A stretch of DNA of 62,789 nt, counting the filler, from Basidiobolus ranarum (Eukaryota): the NCBI GenBank assembly GCA_040143965.1. It is 31 parts of 31 records of this genome, joined end to end, with 100 filler letters (N's around TTAATTAATTAA, not from the genome) between each part and the next. Parts side by side here need not be neighbours in the genome. Positions count along the whole stretch, not along the records: positions 8,146 to 10,080 come from JASJQH010010934.1; 30 more parts are not named here. One strand, 5' to 3'. Numbering within the stretch: the first letter of the stretch is position 1; each line of letters begins with the position of its first letter. The position numbers and the translations under genes were made by a program. The notes under the pieces are model-generated. The model ran no database searches and was not told the origin of the DNA. It worked only from the letters and a program-made list of their open reading frames with translations. Shown here piece by piece: positions 1 through 62,789 of this stretch.

Positions 1-639
1 AAGCACCCTCAGTAGTGTCACACTACAAGGACATACAAAAATAGTTAAAGTGCTTGAGGAGTATTTTCAAAATTATGAAGGGAAAGACGCAGGGCAAGTA
101 TGCAGAAAATGGCTTCAGAAGAAAAAGATTCAACTTGACATTCAGTCTGGTGTTGACCGTGCAGATATCTGGGAAGAACTTAATACAGAGTGGCACAATA
201 TTGCAGGGTATCTGCCAGATAGCTGGAAGAATGTTGATTCAGCAACGTTAATACAATGGTGGGCTTGGATGGAGATATTGACACAAACTTGTGTTAGGTA
301 TGAGCTAAACCTTGGGTATGAAGAACTCTATAAAAATATTCAGGAGAATATATCAAAGAGACTAGGGATTTCAAAGGTGACAAATTAGCATTCAAGTGGT
401 AATTGTGTAAAATTTGAGTTACATTTTTTGCACATGTGTTGATCCATAGTTCTCTGAGATTTTAGCCAATCATTTGCAACTATTTTGCAAGATCTTGAAA
501 TTTCACTCCTAAAACTAAAAAAATTGATTAAAATCAAATCAAATTGACAATTTTATGCCAGTAAGTAAATGGTCAATCCCAAACGGATTAAAATTGTGAT
601 GGTTTTCCTACAATAACAATCCTCAAATATCTGTGAGGG
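1..639 (+). mobile_element. CMC/EnSpm-like DNA transposon: ORF2 C-terminus (stop at 388) and terminus B
   Basis: Near-identical to 20351-20831 and to the reverse complement of 56139-56724. Ends in TCTGTGAGGG (variant of rc CCCTAACAGA) at a sharp junction with Copia integrase sequence. Confidence 0.8.
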
Positions 640-1582
640 TGTAGCTGATAAAATAGCTTGATCCCAATAGGTCTTAGGCAGATCTGAATCAATCAGCATT
701 GTACATGCTTTCTCTACTAAAGTCCTATTTGTCCTCTCTGCAACTCCATTTTGTTCCGCACTAGATGGAATCATAAGTTGCTGCTGAATTCCCATTTCTT
801 GACAAAAGCACATGGCTTTATTGCTAAATTCAGTTCCATTATCACTGCATAGGTATTTGATCCAATAAATCTTTTGCTTTGCTACCTTTGTTTTTGGAAA
901 TGGTTTTCTGGTAATTTTTCCTGGAATGCAGTTGTCACATTTAGAAATTTCTGAGGGCTTAAGTTCCACTCCAGTATATAGGCTATTTTTATAAAATAGT
1001 GTCATAATAATTTAAATGACCCAAGTTATAATGCCAGGTCATCAAGTTTCCAAAAGTAATTGTTGCAAAGTTAGAAACAATCTCAGTTATGAGTGCAATA
1101 GACGGGAGTTATAGATTTACAACTTTTGTTTAGTTGCTGCTTTCAAGTTCTTGAATTTGTATATGGTAGCATTTCTTGTGCTAAATGTGAAATCATAGTG
1201 TTTCTTTTCAACTGCATCAATTGAGAAAGATTTGTGGTAAATGATTGAATATATATGCCATTGTCTAAGGTTACCATTACACTTCTGCTTTACTTATTTG
1301 TAAGACAAGTGTCATCTCTCCCATTCCACATACAACCAGCTTGTTTCTTCAAGCTGCCATGTTGTCCAGAGATTCTATTTCCTCATAGACATGCATTAAG
1401 TTTCTATTGTGACACATATGTTCACTTGCACCAGAATCCAGAATCCATACATTGGCAGAGTCATTTCCTGAGTTTGACATAGACAAAAGTACATATTGTC
1501 CATTTCCTCTATCAGTGGTGCTATATGCTTCCTTTTTCTTTGAAAGTCATTTCTTCTTTGTATTGCTCCAACATGCATTGTG
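640..1582 (-). mobile_element. Degenerate Ty1/Copia gag-pol fragment (protease, GAG-pre-integrase, integrase core with internal deletion)
   Basis: WILDSGASEHM protease motif, CDNCIPGK, SDNGTEF and QNGVAERTNRTL integrase motifs. Homologous to 53419-54701. Confidence 0.85.
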
Positions 1583-1937
1583 TGTCATGATGTTGATCTT
1601 GGCATACTCATACACAGCATATGGAACCTTTCTATTATTGCATTATGACATTATATCTGCTGTGCCATCCTTTCTGGGTGCTCTTGTGCTAGTTCCTCCA
1701 GGTTACCTCAGATAGAGATCATGTTCTTTGGATCCATCCATGAAACCTTACCAATCATGTTGTCCCATATATGGTGCATTTCCACTAAGACCTGCTATAG
1801 AAGGTCACCTGATCATCCTTACATGATTGCCCTTTGTATCAGTCCTGGTAGTTGTCAACACCCAAACACTTGAACTTGCCACAGAATATGCCCTATTCAG
1901 TATATTTTGTTTCACCCTGTAATATCAATATAAGCTT
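1583..1937 (+). repeat. LTR family C (TGTCATGA...), partial
   Basis: Starts TGTCATGA and interrupts Copia sequence. Homologous copies at 52779-52944 (-), 58533-58746 and 57708-57925. Confidence 0.65.
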
Positions 1938-2037
1938 NNNNNNNNNNNNNNNNNNNNNNNNNNNNNNNNNNNNNNNNNNNNTTAATTAATTAANNNNNNN
2001 NNNNNNNNNNNNNNNNNNNNNNNNNNNNNNNNNNNNN
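1938..2037. other. Artificial contig linker N44-TTAATTAATTAA-N44 (first of 30, recurring about every 2.03 kb)
   Basis: Identical 100-nt spacer each time, with stops in all six frames. Contig lengths decrease monotonically from about 1937 to about 1921. Confidence 0.98.
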
Positions 2038-2696
2038 ATATGCATTAATATTGTTTTAGCCATAGGGTAATCTATTCCAGCAATGACACATCTACTTGCG
2101 GCAGGACATTTGTTGACTGCAAGTTGGGGATATTTTGGCAGAAATCTCGGTGGAAATTTGCCAAAATTCAAGAGCTTATTCTCATTGCAAACAGTAAAAA
2201 GAGTCAGCTATTTGCCACACGTCAGTGCTGTTCAAAGTTTCAGATGTTTGGCAATTTTTCTACCATCAGTTTGCTGGTAAAGTATATTGATGCTGTTTAG
2301 TTTTGTTGGATCAGTCAAGGTGTGCACATGTAGAGACTAAGCACAACAAGATTCTTGTATTTTTTGATTCCCATAATTACTAGAATACAAAGCCTAAAAT
2401 ATCTAAATAAAGGCATGCATATTAATTTAAATTGCTACAGTAATAAACCCAGTAATTTGCCATTTGAAAATTACATTTTTACAACAATTGCCTGACAGTA
2501 AATAATGTATGCCAAATATGTTGATCAATATTTTAACATTTATGGATACCATCAAAATACCTTCAAGAAGCAGCCATCACACCATGAAAATTCCTGGCTG
2601 AATGCAAGCTACCAATATTGTGACAGCTCACTGATGCTATTACAATCCAGAAGAGTGTATCTAATTTAGATCAAATCAATTTTATTTTTGTCTGGG
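2038..2696 (+). mobile_element. CMC-like transposon 3' end with degenerate terminus A
   Basis: Homologous to 15130-15784. Ends TTTATTTTTGTCTGGG. Confidence 0.8.
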
Positions 2697-4073
2697 AAAT
2701 GTATTAAGCAAGTTATTTGCAATACCATATTACATAGAGACTAGGCCAACCACTCATCAATGATATCATCAAGAGAGTTCATGTAAGCCAGATATTCAAA
2801 TACATGGAAATGAGTCCTATAACAAAATAAGCCATTGTATCTACCAAGTAGTTACTGTAAACTTTATCATGCTAAGAGATGACAAGAAAGTAGAAGTTGG
2901 GGAGTGTAAGGAGGCAAAAAGGCTTAGGCTAGGATGACAAACTCACCTATAGTTTAGTATTAAGAAGGCTAATTTGCATAGAGTTTAAAACTCATTTCAA
3001 AGGTTTTATCATTAAACATAATGGATGATCACAATTCAAAACTCATACCCAATATTGACAAGAAAAACAAGATTGCCAAGTAAATGAGATAGTAAATCTA
3101 TGTTTTTAAGGGTAAGGTGAGGTTTGTCCTATTACCCATTGCATGCATGCAAAGAAGCTCATTGATTTATAAATAAGGTGCTGCAATATCATTCTATTCT
3201 CAGGTTACATTCATTTGACATTGAAGTTGCTAATATCCCAGATCTTTGGTCATGAAAGTGAGAAAAATGTTCATCCAATCACTGTAGCAACCAAGGTTGA
3301 TTTTGTGAAACCTGTTGCATCTTTGGATTGTATTATTGTGCTCAATCACTGGCACTGTGGCACTACCACCAATGCAAGGACTTCCAAACAGACCAAAAAA
3401 GAATGTAATCCTTATGGGAATGTTGTCATCAACCACTTTCTGCTGATGCCAGCTGCAGTGTTAACTCAGTTCTGCAGTGCTTCACTTTATGCAATGAATT
3501 GACTTGTGTTCTGAGAAAAAAATTGATTTTGTCATATCTGTATCTGAAAATGTCTTATATATATATCCAAGCTTTTTCAAAACCCTCTAAAATCCTTTAA
3601 ACACCTTTGTGAATTTATAAGTGGTGTTTACTCTAGTGTATATGAATTTCAAGTCTAATGAGGACTTATCAACACAATCTACCAAGGACAAAGAAGAAAT
3701 GGCTATTCTGTCATCCAAAGGCATTGTTGGAAATTCAATATATTGAAACATTGCAACATGACCTGATGTTGCATGTGCCAAAGGAGATGTTAGTCAAAAC
3801 TTTCCTAAACATGGAATAACCCACTGCACTGCCATTAAAGTATAACATGATATTTATCAGGAACTGTTGGATAATTAATCTTTATTCAACATCATAGTTA
3901 ACTTTAGTTATGATACATATATCAGAAACAGAAAGCAACGTATCTATAGCCCCTATATTCTAAATAGGAATATNNNNNNNNNNNNNNNNNNNNNNNNNNN
4001 NNNNNNNNNNNNNNNNNTTAATTAATTAANNNNNNNNNNNNNNNNNNNNNNNNNNNNNNNNNNNNNNNNNNNN

Positions 4074-4595
4074 AATCGTCGCCACAGACAACGTCGCGGT
4101 CCCCTTGTTGTATATAATGAAGATAATGGTATTGTTCGTGCTTTCGGTAATCTCCCTGGTGTTGAATTGGTGAATGTTCGTCGTCTCAATCGTCTTCTAT
4201 TGGCTCCTGGTGCTCATCTTGGGCGTTTCATCATCTGGACTCAGGGCGCTTTTGAGCTCTTAGATAGCCTCTATGGTACTTATAAGAGATCTTCGACCTT
4301 AAAGAAAAACTACGACCTTCCCACACATATTATCTCTAATCCTGATGTCACCCGTATCATTAACTCCGATGAAATTCAATCAGTGTGTCGTGTTGCTGGC
4401 ACCAAGCATCAAAAGCGCTCTATTGCTCAAAAGAAGAACCCTCTTCGTAACACCGGTGTCATGCTTCGATTGAATCCCTACTCCAAGGTTGTAAAACGTG
4501 CTGAGATCCTCGGTAAGAACAAGAGATCCAAGGATGTTAAGAAGATCCACAATCCTACAAGCAAGAAATTCTTAGAAACTCTTAATACTGAATAA
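4074..4595 (+). CDS. RPL4: 60S ribosomal protein L4 (uL4), C-terminal part, 5'-truncated by contig edge
   Basis: [28 protein letters not shown] and [10 protein letters not shown]...KKNPLRN...LRLNPY motifs typical of eukaryotic uL4. Confidence 0.95.
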
Positions 4596-5611
4596 GTTTC
4601 TAGTAAATAAGTTCTTCACCCTTAGATATTCCATACATTCTTCAATAAAATAACGAAGAATATAATACAAACTTATGAATGTTTTGGATTTTAAACTCAC
4701 CAATGAGCCTACATACCATTGTGGTTTTTTTCATGGTGTGAGAATTCACTTAATTCACTTTACTACGCATTGCGGGTTATTCAATAGGTTGAACTTATTC
4801 ATTCAATTGATTTGTTTGTAAAAGTCGAACTGATCCATTTGAGCAATATATAAATATTTACATCTCCTTAACCCCTCTTTCACAAAGTCAGGGGCACGGG
4901 GTTATGTTGAGTTTGTTTCAATTGGCAAATCATCCCGAATATTTCTCAGTAATAAACTGGATATTTGGCCACTGCTTAAGAATTCACGTTATCTTCAGGC
5001 AGACGAACGCCAACGACATATCGTGCATGTCCTATTGATTTATGACAAAATTCAGGAGTAAGGAAGGAGATATAATCAGGGTAAGAAAGTGGTGAAATGT
5101 GAGACAAAATCTGCTTGATTCCCTAATTGTAAATGGCTTGTTCAAATATATATACATGCGCCTAGGCTTATTTCAAATCCATGTATTTTAGTAAAAGAAA
5201 TAGAACCTACGCCTCCTCTAAACAATGGTATTACTTGTACGCAACATGGCATGTTTCCATTTTGATGCGTATTGTATCCATACTTGAATATACATCTATA
5301 TTCAAGTCATCGTTCACCTATAATGACTGATATACGTAAGTTGAGAGCAAGATCATGCGTTGAAACATCACCCAGAAACTTCTCGATCTCTATCATACTC
5401 TAGGAATCAAGTAATTCAGAGTCATCCAATCTCCGGATTGACTATAAATAAGAGGATGCGCTTACTACTATATGACATTAGATAAACTTCTTATCTATAC
5501 TCTGAGCCTTCTAACAAATAACAGAGCATCTTCTCTCTTTTAAAGTTCCTTTTGGCTTCAACTCAAAAATATTGAAAGAGTCTTACCAATTTTTATCTTC
5601 TTATACTAAGT

Positions 5612-6009
5612 ATGAAGTTCTCAGCAGGAAAACTTTTGTTCGTTCTCTCTGGTATTGCAGCAATTAATGCCGCTGTATATGACGCTGGGTCCGGCGGTAG
5701 CGGCTCCGGTGGTAATGGTGAAGGTCTTAGTGCCTACGATATTAAAGACCATGTAGGTAGCGGTGCTGGTGGCAACGGCGGAGGATCAAGTGGAAATGGG
5801 GGAGGATCTGGTGGTAATGGCGGTGGAGCAGGAGCATATGACACTGGAGCCGGCGGCAATGGAAATGGTGCTGGTGGTAACGGTGTAGGATCTGGTGGTA
5901 ATGGCTGAGGAGCTGGAGCATCTGGCACTGGTGGAGGCGGTTTTGGAAATGGTGGAGGTGCTGGCGGATATGTAACTGGGGCCGGCGGCAATGGAAATGG
6001 TGCTGGTGG
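5612..6009 (+). CDS. Secreted glycine-rich repeat protein, with in-frame TGA at 5906-5908 and Gly-rich reading continuing to the contig end
   Basis: Signal-peptide-like MKFSAGKLLFVLSGIAAINA, then GGNG/GAG repeats. TATAAA near 5443. Confidence 0.7.
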
Positions 6010-6109
6010 NNNNNNNNNNNNNNNNNNNNNNNNNNNNNNNNNNNNNNNNNNNNTTAATTAATTAANNNNNNNNNNNNNNNNNNNNNNNNNNNNNNNNNNN
6101 NNNNNNNNN

Positions 6110-6582
6110 TGTAAGAAAACCAATAAACACCTGGTAGCTATGATTGGATTGAACTCTCCACTCCTCAATAATCAAAGCTGCTACCTCTACATTAAGTGTT
6201 ACAAGTGGACTAATGTTTGCCACTAACATAGAGTCTGTAACAAAACCATTGTCAGCAAGTCCCCAAAGCTGTCTGGACTGATTTGTTCAACCAAAGTTTC
6301 ATTTCTACCTACATCACTCTTGTCATATAACTCTGGTATCTTTTGACTTTTGGCAGTGTTACCAAAACTTTGCGGCAAAGTACAGTCAGTGGACTCAATG
6401 GCCAAAACTGAAGTTGATTTAGTGCACTTATTACTGTTGTATTACACCTGGTGATGTGCAGCTGGTGGCCTTGTACAGTGACTGTGCTTGTGATGATTTG
6501 TTCTATGAAACCTCTGGCTTTCATAGCACAAGAATTTGCGACAATGATAGCAGGGCTTCTTTAAACATTTGTGTTGTAGCAT
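6110..6582 (-). pseudogene. CMC-like transposase 5' region
   Basis: Reverse complement matches 21195-21720 and 50029-50550 (CxxC-containing N-terminus, AALIIEEWRVQSNL). Confidence 0.75.
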
Positions 6583-6794
6583 GAAAAGGATATTTTAGAA
6601 AAAAGAACATCTCCTTTGTAAGGTTGGTATTTTAGGGGTAGCCCATTGATATCATCAGCTGATTCTAAGAAGGTGTTACAGATGAGTCATTGGGGGACTT
6701 ACAAGATATTTCCGGTAATGGATGGCAATTTTGGATTATTACAAGCTGTTTCTAAGCAATTTCATTACATCAAGTGTACCATCTGAAAGTTACA

Positions 6795-8045
6795 ATGCCA
6801 TTCAAAAAGCATTCAAATTCTAAATCAAAACCAGCTTCCAAGCCAAAGCCTGCTGGCATGAAAGGAAAAACCCAGCAAGAATAGAGAACTGAATTGATGA
6901 GAAGTCTAGCAATCAGAAATTCACCATAGTAAGCAGTCTAGCAATCCACTATCCACTTTGTAAGGCATTAACACGCTGGAGACTGACTCAAGTAATGATG
7001 AGGCATTAATCTATTTACCAGATATGTTCCTTTCCAGCAATAGTGCAAGTGAAGAGAGTGTAATCCCCCAATTACATAGTAAATCAATAGTGGAACTAAG
7101 TTCAACCAAAACACCATCAAGACCATCAACTTCCAAAATGGCTACTTTGTCCACTATTGAACAACCCTCTGTAGAAAATTTGGATAGAATTAATTACAAC
7201 AAGGGAATTGCAGGCAGAACACCATAATGATTTTTATGCAATCATAAGTAAAAACTATGAAGTTGCTATCCAGGCCATGACAAGCAATAAGGCCGCAATA
7301 TTGCAATTAATGCAGTGTTTAGAAGCAACTAGTCAACAGTTAGAGAGTCACTCAACAATGATAAAAGACCTTCAGAATGCTATACTTGAGCTACAGCAAC
7401 ATGCTGCTCCCTCCATCCATTCTCATATGGGATTTCAATCAATCTCACACCATATATACAAACATCACCATGACAATCTGCAGAGCAGAATATGTGTCCT
7501 ACTATTAAGCCTACACAACAACCCAAAATTGCTTGGGCACATGAAAGTAGTTATCTCATAGGAAAACTAGCAAACCAAAAGACTCTGAAAGTCAGAGCTG
7601 CCATCACTTGCTCTGATGATGAGTGGTATAACATTTTGGAAACTGTGTGGAATCCTGTCCAAAATCACCTGGATTTGAGCCAATTGTGGAAAAACCAGGC
7701 GTTACTCTGAAAGTCTTTGACTTATTTCATGTGGCGTATCCTGGGTTTTTGCAAGCAAATGGCAATTGGGCTAGTATAGGCCTATTCATGAAACATGCCC
7801 AAAATTTATGCATTTATTAACTTGGAAAAGCAAGAAAAGCAGCTAAAGAAGTACTGAAGGAGCAGGCAGTTAGTAAAATTAAGGGAAAAGCAAAGGAGCC
7901 AGTGAGTTTAGGCTCTACTGTCCCACTTACCAAATTCTTTACACCATTACAAAGATCTGCATTTCCAGAGTCAGATATACTGGCAAAAAAGCTTAATTTC
8001 ACCATGGAACTGGGTACACCAGTTGGAAGAGTGCTAAATTTGGAA
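6795..8045 (+). pseudogene. CMC-like transposon ORF2 (MPFKK...), frameshifted
   Basis: The same basic N-terminus is at 20982 (-) and 49880 (-). The middle part is homologous to 50756-51290. Confidence 0.7.
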
Positions 8046-9287
8046 NNNNNNNNNNNNNNNNNNNNNNNNNNNNNNNNNNNNNNNNNNNNTTAATTAATTA
8101 ANNNNNNNNNNNNNNNNNNNNNNNNNNNNNNNNNNNNNNNNNNNNTAATTAAACTACTTTCATGTCCAAATGGTTGTTTGGCTTTCACTGGTGATCTGAA
8201 AAACCTGAAGTCATGTACTGTTTGCACACAATTGGCAATCACTGAATCAGGTAAATATTGTTCTTATTCAGCTTACATACCATTGATTCCCCATCTTAAA
8301 GTTTTTGATGAAATCACCCAAATAAAGATCCTTGATCCAATACCAAAGTACTCACCATCAATCTGATGGTATTCCCAATATACTTGATGGATATCCTTAC
8401 CAGAATCTGAAAAGTCAAGGTTTCTTTGAGAACATGTATGATCATGCATTTGCATTAGCTCTGGATGGTTTCTTGCTAAACAAATATACCATTGGAAAGG
8501 CTTGCTGACTAATAACTTTAATAAACTTAAATCTTCCACCTTCTGAATGGTATAAGAGTCATGATGTTTTGATACTATCCATCATAACTGGACCTAAATC
8601 ACCAGTGCTTATAGATAGCTTCTTGGAGCCTTTGATTAAGAATTTGAATGATTATCAAATGGGGTTCAGGTGGGTGAATATTTTGTTAAAGCTAATATCA
8701 TTGTATGTATTGGTGACACTCCTGACATCAGTAAACTGGAGCTTTTTGCAGGCACAATGCACCATCTTGCTGTAGATTTTGTCAAATCAATGGGGTCTAC
8801 CTAATCAGGCATATGCATTACTACTATTCAATTACAAAACTAAGCTCCATGTTTCTACCATCAAGAGCCCAGTCAGATTTCAACATGATCACTAATATCA
8901 ATTCATGAAATAGTCAGTCCAACATCAAACTTGGTATCAGCCATAGGTCTAAGATTATATTGCTAAAGGGGATCAGCTGGAGCCAGATCTTCCCACTAGG
9001 CACTATGCATTTAATATTCAACAACATTTCAATACTACTTACTCAGCCATATGATGGAAAACTCAATACAAAAGAGCCATTCAAGATAGGATCAAAGTTT
9101 GAATCAATTTGTAAAATGCTTGTAAACATCAAGATACCATCATAATTTACCAGGACTTGCATCAATTTCCACTCTTCTTGGCATTTATTCAAATGCAAAG
9201 ACTGGAAGTATTGGATTTGTATATATTCAAGTGGAATTTTGAAGAGATTTCTGCATGATAAGTAATGGCAACATTGCAAGTTGTTTG

Positions 9288-9570
9288 TGTTGAAAATCTG
9301 GTGACTTGTGGTACAAGCAGTAATTCCCAAAGAGGAAAGTATGGAGTATGGTGACTGCATCTGAACACAAAGTCTAAGGCAAATCAGTAGCTTGTATAGC
9401 TAAAATGCCAAAAGTACCATACATTGACAGACTAGGTTAAGGTTCCCTAGCAATATATGCATAGCATACAAGGACTGGTAGCTCAGTGGTTAGAGCACCT
9501 TGATAGAGTGAAGGAGGTCCCAGGTTCAAATCCTGGCCAGACCAATATTTCTCCCTAAACAATTTCAATA
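9288..9570. mobile_element. 283-bp solo-LTR-like insertion containing a tRNA-like sequence
   Basis: Ends are TGTTGAAA...TTTCAATA (TTTCAACA in the copy ending at 24458). Flanked by 5-bp TSD GTTTG (9283-9287, 9571-9575). Removing it restores the transposase sequence. Confidence 0.85.
9472..9544 (+). tRNA. tRNA-like (pseudo)gene inside the repeat; isotype uncertain (loop ATAGAGT)
   Basis: Acceptor stem GGACTGG/CCAGACC (1 mismatch), D stem GCTC/GAGC, anticodon stem CCTTG/GAAGG (1 mismatch), T stem CCAGG/CCTGG with TTCAAAT loop. A box TAGCTCAGTGG, B box GGTTCAAATCC. Confidence 0.8.
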
Positions 9571-10180
9571 GTTTGTTGATAATGTTAATAAGTTCTTATG
9601 GCATCAACTCACATTGGCAGATCTCAGGCAGATACAGTGACTGTGCAAAGATTTTGTAATTGGATATGAGAAACTTTATTACAAATTTAAAAAAGATAGA
9701 CTGAATCTATGCCGGTATTTAATACATTCCCTGCTGCATCTTTCACAATGTTTAGAGATTATAGGCCTTTCTACACATTCTGGGAGTTCCCAATGGAGTG
9801 CACCTGAGGTGAAATGATGCTCTGTGTGAAATTGTTGGTATGACCATATACTAATCTGATTAATCAGGTATCAGCAAAATCAGTGACAGATGTAATGCAA
9901 TTGGTTAAAGAGACTCCAGAGTATATTAACCTTCCAACAAAGGGCTCTTTTTAATGTGCCCATGGGTTCTCATATTGTTTGAGCACAATAACGGCAACAA
10001 AGCCCAATCCATGGACATAGAGTAAGTACCTCTATAATTTGGACTAATTTGTTTGTGTAATAATCTGATGGTATATCTAGNNNNNNNNNNNNNNNNNNNN
10101 NNNNNNNNNNNNNNNNNNNNNNNNTTAATTAATTAANNNNNNNNNNNNNNNNNNNNNNNNNNNNNNNNNNNNNNNNNNNN

Positions 10181-12115
10181 CAAGCTCTGAAGAAGAACAT
10201 AATATTCATGTTTCCCAAGTTGTAGAAAAGTTGAAAACCTCTGGTCTCTATGCTAAACTTGAGAAATGTGAATTTGACCAAGCTCAAGTTGAATTCCTTG
10301 GATATAACATTGGCCCATCAGGCATTTGCATGGACCCTAAAAAAGTTGAATATGTTCTGTATTGAGATACTCCCAAGAATGTGAAGGATGTACATTCTTT
10401 GTTTGGATTTGCAAACTTTTACCAATGGTTTGTCAAGAACTACTCTAAAGATATGCTCCATCAACAAACCTTACCAAGAAAGAACTCCCATTTGACTGGA
10501 ACCCATCTTGCCTACAAGTTTTAGTAACTTCAAAGAATGCTTTGACCTCAGCACCAATCCTACCATGCCCCAAACTATACAAGCCATTTATTGTTGAAAC
10601 TGATGCAACTGACTTTGCTCTATGAGCAGTACTATCACAGTATGATGATGGCAGTTTACTGCACCCTGTTGCTGTTTAATCAAGAAAGTTCTCTCCAGCA
10701 GATATCAACTATGACATCTATGACAAGGGACTGTTGGCAATTATTGCTGCATTTGAACAATGGCAACAATACTTGGATGGAGCAAGTCACACAATCACAG
10801 TCTATTATGATCAAAAGAATCTTCAGTATTTTAGTCAACCAAAGTTCTCTACCACTATCAAGCAAGATGGTCATTGCTTCTTACCAGTTTTGACTTTGTG
10901 ATGAACATTTCAATCAGGTAGCCTGCAAGGAAAACCTGATGCCTTATGATGTAGAGCAGAGTATCAGCCTACAAAAAGGGATGAGTCCTTTATCCAACAA
11001 GCTACTTCTTTGCTGAAGCCTGACAAACTTCAAATTAGTGCAACTGCTCTTTCTCTGCCTATTTCATGCACAGTCTATGAAGACATCTGCAAACTTCAAT
11101 ATGAAGACCCATTGGTAATATCAGTGAAGAAAGCCCAGCATACACCCAAAGACCTCTCAAGCATGAACATGTATTGCCATTTTTCTATCATCAATGAATT
11201 CTTATCTTATAAGAAGCATCTTACATTCCAGACCACACTTCCAGACCCAAAATCATGCAGGAAAGTTATGACTCACCACTTGCAGGACACTTTGGTATTT
11301 CCAAATCTTATATGTTTGCATCCAGCAATTATTGGTGGCCCAAAATGTTTGCATTTGTCAAGACTTATGCTTCCACCAGTGATCATTGTGCTTGAGTGAA
11401 GACTTCAAGACATCAGCCCTATAGCCTCCCACAGCCACTTCTGATTCCTGCCCAGTGGTGGAAATGCATATCCCTGGATTTCATAACTGATCTACCCTTG
11501 TCTACTAAATATGATTCAATTGTGGCAATTGCTAACCATCTAAGAAAGATGGCCCACTTTGTGCCCTGCAACTAGTCAATTAATGCAAAAAAACAGCAGA
11601 ATTGGTAACTCAACATGTCATCTACCTACATGGACTCCCTGAAGCTATCATCTCTGACCAAGGACCTCAGTTTGCTTCCAAATTTTGGAAAAGCCTTGAC
11701 CAAAACCTTGGGTATGACTGCCAATCTATCCACTGCCTTCTATCCCAAATCTGATGTCCCAACATAAACAGTCAATCAAGTTTTGGAAGAATATTTGTGA
11801 CGTACTATCAACTACAGTCAGAATAATTGGATACAACTCTTACCCCTTGCTGAGTTTGCTTACAACAACTCCTATTATACTTCAACAAGACACACACCTT
11901 TTTTTGCAAATTTTGAATTTCATTGTTGTTTCACAATTCATCCACCATCCAATCTACCTTGCCCTGCTGCCTCAGACCATGCCACTTTCCTTAAGAACAT
12001 CCATAAGCAATTAATATCTAAGTTGGACCATGCTCAATCCCAATACAAGAACTTTGCTGATAAGAAAAGAAAGCCAAGCCCAGATCTCAAGCCAGGAGAG
12101 TATGCATGGCTACTC
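10181..12115 (+). mobile_element. Degenerate Ty3/Gypsy (Tf2-like) pol: RT C-terminus, RNase H, integrase
   Basis: KLEKCEF..VEFLG, VETDATDFA, NYDIYDK.LLAI, GHFG, ISLDFITDLP, IISDQGPQF and EFAYNN motifs, in RT-RH-INT order. Confidence 0.9.
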
Positions 12116-12215
12116 NNNNNNNNNNNNNNNNNNNNNNNNNNNNNNNNNNNNNNNNNNNNTTAATTAATTAANNNNNNNNNNNNNNNNNNNNNNNNNNNNN
12201 NNNNNNNNNNNNNNN

Positions 12216-13734
<1,519 letters not shown>

Positions 13735-14249
13735 GCGAGTAAGAGTATTGATCAACGATAAGAAGGACTTTTGTACATTTTGTACAGACACGGACGACTC
13801 AGATTCAAAAGGATGTTTCCTTATACGTGCAAGAGCACTAATTTTCACAACTTGGATAACCAGATATGACTGTGAACTACTCACATGTTCTAAATTAAGT
13901 TTCAGCTGGAGAGATTCGTTAGATTCAAGGTTACGATAATCAACTCCTATAGAAGTATACAGGATTGGTCTTAGAATGGTGTCGATTTATATAAGCACCA
14001 TTGGCTTACTTCGTTTCTCAATACATCTGTCATCCAATGAATGTGCCTGCTGAGTCCACTTATTGCATTTGAAATGAAGATTATCTAAAACGCTTGAATG
14101 CTAAAAGTGAACTGACTATGTGGGTGCGTGAAGGGATCTCATGGAGTGTNNNNNNNNNNNNNNNNNNNNNNNNNNNNNNNNNNNNNNNNNNNNTTAATTA
14201 ATTAANNNNNNNNNNNNNNNNNNNNNNNNNNNNNNNNNNNNNNNNNNNN

Positions 14250-15784
14250 TATTGCTAAAGGGGATCAGCTGGAGCCAGAGCTTCCCATTAGGCACCATGC
14301 ACTTACTATTCAACAACATTCCAATACTACTTACTCAGCTATATAGTGGAAAATTCAATACAAATGAGCCATTCAAGATAGGATCAAAGTTTGAATTGAT
14401 TGGGAAAATGCTTGAAAACATCAAGATACCATCATATTTTATCAGGACTCCCATCAATATCCACTCATCTAGGCATTTATTCAAATGCAAAGACTGGAAG
14501 TATTGGATTTCTATATATTCAAGTGGAATTTTGAAAAGATTTCTGCCTGATGAGCATTGGCAATATTGAGGAGTTGTTTGTTGATATTGTTAATATATTC
14601 TTATGGCATCAACTGACATTGGCAGATCTCAGGCAGATACAGCAATTGTGCAAAGATTTTGTAATTGAGTATGAAAAACTTTATCACAGGTTTAAAGAAG
14701 ATAGATGGAATCTATGCCAGTATTCAATACATTCTCTGCTACATCTTTCACAATGCTTAGCAATTATATGCCCTTGCTATACATTCTGGGAGTTACTAAT
14801 GGACTGCACCTGTGGTGAAATGATGCTCCATGTGATATTGTCAGTATTACCATATGCTAGTCTGATTAATAATGTATCAGCAAAATCAGTGATGGATGTG
14901 ATCCAATGGGTTAAGCAGACTTGAGAGTATATCAACCTGCCAACAAAGGGCCCTTTTCAATGTGCTCACAGGTTTTTGCATTCTTTGAGCACAATAACAG
15001 CAATAAAGCCCAATCCATGGACACAGAGTAAGTACCTCTATAATTGGACTAATTTGCTTGTGTCATAATCTGAAGGTATTTTTAGGATAGCTTCAAGACA
15101 GACTTCATGGTGAGATAAATCAAGATACACAGTATTATTGTTTTAGCCATGGGGTAATCTATTCCTGCAATGACACATCTACTTGTGGCCGGACATTTGT
15201 TGACTGCAAGTTGGGGATGTATGGGCTGAATTCTTTACAGAAATTTGACAAAATCCAAGAGCTTATTCTCATTATGAATGGCAACAAGAGTCAGCTATTT
15301 GCCAAGTGTCAGTGCTATTCAAAATTTCACATGTTTAGCAATTTTTCCACCTGTTAGTTTGAGGGTAAAGCATATTGATGTTGTTGAGTTATATATAATC
15401 AATCAATTATGTGCATATGTAGAGACTAAACACAACAATATCCTTCTATTTTTTGATTCTCATTATGGCTAGAATACAAGGCCTGAATTATCTAAATTAA
15501 GGCATGCATATTAATTCAAATTCCTACTGCCATAAACCCAGTAATTTGCCATTAAAAAATTGTATTTTTGCAAAAATTGCCAGATACTGAATAATGCATA
15601 CCAAATTTGAGGATCACTATTTTAACATATATGAATACCATCCAAATACCATCAACAAACCACTGTCACACCATCAAAATCCCTGGCAGAATGCAAGCCA
15701 CTGATATTGTGATGGTTCTCTGATGGTTTTGCTCATTTGGAGGGTGGATCTAATCTGGATCAAATTGTTTTATTTTTGTTAGGG
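14250..15784 (+). mobile_element. CMC-like transposase 3' half (stop at 15472) and terminus A
   Basis: MHLLFNNI, FKCKDWKYW and HSLLHL motifs. Ends TATTTTTGTTAGGG (rc CCCTAACAAAAATA). Confidence 0.85.
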
Positions 15785-15953
15785 TTTGATTATTTTTGTA
15801 CATCCTTGTAGTGTGACACAACTGAGGGTGCTTTGTGGTGTTTGTGTGGCTTTTTGCTTTCCTTTAACTCTGGGGCCAATTTCAACACTTTGAAAAGTAC
15901 CAGTTGAGGTTGAAGAGCCAAGAGTTTTATTTGCTGGTGTTTTGGCTTGTTGA
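15785..15953 (-). pseudogene. CMC-like ORF2 internal fragment (target of the preceding insertion)
   Basis: TCCTTGTAGTGTGACAC.ACTGAGGGTGCTT is the reverse complement of positions 1-31. Confidence 0.6.
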
Positions 15954-16183
15954 TGTTAAAGTATTTGGGAGCCCATTGGAATTGGTTTGGAGAATTAGAG
16001 GAATTGGTGGTTTTCACTTATTGATTTATTGAGTAGAAAGTTGACATTTATAGTTTTGTCAAGATGTAAACAAACTAACATGTATAGTATGTTAAGGAAA
16101 GTCCCAGGAACATGTGTGCAAAGTTTGGGGCTTCTAGCACAAGTTTGAAAAATTGATATATCTGAGAACTTCTAAGTTGGTAA
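15954..16183 (-). repeat. Copia LTR family A, partial
   Basis: Matches 38905-39135. Confidence 0.85.
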
Positions 16184-16283
16184 NNNNNNNNNNNNNNNNN
16201 NNNNNNNNNNNNNNNNNNNNNNNNNNNTTAATTAATTAANNNNNNNNNNNNNNNNNNNNNNNNNNNNNNNNNNNNNNNNNNNN

Positions 16284-18217
16284 CTGATGAGACTTACTGA
16301 AAAGGAAGCGGCTTTGATTATTGAGGAGTGGAGAGTTAAATCCAGACTTAGCAACCAGGTGTTGATTGGTTTTCTGACACTTTTACACCAGTTGATTGGC
16401 AATTGTTGCTTGCCACAGACCTGGTACAAGTGGAAAACACTTGTAAATTGTATGACTTATAATTCTTCAGCAATTAAACTACCTGTATGTCCAAATGGTT
16501 GTTTGGCTTTCACCAGTGATCTGGAAAACCTGAAGTCATGTACTGTTTGCACAAAATTGGCAATCACTAAATCAAGTAAATACTGTTCATATTTGGCTTG
16601 CATATAATTGATTCCCCATCTTAAAATTTTGATAAAATCACCCAAATATAGATGATTGATTCAATACCAAAATACTTACCATAAAGCTGATGGTATTTCC
16701 AATATACTCAATGGATATCACTACCAGAATCTGACTAGTGGAAAACACTTGTAAATTGTATGGCTTATAATCCTTCAGTAATTAAACTGCCTTCATGTCC
16801 AAATGATTGTTGAGCTCTCACCAGTGATCTGGAAAACCTGAAGTCATGTACTGTTTGCACACATTTGGCAATCACTAAATCAGGTAAATATTCTTCATAT
16901 TTGGCTTGCATATAATTGATTCCCCATCTCAAAGTTTTGATAAAATCACCCAAATATAGATGATTGATCCAATACCAAAATACTCACCATAAAGCTGATG
17001 GTATTACCAATATACTTGATGAATATCACTACCAGAATCTGAAAAGTCAAAGTTTCTTTGAGAACACATATGATCATGCATTTGCATTGGCTCTGGACGG
17101 TTTCTCACTAAAGAAATATATAGTTGGAGCAGCTTGCAGGCCAATGATTTTAATCAACTAAATATTCCTCCTTCTGAACAGTATAAGAGCCATAAAATTT
17201 TGATACTATCCATCTTATCTAGACCTAAATCACTGGTGCTTATAGATAGTTTCTTGGAGCCTTTGATTGCGGAATTTGAACATTTATCAGATAGGGTTCA
17301 GAAGGGTGAATATTTTATTAAAGATAGTATCATTGTATGTATTGGTGACACACCTGCCATCAGTAAACATGGAGGTTTTTGTGGGCACAAGGCACTATTG
17401 TGCTGTAGATTTTGTCAAATCAATGAAGTTTACTCTATCAGGCATATGCATTACTACTATCCAAATACAACACTAAACTCCATGATTTTACTGTCAAGAG
17501 CCTGGTCAGATTTCAACATGATCACTGATATCAATTCACCAGATAGTCAGTCTGACATAACACTTGGTACTAGCTGTAAGCCTAAGATTATATTGCTAAT
17601 GGGGATCAGCCAGAGCCAGAGCTTCCCATTAGGCACCATGGACTTACTATTTAATAACATTCCAAACTACTTAATCAGCTATATAGTGAAAAATTCAATA
17701 TGAATGAGCCATTCAAGATAGGATCAAAGTTTAAGTCAATTAGAAAAATGCTTGAAACCATCAAGACATCATCATACTTCACCAGGACTCCCATTAATAT
17801 CCACTCATCTAGGCATTTCTTCAAATGCAAAGACCGGAAGTATTGATTTGTGTATATTCAAGTGGAATTTTGAAAAGATTTATGGCTGATTAGTATTGGC
17901 AACATTGGGAGTTGTTTGTCAATATTGTTGATATAATCTTATGGCATCAACTCACATTGGCATATCTTGGGCAGATACAGGGACTGTGCGAAGATTTTGT
18001 AATTGGATATGAACAACTTTATCATGGGTTTAAAGAAGATGGACCAAATCTATGCCGGTATTCAATACTATTGCTGCCGGATCTTTCACAATGCTTGGAG
18101 ATTATAGACCTTTGCTATACATACTGGGAGCTCTCAATGGAGCACACCTGTGGTGAAATGATGCTCCATGAGGAATTGTCAGTATTACCATATGCTAATC
18201 TGATCAACAATGCATCA
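16284..18217 (+). pseudogene. CMC-like transposase pseudogene with an internal ~308-bp tandem duplication
   Basis: Same Tnp2-like motifs. 16431-16734 is repeated at 16739-17042. Confidence 0.85.
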
Positions 18218-18317
18218 NNNNNNNNNNNNNNNNNNNNNNNNNNNNNNNNNNNNNNNNNNNNTTAATTAATTAANNNNNNNNNNNNNNNNNNNNNNNNNNN
18301 NNNNNNNNNNNNNNNNN

Positions 18318-18677
18318 TACCCTCAGCTTTAGGGTGAGTACTTAGATATTGGATAAATGATCTATATTTGGGTAAATTCATCAAAACTTTAAGATGGGGA
18401 ATCAATGGTACATACGCCAAATATGAACAATATTTACCTGATTCAGTGATTGCCAATTGTGTGCAAACAGTACAAGACTTCAGGTGTTTCAGGTCACTGG
18501 TGAAAGCTAAACAACCATTTGGACATGGAGGTAATTTAATTACTGAAGGATTATAAGTATTACATTTGCCAAGTGCTTCCACTTGTATCAGATCTGTGGC
18601 AAGCAACATTTGCCAATCAACTGTGGTAAAGGTGAAAGTAAATGACTAAATGCCTGGTTGCTAAGATTAGATTGAAC
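18318..18677 (-). pseudogene. CMC-like transposase 5' fragment
   Basis: CPNGCLAFTSDLK..CTVC motif. Confidence 0.8.
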
Positions 18678-20250
18678 CCCTAACAAAAATAGAATTAATT
18701 TGAATGGGATTGGATCCACCCTTGTGAAGCACAAAGCCATCAGAGAACCATCACAATGTTGGTGGCTAGCGTTCTACCAGGGATTTTGATGGTGTGATGG
18801 CAGTTTCTTGATGGTATTTTGTGGTATTCATACATGTTAAAATAATGATTCTCATATTTGCATGTTTTATTTATTTCAGGCAATTTTGGCAAAAATATAA
18901 ATTTCAAATGGCAAAGTATTGGGTTTACTGCTGTGGGAATTTGAATTCATATGCATGCCTTTATTTAGATATTTTTGGCTTTGTATTCCAGCCATAATGA
19001 GAATCAAAAAATACAAGAATCTCATTATGTTTAATCTCTACATATGCAAATACTTAACTGATCAGACATTACGCAACAACGGTAACATGCTTTACCAGAA
19101 AACTAATGTTGGAAAAATTGCTAAACATCCAATATTTTGAATAGCACTGACACTTGGTAAATAACTGACTCTTGTTACAGTTCACAATTGGAATACACTT
19201 TTGAATTTTGGCAAATTTCGGTAAAGAAATCAGCCATTATATCCTCAATTAGCAGTCAACAAATGTCCTGCCACAAGTAGATGTGTCATTGCTTGAATAG
19301 ATTAGCCCAAGGCTAAAACAATAATACTGCATATCTCCATATATCTCACCTAGAAGTCTGTCTTGCAGCTTTCCTAGAAATACCATCAGAATATTACACA
19401 AACAAATTAGTCAAAATTATAGAGGTACTCACTCTGTGTCCATGGATTGGGCTTTGTTGCTATTGTTGTGCTCAGACAATGCAAAAACCCATGAGCCCAT
19501 TGAAAAGAGACCTTTGTTGAAAGGTTAATATACTCTGGAGTCTCGTTAACCCATCACATTATATCTTTCACAGATTTTCAAAAAATACAAGAATCTTGTT
19601 ATGTTTAGTCTCTACAAATGCACATATTTGACTGATTAGACATAACTCAATAACATCAATATGCTTTACCACCAAACTAATGGTGGAAAAATTGCTCAAC
19701 ATCTGAAATTTTGAATAGCACTGACACTTGGCAAATAGCTGACTCTTGTTACCATTCACAATGAGAATAAGCTCTTGGATTTTGGCAAATTTCCGTAAAG
19801 AATTTAGCCAATATATCCCCAACTTCAGTCAACAAATGTCCTGCCACAAGTATATGTGTCATTGGTTGAATAGATTACCCCATGACTAAAATAATAATAC
19901 TGTGTATCTCCATCTATCTCACCAAGAAGTCCATCTTGCATCTTTCCTAAGAATACAGTCAGATTATCACACAAGCAAATTAGTCCAATTTTCAAGGTAC
20001 TTACTCTGTGTCCATGGATTGGGCTTTGTTGCTGTAATTGTGCTCAAACAATGCAAAAACACGTGAGCACATTGAAAAGAGTGCTTTGTTGGCAGGTTAA
20101 TATACTCTGGAGTCTCCTTAACCCATTGGATTACATCCATCACTGATCTTGCTGATACATTGTTAATCAGATTAGCATACGGTAATACTGACAATTTCAC
20201 ACAGAGCATCATTTCACTGCAGGTGCACTCCATTGGGAACTCCCAGAATG
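18678..20250 (-). mobile_element. CMC-like terminus A and two joined transposase 3' segments (junction near 19580)
   Basis: Begins CCCTAACAAAAATAG. 19005-19566 and 19582-20140 are homologous. Confidence 0.85.
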
Positions 20251-20350
20251 NNNNNNNNNNNNNNNNNNNNNNNNNNNNNNNNNNNNNNNNNNNNTTAATT
20301 AATTAANNNNNNNNNNNNNNNNNNNNNNNNNNNNNNNNNNNNNNNNNNNN

Positions 20351-20831
20351 GTGCAGATATCTGGGAAGAACTTAATACAGAGTGGCACAATATTGCAGGG
20401 TATCCACCAGATAGCTGGAAGAATGTTGATTCAGCAACGTTAATACAATGGTGGGCTTTGAAGGAGATATTGACACAAACTTGTGTTGGGTATGAGCTAA
20501 ACCTTGGGTATGAAGAACTCTATAAAACTATTCAGGAGAATATATCAAAGATACTAGGGATTTCAAAGGTGACAAATTAACATTCAAGTGGTAATTGTGT
20601 AAATTTGAGTTATGTTTTTTGCACATGTGTTGATCCATAGTTCACTGAGATTTTAGCCAATCATGTGCAACTATTTTGCGAAATCTTGAAATTTCACTCC
20701 TGAAACTGAAAAAATTGATTAAAATCAAATCTAACTTGACAATTTTATGACAGTTAGTAAATGGTCAATCCCAAATGGATTAAAATTGTGACAGTTTTCC
20801 TATGATAACAATCCTCAAATTTCTGTTAGGG
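20351..20831 (+). mobile_element. CMC-like ORF2 3' end and terminus B
   Basis: Matches 159-639. Ends TTTCTGTTAGGG. Confidence 0.85.
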
Positions 20832-22282
20832 GCATGTTAATGCCTTCCAAAGTGGATAGTGGATTGCTAGACTGCTCATCAATTAAGTCCTCCATTCTTG
20901 CTGGTTTTTTTCCTTTTGTGCCCACAGGCTTCGGCTTGGAAGCAAATTTTGACTTAGATTTTGAATGCTTTTTGAATGGCATTGAAATTTTCAGATGGTA
21001 AACTTGGTGTAATAAGATTGCTTACAAACAACTAATAATAAACCAAAATTGCCATCCATTACCAGAAATATCTTGTAAATTGCCTGATCACTCATCTGTG
21101 ACACCATCTCAGAATCAGCGGATGGTATTGATAGGCTATACCTAAAATACCACCCTTATGTGGGAATTGTTCTTTCTTCTACAATATCCTTCTCATGCTG
21201 CAACACAAATGTTTAAAGAAGCCCTGGTATTATTGTCACAAATTCTTGTGCTCTGAAAGCCAGAGGCTTCATAGAGAAAATAATGACAAGCATGGTCACT
21301 ATACAATACCACCAGCTTCATAAAGCCTGGTGAATAACAACAGTAATAAGTGTACTTAATCAACTTTAGTTTTGCCCATTGAGTCCACTGACTGCAGTTT
21401 GCCTCCAAGTTTTGGTAACAAAGCCAAAAGTCAAGATACCATTAAGTTACCACAGTTATATGACCAGTATGATGTAGGTCATAATGCCACTTTGGTTGAA
21501 CCAATAAGTCTGGAAAACTTTGAGGACTAGCTGCTAGATGTTGACCTTGGTTATTCCAGTACCAATGGTAGAATATCAGAAGTTGAAGAAGAAGAGGACA
21601 GTTTTGTTATGGACTCTTTGTTAAAGGCAACTATTAGTCCACTCATAACACTTACAGTAACGGAAGCAGCTTTGATCATTGAGGAGTAGAGAGTTCAATC
21701 CAATCTTAGCAACCAGGTGTTTATTGGCTTTCTTACAATTTTACAACAGTTCATTGGCAACTGTTGCTTGCCACTGACCTAGTAAAAGTGCAAAACACTT
21801 GTCAATTGTATGACTTTTAATCTTTCAGTAATTAAGCTACCTTCATGTCAAAAACAGCTGTTTGGCTTTAACCAGTGATCTGAAAAAACTGAAGTCATGT
21901 ACTGTTTGCACACAATTAGCTCACACTGAATCAGGTAAATATTGCTTATACTTGGCTCACATACCATTGATTCCCAATCTTAAAGTTTTGATGAAATCAC
22001 CCAAATATAGATCATTGATCCAATACCAAAGTACTTACTGGAAAGCTGATGGTATTACTGATGTACTTGATGGATATCACTACCAGAATCTGAAAAGTCA
22101 AGGTTTCTTTGAGCACACATATGATCATGCATTTGCATTGGCTCTGGATGATTTCTCACTAAACAAATATTCCGTTGGAAAGGCTTGCTGGCCAATAATT
22201 TCAATCAACTTAAATCTTCCTCCTTCTGAATGGTATAAGAGTCATAATATTTTGATACTATCCATCATATCTGGACCTAAAT
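20832..22282 (+). mobile_element. CMC-like element centre: ORF2 start (ATG 20982, -), 212-bp spacer, transposase 5' part (ATG 21195, +)
   Basis: Same divergent layout as 6110-8045 and 49543-50655. Confidence 0.8.
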
Positions 22283-23199
22283 NNNNNNNNNNNNNNNNNN
22301 NNNNNNNNNNNNNNNNNNNNNNNNNNTTAATTAATTAANNNNNNNNNNNNNNNNNNNNNNNNNNNNNNNNNNNNNNNNNNNNCTGGACAATATTCACCCT
22401 CTTCTCGTGCTCCTTTCCGCAGCAGCTTTAAACTCCCTGATGGGGTCCCTTCTGTGGGTCCCATTCGTCAACCAAGGGGACCAGATCTTGATCGAAATTT
22501 CGCAAATCGTAGTCGTAAAGTGATCCTTAGTAATCTGAATCCTACTTTCACACTCACTCCAGCAGAAAATAACACCGATCAAGCTGTTCAATTAACCGCT
22601 ATTGCACCTGTTTATTGATGCCAAAGTTTGTGACATCGTTTGTGAGATATACCAACAATATCCGGATGATCTATAAACATCTCACTTTTCCCTTCCCTTC
22701 CCTTCCCTTCCAACCAGCTTACTGTATCTAGATGTGTATTTAGGAACGCTAAAGGCTATGTTTCGACTTAACATATGTATTTGTAGTTGGTCGATTTAAA
22801 GACAGTTCCAGGTGTGGGAAATTTCAATATTTTTTTACACATTGACAAATAAATCGACTTATTTATTGAATATTTTCTAACCCTAACTAGTGCATCAGTG
22901 AAATTCAAGCAGTTATGAAAATAGAGTTACTTGATATTACTATTTTATTTGTGTAATGAAGCATCAACATCGAAGTTATGATGCATACTAGAGAATATTC
23001 AAGAACCTACAATTCCGTATCTATGTTAATGAAAGAAGAGGGGGAAATATACCACTACATTCTATATAGGATAGGTGTAAAAGATAGAATGGGAACTCAA
23101 GAGAATACCAAGCAATCAATGTACATACTCTTGCGTAAAGATTCGACAACTAACGGAACATCCACTTGGTCAAAGTTTTCTTCGAATTAAAGTCTAGAT

Positions 23200-23605
23200 T
23201 TAATTAGGTATACTTTCTTCTAGATACTTTTTTATCCGTAATAACATATCGGCTTTTATATCCTCCGGAACAGTACCTCTGGCATGGGGAGTGATTTGGG
23301 ATACCATCTCATTAACTGTAACTCCAGTAACTCCATCGGTCTTTAACTTCTCTTTAACTATTTCTGAACAATGAGCTTTGATACTCTCTAGCCAACCACA
23401 TTCGCGTAAACGTTCTTGTAATATAGATTGTAACCTGATAAAGTGTCAATATAAAATAAGCTTGGTAAGAATGGAGTGAAAGTAAACAAGACTGATTTAG
23501 GGGAAATTTTGAAGAGCCTATGTAGTACCTGTCTTTTTCTCCAGACTCGGTAAACTTTTGACAAAGTGACATACGTATTTTCTCTTCGTCAGTATTCCCA
23601 GCCAT
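23200..23605 (-). CDS. SUS1: Transcription/mRNA export factor Sus1/ENY2 (exons 23605-23529 and 23434-23200)
   Basis: Spliced product of 103 aa: ...QKFTESGEKDRLQSILQERLRECGW...KAHC...ITPHARGTVPEDIK...RIKKYL, matching the ENY2 pattern. Intact frame and GT-AG intron. Confidence 0.9.
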
Positions 23606-24111
23606 ATTCTTAGGGTTTCCTCTAGAAGTTATACAATTTAAGGTATATATATATATATATGTACGTGCGTGTGTATATGAGTGTGTTTATGTATGTATCT
23701 ACGTGTGTGTCCACGTAAGTTTTGAACCAAGCGAGAAAAGGATTAAGGAGTAATAATAAATTGATCGATTGAATAAAATTTGAAGAAATTCCAATCCATT
23801 ACTATCATATTTCTAATCATCTCGATAATTGTTTTTAATAAAACAATCAAAGCACATAATATAATAATGTCGTTCTTTAATTTCAATAAGAAAGAGGAAC
23901 ATTCATACAATTATTATACTGTTGATATTGAAAGATTGGTAAGAGGATGAAGAACAAAAGTATCCATAGGTGTGTATCTAGTTGTGAAACTACGATAGAG
24001 GGTTCTATAAAGAATAGGTGAATAAATCGTTAGATTGAATACAGTTTCTAGAGGCGGTAAGAATCCACTCATTATTCCGTGATAGAGTGAACGAATAAAA
24101 ATTTCCAATAA

Positions 24112-24314
24112 TCAACAACATTTGCCACCTCCCGAAGATGAATTAGCGGCGTTACTGTTTGCGCCTGAGTTTGAAATTCCAACTTTGATCCCATGGGACT
24201 ACACAATAAATGTAAATGAGAATCAACCAGCAAGCGGTATATGAGTAACAAAAGATATACCTCATTTTTAACATTGAGCACACCAGCTTGGATCCTTGCG
24301 TAGATTCTTTCTGC
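24112..24314 (-). CDS. Rab GTPase C-terminus, Rab2-like (last two exons; intron 24260-24199)
   Basis: AERIYARIQAGVLNVKNE-SHGIKVG...GGGKCC* resembles Rab2 IY.KIQ.G...NE..GIK.G, with a CC prenylation end. Confidence 0.8.
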
Positions 24315-24414
24315 NNNNNNNNNNNNNNNNNNNNNNNNNNNNNNNNNNNNNNNNNNNNTTAATTAATTAANNNNNNNNNNNNNNNNNNNNNNNNNNNNNN
24401 NNNNNNNNNNNNNN

Positions 24415-24458
24415 CAAATCTTGGCCAGACCAATATTTGTCCCTAAAAAATTTCAACA
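24415..24458. mobile_element. tRNA-containing LTR-like repeat, terminal fragment
   Basis: CAAATCTTGGCCAGACCAATATTTGTCCCTAAAAAATTTCAACA matches 9527-9570. Confidence 0.8.
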
Positions 24459-26169
24459 CTTACAATACAGCAAAGCCTAGTCCAAGCAAGTATTATACAG
24501 GTCTAGTGGATAAGCTTAATACTTGGGATACTAGCTTAAATGTAGCTGTCTGTGTTGGAAAGCTTGAGAAAGCTGGATATATGGCCACAGACTTGATAAG
24601 ATGAGCTGTTAAGATTTGCTGACTGCAGTTACAACATTAGGGATCAAAATTTATGTGGGGATTTGTACTAAAAGTGACACAATGTCCTTTGACTATAAAA
24701 GTAGTGCCAAGATAGTAGTGGAAGTGATACCTATCCTAGTGTGAATCTAGGCAATAAAGGTAACTGAATGGGTCATCAAAGCCCAACTGGTGGTGGAAGT
24801 GGTGACAAATATGTAGCTCCTGCCAAAGTAGTTATGAAAGCCCAAACAAATATTGCGATTCTAATACCACTCCTGTTGGTGATAACAAAGGCAGCAAGGA
24901 TAAGTACCCAAGGTCTATTGCTAAATAAGAAAACTAAGTTTGAGCTTGGAGATCATCACAGTGAAAAGCAATCCAGAATACTTTTCCAATGCTAGCCTTG
25001 AATTTCTTGCTTGGTTGCATTCTTCATCAGCAAGGATACAAAGATATCAAACTAAACCTTGGTCTGCAAATGTTAAAGTAATGATTGTTATTGAAATATA
25101 ATTGTAAGCCATGATTAAAGAGGAGCTTATAACTACTGCTACAGCTTATACAGCCCAAGATTTCTTGGTTTTCAGTCATTATATGTTTGCTGATCTGACT
25201 TAAGTATTAGTTCACTACACTTAGTAAAGTTGATTGGGATGTGCAAGTGTATAGACTAACCTATAATTCCCAAATACTTTTCCAAGTAGTGTGTTACAAT
25301 AGTCTTTTTATCTGCATATATGAATAAATAGTTTTTTATCCACATATATGAATCAAATTTGGAGCATGAGCAAATATACAGGGTCAGTTGGAGTCATCTC
25401 CCTCTGAAGATCAACAATCTTCCCCTTCACTTTTAAATATTGCTCAGCTGTAGCCTGATCAAGAATTGTTAGATCTAGCAAAGGGGGAGTCATCAAGTAA
25501 CAGCAATGCAATATCCAACTCAAATCAATTTGACCAAGCTCAAGTCACAGATCAAACCTTGTATCAAACTCAATCAAAGATAGCCTATATTCAACCAACA
25601 CTTTGTCAATATAGTGGATGGTACAAGAAATACTGAAAATACCACCATCACTATTGCATGATCAGATATCAGTGGCAACAGATACTAGCCTATAGCACTT
25701 ACAACCTCTAGTCCAATTGACTAAATTCACACCAGAAACTTGACCAAGCTTAATAACTAAGTTCTGAAATTTCAGACATTATGATTATTTTGGACAGAAA
25801 TTCAATATTCTGATATATAAATTAAAATAGACTTACAGGTCTAGAATACAGAGGTTTAACCAATAATCAAGTGCTTTGGGATCTACTAGCCAATGGGAAA
25901 GAACAACAATACAGCAGCAGTATTGACCAGAATCTCATTGCCAAGAAACTCTACTGAATGAATAAAGTACAGGGATATTAGTGACCAATTCCAAGATTAG
26001 AACATAGCCTCTATTGCTGAATAAGGAATTAGATTTAGGATTGTGATCCCAGTTGGCAGTGGTTGACCAAAGAGTGATTTAGACCAAATCCTTAACATGA
26101 TAGCCTTGACTGCCATATTGATATAATATGTGAAGAGACTTCATTCATTTAAGCCAACTATGTAATATG

Positions 26170-26344
26170 TGTTGAAAGTCTGGTGACTTGTGGTACAAGC
26201 AGTAATTCCCAAACAGGAAAATATGGAGTATGGTGACTACATCTGAACACCAAGTCTAAGGCCAATCAGTTGCTTGTATAGCTGAAATGCCAAAGTACCA
26301 TACATTGACAGACTAGGTTAAGGTTCCCTAGCAATATAGGCATA
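26170..26344. mobile_element. tRNA-containing LTR-like repeat, first 175 bp
   Basis: Starts TGTTGAAAG and is highly similar to 9288-9463. Confidence 0.85.
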
Positions 26345-26445
26345 NNNNNNNNNNNNNNNNNNNNNNNNNNNNNNNNNNNNNNNNNNNNTTAATTAATTAA
26401 NNNNNNNNNNNNNNNNNNNNNNNNNNNNNNNNNNNNNNNNNNNNC

Positions 26446-26895
26446 AGAAAAGGGTTGGCGTGGAACTCAGATATGATACGACATAGGCGAACCCACACAG
26501 GAGAAAGGCCATATAAATGCGATATGTGTGGCAAAGGGTTTATACAGCGGTCAGCTCTTCGAGTTCACATTCGCACGCATACTGGAGAAAAACCGCACCA
26601 TTGCCAATATCTTGGGTGTGGCAAAATGTTTAGTGACAGTTCATCATTTGCCCGACACCGTCGGACCCACACTGGTGAACGACCATATGTGTGCATGATC
26701 CCCCATTGCGACAAGAGTTACACTAGACGCGTGGCCTTACTTAAGCACGAAAAGAAACATAACTCTGACAAGTCCTTTGGTACGAAGCATATCTCTAAGG
26801 TCGATACTCAGTTGTATTCACCAACATATCTTGAGGATCTAGGGTTACAAAGTAGATATTACCGAATGGAAACAAAGAATCTCCAAATTCTTTAG
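26446..26895 (+). CDS. C2H2 zinc-finger transcription factor, 5'-truncated (one partial and three full fingers)
   Basis: Repeated HTGERPY/HTGEKP linkers and CxxC/CxxxxC...HxxxH fingers. Confidence 0.9.
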   Translation, partial: RKGLAWNSDMIRHRRTHTGERPYKCDMCGKGFIQRSALRVHIRTHTGEKPHHCQYLGCGKMFSDSSSFARHRRTHTGERPYVCMIPHCDKSYTRRVALLKHEKKHNSDKSFGTKHISKVDTQLYSPTYLEDLGLQSRYYRMETKNLQIL

Positions 26896-28275
26896 TACCC
26901 TCAATCCAGCTGCTGGGAGTATTTGTAATATAGATCCATGATTTCTGAGATGATTATTCAAATTGAGGATTCACTAATATTCTCTGCCTGTAAATAAAAT
27001 ACTTGCTACTCAAACATATACCGACCATTTGATCTCGTCAACAGAAACGACAGATTACTCCTGAACGGGTCAAAAGAATATTGTTTACGAGTGCTAGCAA
27101 ATATGATCTACTTCAAAGTAGTGGCTGTACCACTGGCATATGCTTATTCCACCTATGATAGATAATTTTATGTCTGCTAAGATATTGTACGGGGAAATAG
27201 TTGACCCACAAATTGTCAGTAACATTCCCTATGCAAGGATGCCAACCAGAAGCGAGCACTATTTTGCACCAAATCGAACGTTGAGATCAAAAAGTAGACG
27301 ACCAACATATGCCTCTTGGTTTGAATGGTGCATGCACGTAAAATAAAGCAAGGCATTACGTGCTTACTCTAGAAAAGTGCACTTACCCCCCCGATAACAT
27401 CTTAGTAGGCATAAAATCGTCGATCTAGTATTGATGCCTCTATGATGGTCGAACCTTCGTTACTGTCTCATCGGCAAAGTGTACACTTTAGTATTTATCA
27501 TCTTAGACTTATCGACGGGTATCTGGAAGAGCATCGATCATAAACTGAGTAAATCAATGTTTGTCGAAACCCCTTAGCCGCGAATCTAAAAATAGTATGG
27601 CCTGAAAACAAGGTTATGAACAAATAAATCACACGATCTCACACTAGGGGCTGTTGTATCGGCATCGATTCTCCCAGATCTGGTTACGTAATCGAGTAAA
27701 GTTGACCAATATTTGCGGATTGGATCGGCGTTTGAAAGAGATTGCAAATTTCATTTCCTTATCATTTCCAGAGGTTGCTGAGACTGCGTGACATTGTGGT
27801 GTTTTTGATGTTATTAGATCTGGAACCTACAGACCTTCGATTGGTTAGGAATATTATATTTCTAACCACTTGACTCAGTTTGAAGAACATTGCGAAGTAC
27901 CAACGCGTTATCACCTCAGCCATTAACTAAATTTTGAGTACTTTTACCTAAATGGTGGCCATGTGAAGTGCTCATGTGGGAGTTGCAAAATGGGGACTCT
28001 GGTACTTGCTTACTGACATTCTTTTCTGAGTTGGGAGGCTACACCATAATTTGTTTGTAAACGTACAGGAAACATGTCTCACCTTCATACTATACTTGAT
28101 GAATATGGCCATATCGTATGCAGAAACGCAATCCCTTAATAAGATGCCAAATAAAGGTAATTGTGTCTTTGGAGTAGATATCCAGAGTCTCCTACCTAAC
28201 TACTAATATGTAGGAGTGGCAGAAATCATGCACTATTATCATAAGCACCCATTCTACGCAATAGCAATTGATATA

Positions 28276-28374
28276 TGTTAAAGTATTTGGGAGCCTGTTG
28301 GAAGTGGTTTGGAGAATTAGAGGAATTGGTGGTTTTCACTTATTGATTTATTGAGTAGAAAGTTGACATTTATA
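28276..28374 (-). repeat. Copia LTR family A, terminal fragment
   Basis: TGTTAAAGTATTTGGGAGCC... matches 38905. Confidence 0.85.
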
Positions 28375-28474
28375 NNNNNNNNNNNNNNNNNNNNNNNNNN
28401 NNNNNNNNNNNNNNNNNNTTAATTAATTAANNNNNNNNNNNNNNNNNNNNNNNNNNNNNNNNNNNNNNNNNNNN

Positions 28475-30402
28475 CAGTTTACAGACCATATCAGGATGTT
28501 TTGGGTCAACAAATCCATCTGGTTGCTCCATATAGATCTCTTCCTCTAGATTTCCACTTAGAAAAGCTGTTTTTGCATCCATTTGATGTTGATTAAGGTT
28601 ATGGATGGCTGAGAGTGCCAGGATTAATCTAATGGAGCTAAACTTAGCTACTGGAGCAAGAGTTTCATTAAGGTCAACCCCTGGAGTCTGGGAATAGCCT
28701 TTTGCAAGTAATCTTTCTTTGTAACTTTATATGGTTCCATCTGTTGGGTTTTGACTTTGTAGACCCATCTGCAACCTATTCGCTTCCTCCCTGATTGAGG
28801 AGGAATTGAAGCCAACTTTCTATTGTCCTGAAGTAAAGAAAACTCATCTGACATTGTTTTTTCCCATAAATTGTTTCTGGACACTCCAGAGCTTGATCTA
28901 GAGTCCATGGCTTGTCACAGAATGCTGCATAAAATTGTATATCATCATTGGAAGTGATCCACCAGTTTCCTGGCTTATTTCTCCTTTTGGATGATCTTCT
29001 GAGTCCTGAATCATCTTGTGATGGAATTGGGACTAGAATTTTGGCTGAATAGGGCTCAGACACAGCTGGAATTTGGTCACACACTTCTTTAATACTGCTG
29101 ATTGTGTTTTCTGGAATAAGAACTGTGATTTGAGGTGAAAGAGTTGCTTTTTCATCAAACATCACACCTCTGCACTTATTTAACTTCTGATTTTTGGTAT
29201 GAAACAGTCTGTAGGCCTTATATCCATCACAGTAACCAAGAAATATGCATTTTCTGCTTTTGGGTTCCAATTTAAAGCATTTTTGAGCTGGAATTAGGCA
29301 ATACAGAGTGCAACTAAAGCTCCAAAGATGATCCACACCTGGTTTTGATCCATATAGGGCTTCAAATGGAGTAGTATTCTGTAGCAATCTTTTGGATATC
29401 AGTTTTTGACATAGACTGCAGTGGAGACAAATACAACCCAATATTGGTAATCTAACTTTTGATCTTGTAATATTGATCTTGCCATCTCCACTATGGTCCT
29501 ATTAGCATAATTCTGCAACTCCATTTTGCTGTGGAGTATAAGGTACAGTAGTTTGGTGCTCAATTCTATGTTTAAAGCAATAACTAGTAAATCTCTAGAG
29601 TGGCATTCTGCACCATTATCACTCCTGAGTCCCCTTATTTATTTGTGCTGATTCTTTCTCTACCATTGCTTTGTAGTGCTTGAATGTAACTAAGGCTTCA
29701 AATTTGATTTGAGAGAGAATGCCCAAGTAAATTGTGTTTTGTCATCAATAAAGGTCATAAAGTACCTTTTCCCACCTAGTGAGATGTTTTTCATTAGCCC
29801 ACACAGGTCAAAATGAGTCAGGCCAATATTCTAGGTGGCTTTGATCTCACAGAGCCTGAAAATGGCTGTCTGTGATGTTTTCCATTTCTGCAATCTTCTC
29901 ACAGAACCAATTTAGTGATATTTCCAATTTCTCAGCCTGAAACAAGCCAATTTTGGATTATTTAGGTCAGTTTCTCTTCCCCACTGTGGCCTAATCTTTT
30001 ATGCCATGTTTGGCAGCTTATTTCAGCAATTTTGTCCAAGTTTGCATGCTCAGAATGCAATTTGTTGATTTCAAGCTTGTATAAGTTTTGAGTTTTGATC
30101 CCAGTAGCTAATTTGATATTATTCTGATCTGTGATAGTGCATCTAGCCTTACAGAACACAAAACATAGTCCTTGAGTTGTTGCTTTGCTTACTGAGAGTA
30201 GATTCTGGGCTATATTTGGTACACATAGTATATCAACCAAGTTTGAAGATGATGTAGCTAAATTTTGGTCTAAATTCAGTATAACTGTGCCCTTACCAAC
30301 TGTATCTAGTCCATAGTCATCATCTGAGTAGACTTTCCTTGTTTGGATTGGTCTTAAGCTGGGAAATTCAAACTTTCCTGTTTGATCTATGCTGAGAAGC
30401 TC
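28475..30402 (-). mobile_element. Degenerate Ty1/Copia pol (protease to RT start)
   Basis: VPNIAQNLLSV, WHKRLGH, KLEPKSRKCIFLGY, IGCRWVYKVK and QMDAKTAFL motifs. INT precedes RT. Confidence 0.9.
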
Positions 30403-30502
30403 NNNNNNNNNNNNNNNNNNNNNNNNNNNNNNNNNNNNNNNNNNNNTTAATTAATTAANNNNNNNNNNNNNNNNNNNNNNNNNNNNNNNNNNNNNNNNNN
30501 NN

Positions 30503-32196
30503 TTTACTCTAACAGACATATGCATTACTACTATCCAAATACAACACTAAACTTCATGATTTTACCACCAAGAGCCAAGTCAGATTTCAATATGATCACT
30601 GATATCAATTCACCAAATAGTCAGTGTAACATCAAGCTTGGTATTAGCTGTAAGCCTAAAATTATATTACTAAAGGGGATCAGCTAAAGCCAGAGCTTCC
30701 CATTAGGCATGATGCACTTAGTATTCAACAACATTCCAATACTGCTTACTTAGCCATGTAGTGGAAAATTCAATATGAATGAGCCATTCAAGATGGGATC
30801 CAAGTTTGAATCAATTGTGAAAATGCTTGAAAATGTCAAGATACAATCATATTTTACCAGGACTCCCATCAATATCCACTCATCTAGGTGTTTATTCAAA
30901 TGCAAAGACTAGAAGTATTGGATATGTGTATATTCAAGTTGAATTTGGAATAGATTTCTGCCTGATAAGTATTTGCAACTTTGGGAGTTGTTTGTGCATA
31001 TTGATAATATATTCTTATGCCATCTACTCACATTGGCAGATCTCAGGTAGATATAGCAATTGTGCAAAAATTTTGTAATTGAATATGAAAAACATTATTA
31101 TAGGTTTAACGACAATAGACTGAATCTATGCTGGTATTAAATACATTCCCTGCTGCATCTTTGACAATGCTTAGAGATTATAGGCCCTTGCTATACATTC
31201 TGGGAGTTCCCAATGGAGTGCACCTGCAGTGAAATGATGCTCTGTGTGAAATTGTCAGTATTACCATATGCTAATCTGATTGACAATGTATCAGCAAAAT
31301 CAGTTATGGATGTAACACAATGGGTTAAAAAGACTCCAGCATATATTAACCTGCCAACAGAGAGCTCTTGTCAATGTGTTCATGGGTTTTTGCATTGTTA
31401 AAGCACAACAACAGGAACTAAGCACAATCCATGGACACAGAGTAAGTACCTGTCTAATCTGACTAACTTGCTTGTGTGATAATCTGATGGTATTTTTAGA
31501 AAAGCTGCATGACAGACTTCTTGGTGAGATAGACCAAATTATGCATTATCATAATTTTAGCCTTGGTGATCTATTCAAGCTATGACACATCTACTTGTGG
31601 CAGGACATTTGTTGACTTCAAGTTGGGGATATATTGGCTGAATTTCCATGGAAATATGCCAAAATCCAGGAGCTTATTCTCATTGTCAACAGTTACAAAG
31701 GTCAGCTATTTGCCAAGTGTCAGTGCTGTTCAAAATTTCAAATGTTTAGCAATTTTTCCACTGTTTGTTTACTGGTACAGCATATTGATGTTGTTGAGTT
31801 ATGGCTACTCAGTCAAGTATTTGCATATGTAGAGACTAAACACAACAAGATTCTTGCATTTTTTTGATTTTCATTATGGCTGGTATACAAAGCCTAAAAT
31901 ATCTGAATAAAGGCATGCATACTAAATCAAATTCCTACAGCAGTAAACCTAGTAATTTGACATTTGAGGATTGTATTTCTTCAAAAATTGTTGGATATTA
32001 AATAATGCATGCCAAATTTGAGGATCAACAATTGAACATGTATGAATATTGTCAAAATACCATCCAGAAGCCACCATCACACCATAAAAATCCCTAGCTG
32101 AATGTCAGCCACCAATATTGTGATGGTTCTCTGATGGTGTTGCTATTTTGGAGGGTGCATCTGATCTGGATCAAATTAATTTTATTTTTGTGAGGG
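30503..32196 (+). mobile_element. CMC-like transposase 3' half and terminus A
   Basis: Homologous to 14250-15784. Ends TTTATTTTTGTGAGGG. Confidence 0.85.
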
Positions 32197-32429
32197 ATAT
32201 ATATATAACATACGTTCCAAATTGCAGTTAAGTGATATTTGACTAAGTCATGTTAACTAATGCATATGTGATATACAAGATAGTTAGGTGTATAAAGATT
32301 GAGATAACAAATATGATAAAGACTATAAACTTCAATACTCCCACTTAACTAAATATTTGTATATCTTGATCCTAACTTAAATCTTAATTCTTCAAATTTT
32401 GGCTTGGGTAATGGGTTGGTAAGGATGTC
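32197..32429 (-). mobile_element. Copia 3' end: RNase H tail, PPT (32338-32346) and partial LTR family D
   Basis: DILTNPLPKPKFEELR, then GTGGGAG abutting TATTGAAG. The LTR part matches 35140-35278. Confidence 0.8.
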
Positions 32430-33151
32430 NNNNNNNNNNNNNNNNNNNNNNNNNNNNNNNNNNNNNNNNNNNNTTAATTAATTAANNNNNNNNNNNNNNN
32501 NNNNNNNNNNNNNNNNNNNNNNNNNNNNNTACTCTGTTCATGTATCGTCGATTCATATGCTCGCTTGACCTCTTTAGCCGATTGCAACATGAATCAATCA
32601 TGCTACAGGTGTGTGTACACGGCAGCAGCTACTAACCGATTGAACTATAATTACTCAGTTGATACATCGTCGATTCATTTGCTCTGAACTACAATTTACT
32701 CGTTGTATCAGTATATCGTCGATCCATTTGCTCGATTGATCACTTTAGCCGATTGCAACCTAACCCATGATTCACGTTGCAATCGGTTATAGTCAAAAAA
32801 GCGAGTATTGTCGTATAAAGTGCTTTTTAGTGCTTCACCCCCAGATGTGTACCAGGAGTAAGCACCCCCAAGATGATCCATAGATAAAGCTACTTATAAG
32901 GATTATTAAAAAAGACAAGTCCATTTTGCATGCATTTCTCTTGGCCAAAACATTGGTTACATCACCATAGCAGTACAAACATGAACAATATTACAACTCT
33001 CCAGTCATTTTGTTGATTACAACAGGAAATTCATGGCAACACGCCGTTTACTTGAAATGAAATTTCAGCCCTTAAACTATATCAGAGATCATGATTTGGA
33101 AATTTAACATTTCTGTTTATTTAGCTATCCAAGACGTCATCTACATATTGT

Positions 33152-33334
33152 TTACTTTCTTCCTTTAGATTCCTTTTCAATGGTCTCATTGAGTGGCTTT
33201 CCAGTACGCTCTTCGTGGATTTCTGACGCTTTATCCAACGACTCCTGTTGCTTTTCGGCTGACACATTTGGATTATGGGCTGCTGCCTTGAGGCCTCCTT
33301 CGACATTTCCGAGGTTTTTTCCTTCGTATTCCAT
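33152..33334 (-). CDS. con-6: Conidiation protein Con-6 family, 60 aa
   Basis: KNLGNVEGGLKAAAHNPNVSAE matches the Con-6 motif (NV.GGLKA...NP.VS.E). TATATAA near 33400. Confidence 0.85.
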   Translation of the reverse strand: MEYEGKNLGNVEGGLKAAAHNPNVSAEKQQESLDKASEIHEERTGKPLNETIEKESKGRK

Positions 33335-34354
33335 TGTTAGTTAGCTGCGAGTGATGATTAGATGTGAGTGATGATTATTTGATGTGTCTATCTTGGGCTT
33401 ATATAGCTGATTATAGGATGACCTCGACGAAGAGTCAGTGCTGGTGAATTGCGTAACATTTGAATGCTGTGTACGCTGCAGCAACTACTAACCGATTGAT
33501 CTACAATTACTCTGTTTATGTATCATCGATCCATTTTCTCGATTGACCTCTCTAGCCGATTGCATTATGAGTCAATCATGCTACAGGTAGTCCAATACGT
33601 TACTAAAACATGTTCATCCTGCTCATTACCAGAGAAATATAGTGAAATTCACAGCATTTTGATTAGCTAACCCTTTTCCTTATGACGTAGGGGTTGGGTT
33701 GAAATCAAAATAGTCAAAAAATATGTACCTACTTCATATTGACCTATACATTAGTATCAGTGCTTTTTATGTCAAAAGAAATACCATCTAAAGTGCATCA
33801 CCCCCAGATTTGTACCAAGAGCAAGCACCACCAAGATGATTAATAAATATAACTGTTTAGAAAGATCGTTAAGTGTGACAAGTCCATTTTGTATGACACC
33901 CTATTGAAAGGTGGAGGCTTAATACGAGAACGATATTTTTAAAATAGCAACCAAACCACCACGTAACTTAACCACAGGGCCTTGCTTCTAGAACCATATG
34001 GAAGAAAATATAGCAAATATTCAGTAATTGAAGAAATTACTGATTCAAAAAGGAGTAGTAATATAAACCTAAGAGATTGAGTATCTATAACATATGTGAA
34101 ATAAAGGGATTGAGAATCCCTTTCAACTACTTCCACAAACTTTGTATTCACATTTACCTTTGCCAAAACATCACTTACTTCACCATAGCAGTATAACAGC
34201 CATTCGGGCTTTGGGTCAATTACAACAGTATTTTCATGGTAATGCGACATTTACTTCGAACGAATTCTAAGCCTTATACATTAAAACTATATCATAAATC
34301 ATGGTTTGAAAATTTCTGTTTATTGAGCTATCCGGAAAGTTATCTACATATTGT

Positions 34355-34455
34355 TTACTTTCGTCCTTTAGATTCCTTTTCAATGGTCTCATTGAGTGGC
34401 TTTCCAGTACGCTCTTCGTGGATTTCCGACGCTTTATCCAACGACTCCTGTTGCT
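34355..34455 (-). CDS. con-6: Second Con-6 family copy, 3' part only
   Basis: Nearly identical to 33152-33252, and the visible differences are synonymous. Confidence 0.85.
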
Positions 34456-34555
34456 NNNNNNNNNNNNNNNNNNNNNNNNNNNNNNNNNNNNNNNNNNNNT
34501 TAATTAATTAANNNNNNNNNNNNNNNNNNNNNNNNNNNNNNNNNNNNNNNNNNNN

Positions 34556-35278
34556 ATTAGCAAGACTTTTTGCTTCATAACACTCTTCCAACATAGTCCA
34601 AGCTTGATGGGAAGTCTTTGCATATTGAATATTCACAAGTTGTGAATCCTTCAAACTTTTACAAATGACATTAAAGGCCTTCTTGTCTCTTTCCTTTTAA
34701 GCTTCCAAAAAGAATGGTCAGAAGGTTCCTTTTCATCTCCAGAGACTACATCCCAAAGCTCCCTGTCTTCCAGCATGATTTGCATCCTGAACTTCCAGAA
34801 ATTGTAATTTCTCCATCAAGCTTTTCAACACTTGAGTTAATAAAAGTGGTAGTAGTGGTTTCTGTCATGCTGTAAAGGTTAGAACATGTGGCTCATAACC
34901 TATTGGGAAAATATAGGCTGTTTGGAGGAACTTTAGAAAAGTGGAGTGGTGAATAGCTTTATGAGATAATTATATATTGTCCATAAATAAAGCATTTATA
35001 CATTTTGGTGGAAATACAGAAAACTAACACTGGGGTTGTGTTCAGAACATCTGTGAGAGTAAAATGAGTTAGTTTTGGGGCAATTTGGATGAGTTTGAAA
35101 TTTCCAATATGGAATTGCTAATTCTCACATTATTCACATATATATATGATATATGTTCCAATTTTCAGTCAAGTGATATTTGATTAAGTAATGTTGACTA
35201 ACTTATATGTGATATATGAAATAGTTAGGTGTATAAAGATAGAGATAACAAATAGGATAAGGACAATGAACTTCAACA
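34556..35278 (-). mobile_element. Copia 5' end: LTR family D (35278-34901), PBS GGTTATGAGCC (34900-34890), gag start (ATG 34868)
   Basis: TGTTGAAG...CCCAATA LTR, followed by gag NYNFWKFRMQIMLEDRELWDVV. Confidence 0.85.
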
Positions 35279-36373
35279 CATTTGACCTTGGATGATGACA
35301 AAAATCAATTTTCTCCTGGTCAAATCATTCAAATTGATTCAAACCAAAACAATGAAGAAAATAGCATTCCTGTGGACCCTTCAGCCTGAGTTCCCCCTAT
35401 TGAAGTGCCCAATACAATTCCAGAAGTTGTTATACCATTATGCCAAACTGGGAGGTCAAATTGCATCAGAAATAGCCCTGATTATCATAGCAATAAGTCT
35501 CAAGATTGGGCCTATGCCTGCACAGCTGTAATACATGAATCCCAAGCTGTAAAAGAGGTACTTAATGGCCCTCACATGAAATTTTGGAGATCTGCAATGG
35601 CTAATGAGTGCCAGGCTTTGATCAATAATCAAACTTGGATTTTAACCAACTTACCTGGTGATAGAAAATCAATTGAATGCTAATGAGTGTTTAAATTTGA
35701 ACAAAACTCTGGTAGCAAGATAGAAAGTACCAGACTAGACTAGTAGCTAAAGACTATTCCCAAGTACCAGGAATAGAGTATAATAGAGTATACACAAATA
35801 TTTGCTCCTGTAGCAAAGTTTGAATCAACTAGATTGATTTTAGTAATTTCAGCTAAATATCAGTTTATTATACATCAAATGGATGTTGAAGCTGCTTTTT
35901 TGGATGGTGAGCATGCTGAGAAGATCTATATGGACCAGCCAGATGGTTTTGTGGACCCAGAGAAACCTAAAAATGCTTCCAGTCTCTGGAAAAACTCTAT
36001 GACTTATAACAATCATCAAGAGCTTTGAATAGCAAGATAGACACTTTTGTGCAAACACTAAAATTCCAAAAGAGTAATGCTGACTATAGTATCAACCTCA
36101 GGCCAGATAAGACAAACCCAATTTTACTAGCCTTATAAGTAGATGACCTTATTATAGCAACCAATGACTTGAAGACTTTGGAGAAAAACCAAATCCAGCT
36201 TATCTGCCAAATTCAAAATGACTGATCATGGTGAACTGACATACTATCTTGGAATTCAAATTAAGATAGATAGAACTGCCAAATCAATAACTTTTAGTAA
36301 GTCAAAGTATATCCTAGATATACTAAAGAAGCTTAAAACGGAAGAATGTAATCCAGTATCTACCTCCATGGAG
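35279..36373 (+). mobile_element. Degenerate Copia reverse transcriptase
   Basis: NQTWIL..LP, RLVAK, HQMDVEAAFL..IYMDQPDGF and VDDLII motifs. Confidence 0.85.
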
Positions 36374-36481
36374 CCCTAACAGAAATTTGAGGATTGTTAT
36401 CGTAGGAAAACCGTCACAATTTTAATCCATTTGGGGTTGACCGTTTACTTACCGTCATAAAAACGTCAAGTTAGATTTGAT
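36374..36481. mobile_element. CMC-like terminus B (CpG-retaining copy)
   Basis: CCCTAACAGAAATTTGAGG interrupts Copia RT. Confidence 0.85.
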
Positions 36482-36581
36482 NNNNNNNNNNNNNNNNNNN
36501 NNNNNNNNNNNNNNNNNNNNNNNNNTTAATTAATTAANNNNNNNNNNNNNNNNNNNNNNNNNNNNNNNNNNNNNNNNNNNN

Positions 36582-36698
36582 TTTGCAGCTAAGTGATATT
36601 TGACTAAATAATGTTGACTAACTAATATGTGATATTTGAAATAGGTAGGTGTATAAAGATAGGGATAACATATATGATAAAGACAATAAAATTCAACA
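36582..36698 (-). repeat. Copia LTR family D, partial
   Basis: Matches 35163-35278. Ends TTCAACA at a junction with transposase sequence. Confidence 0.8.
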
Positions 36699-38507
36699 AA
36701 ACCAGTAAGTCCTGACAATTTTGAAGACTTGCTGCTAAATGTTGACCTTAGTTATTCCAATACCAGTGGTAGAATATCCAAAGTGTAAGAAGAAGACAAT
36801 GGTTTTGTTATGGACTCATTGTTACTGGCAAAGATTAGTCCACTTGTAACACTTACTGTAAAGGAAGCCACGTTGATTATTGAGGAGTGGAGAGTTCAAT
36901 CCAATCTTAGCAACCAGGTGTTTATTGCTTTTTTTACACTTCTACCACAGTTGATTGTCAACTGTTGCTTGCCATAGACCTGGTACAAGTGGAAAACACT
37001 TGTCAATTGTATGAATTATAATCCTTCAGTACTGTAACTACCTTGCTGTCCAAATTGTTGTTTGGTGTTGTAGTATTGGAAATATTCCAATCATATATTG
37101 CATGGAATATGTAGGAAGATAATCATATTATCTATTGCTATATTAAAGTATTTTACAGATCAAGAAAAAGAACAAGAACATTTAATTGCTCATAGTCACA
37201 TCAATACTTAACTTGTTATAGCAATTTAAGCAGCAATCAAAAACTCCGGAATTAGAGCTTTGCAACCATGAAACAATCATTAGATTTGATCAATGATAGG
37301 TGGAGCTACAATCATTTCAAAATTGCCAACACAAAAATCAACCCTAGCATATAATCAGAACACAGGAATTCAGGATCTCAAGATGCTCACAAAATTAGTG
37401 CTAACCTTTGAACCAGCCAATGGATTCTCTTCAAATTTGCACAGAGCTGCAACAGTACTTGATGCCAATGTATTCAAAGTCTCAAAGGCACAGCTGCTAC
37501 ATTAGTGATCTTATTGGCACTTTGATGCTAAGCACTCACTCATAGCATTTATTCTCAGCCACCAATTCATAGCATTTATTCTGAGCTGTCTCTGTATATA
37601 AGCAACCCTTCCCCCTATTGAAAAAGCTTCTAGCCTTAGCACCATCCAAAACTGCACCATATTCTTTATCCTTTCCTTAACTACATATTCTACCCTGTAT
37701 CATAGTAATATAATAAAGATTCCTATTGCAACTCAACTAGGCTTGACTATTGAAGATTGCAGTACAGATTCTTTCATAGTTATCTTCACTTTTACAGCCA
37801 TAGAATATATCCAACTCTTAATCAAAGTCTTTGCCAATCTCAAAAGAACTATATCTTTTTCTTCATACATCAAGTTAGAGAAATCATCAGAGTTTTATCT
37901 ACCCTTGTAGTATTGAGGATTTTTGATAGTTCTATTATCAGAAAAAATCTTTTCTCATAAAAGTCTTCAAGCTATTGACATACTAAAGTGTGTCTTTACC
38001 CTTCAAAGATAGAGTGAAGAATATATCTCCTATCAATATTTTTAAGCTTCCAATATAAAAAATTCAGCTTAGCTGGAGATTTATAGTGGGATTAAGCTTT
38101 ATTACTGAATATATAAGTTAACACCCCTATCCCACACTACAGCATTCACCAGTGATCTGAAAAACCTGAATTCATGTACTGTTTGCACACAATTGGCAAT
38201 CACTGTATCAGGTAAATATTAATCATATTCAGCTTACATACCATTAATTCCCTGTCTTAAAGTTTTGAGGAACTCACCCAAGTATAGATCATTGATCCAA
38301 TACCAAAGTACTCACCATAAAATTGATGGTATTACCATTATACTTGATGGCTATCAGTACCAGAATCTGAAAAGTCAAGGTTTCTTTGAGAACATGTATG
38401 ATCATGCATTTGCATTGGCTCTAGATGGTTTCTCACTAAACAAATATACCATTGGAAAGGCTTGCTGGCCAATAATTTTAATCAACTTAAATCTTCCTCC
38501 TTCTGAA
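36699..38507 (+). pseudogene. CMC-like transposase 5' half, interrupted at 37069-38141
   Basis: The consensus TGTTTGGCTTTCACC site is split by the insertion. Confidence 0.85.
37069..38141 (+). repeat. 1073-bp solo-LTR-like insertion (TGTAGT...ACTACA)
   Basis: 6-bp inverted ends, precise insertion into the transposase, TATATAA near 37595, no recognisable protein-coding content. Confidence 0.7.
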
Positions 38508-38607
38508 NNNNNNNNNNNNNNNNNNNNNNNNNNNNNNNNNNNNNNNNNNNNTTAATTAATTAANNNNNNNNNNNNNNNNNNNNNNNNNNNNNNNNNNNNN
38601 NNNNNNN

Positions 38608-38904
38608 AGCATGCTCCAACTCAGATATTAATTGTTTATGGATATCCCTGAGGAAAGTGACATAGTCTGAGGCAGCAGGGCAAGGTAGATTTGATGGCAG
38701 GTGAATTGTGAAACCAGGATGAAATTTATAATTTGCAAAGAAAGGAGTTTGTGTTGCTAAGGTATGATTTGAGTTGTTGAAAGCAAATTCAGCAAGAGGC
38801 AAGAGTTGTGTCCAATAATGTTGATTATAGTTGATAGTGCATTGTAAATATTGTCCAAAACTTGATTGACTCTTTCTGTTTGACCATCTGATTAGGGTTG
38901 CAAG
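38608..38904 (-). mobile_element. Ty3/Gypsy integrase C-terminal fragment
   Basis: LPLAEFAFNN..TPFFANY. Homologous to 11745-12033. Confidence 0.8.
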
Positions 38905-40533
38905 TGTTAAAGTATTTGGAAGCCAATTGGAAATGGTTTGGAGAATTAGAGGAATTGGTGGTTTTCACTAATTGATTTATTGAGTAGAAAGTTGACATTC
39001 ATAGTTTTGTCAAGATGTAAACAAACTAACATGTAGAATATATGAAGGAAGGTCCCAGGAACATGTGTGCAAATTCTGGGGCTTCTAGCACAAGTTTGAA
39101 AAATCTGTTTATCTGGGAACTTTTAAGTTGGTAAAAATATTTTAAGTAAATTCCAATTGAGAATAATTGATAATATCTTAGTGAATTATAAGATAACCAA
39201 GTACTAAGCTATATATTACTATATAGGTGTTTAGGCAATGCTAATTTCAACACTCTCCCTCAACTAAGTAGTCATAGAAACTAATCACAACAAAGGTCTA
39301 AATTTCACAAATTTCTGTCTAGCTAATGGTTGGGTTAGTATATCAGCAATCATGTCCTCTATAGAACAATAAGTTAAGTTAATCAACTTATTTTCTATAG
39401 TATCTTTAATGAAGTGATGCTTAATATCTATGTGTTTGCTTCTATCATGAAATGTGGTATTTTTAGCTAATTTTGTACAACTTTGATTATCTTGAAATAT
39501 TGTAGTTGGTGAATTTTGAGAATATCCCAAATCTGTTAAGAGTTGTCTTAACAATATTGCTCCTTTTGTTGCCCCATAGGCAGCCATGTATTCAGGTTCT
39601 GTTGTTGAAAGTGCTACAATAGGTTGTTTCTTTGAATTCCAAGAAATAGCTCCATTACAGCAAAGAATTAAGTATCCTGTTGTAGATCTTGTGTCTTCAA
39701 TATCTCTTCCTCAATTTGCATCTGAATATCCCATCAGATCAAAATTTGATCCTGAATATGTGTATTTGAAGCATAGATTCATAGTACCTTTCAAATATCT
39801 GAAAATCCGCTTAACTTGTATGATTTGACCATAATTTTGAGGATATTGGCACGTAACTCCCACAGAATATGCAATAACTGGACATGCTCCAACCATAATA
39901 AACATCACACTACCAACTAAGGATTGATAATGGAGTTCCTGGCTTTCATTTGAATAGAAAAATGTCTGATTTGAGCCATTTTTGATCAAGTTAAGATTCA
40001 TTTCCATTGGGGTAGATACTGGTTTACACTCTTCCATTCTGAACTTCATTTGTATATTTAGGATATACTTAGACTGGTTTAAAGTTAATGTTTTGGTAGT
40101 TTAATCTATCTTAATTTGTATTCAATGATAGTATGTCAGTTTACCAAGATCAGTCATTTTGAATTTGGCAGATAAGCTAGATTTGATTTTCTCCAAAGTC
40201 TTCAAGTCATTAGTTGCTATAATAAGGTCATCTACATACAAGGCTAATAAAACTTGGTTTGTAGTATCTCTCCTGGAGTAGATACTATAGTCAGCATTAC
40301 TCTTTGGAATTTGAGTGTTTCTAAAAAAACATCTATGTTTCTATTCCAAGCTCTTGGAGGTTGTTTTAAGCCATAGAGTGTTTTCTGGAGTCTGCAAATT
40401 TTTAGGGTTTTCTGGGTCCACAAATCCATCTGGCCGGCCCATATAGATCTCCTCAGCAAGCTCACCATTCAAAAAGGCACTTTTAACATCCATTTGATGT
40501 ATAATAAAGTGATATTTAGCTGAAATTGCTAAA
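38905..40533 (-). mobile_element. Copia 3' end: RT, RNase H, PPT GAGGGAGAG (39261-39253) and 348-bp LTR family A (39252-38905)
   Basis: LYGLKQ, GYSDA, RSKHIDIKHHFI and ADILTQPL motifs. The PPT abuts TGTTGAAA. Confidence 0.9.
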
Positions 40534-40633
40534 NNNNNNNNNNNNNNNNNNNNNNNNNNNNNNNNNNNNNNNNNNNNTTAATTAATTAANNNNNNNNNNN
40601 NNNNNNNNNNNNNNNNNNNNNNNNNNNNNNNNN

Positions 40634-41320
40634 AATAGGACCATAGTGGAGATGGCAAGATCAATGTTACATGATCAAAAGTTAGATTACCAATATTGGG
40701 CTGAGTCTGTCTCCACTGCAGTCAATATCAAAAACAGATGCCCAACAAGATTGCTACAAAATCCTACTCCATTTGAACCCCTATATGGATAAATACCATG
40801 TGTGCATCATCTCCGGATCTTTGGTTGCACAGCATATTGCCTAATTCCAGCTCAAAAATGATCTAAATTGGAACCTAAAAGCAGAAAATGCATATTTCTT
40901 GGTTATTGTGATGGATTTCAGGCCTACAGACTGTTTGATACCTAAAATCAGAAGTTAATTATGTGCTGGGATGTGATTTAGTATTGCCTAAACATCTGTA
41001 TTTTCAAAGTGAGCTTAGTATCAAGTAAATGTATATTTGACTATGATGTTATGCTTTATTTTCACTTGAAATTTACTTCAAATATTTTTACCAACTTAGA
41101 AGTACCCATATATACATTTTTTGAACTTGAGCTAAAGTAGCACTTTCAACAAAAAAATCAGAAAACTCAGCTACTTGTGAAGTAACAAAAGAAGCAATAT
41201 GGTTAAGAATACTGTTAACAGAAACCAAAGACAGTATTGTTGATATTTTCACCCAACCATCAGCTACCAGATCTTTGAGGTATTATGACTTTTCTCAGTC
41301 TGATATTTCATCAACTGAAG
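40634..41320 (+). mobile_element. Deleted Copia remnant (integrase C-terminus, diverged LTR-A-like piece, RNase H scraps)
   Basis: NRTIVEMARSML, KLEPKSRKCIFLGY and KEAIWLR motifs. Confidence 0.7.
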
Positions 41321-41498
41321 GCAATATGAGTCAATACTTGATCAATATAGACACAGCAGATTACATTACTTTTAAAATGTTTTTGCTTTTTGAAGGAACT
41401 GAATAGTACCACTTACAAACATCCAACTCAAAAACACTTACTTATAGAATAGTAATTATTACTGGGCAGGTGCTTGAATAAGTAAACAATTGCTTTCA

Positions 41499-42400
41499 TC
41501 TCCAACAATAGTAAAATTGATGTAATCCACATTGGACCCTTCCATCTGGATCACAAATCCACCAGAGAAACCTCACAATATTAGTGCCTTGCATTCTGCC
41601 TTATATTTTGATGGTGAAATAATGACTTCTTAATGGCATTATATTGGTGAACAAACTGCTTACATATTGATCCTCATATTTGAAATGCCATATTTAACTT
41701 CAGGCAATTATTAGAAAAAACAATGCTTGAATGGCAAATTACAGGGTATACTGCTATAGGAATTAATGTTAACATGCATGCCTGTACTTAGGCAGCTTAG
41801 GCTATGTGCTCCAGCCATTATGAGAATCAAAAAATTCCAGAATTTTGTTGTGTTTGGTCTCCACATATGCACATAATGGACTGATCAGACACAACTCAAC
41901 AACATTGAGATGCTTTACCAGCAAGCATGTGGAAAAATTGCTGATCATCCAATATTTAGAGTAGCACTGATACTTGTCAATTAGCTGGCTTTTGTTACTA
42001 TTGACAATGAGAATAAGCTATTGTAATGTAGCAAATTTTCCTACAGAATTTAGTCAAAATATCCTTGACTTACAATCAGGCAAAGTCCTGCCACAAGTAT
42101 ATGAATCAATGCTTGAATAGGTTACCTCATGGTTTGGACAAAAAGAAGTCTATCTTGCAGTGTTCCTAGATCTTGATCACATTAGCACATAAACAAAGCA
42201 GCTCAAATCTAGAGGTAACTACTCTGTGTCCATAGATTGGGTTTTGTTGCTGATATTGTGCTTAGACAATATGAAAACCCATGAGCTTATTGAAAATAGC
42301 CTAGTGTTGGAAAGTTGCTATAGACTTGAGTCTGCTGAACTAATTGTGTTACATCCATCACTTGTTTTGCTGAGACACTGTTAATCAGATTAGCACATTG
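41499..42400 (-). mobile_element. Older, more diverged CMC-like 3' end
   Basis: Colinear with 61851-62780 but with visibly more substitutions and deletions. Confidence 0.75.
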
Positions 42401-43509
42401 GACTTGTTCCATTATGCCAGGATTTATCAGACCTTGGATCAGAATATTAGAGTAAATATGATTGAAATTGATCATGCCAGAGGGTAATGGATAGTGCCAA
42501 ATTGTGCTACATGAATTTTAGAATACTTTATCCATTATGAAATATACAGCACAATGTGNNNNNNNNNNNNNNNNNNNNNNNNNNNNNNNNNNNNNNNNNN
42601 NNTTAATTAATTAANNNNNNNNNNNNNNNNNNNNNNNNNNNNNNNNNNNNNNNNNNNNCTGGATAGAACTACAAATATTAACTTTCCACTCAGCAAGTTG
42701 ATAAGTAAAAGCCACCAATTCTTCTAGTTATGCAAACCACTTCCAACAAACCCCCAAAAACTCAAACAGGTGCAAGTCTATCTAGTTTCTACAAAGCAAA
42801 ACAAGCTGGTTCTGCTTGATGGCCTACTTTGCTTGTGTACCACTCTATAATGGTATCTGAATACTTATGGGTGTTTTGAAGCTGACAGTATATAGAGTTG
42901 TTATTAGGTCATCAGCAGTCAACCTGCTTTTCTCAGCATAAGCATTTATATCACACCTTCCATAGCCTCAGAGTGTAAGCTGCTAGCTGGTTAGGCTGAC
43001 GTACCTGGAGGTTTTCCTTTGGCTGCTGATGAGATTAAACTTCTTGTTTGGACATAGGTTTTGAATGCAGTTCTTTTGCATCTTGTGATAATCAGTAGGC
43101 TGGCTTCAACAGCAGGCTTCTTCTCAATATTACTGCAGCTTCCTGCCTGTAAAGGCTCTACAAGCATAACTACATAAGGCATGTTTAATTACAGGATTTT
43201 AACCACAATCAAAACCTATGTTTCTGCCTACTTGCACCCTCACACATTCTTCATGTTCTCACAAAAGGACCAATGGTTGCCCAGTGACATTGGCCCTGAG
43301 ATATCCCACATTAGCAGCTTAGAGATGGTTGATTAATGGATGTGTGACTATCAGCCTCTGCTCTTTCCAACATTGATATAATCAATGCTACAACTGGCAA
43401 TACTTCCAAAAGCTTCCTTGATATTGACAGAAATGCCATTAAAATATATAACCCTATCTCTGATTTTCAGCCTTTTTAGATTCAATGACTTATAAATGAA
43501 TGAATTATT

Positions 43510-43857
43510 TGTTGAAATTAGCTTTGCCTAAACACCTATATAGTCATATATAGATTAGTACTAAGTTATCTTATAATTCACTAAGATATTATCCATTATT
43601 CACAATTGGAATTTACTTGGAATAATTTTACCAACTTAGAAGTTCTCAGATATATAGATTTTTCAAACTTGTGCTAGAAGCCACAAACTTTGCACACATG
43701 TTACTGGGACCTTCCTTAGCACATTCTACATGTTTGTTTGTGTACATCTTGACAAAACTATAAATGTCAACTTTCTACTCAATAAACAAATAAGTGAAAA
43801 CCACCAATTCCTCTAATTATCCAAACCACTTCCAACAGGCTCCCAAATACTTTAACA
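43510..43857 (+). repeat. Solo Copia LTR family A with 5-bp TSD TTATT
   Basis: TGTTGAAA...TTTAACA, with TTATT at 43505-43509 and 43858-43862. Confidence 0.9.
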
Positions 43858-46143
43858 TTATTTTGGTTAGCCCACACCACTGCTAGCTGGTAGAGTGGCT
43901 TAACCCTACAAATTTTTCTACTTCCACAAATAACTTCCAGAAATGGCCAAAATACTCAAACAGAACTACTGATATAATTTTTTTTCAGAGATATGCTTAT
44001 ACTCAGCTGGTACATTGGTCAGAGCCTCCATTTTACAAGAATAGTCATCTTTTTTTTGGCACCAATAAACTAATATTAACCAGACTCATATTCAATAATT
44101 AGCAGAGTTGAATTTAAAATTTCAAAACCATTCTATATGGTCCTGGAGTAGCTCATCATGCTCTGGCATATATCTTAAGCTGAATTCTAATGTTGGCTTT
44201 CTATTATTCCTTGATTAAGCAACTATACCTGGTTTAAATAGTTAGTAAATATGGTGGAGGATCTTGACAGAATGGAGGTACACTTTTTGTATTAGAGGCA
44301 ACTGCTGATAGTATTTGAGTTACTTTATCCTTGAGGGAATATGGTGACTCAAATAGCAGAGAAGTAAATCAATTGTTTGAGATATATGGATAAGTGGTGG
44401 TAATAAGACATACTGGCTGTATGGATATAGAGATATTCTCAAATAGAATATAGGTGTTATATATATTTTACTTTCATGGATTTGATATTTGTTTCATAAC
44501 AAAAGTTAACTAAGATGTTAAATAAAGGTTAACTATCTAACAAACTACTGTAGTGCTGAGTTATTTTGGGAGCTGTTGCAAGTNNNNNNNNNNNNNNNNN
44601 NNNNNNNNNNNNNNNNNNNNNNNNNNNTTAATTAATTAANNNNNNNNNNNNNNNNNNNNNNNNNNNNNNNNNNNNNNNNNNNNGCCTCCAATCCCGTACC
44701 CCCACAGATTTCTGGAGATCGTTTGATCTGGACTATCCAGATACCACCATAGCATTCGAAACACGCAACATATCCCCGTCTCTCATATCGCTCTTCCATA
44801 TATGCAATATGGATGTTACGCACACATTAAAATCAATGATTAAATATCATTCAAACGGTTTCATTCCTAGGTTGTTCCTACCACATCCTAGTTCATTCAT
44901 TCCTATTACACCCTAGTCCATCCTACTGTGTTCATCCCTATTGCGTCCTAAGCAATCTTGTCTCATTTCTTGAGTTACCGATATCAGACAACCGTAATCA
45001 CGGACGGTCTGCATGATCGTCTAAGGAGAGAGTTTAGAGAGCCAATGATCTGCCGAGGGATAACGGGGTATTGACTTGCTTATCATTGGAATGGTCTATT
45101 AGGGATAGGGAGGATCAGGAAAAAGGAGGATCACAAAATGATATGCACATGAATCTCCATCACGATTGATTATTTATATTGTTTATTATAGTCATTGTGG
45201 GATTCACTCCTATGTAACCAGTTGATGATCCTGCACCAAGTTGATCATTTCTGCTGACATAAACGAACGCTCCCCTTTGATCGGCAAACCTTTGATGAAC
45301 ATTGTGCTGAGATCGCACCTGGGGAATAACGAATCACGAATTGGGCTGATCCACATTCATTAACTCTGGTCTTACTCTCTAACGAATGGGACAATGAAGA
45401 CATCTACGAATAGCATGATGGGATGTCCACGAATGGCTCGCTATACATATCAAGTGGTAGGGTGTTCCTAATCGAGTGTTCCCTATAGGATGTTCCTGAC
45501 CCCACGATCGTTGCTCTCCAGATGCTACAACCTAGTAGAAACCACAACAGTTGCACATGCTTCGTTAGTGTCGACTTTTGCTTGGCCGTTATCCAACGTA
45601 GGTATTGTCCCCAATACACAGCATAGTATCACTCAGTTTAACAAATAACCCACACATTCAATGGCACCACATGATAGGTTGTGCATCCAATAGCCCGTAT
45701 AGTGGCAGTTTAGGGAGTATAAATGAAATGTGTTAATCCAATTTAAAGAAAGCATACTAAGTTTCAGTGGATGGCATCTTTTCGGAAGATAGTTCTATTA
45801 ACCGTCAACTGGAAGCGATATAGACAAATAAGTAATAACCAACTCTGTTACTGCTCTATTTTATTTCCATTGCATTGAAACGTTTCAGATGAGAAACATC
45901 CGTTTAAACCAACACCCACTCAGTATTTGTTTAAAGTGATATCTAATCTTCGTTTTAATCCAAGTAGATTAATGGTCTGCCGGTGTAGTGACCATCCTGA
46001 TAATGAATATTCATAATCAACCTATGCTCTTACGTAAAATTGCTTTCAAAGAAGCCGAAAATAGAACCCAATAATGGACCAAGGCTCAAGTCAGACTGTT
46101 TAAGAAGAATTAGACTCCAATGTATACTTATACAATAAAATGA

Positions 46144-46607
46144 TCAGATAAATACCGGTATTGGGCAATCAAAACTAGCCTCACTCTTGAACTTTGGGGT
46201 AATTTTGGTAATGGCTAATACTGAAAAGTACAACTCAATCTCATATTGTATTGTAATCTGCTCTCGGGGTTGGCCAGGCAAAAGACCACAACGACCCGCA
46301 ATATCCTTCAGCACTACTGAATCTGGGTCCATGGCTCTACTAAATATCAACGTGAAGGGAAACAAAAGAGTGGTGACGCTTTTTCTGGTGATATCCACAT
46401 TATTAAACGTTCCATTCCCGAATTGAACCCCTGAGAGTAAAGGATAAAACCCCTATCGAAACGAAAGGTGAGAGTAAGTCAGCATACCTTAGTAAATATA
46501 GAGAGAAGATACGTACAATGGCTGTAATTTGATTGAACTTGGCTCCGATGAAATTAGGGTTCTCGAGTGATATATTCAACCTTGTGTTAAAAATGAGAGT
46601 TTGTGTT
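46144..46607 (-). CDS. LEA_2-like fungal protein, 3' exons (intron about 46516-46453)
   Basis: Spliced reading LNISLENPNFIGAKFNQITAI-GFYP..GVQFGNG..FPFTL..RCG..FDCPI fits the NPN-type LEA_2/WHy fold pattern. Confidence 0.65.
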
Positions 46608-46707
46608 NNNNNNNNNNNNNNNNNNNNNNNNNNNNNNNNNNNNNNNNNNNNTTAATTAATTAANNNNNNNNNNNNNNNNNNNNNNNNNNNNNNNNNNNNN
46701 NNNNNNN

Positions 46708-46818
46708 CCTACTGCCCACAAGATAAAGCCTTGGAAGACACTTACGAAACATGTCCTACTGCCCACAAGATAAAGCCTTGGAAGACACTTACGAAACATG
46801 TCCTACTGCCCACAAGAT
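46708..46818 (+). repeat. Perfect 47-bp tandem repeat (at least 2.3 copies) of Copia gag sequence
   Basis: The unit contains AAAGCCTTGGAAGACACTTAC (KALEDTY), homologous to gag at 48587-48607. Confidence 0.8.
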
Positions 46819-46959
46819 GTTTCTAAGAAAGCAACCGATTCAACTGAAAATGAATTTAGGTGAAGATATAAAGTAATAAACTAATAAAGTCACTATCTTA
46901 GTGGATGCAATGACTATATATTTTCTAGTAAGTGTAAGAATAAAAAGAGAGGTCTGGGA

Positions 46960-47309
46960 TGTTGAAATTAGCATTGCCTAAGCACCTATATAATTATATA
47001 AAGCTAAGTATTTACTTATCTTATATTTCGCCAAGATATCACCCATTATTCTCAATTGGAATTTACTTGGAATATTGACACCAACTTAGAAGTTCTCAGA
47101 TATATGGATTTTTCAAACTTGTGCTAGAGGCTCCAGACTTTGCACACATATTCCTGGAACCTTCTCTTAACCCATTCTACACGTTAGCTTATTTACTTCT
47201 TGACAAAACTATAAATGGCAACTGAATACTCAATAAATCAATAAGTGAAAACCACCATATTCTCTAATTCTCCAAACCAGTTCCAACAGGCTTCCAGAAT
47301 ATGTTAACA
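46960..47309 (+). repeat. Copia LTR family A, probably solo (flanks TGGGA/TGGAG, imperfect TSD)
   Basis: Full-length match to 43510-43857. Confidence 0.85.
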
Positions 47310-47945
47310 TGGAGGACCCAGTCCTCCCAGTACAATAAGAAAGCAGGGGGATTGGGAGATGCAATGTTACCATATACTATCTTCACACATTATATTTGCA
47401 AGTTACTAGCAAATGGGAAGAGCTGGGCTAGCTCAAGTTTTCCAAAGGTTGGAGATCTTTCACTTTTGTAATCAAAATCTTGTATAAAGCAGGGCCCCAA
47501 TAACAAATAAATATCAATTTTACTTTGTGATTATAAATAAACATTTTACAACTTTAATGTAAAATTTGGCATACATTAGACAATAAACTTCTTACAAATA
47601 CATACTTAATAATACTAATTGATGAGTACTTGCACCATAGGTTATACCAATTCTCTTTGTTAAATACTTAAACACTAATATATATAGCTTTGTATAGGTT
47701 TGCCACAAGTCTTTCAGTGACACAAATGGCAAAACTAAATTTTTGGCTACATGAGCTGCCCACCACAAAGGTGGTACAGGTTTAAAAAGCAGCATGCCCA
47801 GTGTCAAATAATTAACTGAAATATGCACAACAGAGCCCTGTAAAGTTAATTAAACCACCTTGCATTGGGTCTGCATGCACTGGCAAATTTCAGCATATTC
47901 TTTACCTTGAATTTTACAGGGACTAAGGTCAACCAATATAGTTTT

Positions 47946-48631
47946 TGCTGAAATTAGCATTGCCTAAACACCTATATAATCATATATAGCTTAGTACTTA
48001 GTTATCTTATATCTCACTGATATATTATCCTTTATTCTCAATTGGAATTTACTTAGAATATTGACACCAACTTAGAAGTTCTCATATATAGATTTTTCAA
48101 ACTTGTGCCAGAAGCCCCAAACATTGCACACATGTTCATGGGAACTTCCTTAATGCATTCTACTCATTAGCTTGTTTACATCCTGACAAAACTATAAATG
48201 TCAACTTTTTACTCAATAATTGAAAACCACCAATTCCTCTAGTTCTCCAAACCACTTCCAACAGGCTCCCAAATAGTTTAACAGCTTATGAGCCCTGACC
48301 ATGCACTCTCTGCAATGTCTGCTTTGCAAATTTATGGAACTTTTCCCTCCTCTGAAAAATTGGATGGAACCAATTATCAAGTTTGATAAAATATAATGAA
48401 AATGCTGCTGTAAGAAAAAGGACTTTGGGACACTGTTGTAGGAGAAAAAAACAATGCAAGACTATCTGAAACAAAGTTTTACTCCAGGTTAAAAAAGAAC
48501 AAAGTGCCTTTAACACAATATGACTTAATGTTAAAGACAAATTGCTAATTCAATGTTTAAGAGCTAAAACTGCCAAGAAGGTATGGAAAGCCTTAGAAGA
48601 CACCTACCAAATAAGTTCTGCTGGCAACAAG
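47946..48631 (+). mobile_element. Copia 5' end: LTR A (47946-48283), PBS GCTTATGAGCCCTG, degenerate gag
   Basis: PBS abuts the LTR. EKLDGTNYQV and KVWKALEDTY gag motifs follow. Confidence 0.85.
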
Positions 48632-48731
48632 NNNNNNNNNNNNNNNNNNNNNNNNNNNNNNNNNNNNNNNNNNNNTTAATTAATTAANNNNNNNNNNNNN
48701 NNNNNNNNNNNNNNNNNNNNNNNNNNNNNNN

Positions 48732-49542
48732 TTTATTACAGGTTTAAAGAAGATAGACTGAATCTATACCGGTATTCAATATGTTCCCTGCTGCATCTTT
48801 CACAATGCTTAGAGATTATAGGCCCTTGCTGTATGTTCTTGGAGCTCCCAATGGAGTGCACCTGCAGTGAAATGATGCTCTGTGTGAAATTGTCAGTATT
48901 ACCATATGCTAATCTGATTAACAATGTATCAGCAAAATCAGTGATGGATGAAATGCAATGGGTTAAGGAGACTCCAGAGTGTATTAATCTGCAAACAAAG
49001 GGCTCTTTTCAATATGCACACAGGTTTTTGCATTGTTTGAGCACAATAACAGCAACAGAGCCCAATCCATGGACACAGAGTGAGTATCTCTATAATTGGA
49101 GTAATTTGCTTGTGTGCTAATCAGATGGCATTTTTAGGAAAGCTGTAAGACTGACTTCTTGGTGAGATAGATCAAGATATGCAGTATTATTGCTTTAGCC
49201 ATGGGGTAATCTATTCAAGCAATGACACATCAACTTGTGGCAGGACATTTGTTGACTGCAAGTTGGCAATGTATTGGCTGAATTCTTTATGGATATTTGC
49301 CAAAATCCAAGTGCTTATTCTCACTGTGAATGGTAACAAGAGTTATCTATTTGCCAAGTGTCAGTGCTATTCAAAATTTCAGATGTTAAGCAATTTTTCC
49401 ACCGTTAGTTTACTGGTTTAGCATATTGATGTTCTTAAGTTATGTCTAATCTTTCAAGTGGCCCATATGTAGAGACTAAACACAACCAGATTCTTGTATT
49501 TTTTAATCCTTATTATGGCGGGAATCAAAGCCTAAAATATCT
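48732..49542 (+). pseudogene. CMC-like transposase 3' fragment
   Basis: Homologous to 14680-15492. Confidence 0.85.
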
Positions 49543-50655
49543 CAGTAAAGGCTTGCATATTGATTCATTTTGGAAGTTGATGGTCTTGATGGTGCTTTGG
49601 ATGAACTTTGCTTAACTATTGCTTTACTACGTAATTGGGGGATTACAATCTCTTCACTTCCACTATTGGTGGAATGGAACACATCTGGTAAATTGATCAA
49701 TCCTTCATCATTACTTGAGTTAGTTTCTGGTATGTTAATGCCTTCTAAAGTGGATAGTGGATCAATAGAGTGCACATGAATTAAGTCCTCTGTTCTTGCT
49801 GGTTTTTTTCCCTTTGTGCCAGCAGGCTTTGGATTAGAAGCGGATTTTGACTTAGATTTTGAACGCTTTTTGAATGGCATTGAAATTTTGCAATGGTAAA
49901 CTTGGTGTAATGAAATTGTTTAGAAACAGCTTATACTAAACCAAAATTGCCATCCATTACCAAAAATATCTTTTAAATTCCCTGATGACTTATGTGGGAG
50001 ATGTTCTTTTTTGTATAATGGCCTTCTAATGCCACAACACAAACATTTAAAGAAGCCCTGCTATTATTGTCTCAAATTCTTGTGCTATGAAAGCCACAGG
50101 CTTCATAAAAAAAATAACCACAAGCTTGGTCAATGTACAAAGCCATCAGCTGCACAAAGCCTGGTGTATAACAACAGTAATAAGTGCACTAAATTAACTT
50201 TAGTTTTGCCTATTGAGTTCACTGACTGTAGTTTGCCTCAAAGCTTTGGTAACACACCAAAAGTCAAGATACCATTGAATTACCACAGTTATATGACAAG
50301 AATGATGTAGGTCAAAATGCAACTTTAGTCAAACCAGTCAGTCCAGACAACTTTGAGGACTTGCTGCTAGATGTTGACCTTGGTTATTCCAGTACCAATG
50401 GTAGTATATCAGAAGTTGAAGAAGAAGACAATGGTTTTGTTATGGACTCTTTGTTATTGGCAAACATTAGTCCACTCATAACACTTACAGTAAAGGAAGC
50501 AGCTTTGATTATTGAGGAGTGGAGAGTTCAATCCAATCTTAGCAACCAGGTGTTTATTGGTTTTCTTACACTTTTACCACAGTTGATTGGCAACTGTTGC
50601 TTGCCACAGACCTGGTACAAGTGGAAAACACTTGTCAATCATATGACTTATAATC
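49543..50655 (+). mobile_element. CMC-like element centre: ORF2 start (49880, -) and transposase start (50029, +)
   Basis: Open 112-aa MPFKKRSK... frame. Spacer shortened by a deletion. Confidence 0.8.
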
Positions 50656-50755
50656 NNNNNNNNNNNNNNNNNNNNNNNNNNNNNNNNNNNNNNNNNNNNT
50701 TAATTAATTAANNNNNNNNNNNNNNNNNNNNNNNNNNNNNNNNNNNNNNNNNNNN

Positions 50756-51537
50756 TCATAGTAAACTATAAATAGGACATATTCAATTCAATAAAACTTA
50801 AGTGTCTAATTCACAAATCCAAATCTTGTCCAAAACACTTCCAAATCCCCTAAACACTTTTATCAAAACCAAAAGACTCTTAATATCAGAGCTGCCATCA
50901 CTTGCTCTGATGATGAGTAATTCACATTTTGGAAACTGTGCAGAATCTTGCCCTAAATCACCTGGATTTGAGCCAATTATTTCAAAACTAAATCCAAGCA
51001 TTGCTCTGAAGGTTCTTAACTTAGTTCATGTTGCTTATCCTGGGTTTTTGCAAGAAAATGGCTATTGGGCTAGTATAAGTCAACTCATGAAACATCTCAA
51101 AAATGTACATGATTATCGATGTAGAATAGAAAGAAAAGCAGCTAAAGAAGTACCCAAGGAGCAGGAAGTTGGTAAACCCAAGGGAAATGCAAAGGAGCCA
51201 GTGAATTTAGGCTCAACTGTCTCACTTATCAAATTCTTCACACTATCACAAATATTTTCATTTCCTGAGTCAGATAGGATTATATATATGTGTTAACTCC
51301 ATGGTATCATGACTTTCAGCAGTGTTACCAGAACTTTGAGCGGTAAGCACAGCCAGTGGACTCAGTGGACTACTGAAGCAATTTTGTGCATCAATTATTA
51401 TTGATGTTTACCAGGCTTGTTGGAGCTGGTGGCTTTGTAGAGTGACTGTGCTTATGATTAACTTTTCTATGAAGCCTCTCATAGCATGAGAACTTGTGAC
51501 AATAACAGCAGGCCTTCTTTAAAAGTTTGTGTTGCAG
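50756..51537. mobile_element. CMC-like ORF2 middle (+, to about 51290) and diverged transposase N-terminus (-, about 51300-51537)
   Basis: Homology to 7560-7980 and 6340-6580. Confidence 0.65.
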
Positions 51538-52612
51538 TGTAGTTGTTTTAGGGTGTGAGCACCAACTGTAACTGCAATATCCTAAGGGTTTTGTGAGGTG
51601 TTCAAAGGGTGCAATAACCATGGCAGAATAACTCTGGGATGTACTGTAATATGGTTCTGTCTCTTGCCTCTTGGGTCTTTGTGAAAGGGAATCAAGCCTC
51701 TAGAAATGTCTAAGGACTGCTAAACCACAATATAATGTCTAGCATTTGGCTTAATAATATGCTGGTGCCAGACAAAAGAACATCTTGGCATCAAAGTCCT
51801 TTGAGAATGATCAGATAAAAAGGGTATATCTAATTAAAACAACTGTAAACTCAGCCAGCAGGGTCAGAAGTGAGGATGCACTAGTAGTGATTAGTCCAAG
51901 GTTATGAAAAGTTCCTTGCCTAAGCAGACAATGCTAGGGAAAAAATATAAGGTGTTGGAAATATAACAACTACCTGTCAGTACTTCCTTTGAGCTGGTGA
52001 AGTTCTTTCTAGTTACACAGTAGCCTGTAACTGTCTCTAGTAGTCTCTCTAGAGCTTCCTCTTCCAAGGTCTCATAAGTGGTGATGAAAATAAGGGACAA
52101 TGACAAGTAGTAATTGTTAGTTGAAAACCAGATTGATTTTATTTGAGAAGATATGGCTCCTATTTATACTTTTCTGCAAATAGATCTGATAACCAATGAG
52201 AATTTCCAGAAAGTGCTACAGAATTCTGTTACTAGGGATCTGGGCTTAAGATATCATCATAAATCATAACATTAGTAATCCATGGAATGTTCCGGAAGGT
52301 TGTAGAATAATCCAGAAAGTCATGGAATATTCAGGCAAAATCAAGTTTTGATTGGTCAAAATTCCATCAATCTTCAATTATTCCAAGAATCTTGTGAACT
52401 ATCCTGGAAGATTGTAAAATTTTCTAAAAATAATCTGGCTAATGTGGTTCAATACTGATAAATCTCAAATAATTGGGAATAATATTAATGGTGTGATTTG
52501 ATTGGCCAGAAAATATGGGTAAGTCAAATATGGATAAAAAAGTAGAAATTGTGCAATAGTAATGATATGAGGGAGAGTTTGTTTAGAAATGAAATCCCAG
52601 CTGACTGCTACA
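51538..52612 (-). repeat. Possible ~1.07-kb LTR (TGTAG...CTACA)
   Basis: Inverted TGTAG ends, TATAAATAGG on the minus strand near 52165, and a length similar to 37069-38141. No TSD seen. Confidence 0.4.
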
Positions 52613-52778
52613 ACTGTCTTGGCCCGAAGGTTCTCACCTCTTATGTGCGCAACAATCGTTATTTGGAGAAGTATGGATNNNNNNNNNNNNNNNNNNNNNN
52701 NNNNNNNNNNNNNNNNNNNNNNTTAATTAATTAANNNNNNNNNNNNNNNNNNNNNNNNNNNNNNNNNNNNNNNNNNNN

Positions 52779-52944
52779 AGGTTTCATGGAATGTTCCAAA
52801 GAACATGACTTCCATATAAGGTAATCTGGATGAACTGACACCAGATTGCCAGGAAGGGATGGCACGGTAGATATGATGTCATAATCTAATAATGGAAGAG
52901 TTCCATATGCAGTTGATCAGTATGCCGAGATCCGAATCATGACA
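52779..52944 (-). repeat. LTR family C, partial
   Basis: Reverse complement starts TGTCATGATTCGGATCTCGGCATAC. Confidence 0.7.
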
Positions 52945-53418
52945 GTCTGTGGCTTGTCACAGAATGCTGCATAAGCATATACATCATCATTGGAAGTGTT
53001 CCACCAGTTTCCTGGCTTATTTCCCCTTCTGCATGATCTTCTGGGTCCTGAATCATCCTTTGATGTAATTGAGACTGAAATTTCAGTTGAATAGGACTCA
53101 GATCCAGCTAGTATTTTGTCAGACACTTCCTGAATAGTGCTGATTGTGTTTTCTGGATGAAGAACTGTGTTTTACATGAAAAATTTGCTTTTTCATCAAA
53201 GAGAACATCTCTGCACTTAATTAACTTTTGATTTTTGGTATCAAACAGTTTGTAGGCCTTGGATCCATCACAGTAACCAAGAAATATACATTTTCTGCTT
53301 TTGGGTTCCAATTTTTAGCATTTTTGAGCTGGAATTAGGCAAAATGCTGTGCAACCAAAGATCCTGAGATGATCCACACTTGGTTTTGATCCATATAGAG
53401 CTTCAAAATGGAGTAGAA
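52945..53418 (-). mobile_element. Copia integrase C-terminal fragment
   Basis: EPKSRKCIFLGYCDGSKAY..CRDVLFDE. Confidence 0.85.
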
Positions 53419-54701
53419 TGGGAAAGGTCACACTTGACTTACAAATAAGTAAAACCAAAATTTGAATGGTAACCTTGGAAGATTTCTTATATATTCCATC
53501 ACTTACAACAAATCTGTTTTCAAGTGAAGCAATTGAAAAGAAATATTATGATGTCAAATTCAGCCAAGGAAAAGCAACAATATACAAATCAAAGGACTTG
53601 ATAGTAGCAACTGGAGCAAGAATTGGGAATCTATATTATCTGGATATTGTACCAATAACTGAGACTGTTTCTAACTTTGCCACAATTACTTTGGGAAACT
53701 TGATGACTTGGCATCAATGCTTGGGGTATATAAACCATCACAGTGTGAAACTATTATTTAAAATAGCCAATGTACTGGAATGGATCTTAAGCACCCAGGT
53801 ATTACTAAATGTCAAAGCTGTATGCAAGGGAAAATCACCAGAAAACTGTTTCCAAAAGAAGGAGCTAGCAAAGCCCAAGATTTATTGGATCTTATTCATA
53901 CGGACTTATGTGGCCCAATGCAAACTCCGACACCAAGTAAGCAACAGTATTTACTAATCTTTATTGCTGATAAATCTCACTTCACAGTTTCATATCTTCT
54001 GTCAAGCAAAGGAGCAGTGTTTCAATATTTCAAAATATATGTAGCAATAGTCACAACCATAACAGGAAGAAAAATTAAATACCTATGAGGTGATAATGGG
54101 ACAGAACTTTGCAATGAAGCAATGACTAACTTTTGTCAAGAAAAGGGAATTCAGCAGCAATTTACTATTCCATATTGTGCAGAACAAATTGCAGTTGCAG
54201 AAAGTATGAATTGGATTTTAGTAGAGAAAGCATGTACAATGCTGATTGATTTGGATCTGCCTAAGATCTATGGGTGTGACACTATTTTAACAGCTACATA
54301 TTTCCAAAATAAAAGTCCAACATGTAGCAACCATGACTCTAAAGCTCATATTGAAATCTGGACTGGAAACAAGTCTAATGTGAATCACCTTGGAATTTGT
54401 GGATCAATAGTATATGATCATATTGTTAAACCACAGCTTAGGAAATTGGACAAAAAGGCAATTAAATGTATTGTATTAGGATATTACAACAAAGTCTATT
54501 CTCTCCTAATTGCTGGCACAGATCAAATCATCAACTCCAGAGACACTATATCCATTGAAGAAAATCTCAAATCTTCTAATCAAGGGAATATGATTATGGC
54601 TGAAAATCAATTTCTCCACAACTCAAATTCTGAATTGACAAGTTCTGAAACAAATTTTGAGCTAACAAGTACCAAAACCAACTTGGAACATGATACATTG
54701 G
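53419..54701 (+). mobile_element. Copia protease to integrase fragment (second family)
   Basis: WHQCLGY, LDLIHTDLCGP and RKLDKKAIKCIVLGY motifs. Confidence 0.9.
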
Positions 54702-54801
54702 NNNNNNNNNNNNNNNNNNNNNNNNNNNNNNNNNNNNNNNNNNNNTTAATTAATTAANNNNNNNNNNNNNNNNNNNNNNNNNNNNNNNNNNNNNNNNNNN
54801 N

Positions 54802-56138
54802 CTTAAAGTTTTGATGAAATCCCCAAATATATATCAATGATCCAATACCAAAGCACTCACTGTAAAGCTGATGGTATTAACAATATACTTGATGGATAAC
54901 ACTACCGGATTGTGAAAAGTCAAGGTTTCTTTGAGAACACATATGATCATGCATTTGCATTGGCTCTGGATAGTTTCTCACTAAACAAATATACCATTGG
55001 AAAGGCTTGCTGGCCAACAATTTTAATTAGCTTAAATGTTCCTCTTTCTGAACAGCATAAGAGTCATAATAATTTGATACTATCCATCATAACTGGACCT
55101 AAAGCACCAGTGCTTACAGATAACTTCTTGGAGCCTTTGATTGTAGAATTTGAATGGTTATCCAATGGGGTTCAGATTGGTAAATATTTTATTAAAGCTA
55201 ATATCATGGTATATATTGGTGACACTCCTGCCATCAGTAAACTTGGAGGTTTTTGCAGGCACAATGCACTATCTTGCAGTAGATTTTGTCAAATCTATGG
55301 AGTCTACTCTATGAGGCATACACACTACTACTATCCAAATACAAACCTAAGCTCCATGTTTGTACCATCAAGGGCCTGGTCAGATTTCAACATGTTCACT
55401 GATATCAATTCATCAATTAGTTGGTCCAACATCAAACTTGGTATTAGCAATAAGCCTAAGATTATATTGCTAAGGGGATCAGCTGCAGCCAGAGTTTCCC
55501 ATTAGGCACTATGCACTTACTATTCCATAACATTTCAATACTACTTACTCAGCTATATAGTGGAAAACTTAATATGAAAGAGCCATTCACAATAGGATCA
55601 AAGTTTGAATTGATTGGGAAAATGCTTGAAGACATCAAGATACCATCAATAACCACTCATATTGGTGCTTACTCAAATGCAAAGACTGGAAGTATTGGAT
55701 TTGTATATGTTCAAGTGGAATTTTGAAAAGATTTCTGCCTGATAAGTGTTGACAACATTGGGAGTTGTTTGTCAATATTGTTAATGTATTCTTATCACAT
55801 CAACTCACATTTGCAGATCTCAGGCAGATACAGTGCCTGTGCCAAGATTTTGTAATGGGATATGAAAAACTTTATTACAGGCTTAAAGTAGATAGAGCAA
55901 ATCTATGCCAGTATTCAATATATTCCCTGCTGCATCTTTCTGAATGCTTGGAGATTATAGGCCCATGTTATGCATTCTGGGATTTCCCAATGGAGTGCAC
56001 CTGCAGTGAAATGATGCTCCATGTGAAATTGTCAGCATTACCAAATGCTAATCTGATTAACAATGTATCAGAAAAAACAGTGATGAATGTAATGTGATTG
56101 GTTAAAGAGACTCCAGAGTATATTAACCTTCCAACAAA
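54802..56138 (+). pseudogene. CMC-like transposase central fragment
   Basis: GDTPAISKLGGF.HNA..SRFCQI and WDFPME motifs. Confidence 0.85.
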
Positions 56139-56724
56139 CCCTAACAGATATTTGAGGATTGTTATTGTAGGAAAACCATCGCAATTTTAATCCATTTTGG
56201 ATTAACCATTTACTTACCATCAAATAATCATCAAGTTAGATTTGATTTTAATCAATTTTTTTAGTTTCTGGAGTGAAATTTTAAGATCTCACAAAATAGT
56301 TGCAAATGATTGGCTATAATCTCAGCAACCTATGGATCAATGCATGTGCAAAAAACATAACTCAGATTTTACACATTTACCACTTGAACATTAATATGTC
56401 ACCTTCAAAATCCCTAGTCTCTTTGATATATTCTCCTAAATATTTTTATAGAGTTCTTCATACCCAAGCTTTAGCTCATACCCAACACAAGTTTGTATCA
56501 ATATCTCCATCAAAGCCCACCATTGTATTAACGTTGCTGAATCAACATTCTTCCAGCTATCTGGCAGATACCCTGCAACATTGTGCCACTCTGTATTAAG
56601 TTCTTCCCAGGTATCTGCACAGTCAACACCAGACTGAATGTCAAGTTCAATGTACTTCTTCTGAAACCTCTTTTTGCATACTTGCACTGCATTTTTCCCC
56701 TCATACTTTTGGAAATACTCCTGA
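56139..56724 (-). mobile_element. CMC-like terminus B and ORF2 3' end, inserted into a transposase copy
   Basis: CCCTAACAGATATTTGAGG at 56139. Confidence 0.85.
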
Positions 56725-56824
56725 NNNNNNNNNNNNNNNNNNNNNNNNNNNNNNNNNNNNNNNNNNNNTTAATTAATTAANNNNNNNNNNNNNNNNNNNN
56801 NNNNNNNNNNNNNNNNNNNNNNNN

Positions 56825-57707
56825 GGTATGGATGTTATGCAACTGGTCAACAAGCCTCCAGAGTCTGTTAACCTTCCAACAAGGGGTCTTTTCAATGTGC
56901 CCATGGGTTTTCACATTGTTTCAGCACAATAACAGCAACAAAGCCCAATTCATGAACACACAGTAAGTACCTCTATAATTTGACTAATTTGTTTGTGTAA
57001 TAATCTGATGCTAATTCTAGGAAAGCTGCAAGACTGACTTCTTGGTGAGATAGATTGAGATATGCAATAATAACATTTTAGTCATGTGATAATCTATTCA
57101 AGCATTGACACAGCTATTTGTGCCAGGACATTTGTTGACTGCAAGTTGGTGATATATTGGCTGAGTTGTTTATGAAAATACGTCAAAATCCAACAGCTTA
57201 TTCTCATTTTGAATAGTATCAAGAGTCAGCTAATTGCCAAGTGTCAGTGCTATTCAAAGCTTCAGATGTTAAGCAATTTTTCCACCAATAGTTTGCTGGT
57301 AAAGCAAATTGATGTTGTTGAGTATTGTCTGATCAGTCAAATATGAGCATATGTGCAGACTAAGCACAACAAGATTATTGTATTTTTTGATTCTCATTAT
57401 GGCAGGAACACAAAGCCAAAAGTATCTAAATAAAGGCATCCATATTATTTTGAATTCCTACAGCCATTAACCCAGTATTTTGCTATTTGGAAATTATATT
57501 TTTGCAAAAATTGCTGGAAATTATTAACACATGCCAAATATTAGGATCAATATTTTAACATGTAAAAATACTGTCAAGAAACTGCTATCATACCATTAAA
57601 ATCCCTGGCAGAATGCAAGCCACCAATATTATGACAGTTGTCTGACAGCTTTGCAATTTAGAAGGGTAGATCTGATCTTGATCAAATCAATTTTATTTTT
57701 GTTAGGG
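56825..57707 (+). mobile_element. CMC-like transposase 3' end and terminus A
   Basis: Ends TTTTATTTTTGTTAGGG. Confidence 0.85.
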
Positions 57708-58746
57708 GCCCTAGTTACTATATTATGTTTCACCCTGCAATAACTGTATATGCCCTATGTTTTCCTTGATCAGACTGAGGTCTGATCAACACCAGTTATC
57801 AATAAACATTCTTGCCAAAGTATCTTCCTTGTTCAGTCTTGTCTTGTGGTCTACATCCAAGTACTCTCTTATCTTCTAGGCTCTTTTTGTTAATTCCAGT
57901 CCTTGTCAAGTTTCTTCATCTGACACTGACGTGATGATAGAAAATCAATTGGGTGCCAATTGGTATTTGAAGTTAAATATGACAGTGATGGCAGTATAGA
58001 AAGGCACAAAGTTAGACTAGTGGCCAAAGGCTACTCCTAAGAACAAGGAATAGATTATACAGAAACTTTTACTCCTGTCCCAGAGGCTAATTTGAAACAA
58101 TCGATTTTGGTAATTCCAGCTAAATTCAGTTTGTTTCAAATGAAATGAATGTTGAAGCTGTTTTCTTTAGTGCTGAGCCAGCTGAGGAGACCAATACAAA
58201 CCAGACAGATGCACTTTTGGACCTAAAATTCCTAAAAAGTTTGCAAACTTCAGAAAAAATCTATGGCTTAAAACAATCTCCAAGTGCTTGAGATAACAAG
58301 AGCAAAACATTTTTGGAAACACTGAAATTCCAAAGGAGTAATGCTGACTATTGCTTCTAGTTCAGGCCAGATGTCACAAATCCAGTTCTATTAGCCATGT
58401 ATGTAGATGACCTTTTTGTAGAACAAATGACTTAAGTACTTAGAGGTAACCAAATTGTGCTTGTTTGCCAAATTCTGAATTCTTGATCTTGGTGAACTAA
58501 TGTGCTGTCTGGAATGCAAATAACATAGGTAGTGTCATGATTCTGATATTGGCATACCAATCCACTGCAAATAGAACTCTTCTATTATTACATGATGACA
58601 TCATATTTGTTATGCCACCCCTTCTTACCAATCTTGTGTGGGTTCATCCAGGTTAACTTACATGGAAGTCTTGTTCTTTTCAACATTTGATGAAACCTTA
58701 CCATTCATGTCATCCCACACAGTGTATTTCCACCAAGACCTTCCAT
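57708..58746 (+). mobile_element. LTR-C 3' part (to TGACA at 57925), Copia RT remnant, and LTR-C start (58533)
   Basis: TGTTTCACCCTG is shared with 1908-1919. RLVAKG and YVDDL motifs. TGTCATGA at 58533. Confidence 0.7.
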
Positions 58747-58846
58747 NNNNNNNNNNNNNNNNNNNNNNNNNNNNNNNNNNNNNNNNNNNNTTAATTAATT
58801 AANNNNNNNNNNNNNNNNNNNNNNNNNNNNNNNNNNNNNNNNNNNN

Positions 58847-60768
58847 CTTCAAATGCAGTAGAATTTTGTAGCAATCTTGTGGGGCTTCTGTTTGGACCTG
58901 GACTGCAGTGGAGACATTCTTCACCCAATATTGGTAATCTAACTTTTGATCAAGTTAAATTGATCTTGCCATCTCCAGTATGGACCTATTGGAACATTCA
59001 ACAACTCCAGTTTTTGGTGAAGTATAAGGTACAGTAGCTTGTTGCTTGGATCTATGTTTAGAACAAAAACTACCAAAATCTTGAGAGCAGTATTCTCCAC
59101 CTTTTTCACCACTTGGTACCCTTTTTTTTATTCTGATTCTTTCCCTACCATTACTTTATAGTGCTTAAACATAGCTAAGGCCTGGCATTTTGATTTGAGA
59201 AAAATACCCACTTATATCTTGTTTTGTCATCAATGAAAGATTAAAAGCACCTTTTCCCTCCTACTGACATGTTTTTCATGGACCCATATAGGTCAGAATG
59301 AATTAGGGCCAAATTCTGAGTCTGTTTGATATCTCCAGAGCATAAAAACAGCTGTCTGCAATGCTTTAGAGAAAATGTATCCAGTTGCAGATATTCCATC
59401 ATTGAAGTTTCTTTCCCAGTCTGAATCAATCTAGCCTTCAAAACTTTGTTCATCACAGGTTGCAGAGTATTCCAGAACTAGATCAACTGTTCCTCCAAAA
59501 TACCTGAATATTTGTTTGACTGCAGTTGGTTGCTGAGATCCTTAATTTTTAAGAAATTTGCTGACAGTTCCCACTGCTACAGCAATGTCTGGATATGTTC
59601 AAACAATTGTATACTTTAAACTACCAGCCATGGATTGATAAGTAACTCCTGGCTTTAATTTGATTCATTTTGCGCCCAATTGGATTGTATTTTGCTTAAT
59701 GTCACATTGGGATCCATTGGTTTTGATATAGGCTGGCTATTTTCCATGTTGAAGCATCTTATGATGCCTAGTTTGTATCTACTCTAATCAGCTTAATTTA
59801 CTGATTGGGTTTTTCTCTCTTGGTTTGGATTGAAAGAAAATAACTTAAATCACCCACATCAATCATCTGAAATTGGTTTGATAAGCTGCTTTTTCCTTGA
59901 TGAGGTGCTTCTAGATCATTTGTGGCTATGAATAAGTCATCCACATATAGTGCAAAGATAAGGAACCTATTTTGGTTGTTTTGATGGACATACTGTCATC
60001 TGCTGTGCACTTGTGAAGTTGTAGTGCTTTGTAAAAGGTGTCTATCTTCTTATACCCTGGTTGCCTGCTTAAGTCCATATGGTGATTTTTGCAGTTTACA
60101 GATCATATTGGAGTGTTTTGGGCCAACAAATCTGTCTTGTTACTCCATTTAGATCTTCTCTTCTAGATTTTCAATCAGAAACGCTGTTTTTACATCAATT
60201 TGGTGTAAATCAAGGTTGTGTACAACTGAGAATGCCAGGATTGATCTAATGGAGCTAAACTCAGCTACTGCAGAAAAAGTTACATTGAAGTCATCTTGTG
60301 GAGTCTGGGAATAACCTTTTCCAACTAATCTTGCTTTGTACCTTTCTGTGTTGCCATCAGATTGATTTTTGACGATGTAGACCTATTTGCAACCTAATGA
60401 CTTTCTCCCTGATGGTACAGGACTTAAAATCTATATTTTATGGCCCTGAAGTGAAGAAAACTCATCTGAAATTGCTTTTTCCTATAATTTTGATTCTAGA
60501 CACTCCAGAGCTTGATCTAGAGTGCGTGGTATGTCACAGAATGCTGTATAAGCATATACTTCATCACTGGAAGTGTTCCACCAGTTTCCCGGCCAATTTC
60601 TCTTTCTGGTTGCTAATCAGAGTCCTGATCATTCTCTGATGTAATTGGGACTGGATTGTTGGTTGAATATGGCGCAGATACAGCTGGAATTTTTCAGACT
60701 CTTTCTGCATAGTGCTGATTGTGCTTTCTGGATCAAGAACTGTGATTTGTGGTGAAAAATTTGCTTTT
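58847..60768 (-). mobile_element. Rearranged Copia pol (RT segment followed by integrase core)
   Basis: YKARLVGKG and LYVDDL in 59430-60768. LIHSDLYG and VEMARS in 58847-59400. Confidence 0.8.
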
Positions 60769-60868
60769 NNNNNNNNNNNNNNNNNNNNNNNNNNNNNNNN
60801 NNNNNNNNNNNNTTAATTAATTAANNNNNNNNNNNNNNNNNNNNNNNNNNNNNNNNNNNNNNNNNNNN

Positions 60869-61850
60869 CAGCAAACTAATGGTGGATAAATTGCTAAACA
60901 TCTGAAATTTTGAATAGCACTGCCATTTGGCAAATAGATGACTCTTTTTACCATTCACAACAAAAATAAGCTCCTGGATATTGGCAAATTTCCATAAATA
61001 ACTCAGCCAATGTATTCCCAACTTGCAGTCAACAAATGTCCTGATAAAAGTAGATGTATCATTGCTTGAATAGATTACCCCATGGCTAAAACAATAATAA
61101 TGCATATCTTGATCTATGTCACCTAGAATTCTATCTTGCAGCTCTCCTAAAAATACTGTCAGATTATCACCAAAGCAAATTAGTCCCATTATAGAGGTAC
61201 TTACTCTGTGTCCATGGATTGGGCTTGGTTGCTGTTGTTGCGCTTAAACAATGTGAAAACCTGTGAACACATTGAAAAGATCTCGTTGTTAGCAGATTAA
61301 TATACTCTGGAGCCTCCTTAACCAATCATATTATATCTATCACTGATTTTGCTGATACATTGTTAATCATACTAGCATACAGTAATGCTGATGATTTCAC
61401 ACACAGCATCATTTAGCCACAGGTGCACTCCATTGGGAACACCCAGAATGTATAGCAAGGGCCTATAATCTCTAAGCATTGTGAAAGATGCAGCAGGGAA
61501 TGTATTGAATACTGGCATAGATTTAGTCTATCATCTTTAAACCTGTAATAAAGTTTTTCATATCCAAATACAAATTCTTTGCACAGTTGCTCTATCTGCC
61601 TGAGATCTGCCAATGTGCGTTGATGCCATAAGTATATATTAACATTATTGACAAACAACTCCCAATGTTGCCAATACTTATCAGGCAGAAACCTTTACAA
61701 AATTCCACTTGAATAAATACAAACCCAATACTTCCAGTCATTGCATTGGAATGAATGCCTAGATGAGTGGATAGTGATGGGAGTCCTGGTAAAAGATGAT
61801 GGTACCTTGATGTTTTCAAGAATTTTCCTAATCCAATCAAACTTTGATCC
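60869..61850 (-). pseudogene. CMC-like transposase 3' fragment
   Basis: IHSLLHL..GPCYTFWVFPME motif. Confidence 0.85.
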
Positions 61851-62789
61851 CCCTAACAAAAGTAAAATTGATTTGATCCAGATAGGATCCATCCACCAAA
61901 AGAGCAAAACTGTCAGAGAACCATCACAATTTTGTTGGCTTACATTCTGCCAGGGATTTTGATGGTGTGATGGCAGTTTCTTGACGGTATCTTAGTGGTA
62001 TTCATACATGTTAGAATATTGGTCCTCAAATTTGGCATGTGTTATTCAAAATCCAGCAATTTTTGCAAAAATATAATTTTTGAATGGCAAATTACTGGGT
62101 TTACTGCTGTAGGAATTCAATTCAATATGCATGCCTTTATTTAGATATTTTAGGCTTTGTATTCCAGCCATAATGAGAATCAAAAAATACAAGAATCTTG
62201 TTGTGTTTAGTCTCTGCATATGCACATACTTGACTGATTATACATAACTCAACAACATCAATATGCTTTACCAGCAAACTAATGGTGGAAAAATTGCTAA
62301 ACATCTGAAATTTTGAATAGCACTAACACTTGGCTAATAGCTGACTCTTGTTATTGTTCACAATGAGAATAAGCTCTTGGATTTTGGCAAATTTCCATAA
62401 ACAATTCAGCCAATATATCCCCAACTTGCAGTCAACAAATGTCCTGCCACAAGTAGATGTGTCAATACTTGAATAGATTACCCCATGGCTGAAACAATAA
62501 TACTGCATATCTTATCTATCTCACCAAGAAGTCTGTCTTGCGCTTTCCTAAAAATACCATCAGATTATCACACAAGCAAGATGGTCCAATTATAGAAGCA
62601 CTTACTCTGTGGCCATGGATTGGGCTTTGCTGCTGTAATTGTGCTCAATCAATGTGAAAACCCATGAGCACATCAAAAAGAGCCCTTTGTTGGCCAATCA
62701 ATATACTCTGGAGTCTCCTTAACCCATTGCATTACATCCATCACTGATTTAGCTGATACATTGTTAATCAGATTAGCATATGGTAATAC
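61851..62789 (-). mobile_element. CMC-like terminus A and transposase 3' end, nested in another copy
   Basis: CCCTAACAAAAGTAAAATTG at 61851. Confidence 0.85.

Follow-up and report, generated by a model that had tools for sequence, protein, structure and literature searches.

The locus at 9288–9570 (+) raises the question of how a 283-bp piece of mobile DNA comes to carry a whole tRNA-like gene between ends that resemble those of a long terminal repeat (LTR), and of the kind of element to which such a piece belongs. The window in which it lies, i.e., the whole 62.8-kb stretch of DNA analysed, consists of 31 pieces of 1921–1937 bp, arranged in descending order of length and parted by spacers built as N44 + TTAATTAATTAA + N44 (e.g., 1938–2037, 24315–24414, and 26345–26444). 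Since these are 31 separate contigs joined by spacers, adjacency across a spacer is meaningless. The pieces look like contigs of a fragmented assembly, and many of them are copies of a few repeat families. On a contig other than that of the element, from which the repeats of the remaining contigs are absent, so that it is tied to the element through membership in one assembly, we located the C-terminal half of the ribosomal protein uL4 (RPL4) at 4074–4595 (+); this fragment is 85% identical to its counterpart in Basidiobolus meristosporus, its next matches are from Mucoromycota and Glomeromycota (66–67%), no rust fungi appear among the 120 matches listed, and its best match among solved structures is a fungal uL4. 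No other marker for the host organism was found in the window. A different contig begins with a C2H2 zinc-finger open frame with HTGE(K/R)P linkers (26446–26892, +; cut by the contig start), whose protein search was dominated by animal poly-zinc-finger proteins, and this contig terminates in a piece of the LTR family described further below as LTR B.

The contig that holds the 283-bp element (8146–10080, +) is one degraded member of a Transposase_21 (CACTA/EnSpm-type) transposon family. That the host is a transposase pseudogene had been suspected in an earlier, sequence-only reading of this DNA, and this is borne out by the Transposase_21 (tnp2) scores, which amount to 26.6 bits for the ORF at 8509–8775 of the host contig, just under the cut-off of 28.6, and to 41.0 bits for the paralogous ORF at 54900–55505. 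For a paralogous ORF, the database gave one relative only, a metagenome protein of 698 aa (P0121) with 78% identity, which carries PF02992 and PF06869. As a family, these decayed Transposase_21 transposons are very abundant and make up about one third of the contigs, with pieces at 8146–10080, 14250–16183, 16284–18217, 18318–20250, 20351–22282, 30503–32429, 48732–50655, 54802–56724, and 60869–62789, and with a mutual identity of roughly 78–91% among the copies.

This abundance of paralogs allowed the borders of the element to be placed by comparison with sites that lack it. Five paralogs of the host repeat span the insertion site without an insert (near 14576–14581, 30990–30996, 17914–17919, 61651–61656, and 55767–55772); each of the five holds GTTGTTTGT once, and in each, the matches to the left and right flanks overlap by 6–7 bases. 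In the host contig itself, GTTTG stands on both sides of the element, at 9283–9287 and 9571–9575. Because all five paralogs are uninterrupted and carry the site a single time, the insertion and its 5-bp duplication are real, and the borders are fixed to the base. From the letters alone, one could formally also read a 6-bp duplication (GTTTGT), with the start of the element moved by a single base. The element begins with TGTTGAAA (9288–9295) and ends with TTTCAATA (9563–9570), so that its termini are of the TG...CA type and match as inverted repeats in seven of eight positions, while a second copy, which reads TTTCAACA at 24451–24458, gives an inverted match in all eight. The sequence-only reading had described precisely such 8-bp inverted ends and a perfect 5-bp target site duplication (TSD), and on both counts it can be upheld. 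Between these ends, the element contains neither TATAAA nor AATAAA, and it has no A-rich or simple-repeat tail.

Near the 3' side of the element lies its most conspicuous part, a 73-nt class I tRNA-like cloverleaf at 9472–9544 (+), which occupies bases 185–257 of the 283 and is thus preceded by 184 bp and followed by the last 26 bp. ARAGORN called this module as Ser(aga), the sole tRNA in the whole window, and the Rfam covariance model for tRNA (RF00005) scored it at 55.1 bits (E 5.5e-11) against a gathering score of 29. Both internal promoter boxes are intact. The A box, TAGCTCAGTGG at 9479–9489 (+), fits the pattern TRGCY...YGG (here TAGCT...TGG) described for Helenus elements (Kojima, 2024; PMC10886601), and the B box, GGTTCAAATCC at 9523–9533 (+), matches GGTTCRANYCC, as no other stretch of the window does, with GGTTC at 9523–9527. 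A cloverleaf of this size, with consensus A and B boxes and ending 26 bp from one end of the element, was what had been proposed beforehand, and both tRNA predictions agree with it. The cloverleaf is also the minimum-energy fold of the module (−23.2 kcal/mol), and its stability is not unusual (z = −1.04; a fold as stable or more so was given by 31 of 200 shuffles). The LTRs, the contig ends, and the rest of the window yielded no further tRNA-like or 5S-like piece, even with E values up to 10 admitted.

The body and the anticodon of this module do not belong together. Its variable loop measures 5 nt, and the serine anticodon AGA does not fit a class I body with so short a loop; the sequence-only reading had likewise warned that the anticodon is unreliable. 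There are, moreover, two mismatches in the stems, A3:A70 and G31:G39. As to the end of a possible transcript, a run of at least four T is absent after the module within the element at both of the available 3' ends, so that a Pol III transcript started there would lack a canonical stop. The missing T4 terminator, like the missing poly-A or simple-repeat tail, had been remarked on before and is a property of the element as sequenced. We also considered whether the strand of the tRNA avoids T runs in a way that could be read as a Pol III signature, and rejected this, as finding no TTTT anywhere in the element carries no significance when set against either windows (also lacking in 327 of 2567 windows of 283 nt) or shuffles (lacking in 2120 of 5000).

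With both boxes and a full cloverleaf, the module offers what one would look for in an ordinary LINE-mobilised SINE of tRNA origin, or in a functional tRNA gene lodged in repeated DNA, and with the SINE2 type the element does share a tRNA-derived part with both boxes in a short, non-coding, and interspersed unit. However, SINEs carry their tRNA part at the 5' end, have a tail that is LINE-related, A-rich, or made of simple repeats, and are flanked by duplications of variable length. Here, in contrast, 184 bp of unrelated sequence stand before the tRNA-like part inside the duplication, the tRNA-like part sits at the 3' side, the ends are TG...CA, the duplication is 5 bp long, and the final 26 bp close in an inverted terminus where a tail would be expected. 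Having no tail, and with its tRNA part at the 3' side, the element is not built like a SINE. A working tRNA gene fares no better, given a Ser anticodon (AGA) on a body that lacks the long variable arm, the mismatches at 3:70 and 31:39, and no TTTT downstream in the element. Both the ordinary SINE and the working tRNA gene are contradicted by the anatomy of the element, and we give this explanation hardly any credence.

Two additional copies of the element, both partial, had been pointed out at 24415–24458 and 26170–26344, and their places are correct. The former (+) comprises the last 44 bp, from the T loop to the terminus, and is identical to 9527–9570 in 40 of 44 positions, whereas the latter (+) comprises the first 175 bp and is identical to 9288–9463 in 166 of 176 alignment columns. 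Their partial nature calls for a different reading, though, since one and the same contig opens with the 44 bases of the former and closes with the 175 bases of the latter, so that both fragments are cut by its start and its end instead of being truncated in the genome. Together they attest to a minimum of one further locus, and probably to two. In the fragment at 24415–24458, the T arm adjoins the terminus just as it does in 9288–9570, while the fragment at 26170–26344 stops 8 bp short of where the tRNA would lie. That both contig ends stand on the tRNA part or close beside it would fit, on a supposition about the assembler, with this part being the most repeated stretch of the genome. The only complete copy in the data is the one at 9288–9570. 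Exact scans, run with one 21-mer taken out of the 5' part and one 24-mer that bridges the tRNA end and the terminal segment, gave no match in metagenome contigs and none in prokaryote genome contigs, and a scan of viral contigs with the 24-mer only likewise gave none.

Paired LTRs of the 283-bp family with a primer-binding site (PBS), a polypurine tract (PPT), and a short internal part were not found in the window. The contig at 24415–26344 offered the only pair in the same orientation, enclosing 1711 bp, and as an LTR-internal-LTR arrangement we rejected it on several features. Just 8 of the 15 bases before 26170 are purines, which is no PPT, compared with 11 and 12 of 15 before two copies of LTR B. 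Moreover, a TGG-type PBS is missing from the 1711 bp between 24458 and 26170, whose open frames (stop to stop) do not exceed 77 aa and which show no similarity to other contigs of the window apart from the element itself. Directly after the terminus of the second copy, at 24459–24471, the contig reads CTTACAATACAGC, of which CTTACAA could pair with a ...UUGUAAG tRNA anticodon arm. Candidates for such a pairing would be Tyr-GUA or Thr-UGU, and the place is the same as that of the anticodon-loop PBS in the Copia family described next. We also looked at self-priming by the LTR's own tRNA-like part, and rejected it as well, the best complementarity after the LTR being 5 nt, a value reached by 924 of 1000 shuffles.

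The same set of contigs contains a Ty1/copia LTR family, LTR B, of about 348 bp (TGTTGAAATTAGC...CTTTAACA), which begins with TGTTGAAA, the very 8-nt start of the 283-bp element, and ends with ...TTTAACA. Copies are located at 43510–43857, 38905–39252 (−), 46960–47309, and 47946–48283, with partial ones at 15953–16183 and 28275–28374. The copy at 43510–43857 (348 bp) is a solo LTR with TTATT on both sides, i.e., with a 5-bp duplication, and this agrees with the earlier remark that Copia LTRs of the window begin with TGTTGAA and that one of them has a TSD of this length. The copy at 38905–39252 (−) is preceded by the purine tract GAGGGAGAG and by an ORF (39285–39710), and is a 3' LTR. This ORF has 42% identity (E 3e-38) to residues 1096–1236 of a copia-type polyprotein, a region just after the RVT_2 domain (801–1011) of that protein, which also has Retrotran_gag_2. 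In the copy at 47946–48283, the LTR is followed by G and then by CTTATGAGCCCTG, which is complementary to a CAU anticodon loop (initiator-Met type), and to judge from these letters this points to a 3'-truncated tRNA as the primer. The stretch 46960–48283 holds two LTR B copies in the same orientation, 636 bp apart. Because the left one (46960–47309) comes after a purine tract and is a 3' LTR, and the right one comes before the PBS and is a 5' LTR, these represent two neighbouring Copia elements and not a miniature one. In a protein search with the Copia integrase, no relative of more than 51% identity was present among the 150 matches listed, and the best 10 of these 150 (31–43% identity) were from plants, an arachnid, an alga, and metagenomes.

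This genome thus harbours a Ty1/copia family that agrees with the 283-bp element in the start of its LTR and in the length of its duplication. In the window as a whole, TGTTGAAA occurs 17 times, versus 7.0 ± 2.4 in shuffles, and the excess is partly due to these repeats. The likeness between the two kinds of unit consists of the first 8 nt, an ...AACA end, and the 5-bp duplication, and it goes along with clear differences, as LTR B is 348 bp long, has TATAAA and AATAAA, has no tRNA-like part, and does not align with the 283-bp element in its interior (the MAFFT alignment is a forced one). An extended homology between their 3' ends was examined and discarded, because beyond the last bases 89 to 1401 of 2000 shuffles were as good. 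With the 3'-end likeness not above that of shuffles, the element may lie in either orientation with respect to the Copia sense strand.

Short inverted ends, a duplication of fixed length, and a small size could also describe a MITE-like, non-autonomous DNA transposon, moved by a transposase or by a DDE integrase-like enzyme and holding a tRNA piece by chance, and that the internal features of an LTR element were not seen would suit such an origin. Even so, the inverted ends extend over merely 8 nt, are of the TG...CA type, and are shared with a Copia LTR that has a 5-bp duplication as well, and no transposase family with these ends occurs in the window, where the only one identified, Transposase_21, is the host. 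In addition, 5-bp duplications are rare among the superfamilies of DNA transposons, and the one seen here accordingly counts against a MITE. We therefore hold this origin to be highly improbable, and return to that of an LTR.

On the LTR side, the sequence-only reading had suggested a family of LTRs that captured a tRNA gene, with a Pol III promoter or a chromatin barrier as its possible role. What speaks for it are the TG...CA ends, the 5-bp duplication, the lack of a SINE-like tail, and the 8-nt start in common with the Copia LTR, and the tRNA-like module itself is real. The part that did not materialize is a paired copy with a PBS, a PPT, and internal sequence, and for this reason the name LTR is one that we infer for the element. 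The underlying idea of a tRNA counterpart to Cassandra, moreover, is not new. LTRs with tRNA-derived sequence have been published as Helenus, a group of miniature terminal-repeat retrotransposons (TRIMs), which together with Cassandra and Ajax was named TRIMp3 (Kojima, 2024; PMC10886601). According to this account, Helenus elements have a total length of 311–1263 bp, with two direct LTRs, a short internal part, a PBS, and a PPT. Their LTRs keep the box A motif TRGCY...YGG and the box B motif GGTTC, and the two longest LTRs given measure 321 and 323 bp. In fungi, 113 Helenus families are described from Pucciniales, in addition to those from Agaricus, Coprinopsis, and Amylostereum, and these have 5-bp duplications and Copia partners, along with many solo LTRs, some families surviving only as solo LTRs and fragments. 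The PBS of fungal Copia and Helenus elements is said there to be mostly complementary to tRNA anticodon loops, the dominant primer type, to which the CTTATGAGCCCTG behind LTR B at 47946–48283 also belongs, and no complementarity was found there between the tRNA-like part of a Helenus LTR and the PBS. Disagreement over the tRNA isotype is frequent, as whole families are predicted as tRNA-Ser-AGA or Thr-AGT, with Ser-AGA in rust families (PMC10886601).

The 283-bp element resembles this description in a number of ways. It has a tRNA-like sequence with both boxes in an LTR-like unit (55.1 bits in Rfam, the ARAGORN call, TAGCT...TGG, and GGTTC), a 5-bp duplication (GTTTG on both flanks, single in all five paralogs), and a solo form. 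Its anticodon does not fit the tRNA body and reads AGA, as in the rust families. The same genome has a Copia family whose ends match and in which the PBS is of the anticodon-loop (CAU) kind, the tRNA-like part of the LTR has no complementarity to the sequence after 24458, and the length of 283 bp lies below the maxima of 321 and 323 bp in that paper. On the other hand, the defining LTR-PBS-internal-PPT structure is not seen here, where we have a solo copy and two fragments at contig ends, and the host appears to be a Basidiobolus-like early-diverging fungus, whereas the fungi in Table 1 of PMC10886601 are all Basidiomycota (Pucciniales, Agaricus, and Coprinopsis), to which the text adds Amylostereum. 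By comparison of described features, the 283-bp element is probably a member of the Helenus-type elements. Table 1 of that paper includes no early-diverging fungi, and Mucoromycota and Zoopagomycota are absent from its text; nor does the literature that we consulted on Helenus and TRIMp3, tRNA-like LTRs, Cassandra, and Basidiobolus transposable elements (including PMC13570524) report such elements in Basidiobolus or its relatives. Consequently, it is the host lineage, an early-diverging fungus outside the Basidiomycota, that may be new.

With Cassandra, the likeness is of a more general kind and consists of a gene for a small RNA, complete with its internal Pol III promoter, in the LTR of a non-coding element. 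The module of Cassandra, however, is 5S rRNA and comes with terminators, while the one here is tRNA-like and has no T-run terminator; in fact, no 5S match was obtained in the window at E up to 10. In Cassandra, conserved Pol III terminators define an 18-bp repeat at the RNA's two ends (as summarised in PMC10886601).

Whether the module does anything in its LTR is a separate matter. The element could be a solo LTR left by an autonomous Copia, or by a large non-autonomous element, instead of by a TRIM, with the tRNA-like piece an inert passenger, a tRNA-derived SINE or a retro-copied tRNA inserted into the LTR of a master copy and multiplied together with it. Pieces that resemble tRNA are stated to occur in 'not a few' Repbase LTRs, of which only the short ones with TRIM structure were named Helenus, and the insertion of a SINE into an LTR is the origin proposed for Helenus itself (PMC10886601). 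That no short paired element is seen, that a Pol III terminator is missing, and that G31:G39 damages the anticodon arm are all in keeping with a passenger. Against it, both the A and the B box have stayed intact in a module of 55 bits, yet at a copy divergence of about 6% this would be expected without selection too. Further points against it are the lack of TATAAA and AATAAA, in which the element is unlike LTR B and fits poorly with a Pol II-driven autonomous element, its length of 283 bp, shorter than the 348 bp of LTR B, and the mere 26 bp after the tRNA, with no SINE body or tail. On balance, an inert passenger is an unlikely explanation, if the most serious of those that we weighed against the preferred one.

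The explanation that we prefer, and consider likely from the anatomy of the element and from these comparisons, is that the 283-bp element is the solo LTR of a Copia-mobilised, Helenus-type LTR retrotransposon with a tRNA-derived Pol III promoter module in its LTR. A Copia-type integrase would have integrated the retrotransposon into a dead CACTA-type transposon, leaving the 5-bp duplication, and recombination between its two LTRs would then have left the solo LTR, as the anatomy suggests. The LTR family would carry its tRNA-derived module near the 3' end, with A and B boxes intact in a body that fits no decoding tRNA, and by analogy with Cassandra, where such a role is shown, and with Helenus, where it is proposed, the module would most likely be an internal promoter for Pol III, with the template RNA driven from the 5' LTR. 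Pol III transcription of Helenus was itself put forward as a proposal and left unvalidated by its author (Kojima, 2024; PMC10886601). The family would be a non-autonomous one of Helenus type (TRIMp3), presumably short in the manner of TRIMs, with its proteins supplied by the Copia family.

For a simple model in which Pol III starts and stops by its own signals, the absent T-run terminator is a real difficulty. As no T run follows the module at either of the available 3' ends, we propose, as speculation, that the ends of the RNA could be set by tRNA-processing enzymes. In its fullest form, the proposal would be that a Basidiobolus-like early-diverging fungus harbours a Copia-mobilised, Pol III-driven LTR element of independent origin, whose template RNA receives its ends by RNase P and RNase Z cutting at the tRNA-like structure of each LTR, unlike the Pol III termination of Cassandra. 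Taken as a whole, this combination strikes us as a long shot.

Some of what follows from this locus concerns annotation. Predictors of tRNA will count such LTRs as tRNA genes, the sole tRNA call in the 62.8-kb window being this very element, and in fragmented assemblies, contig ends that fall within repeats mimic truncated copies. In terms of biology, the element touches on the question of how a Pol III-driven LTR element forms the ends of its RNA without a terminator. Moreover, if the assignment of the host holds, tRNA-bearing LTR elements would also be present in an early-diverging fungal lineage, and this would add weight to the view that LTRs have captured the promoters of small RNAs repeatedly.
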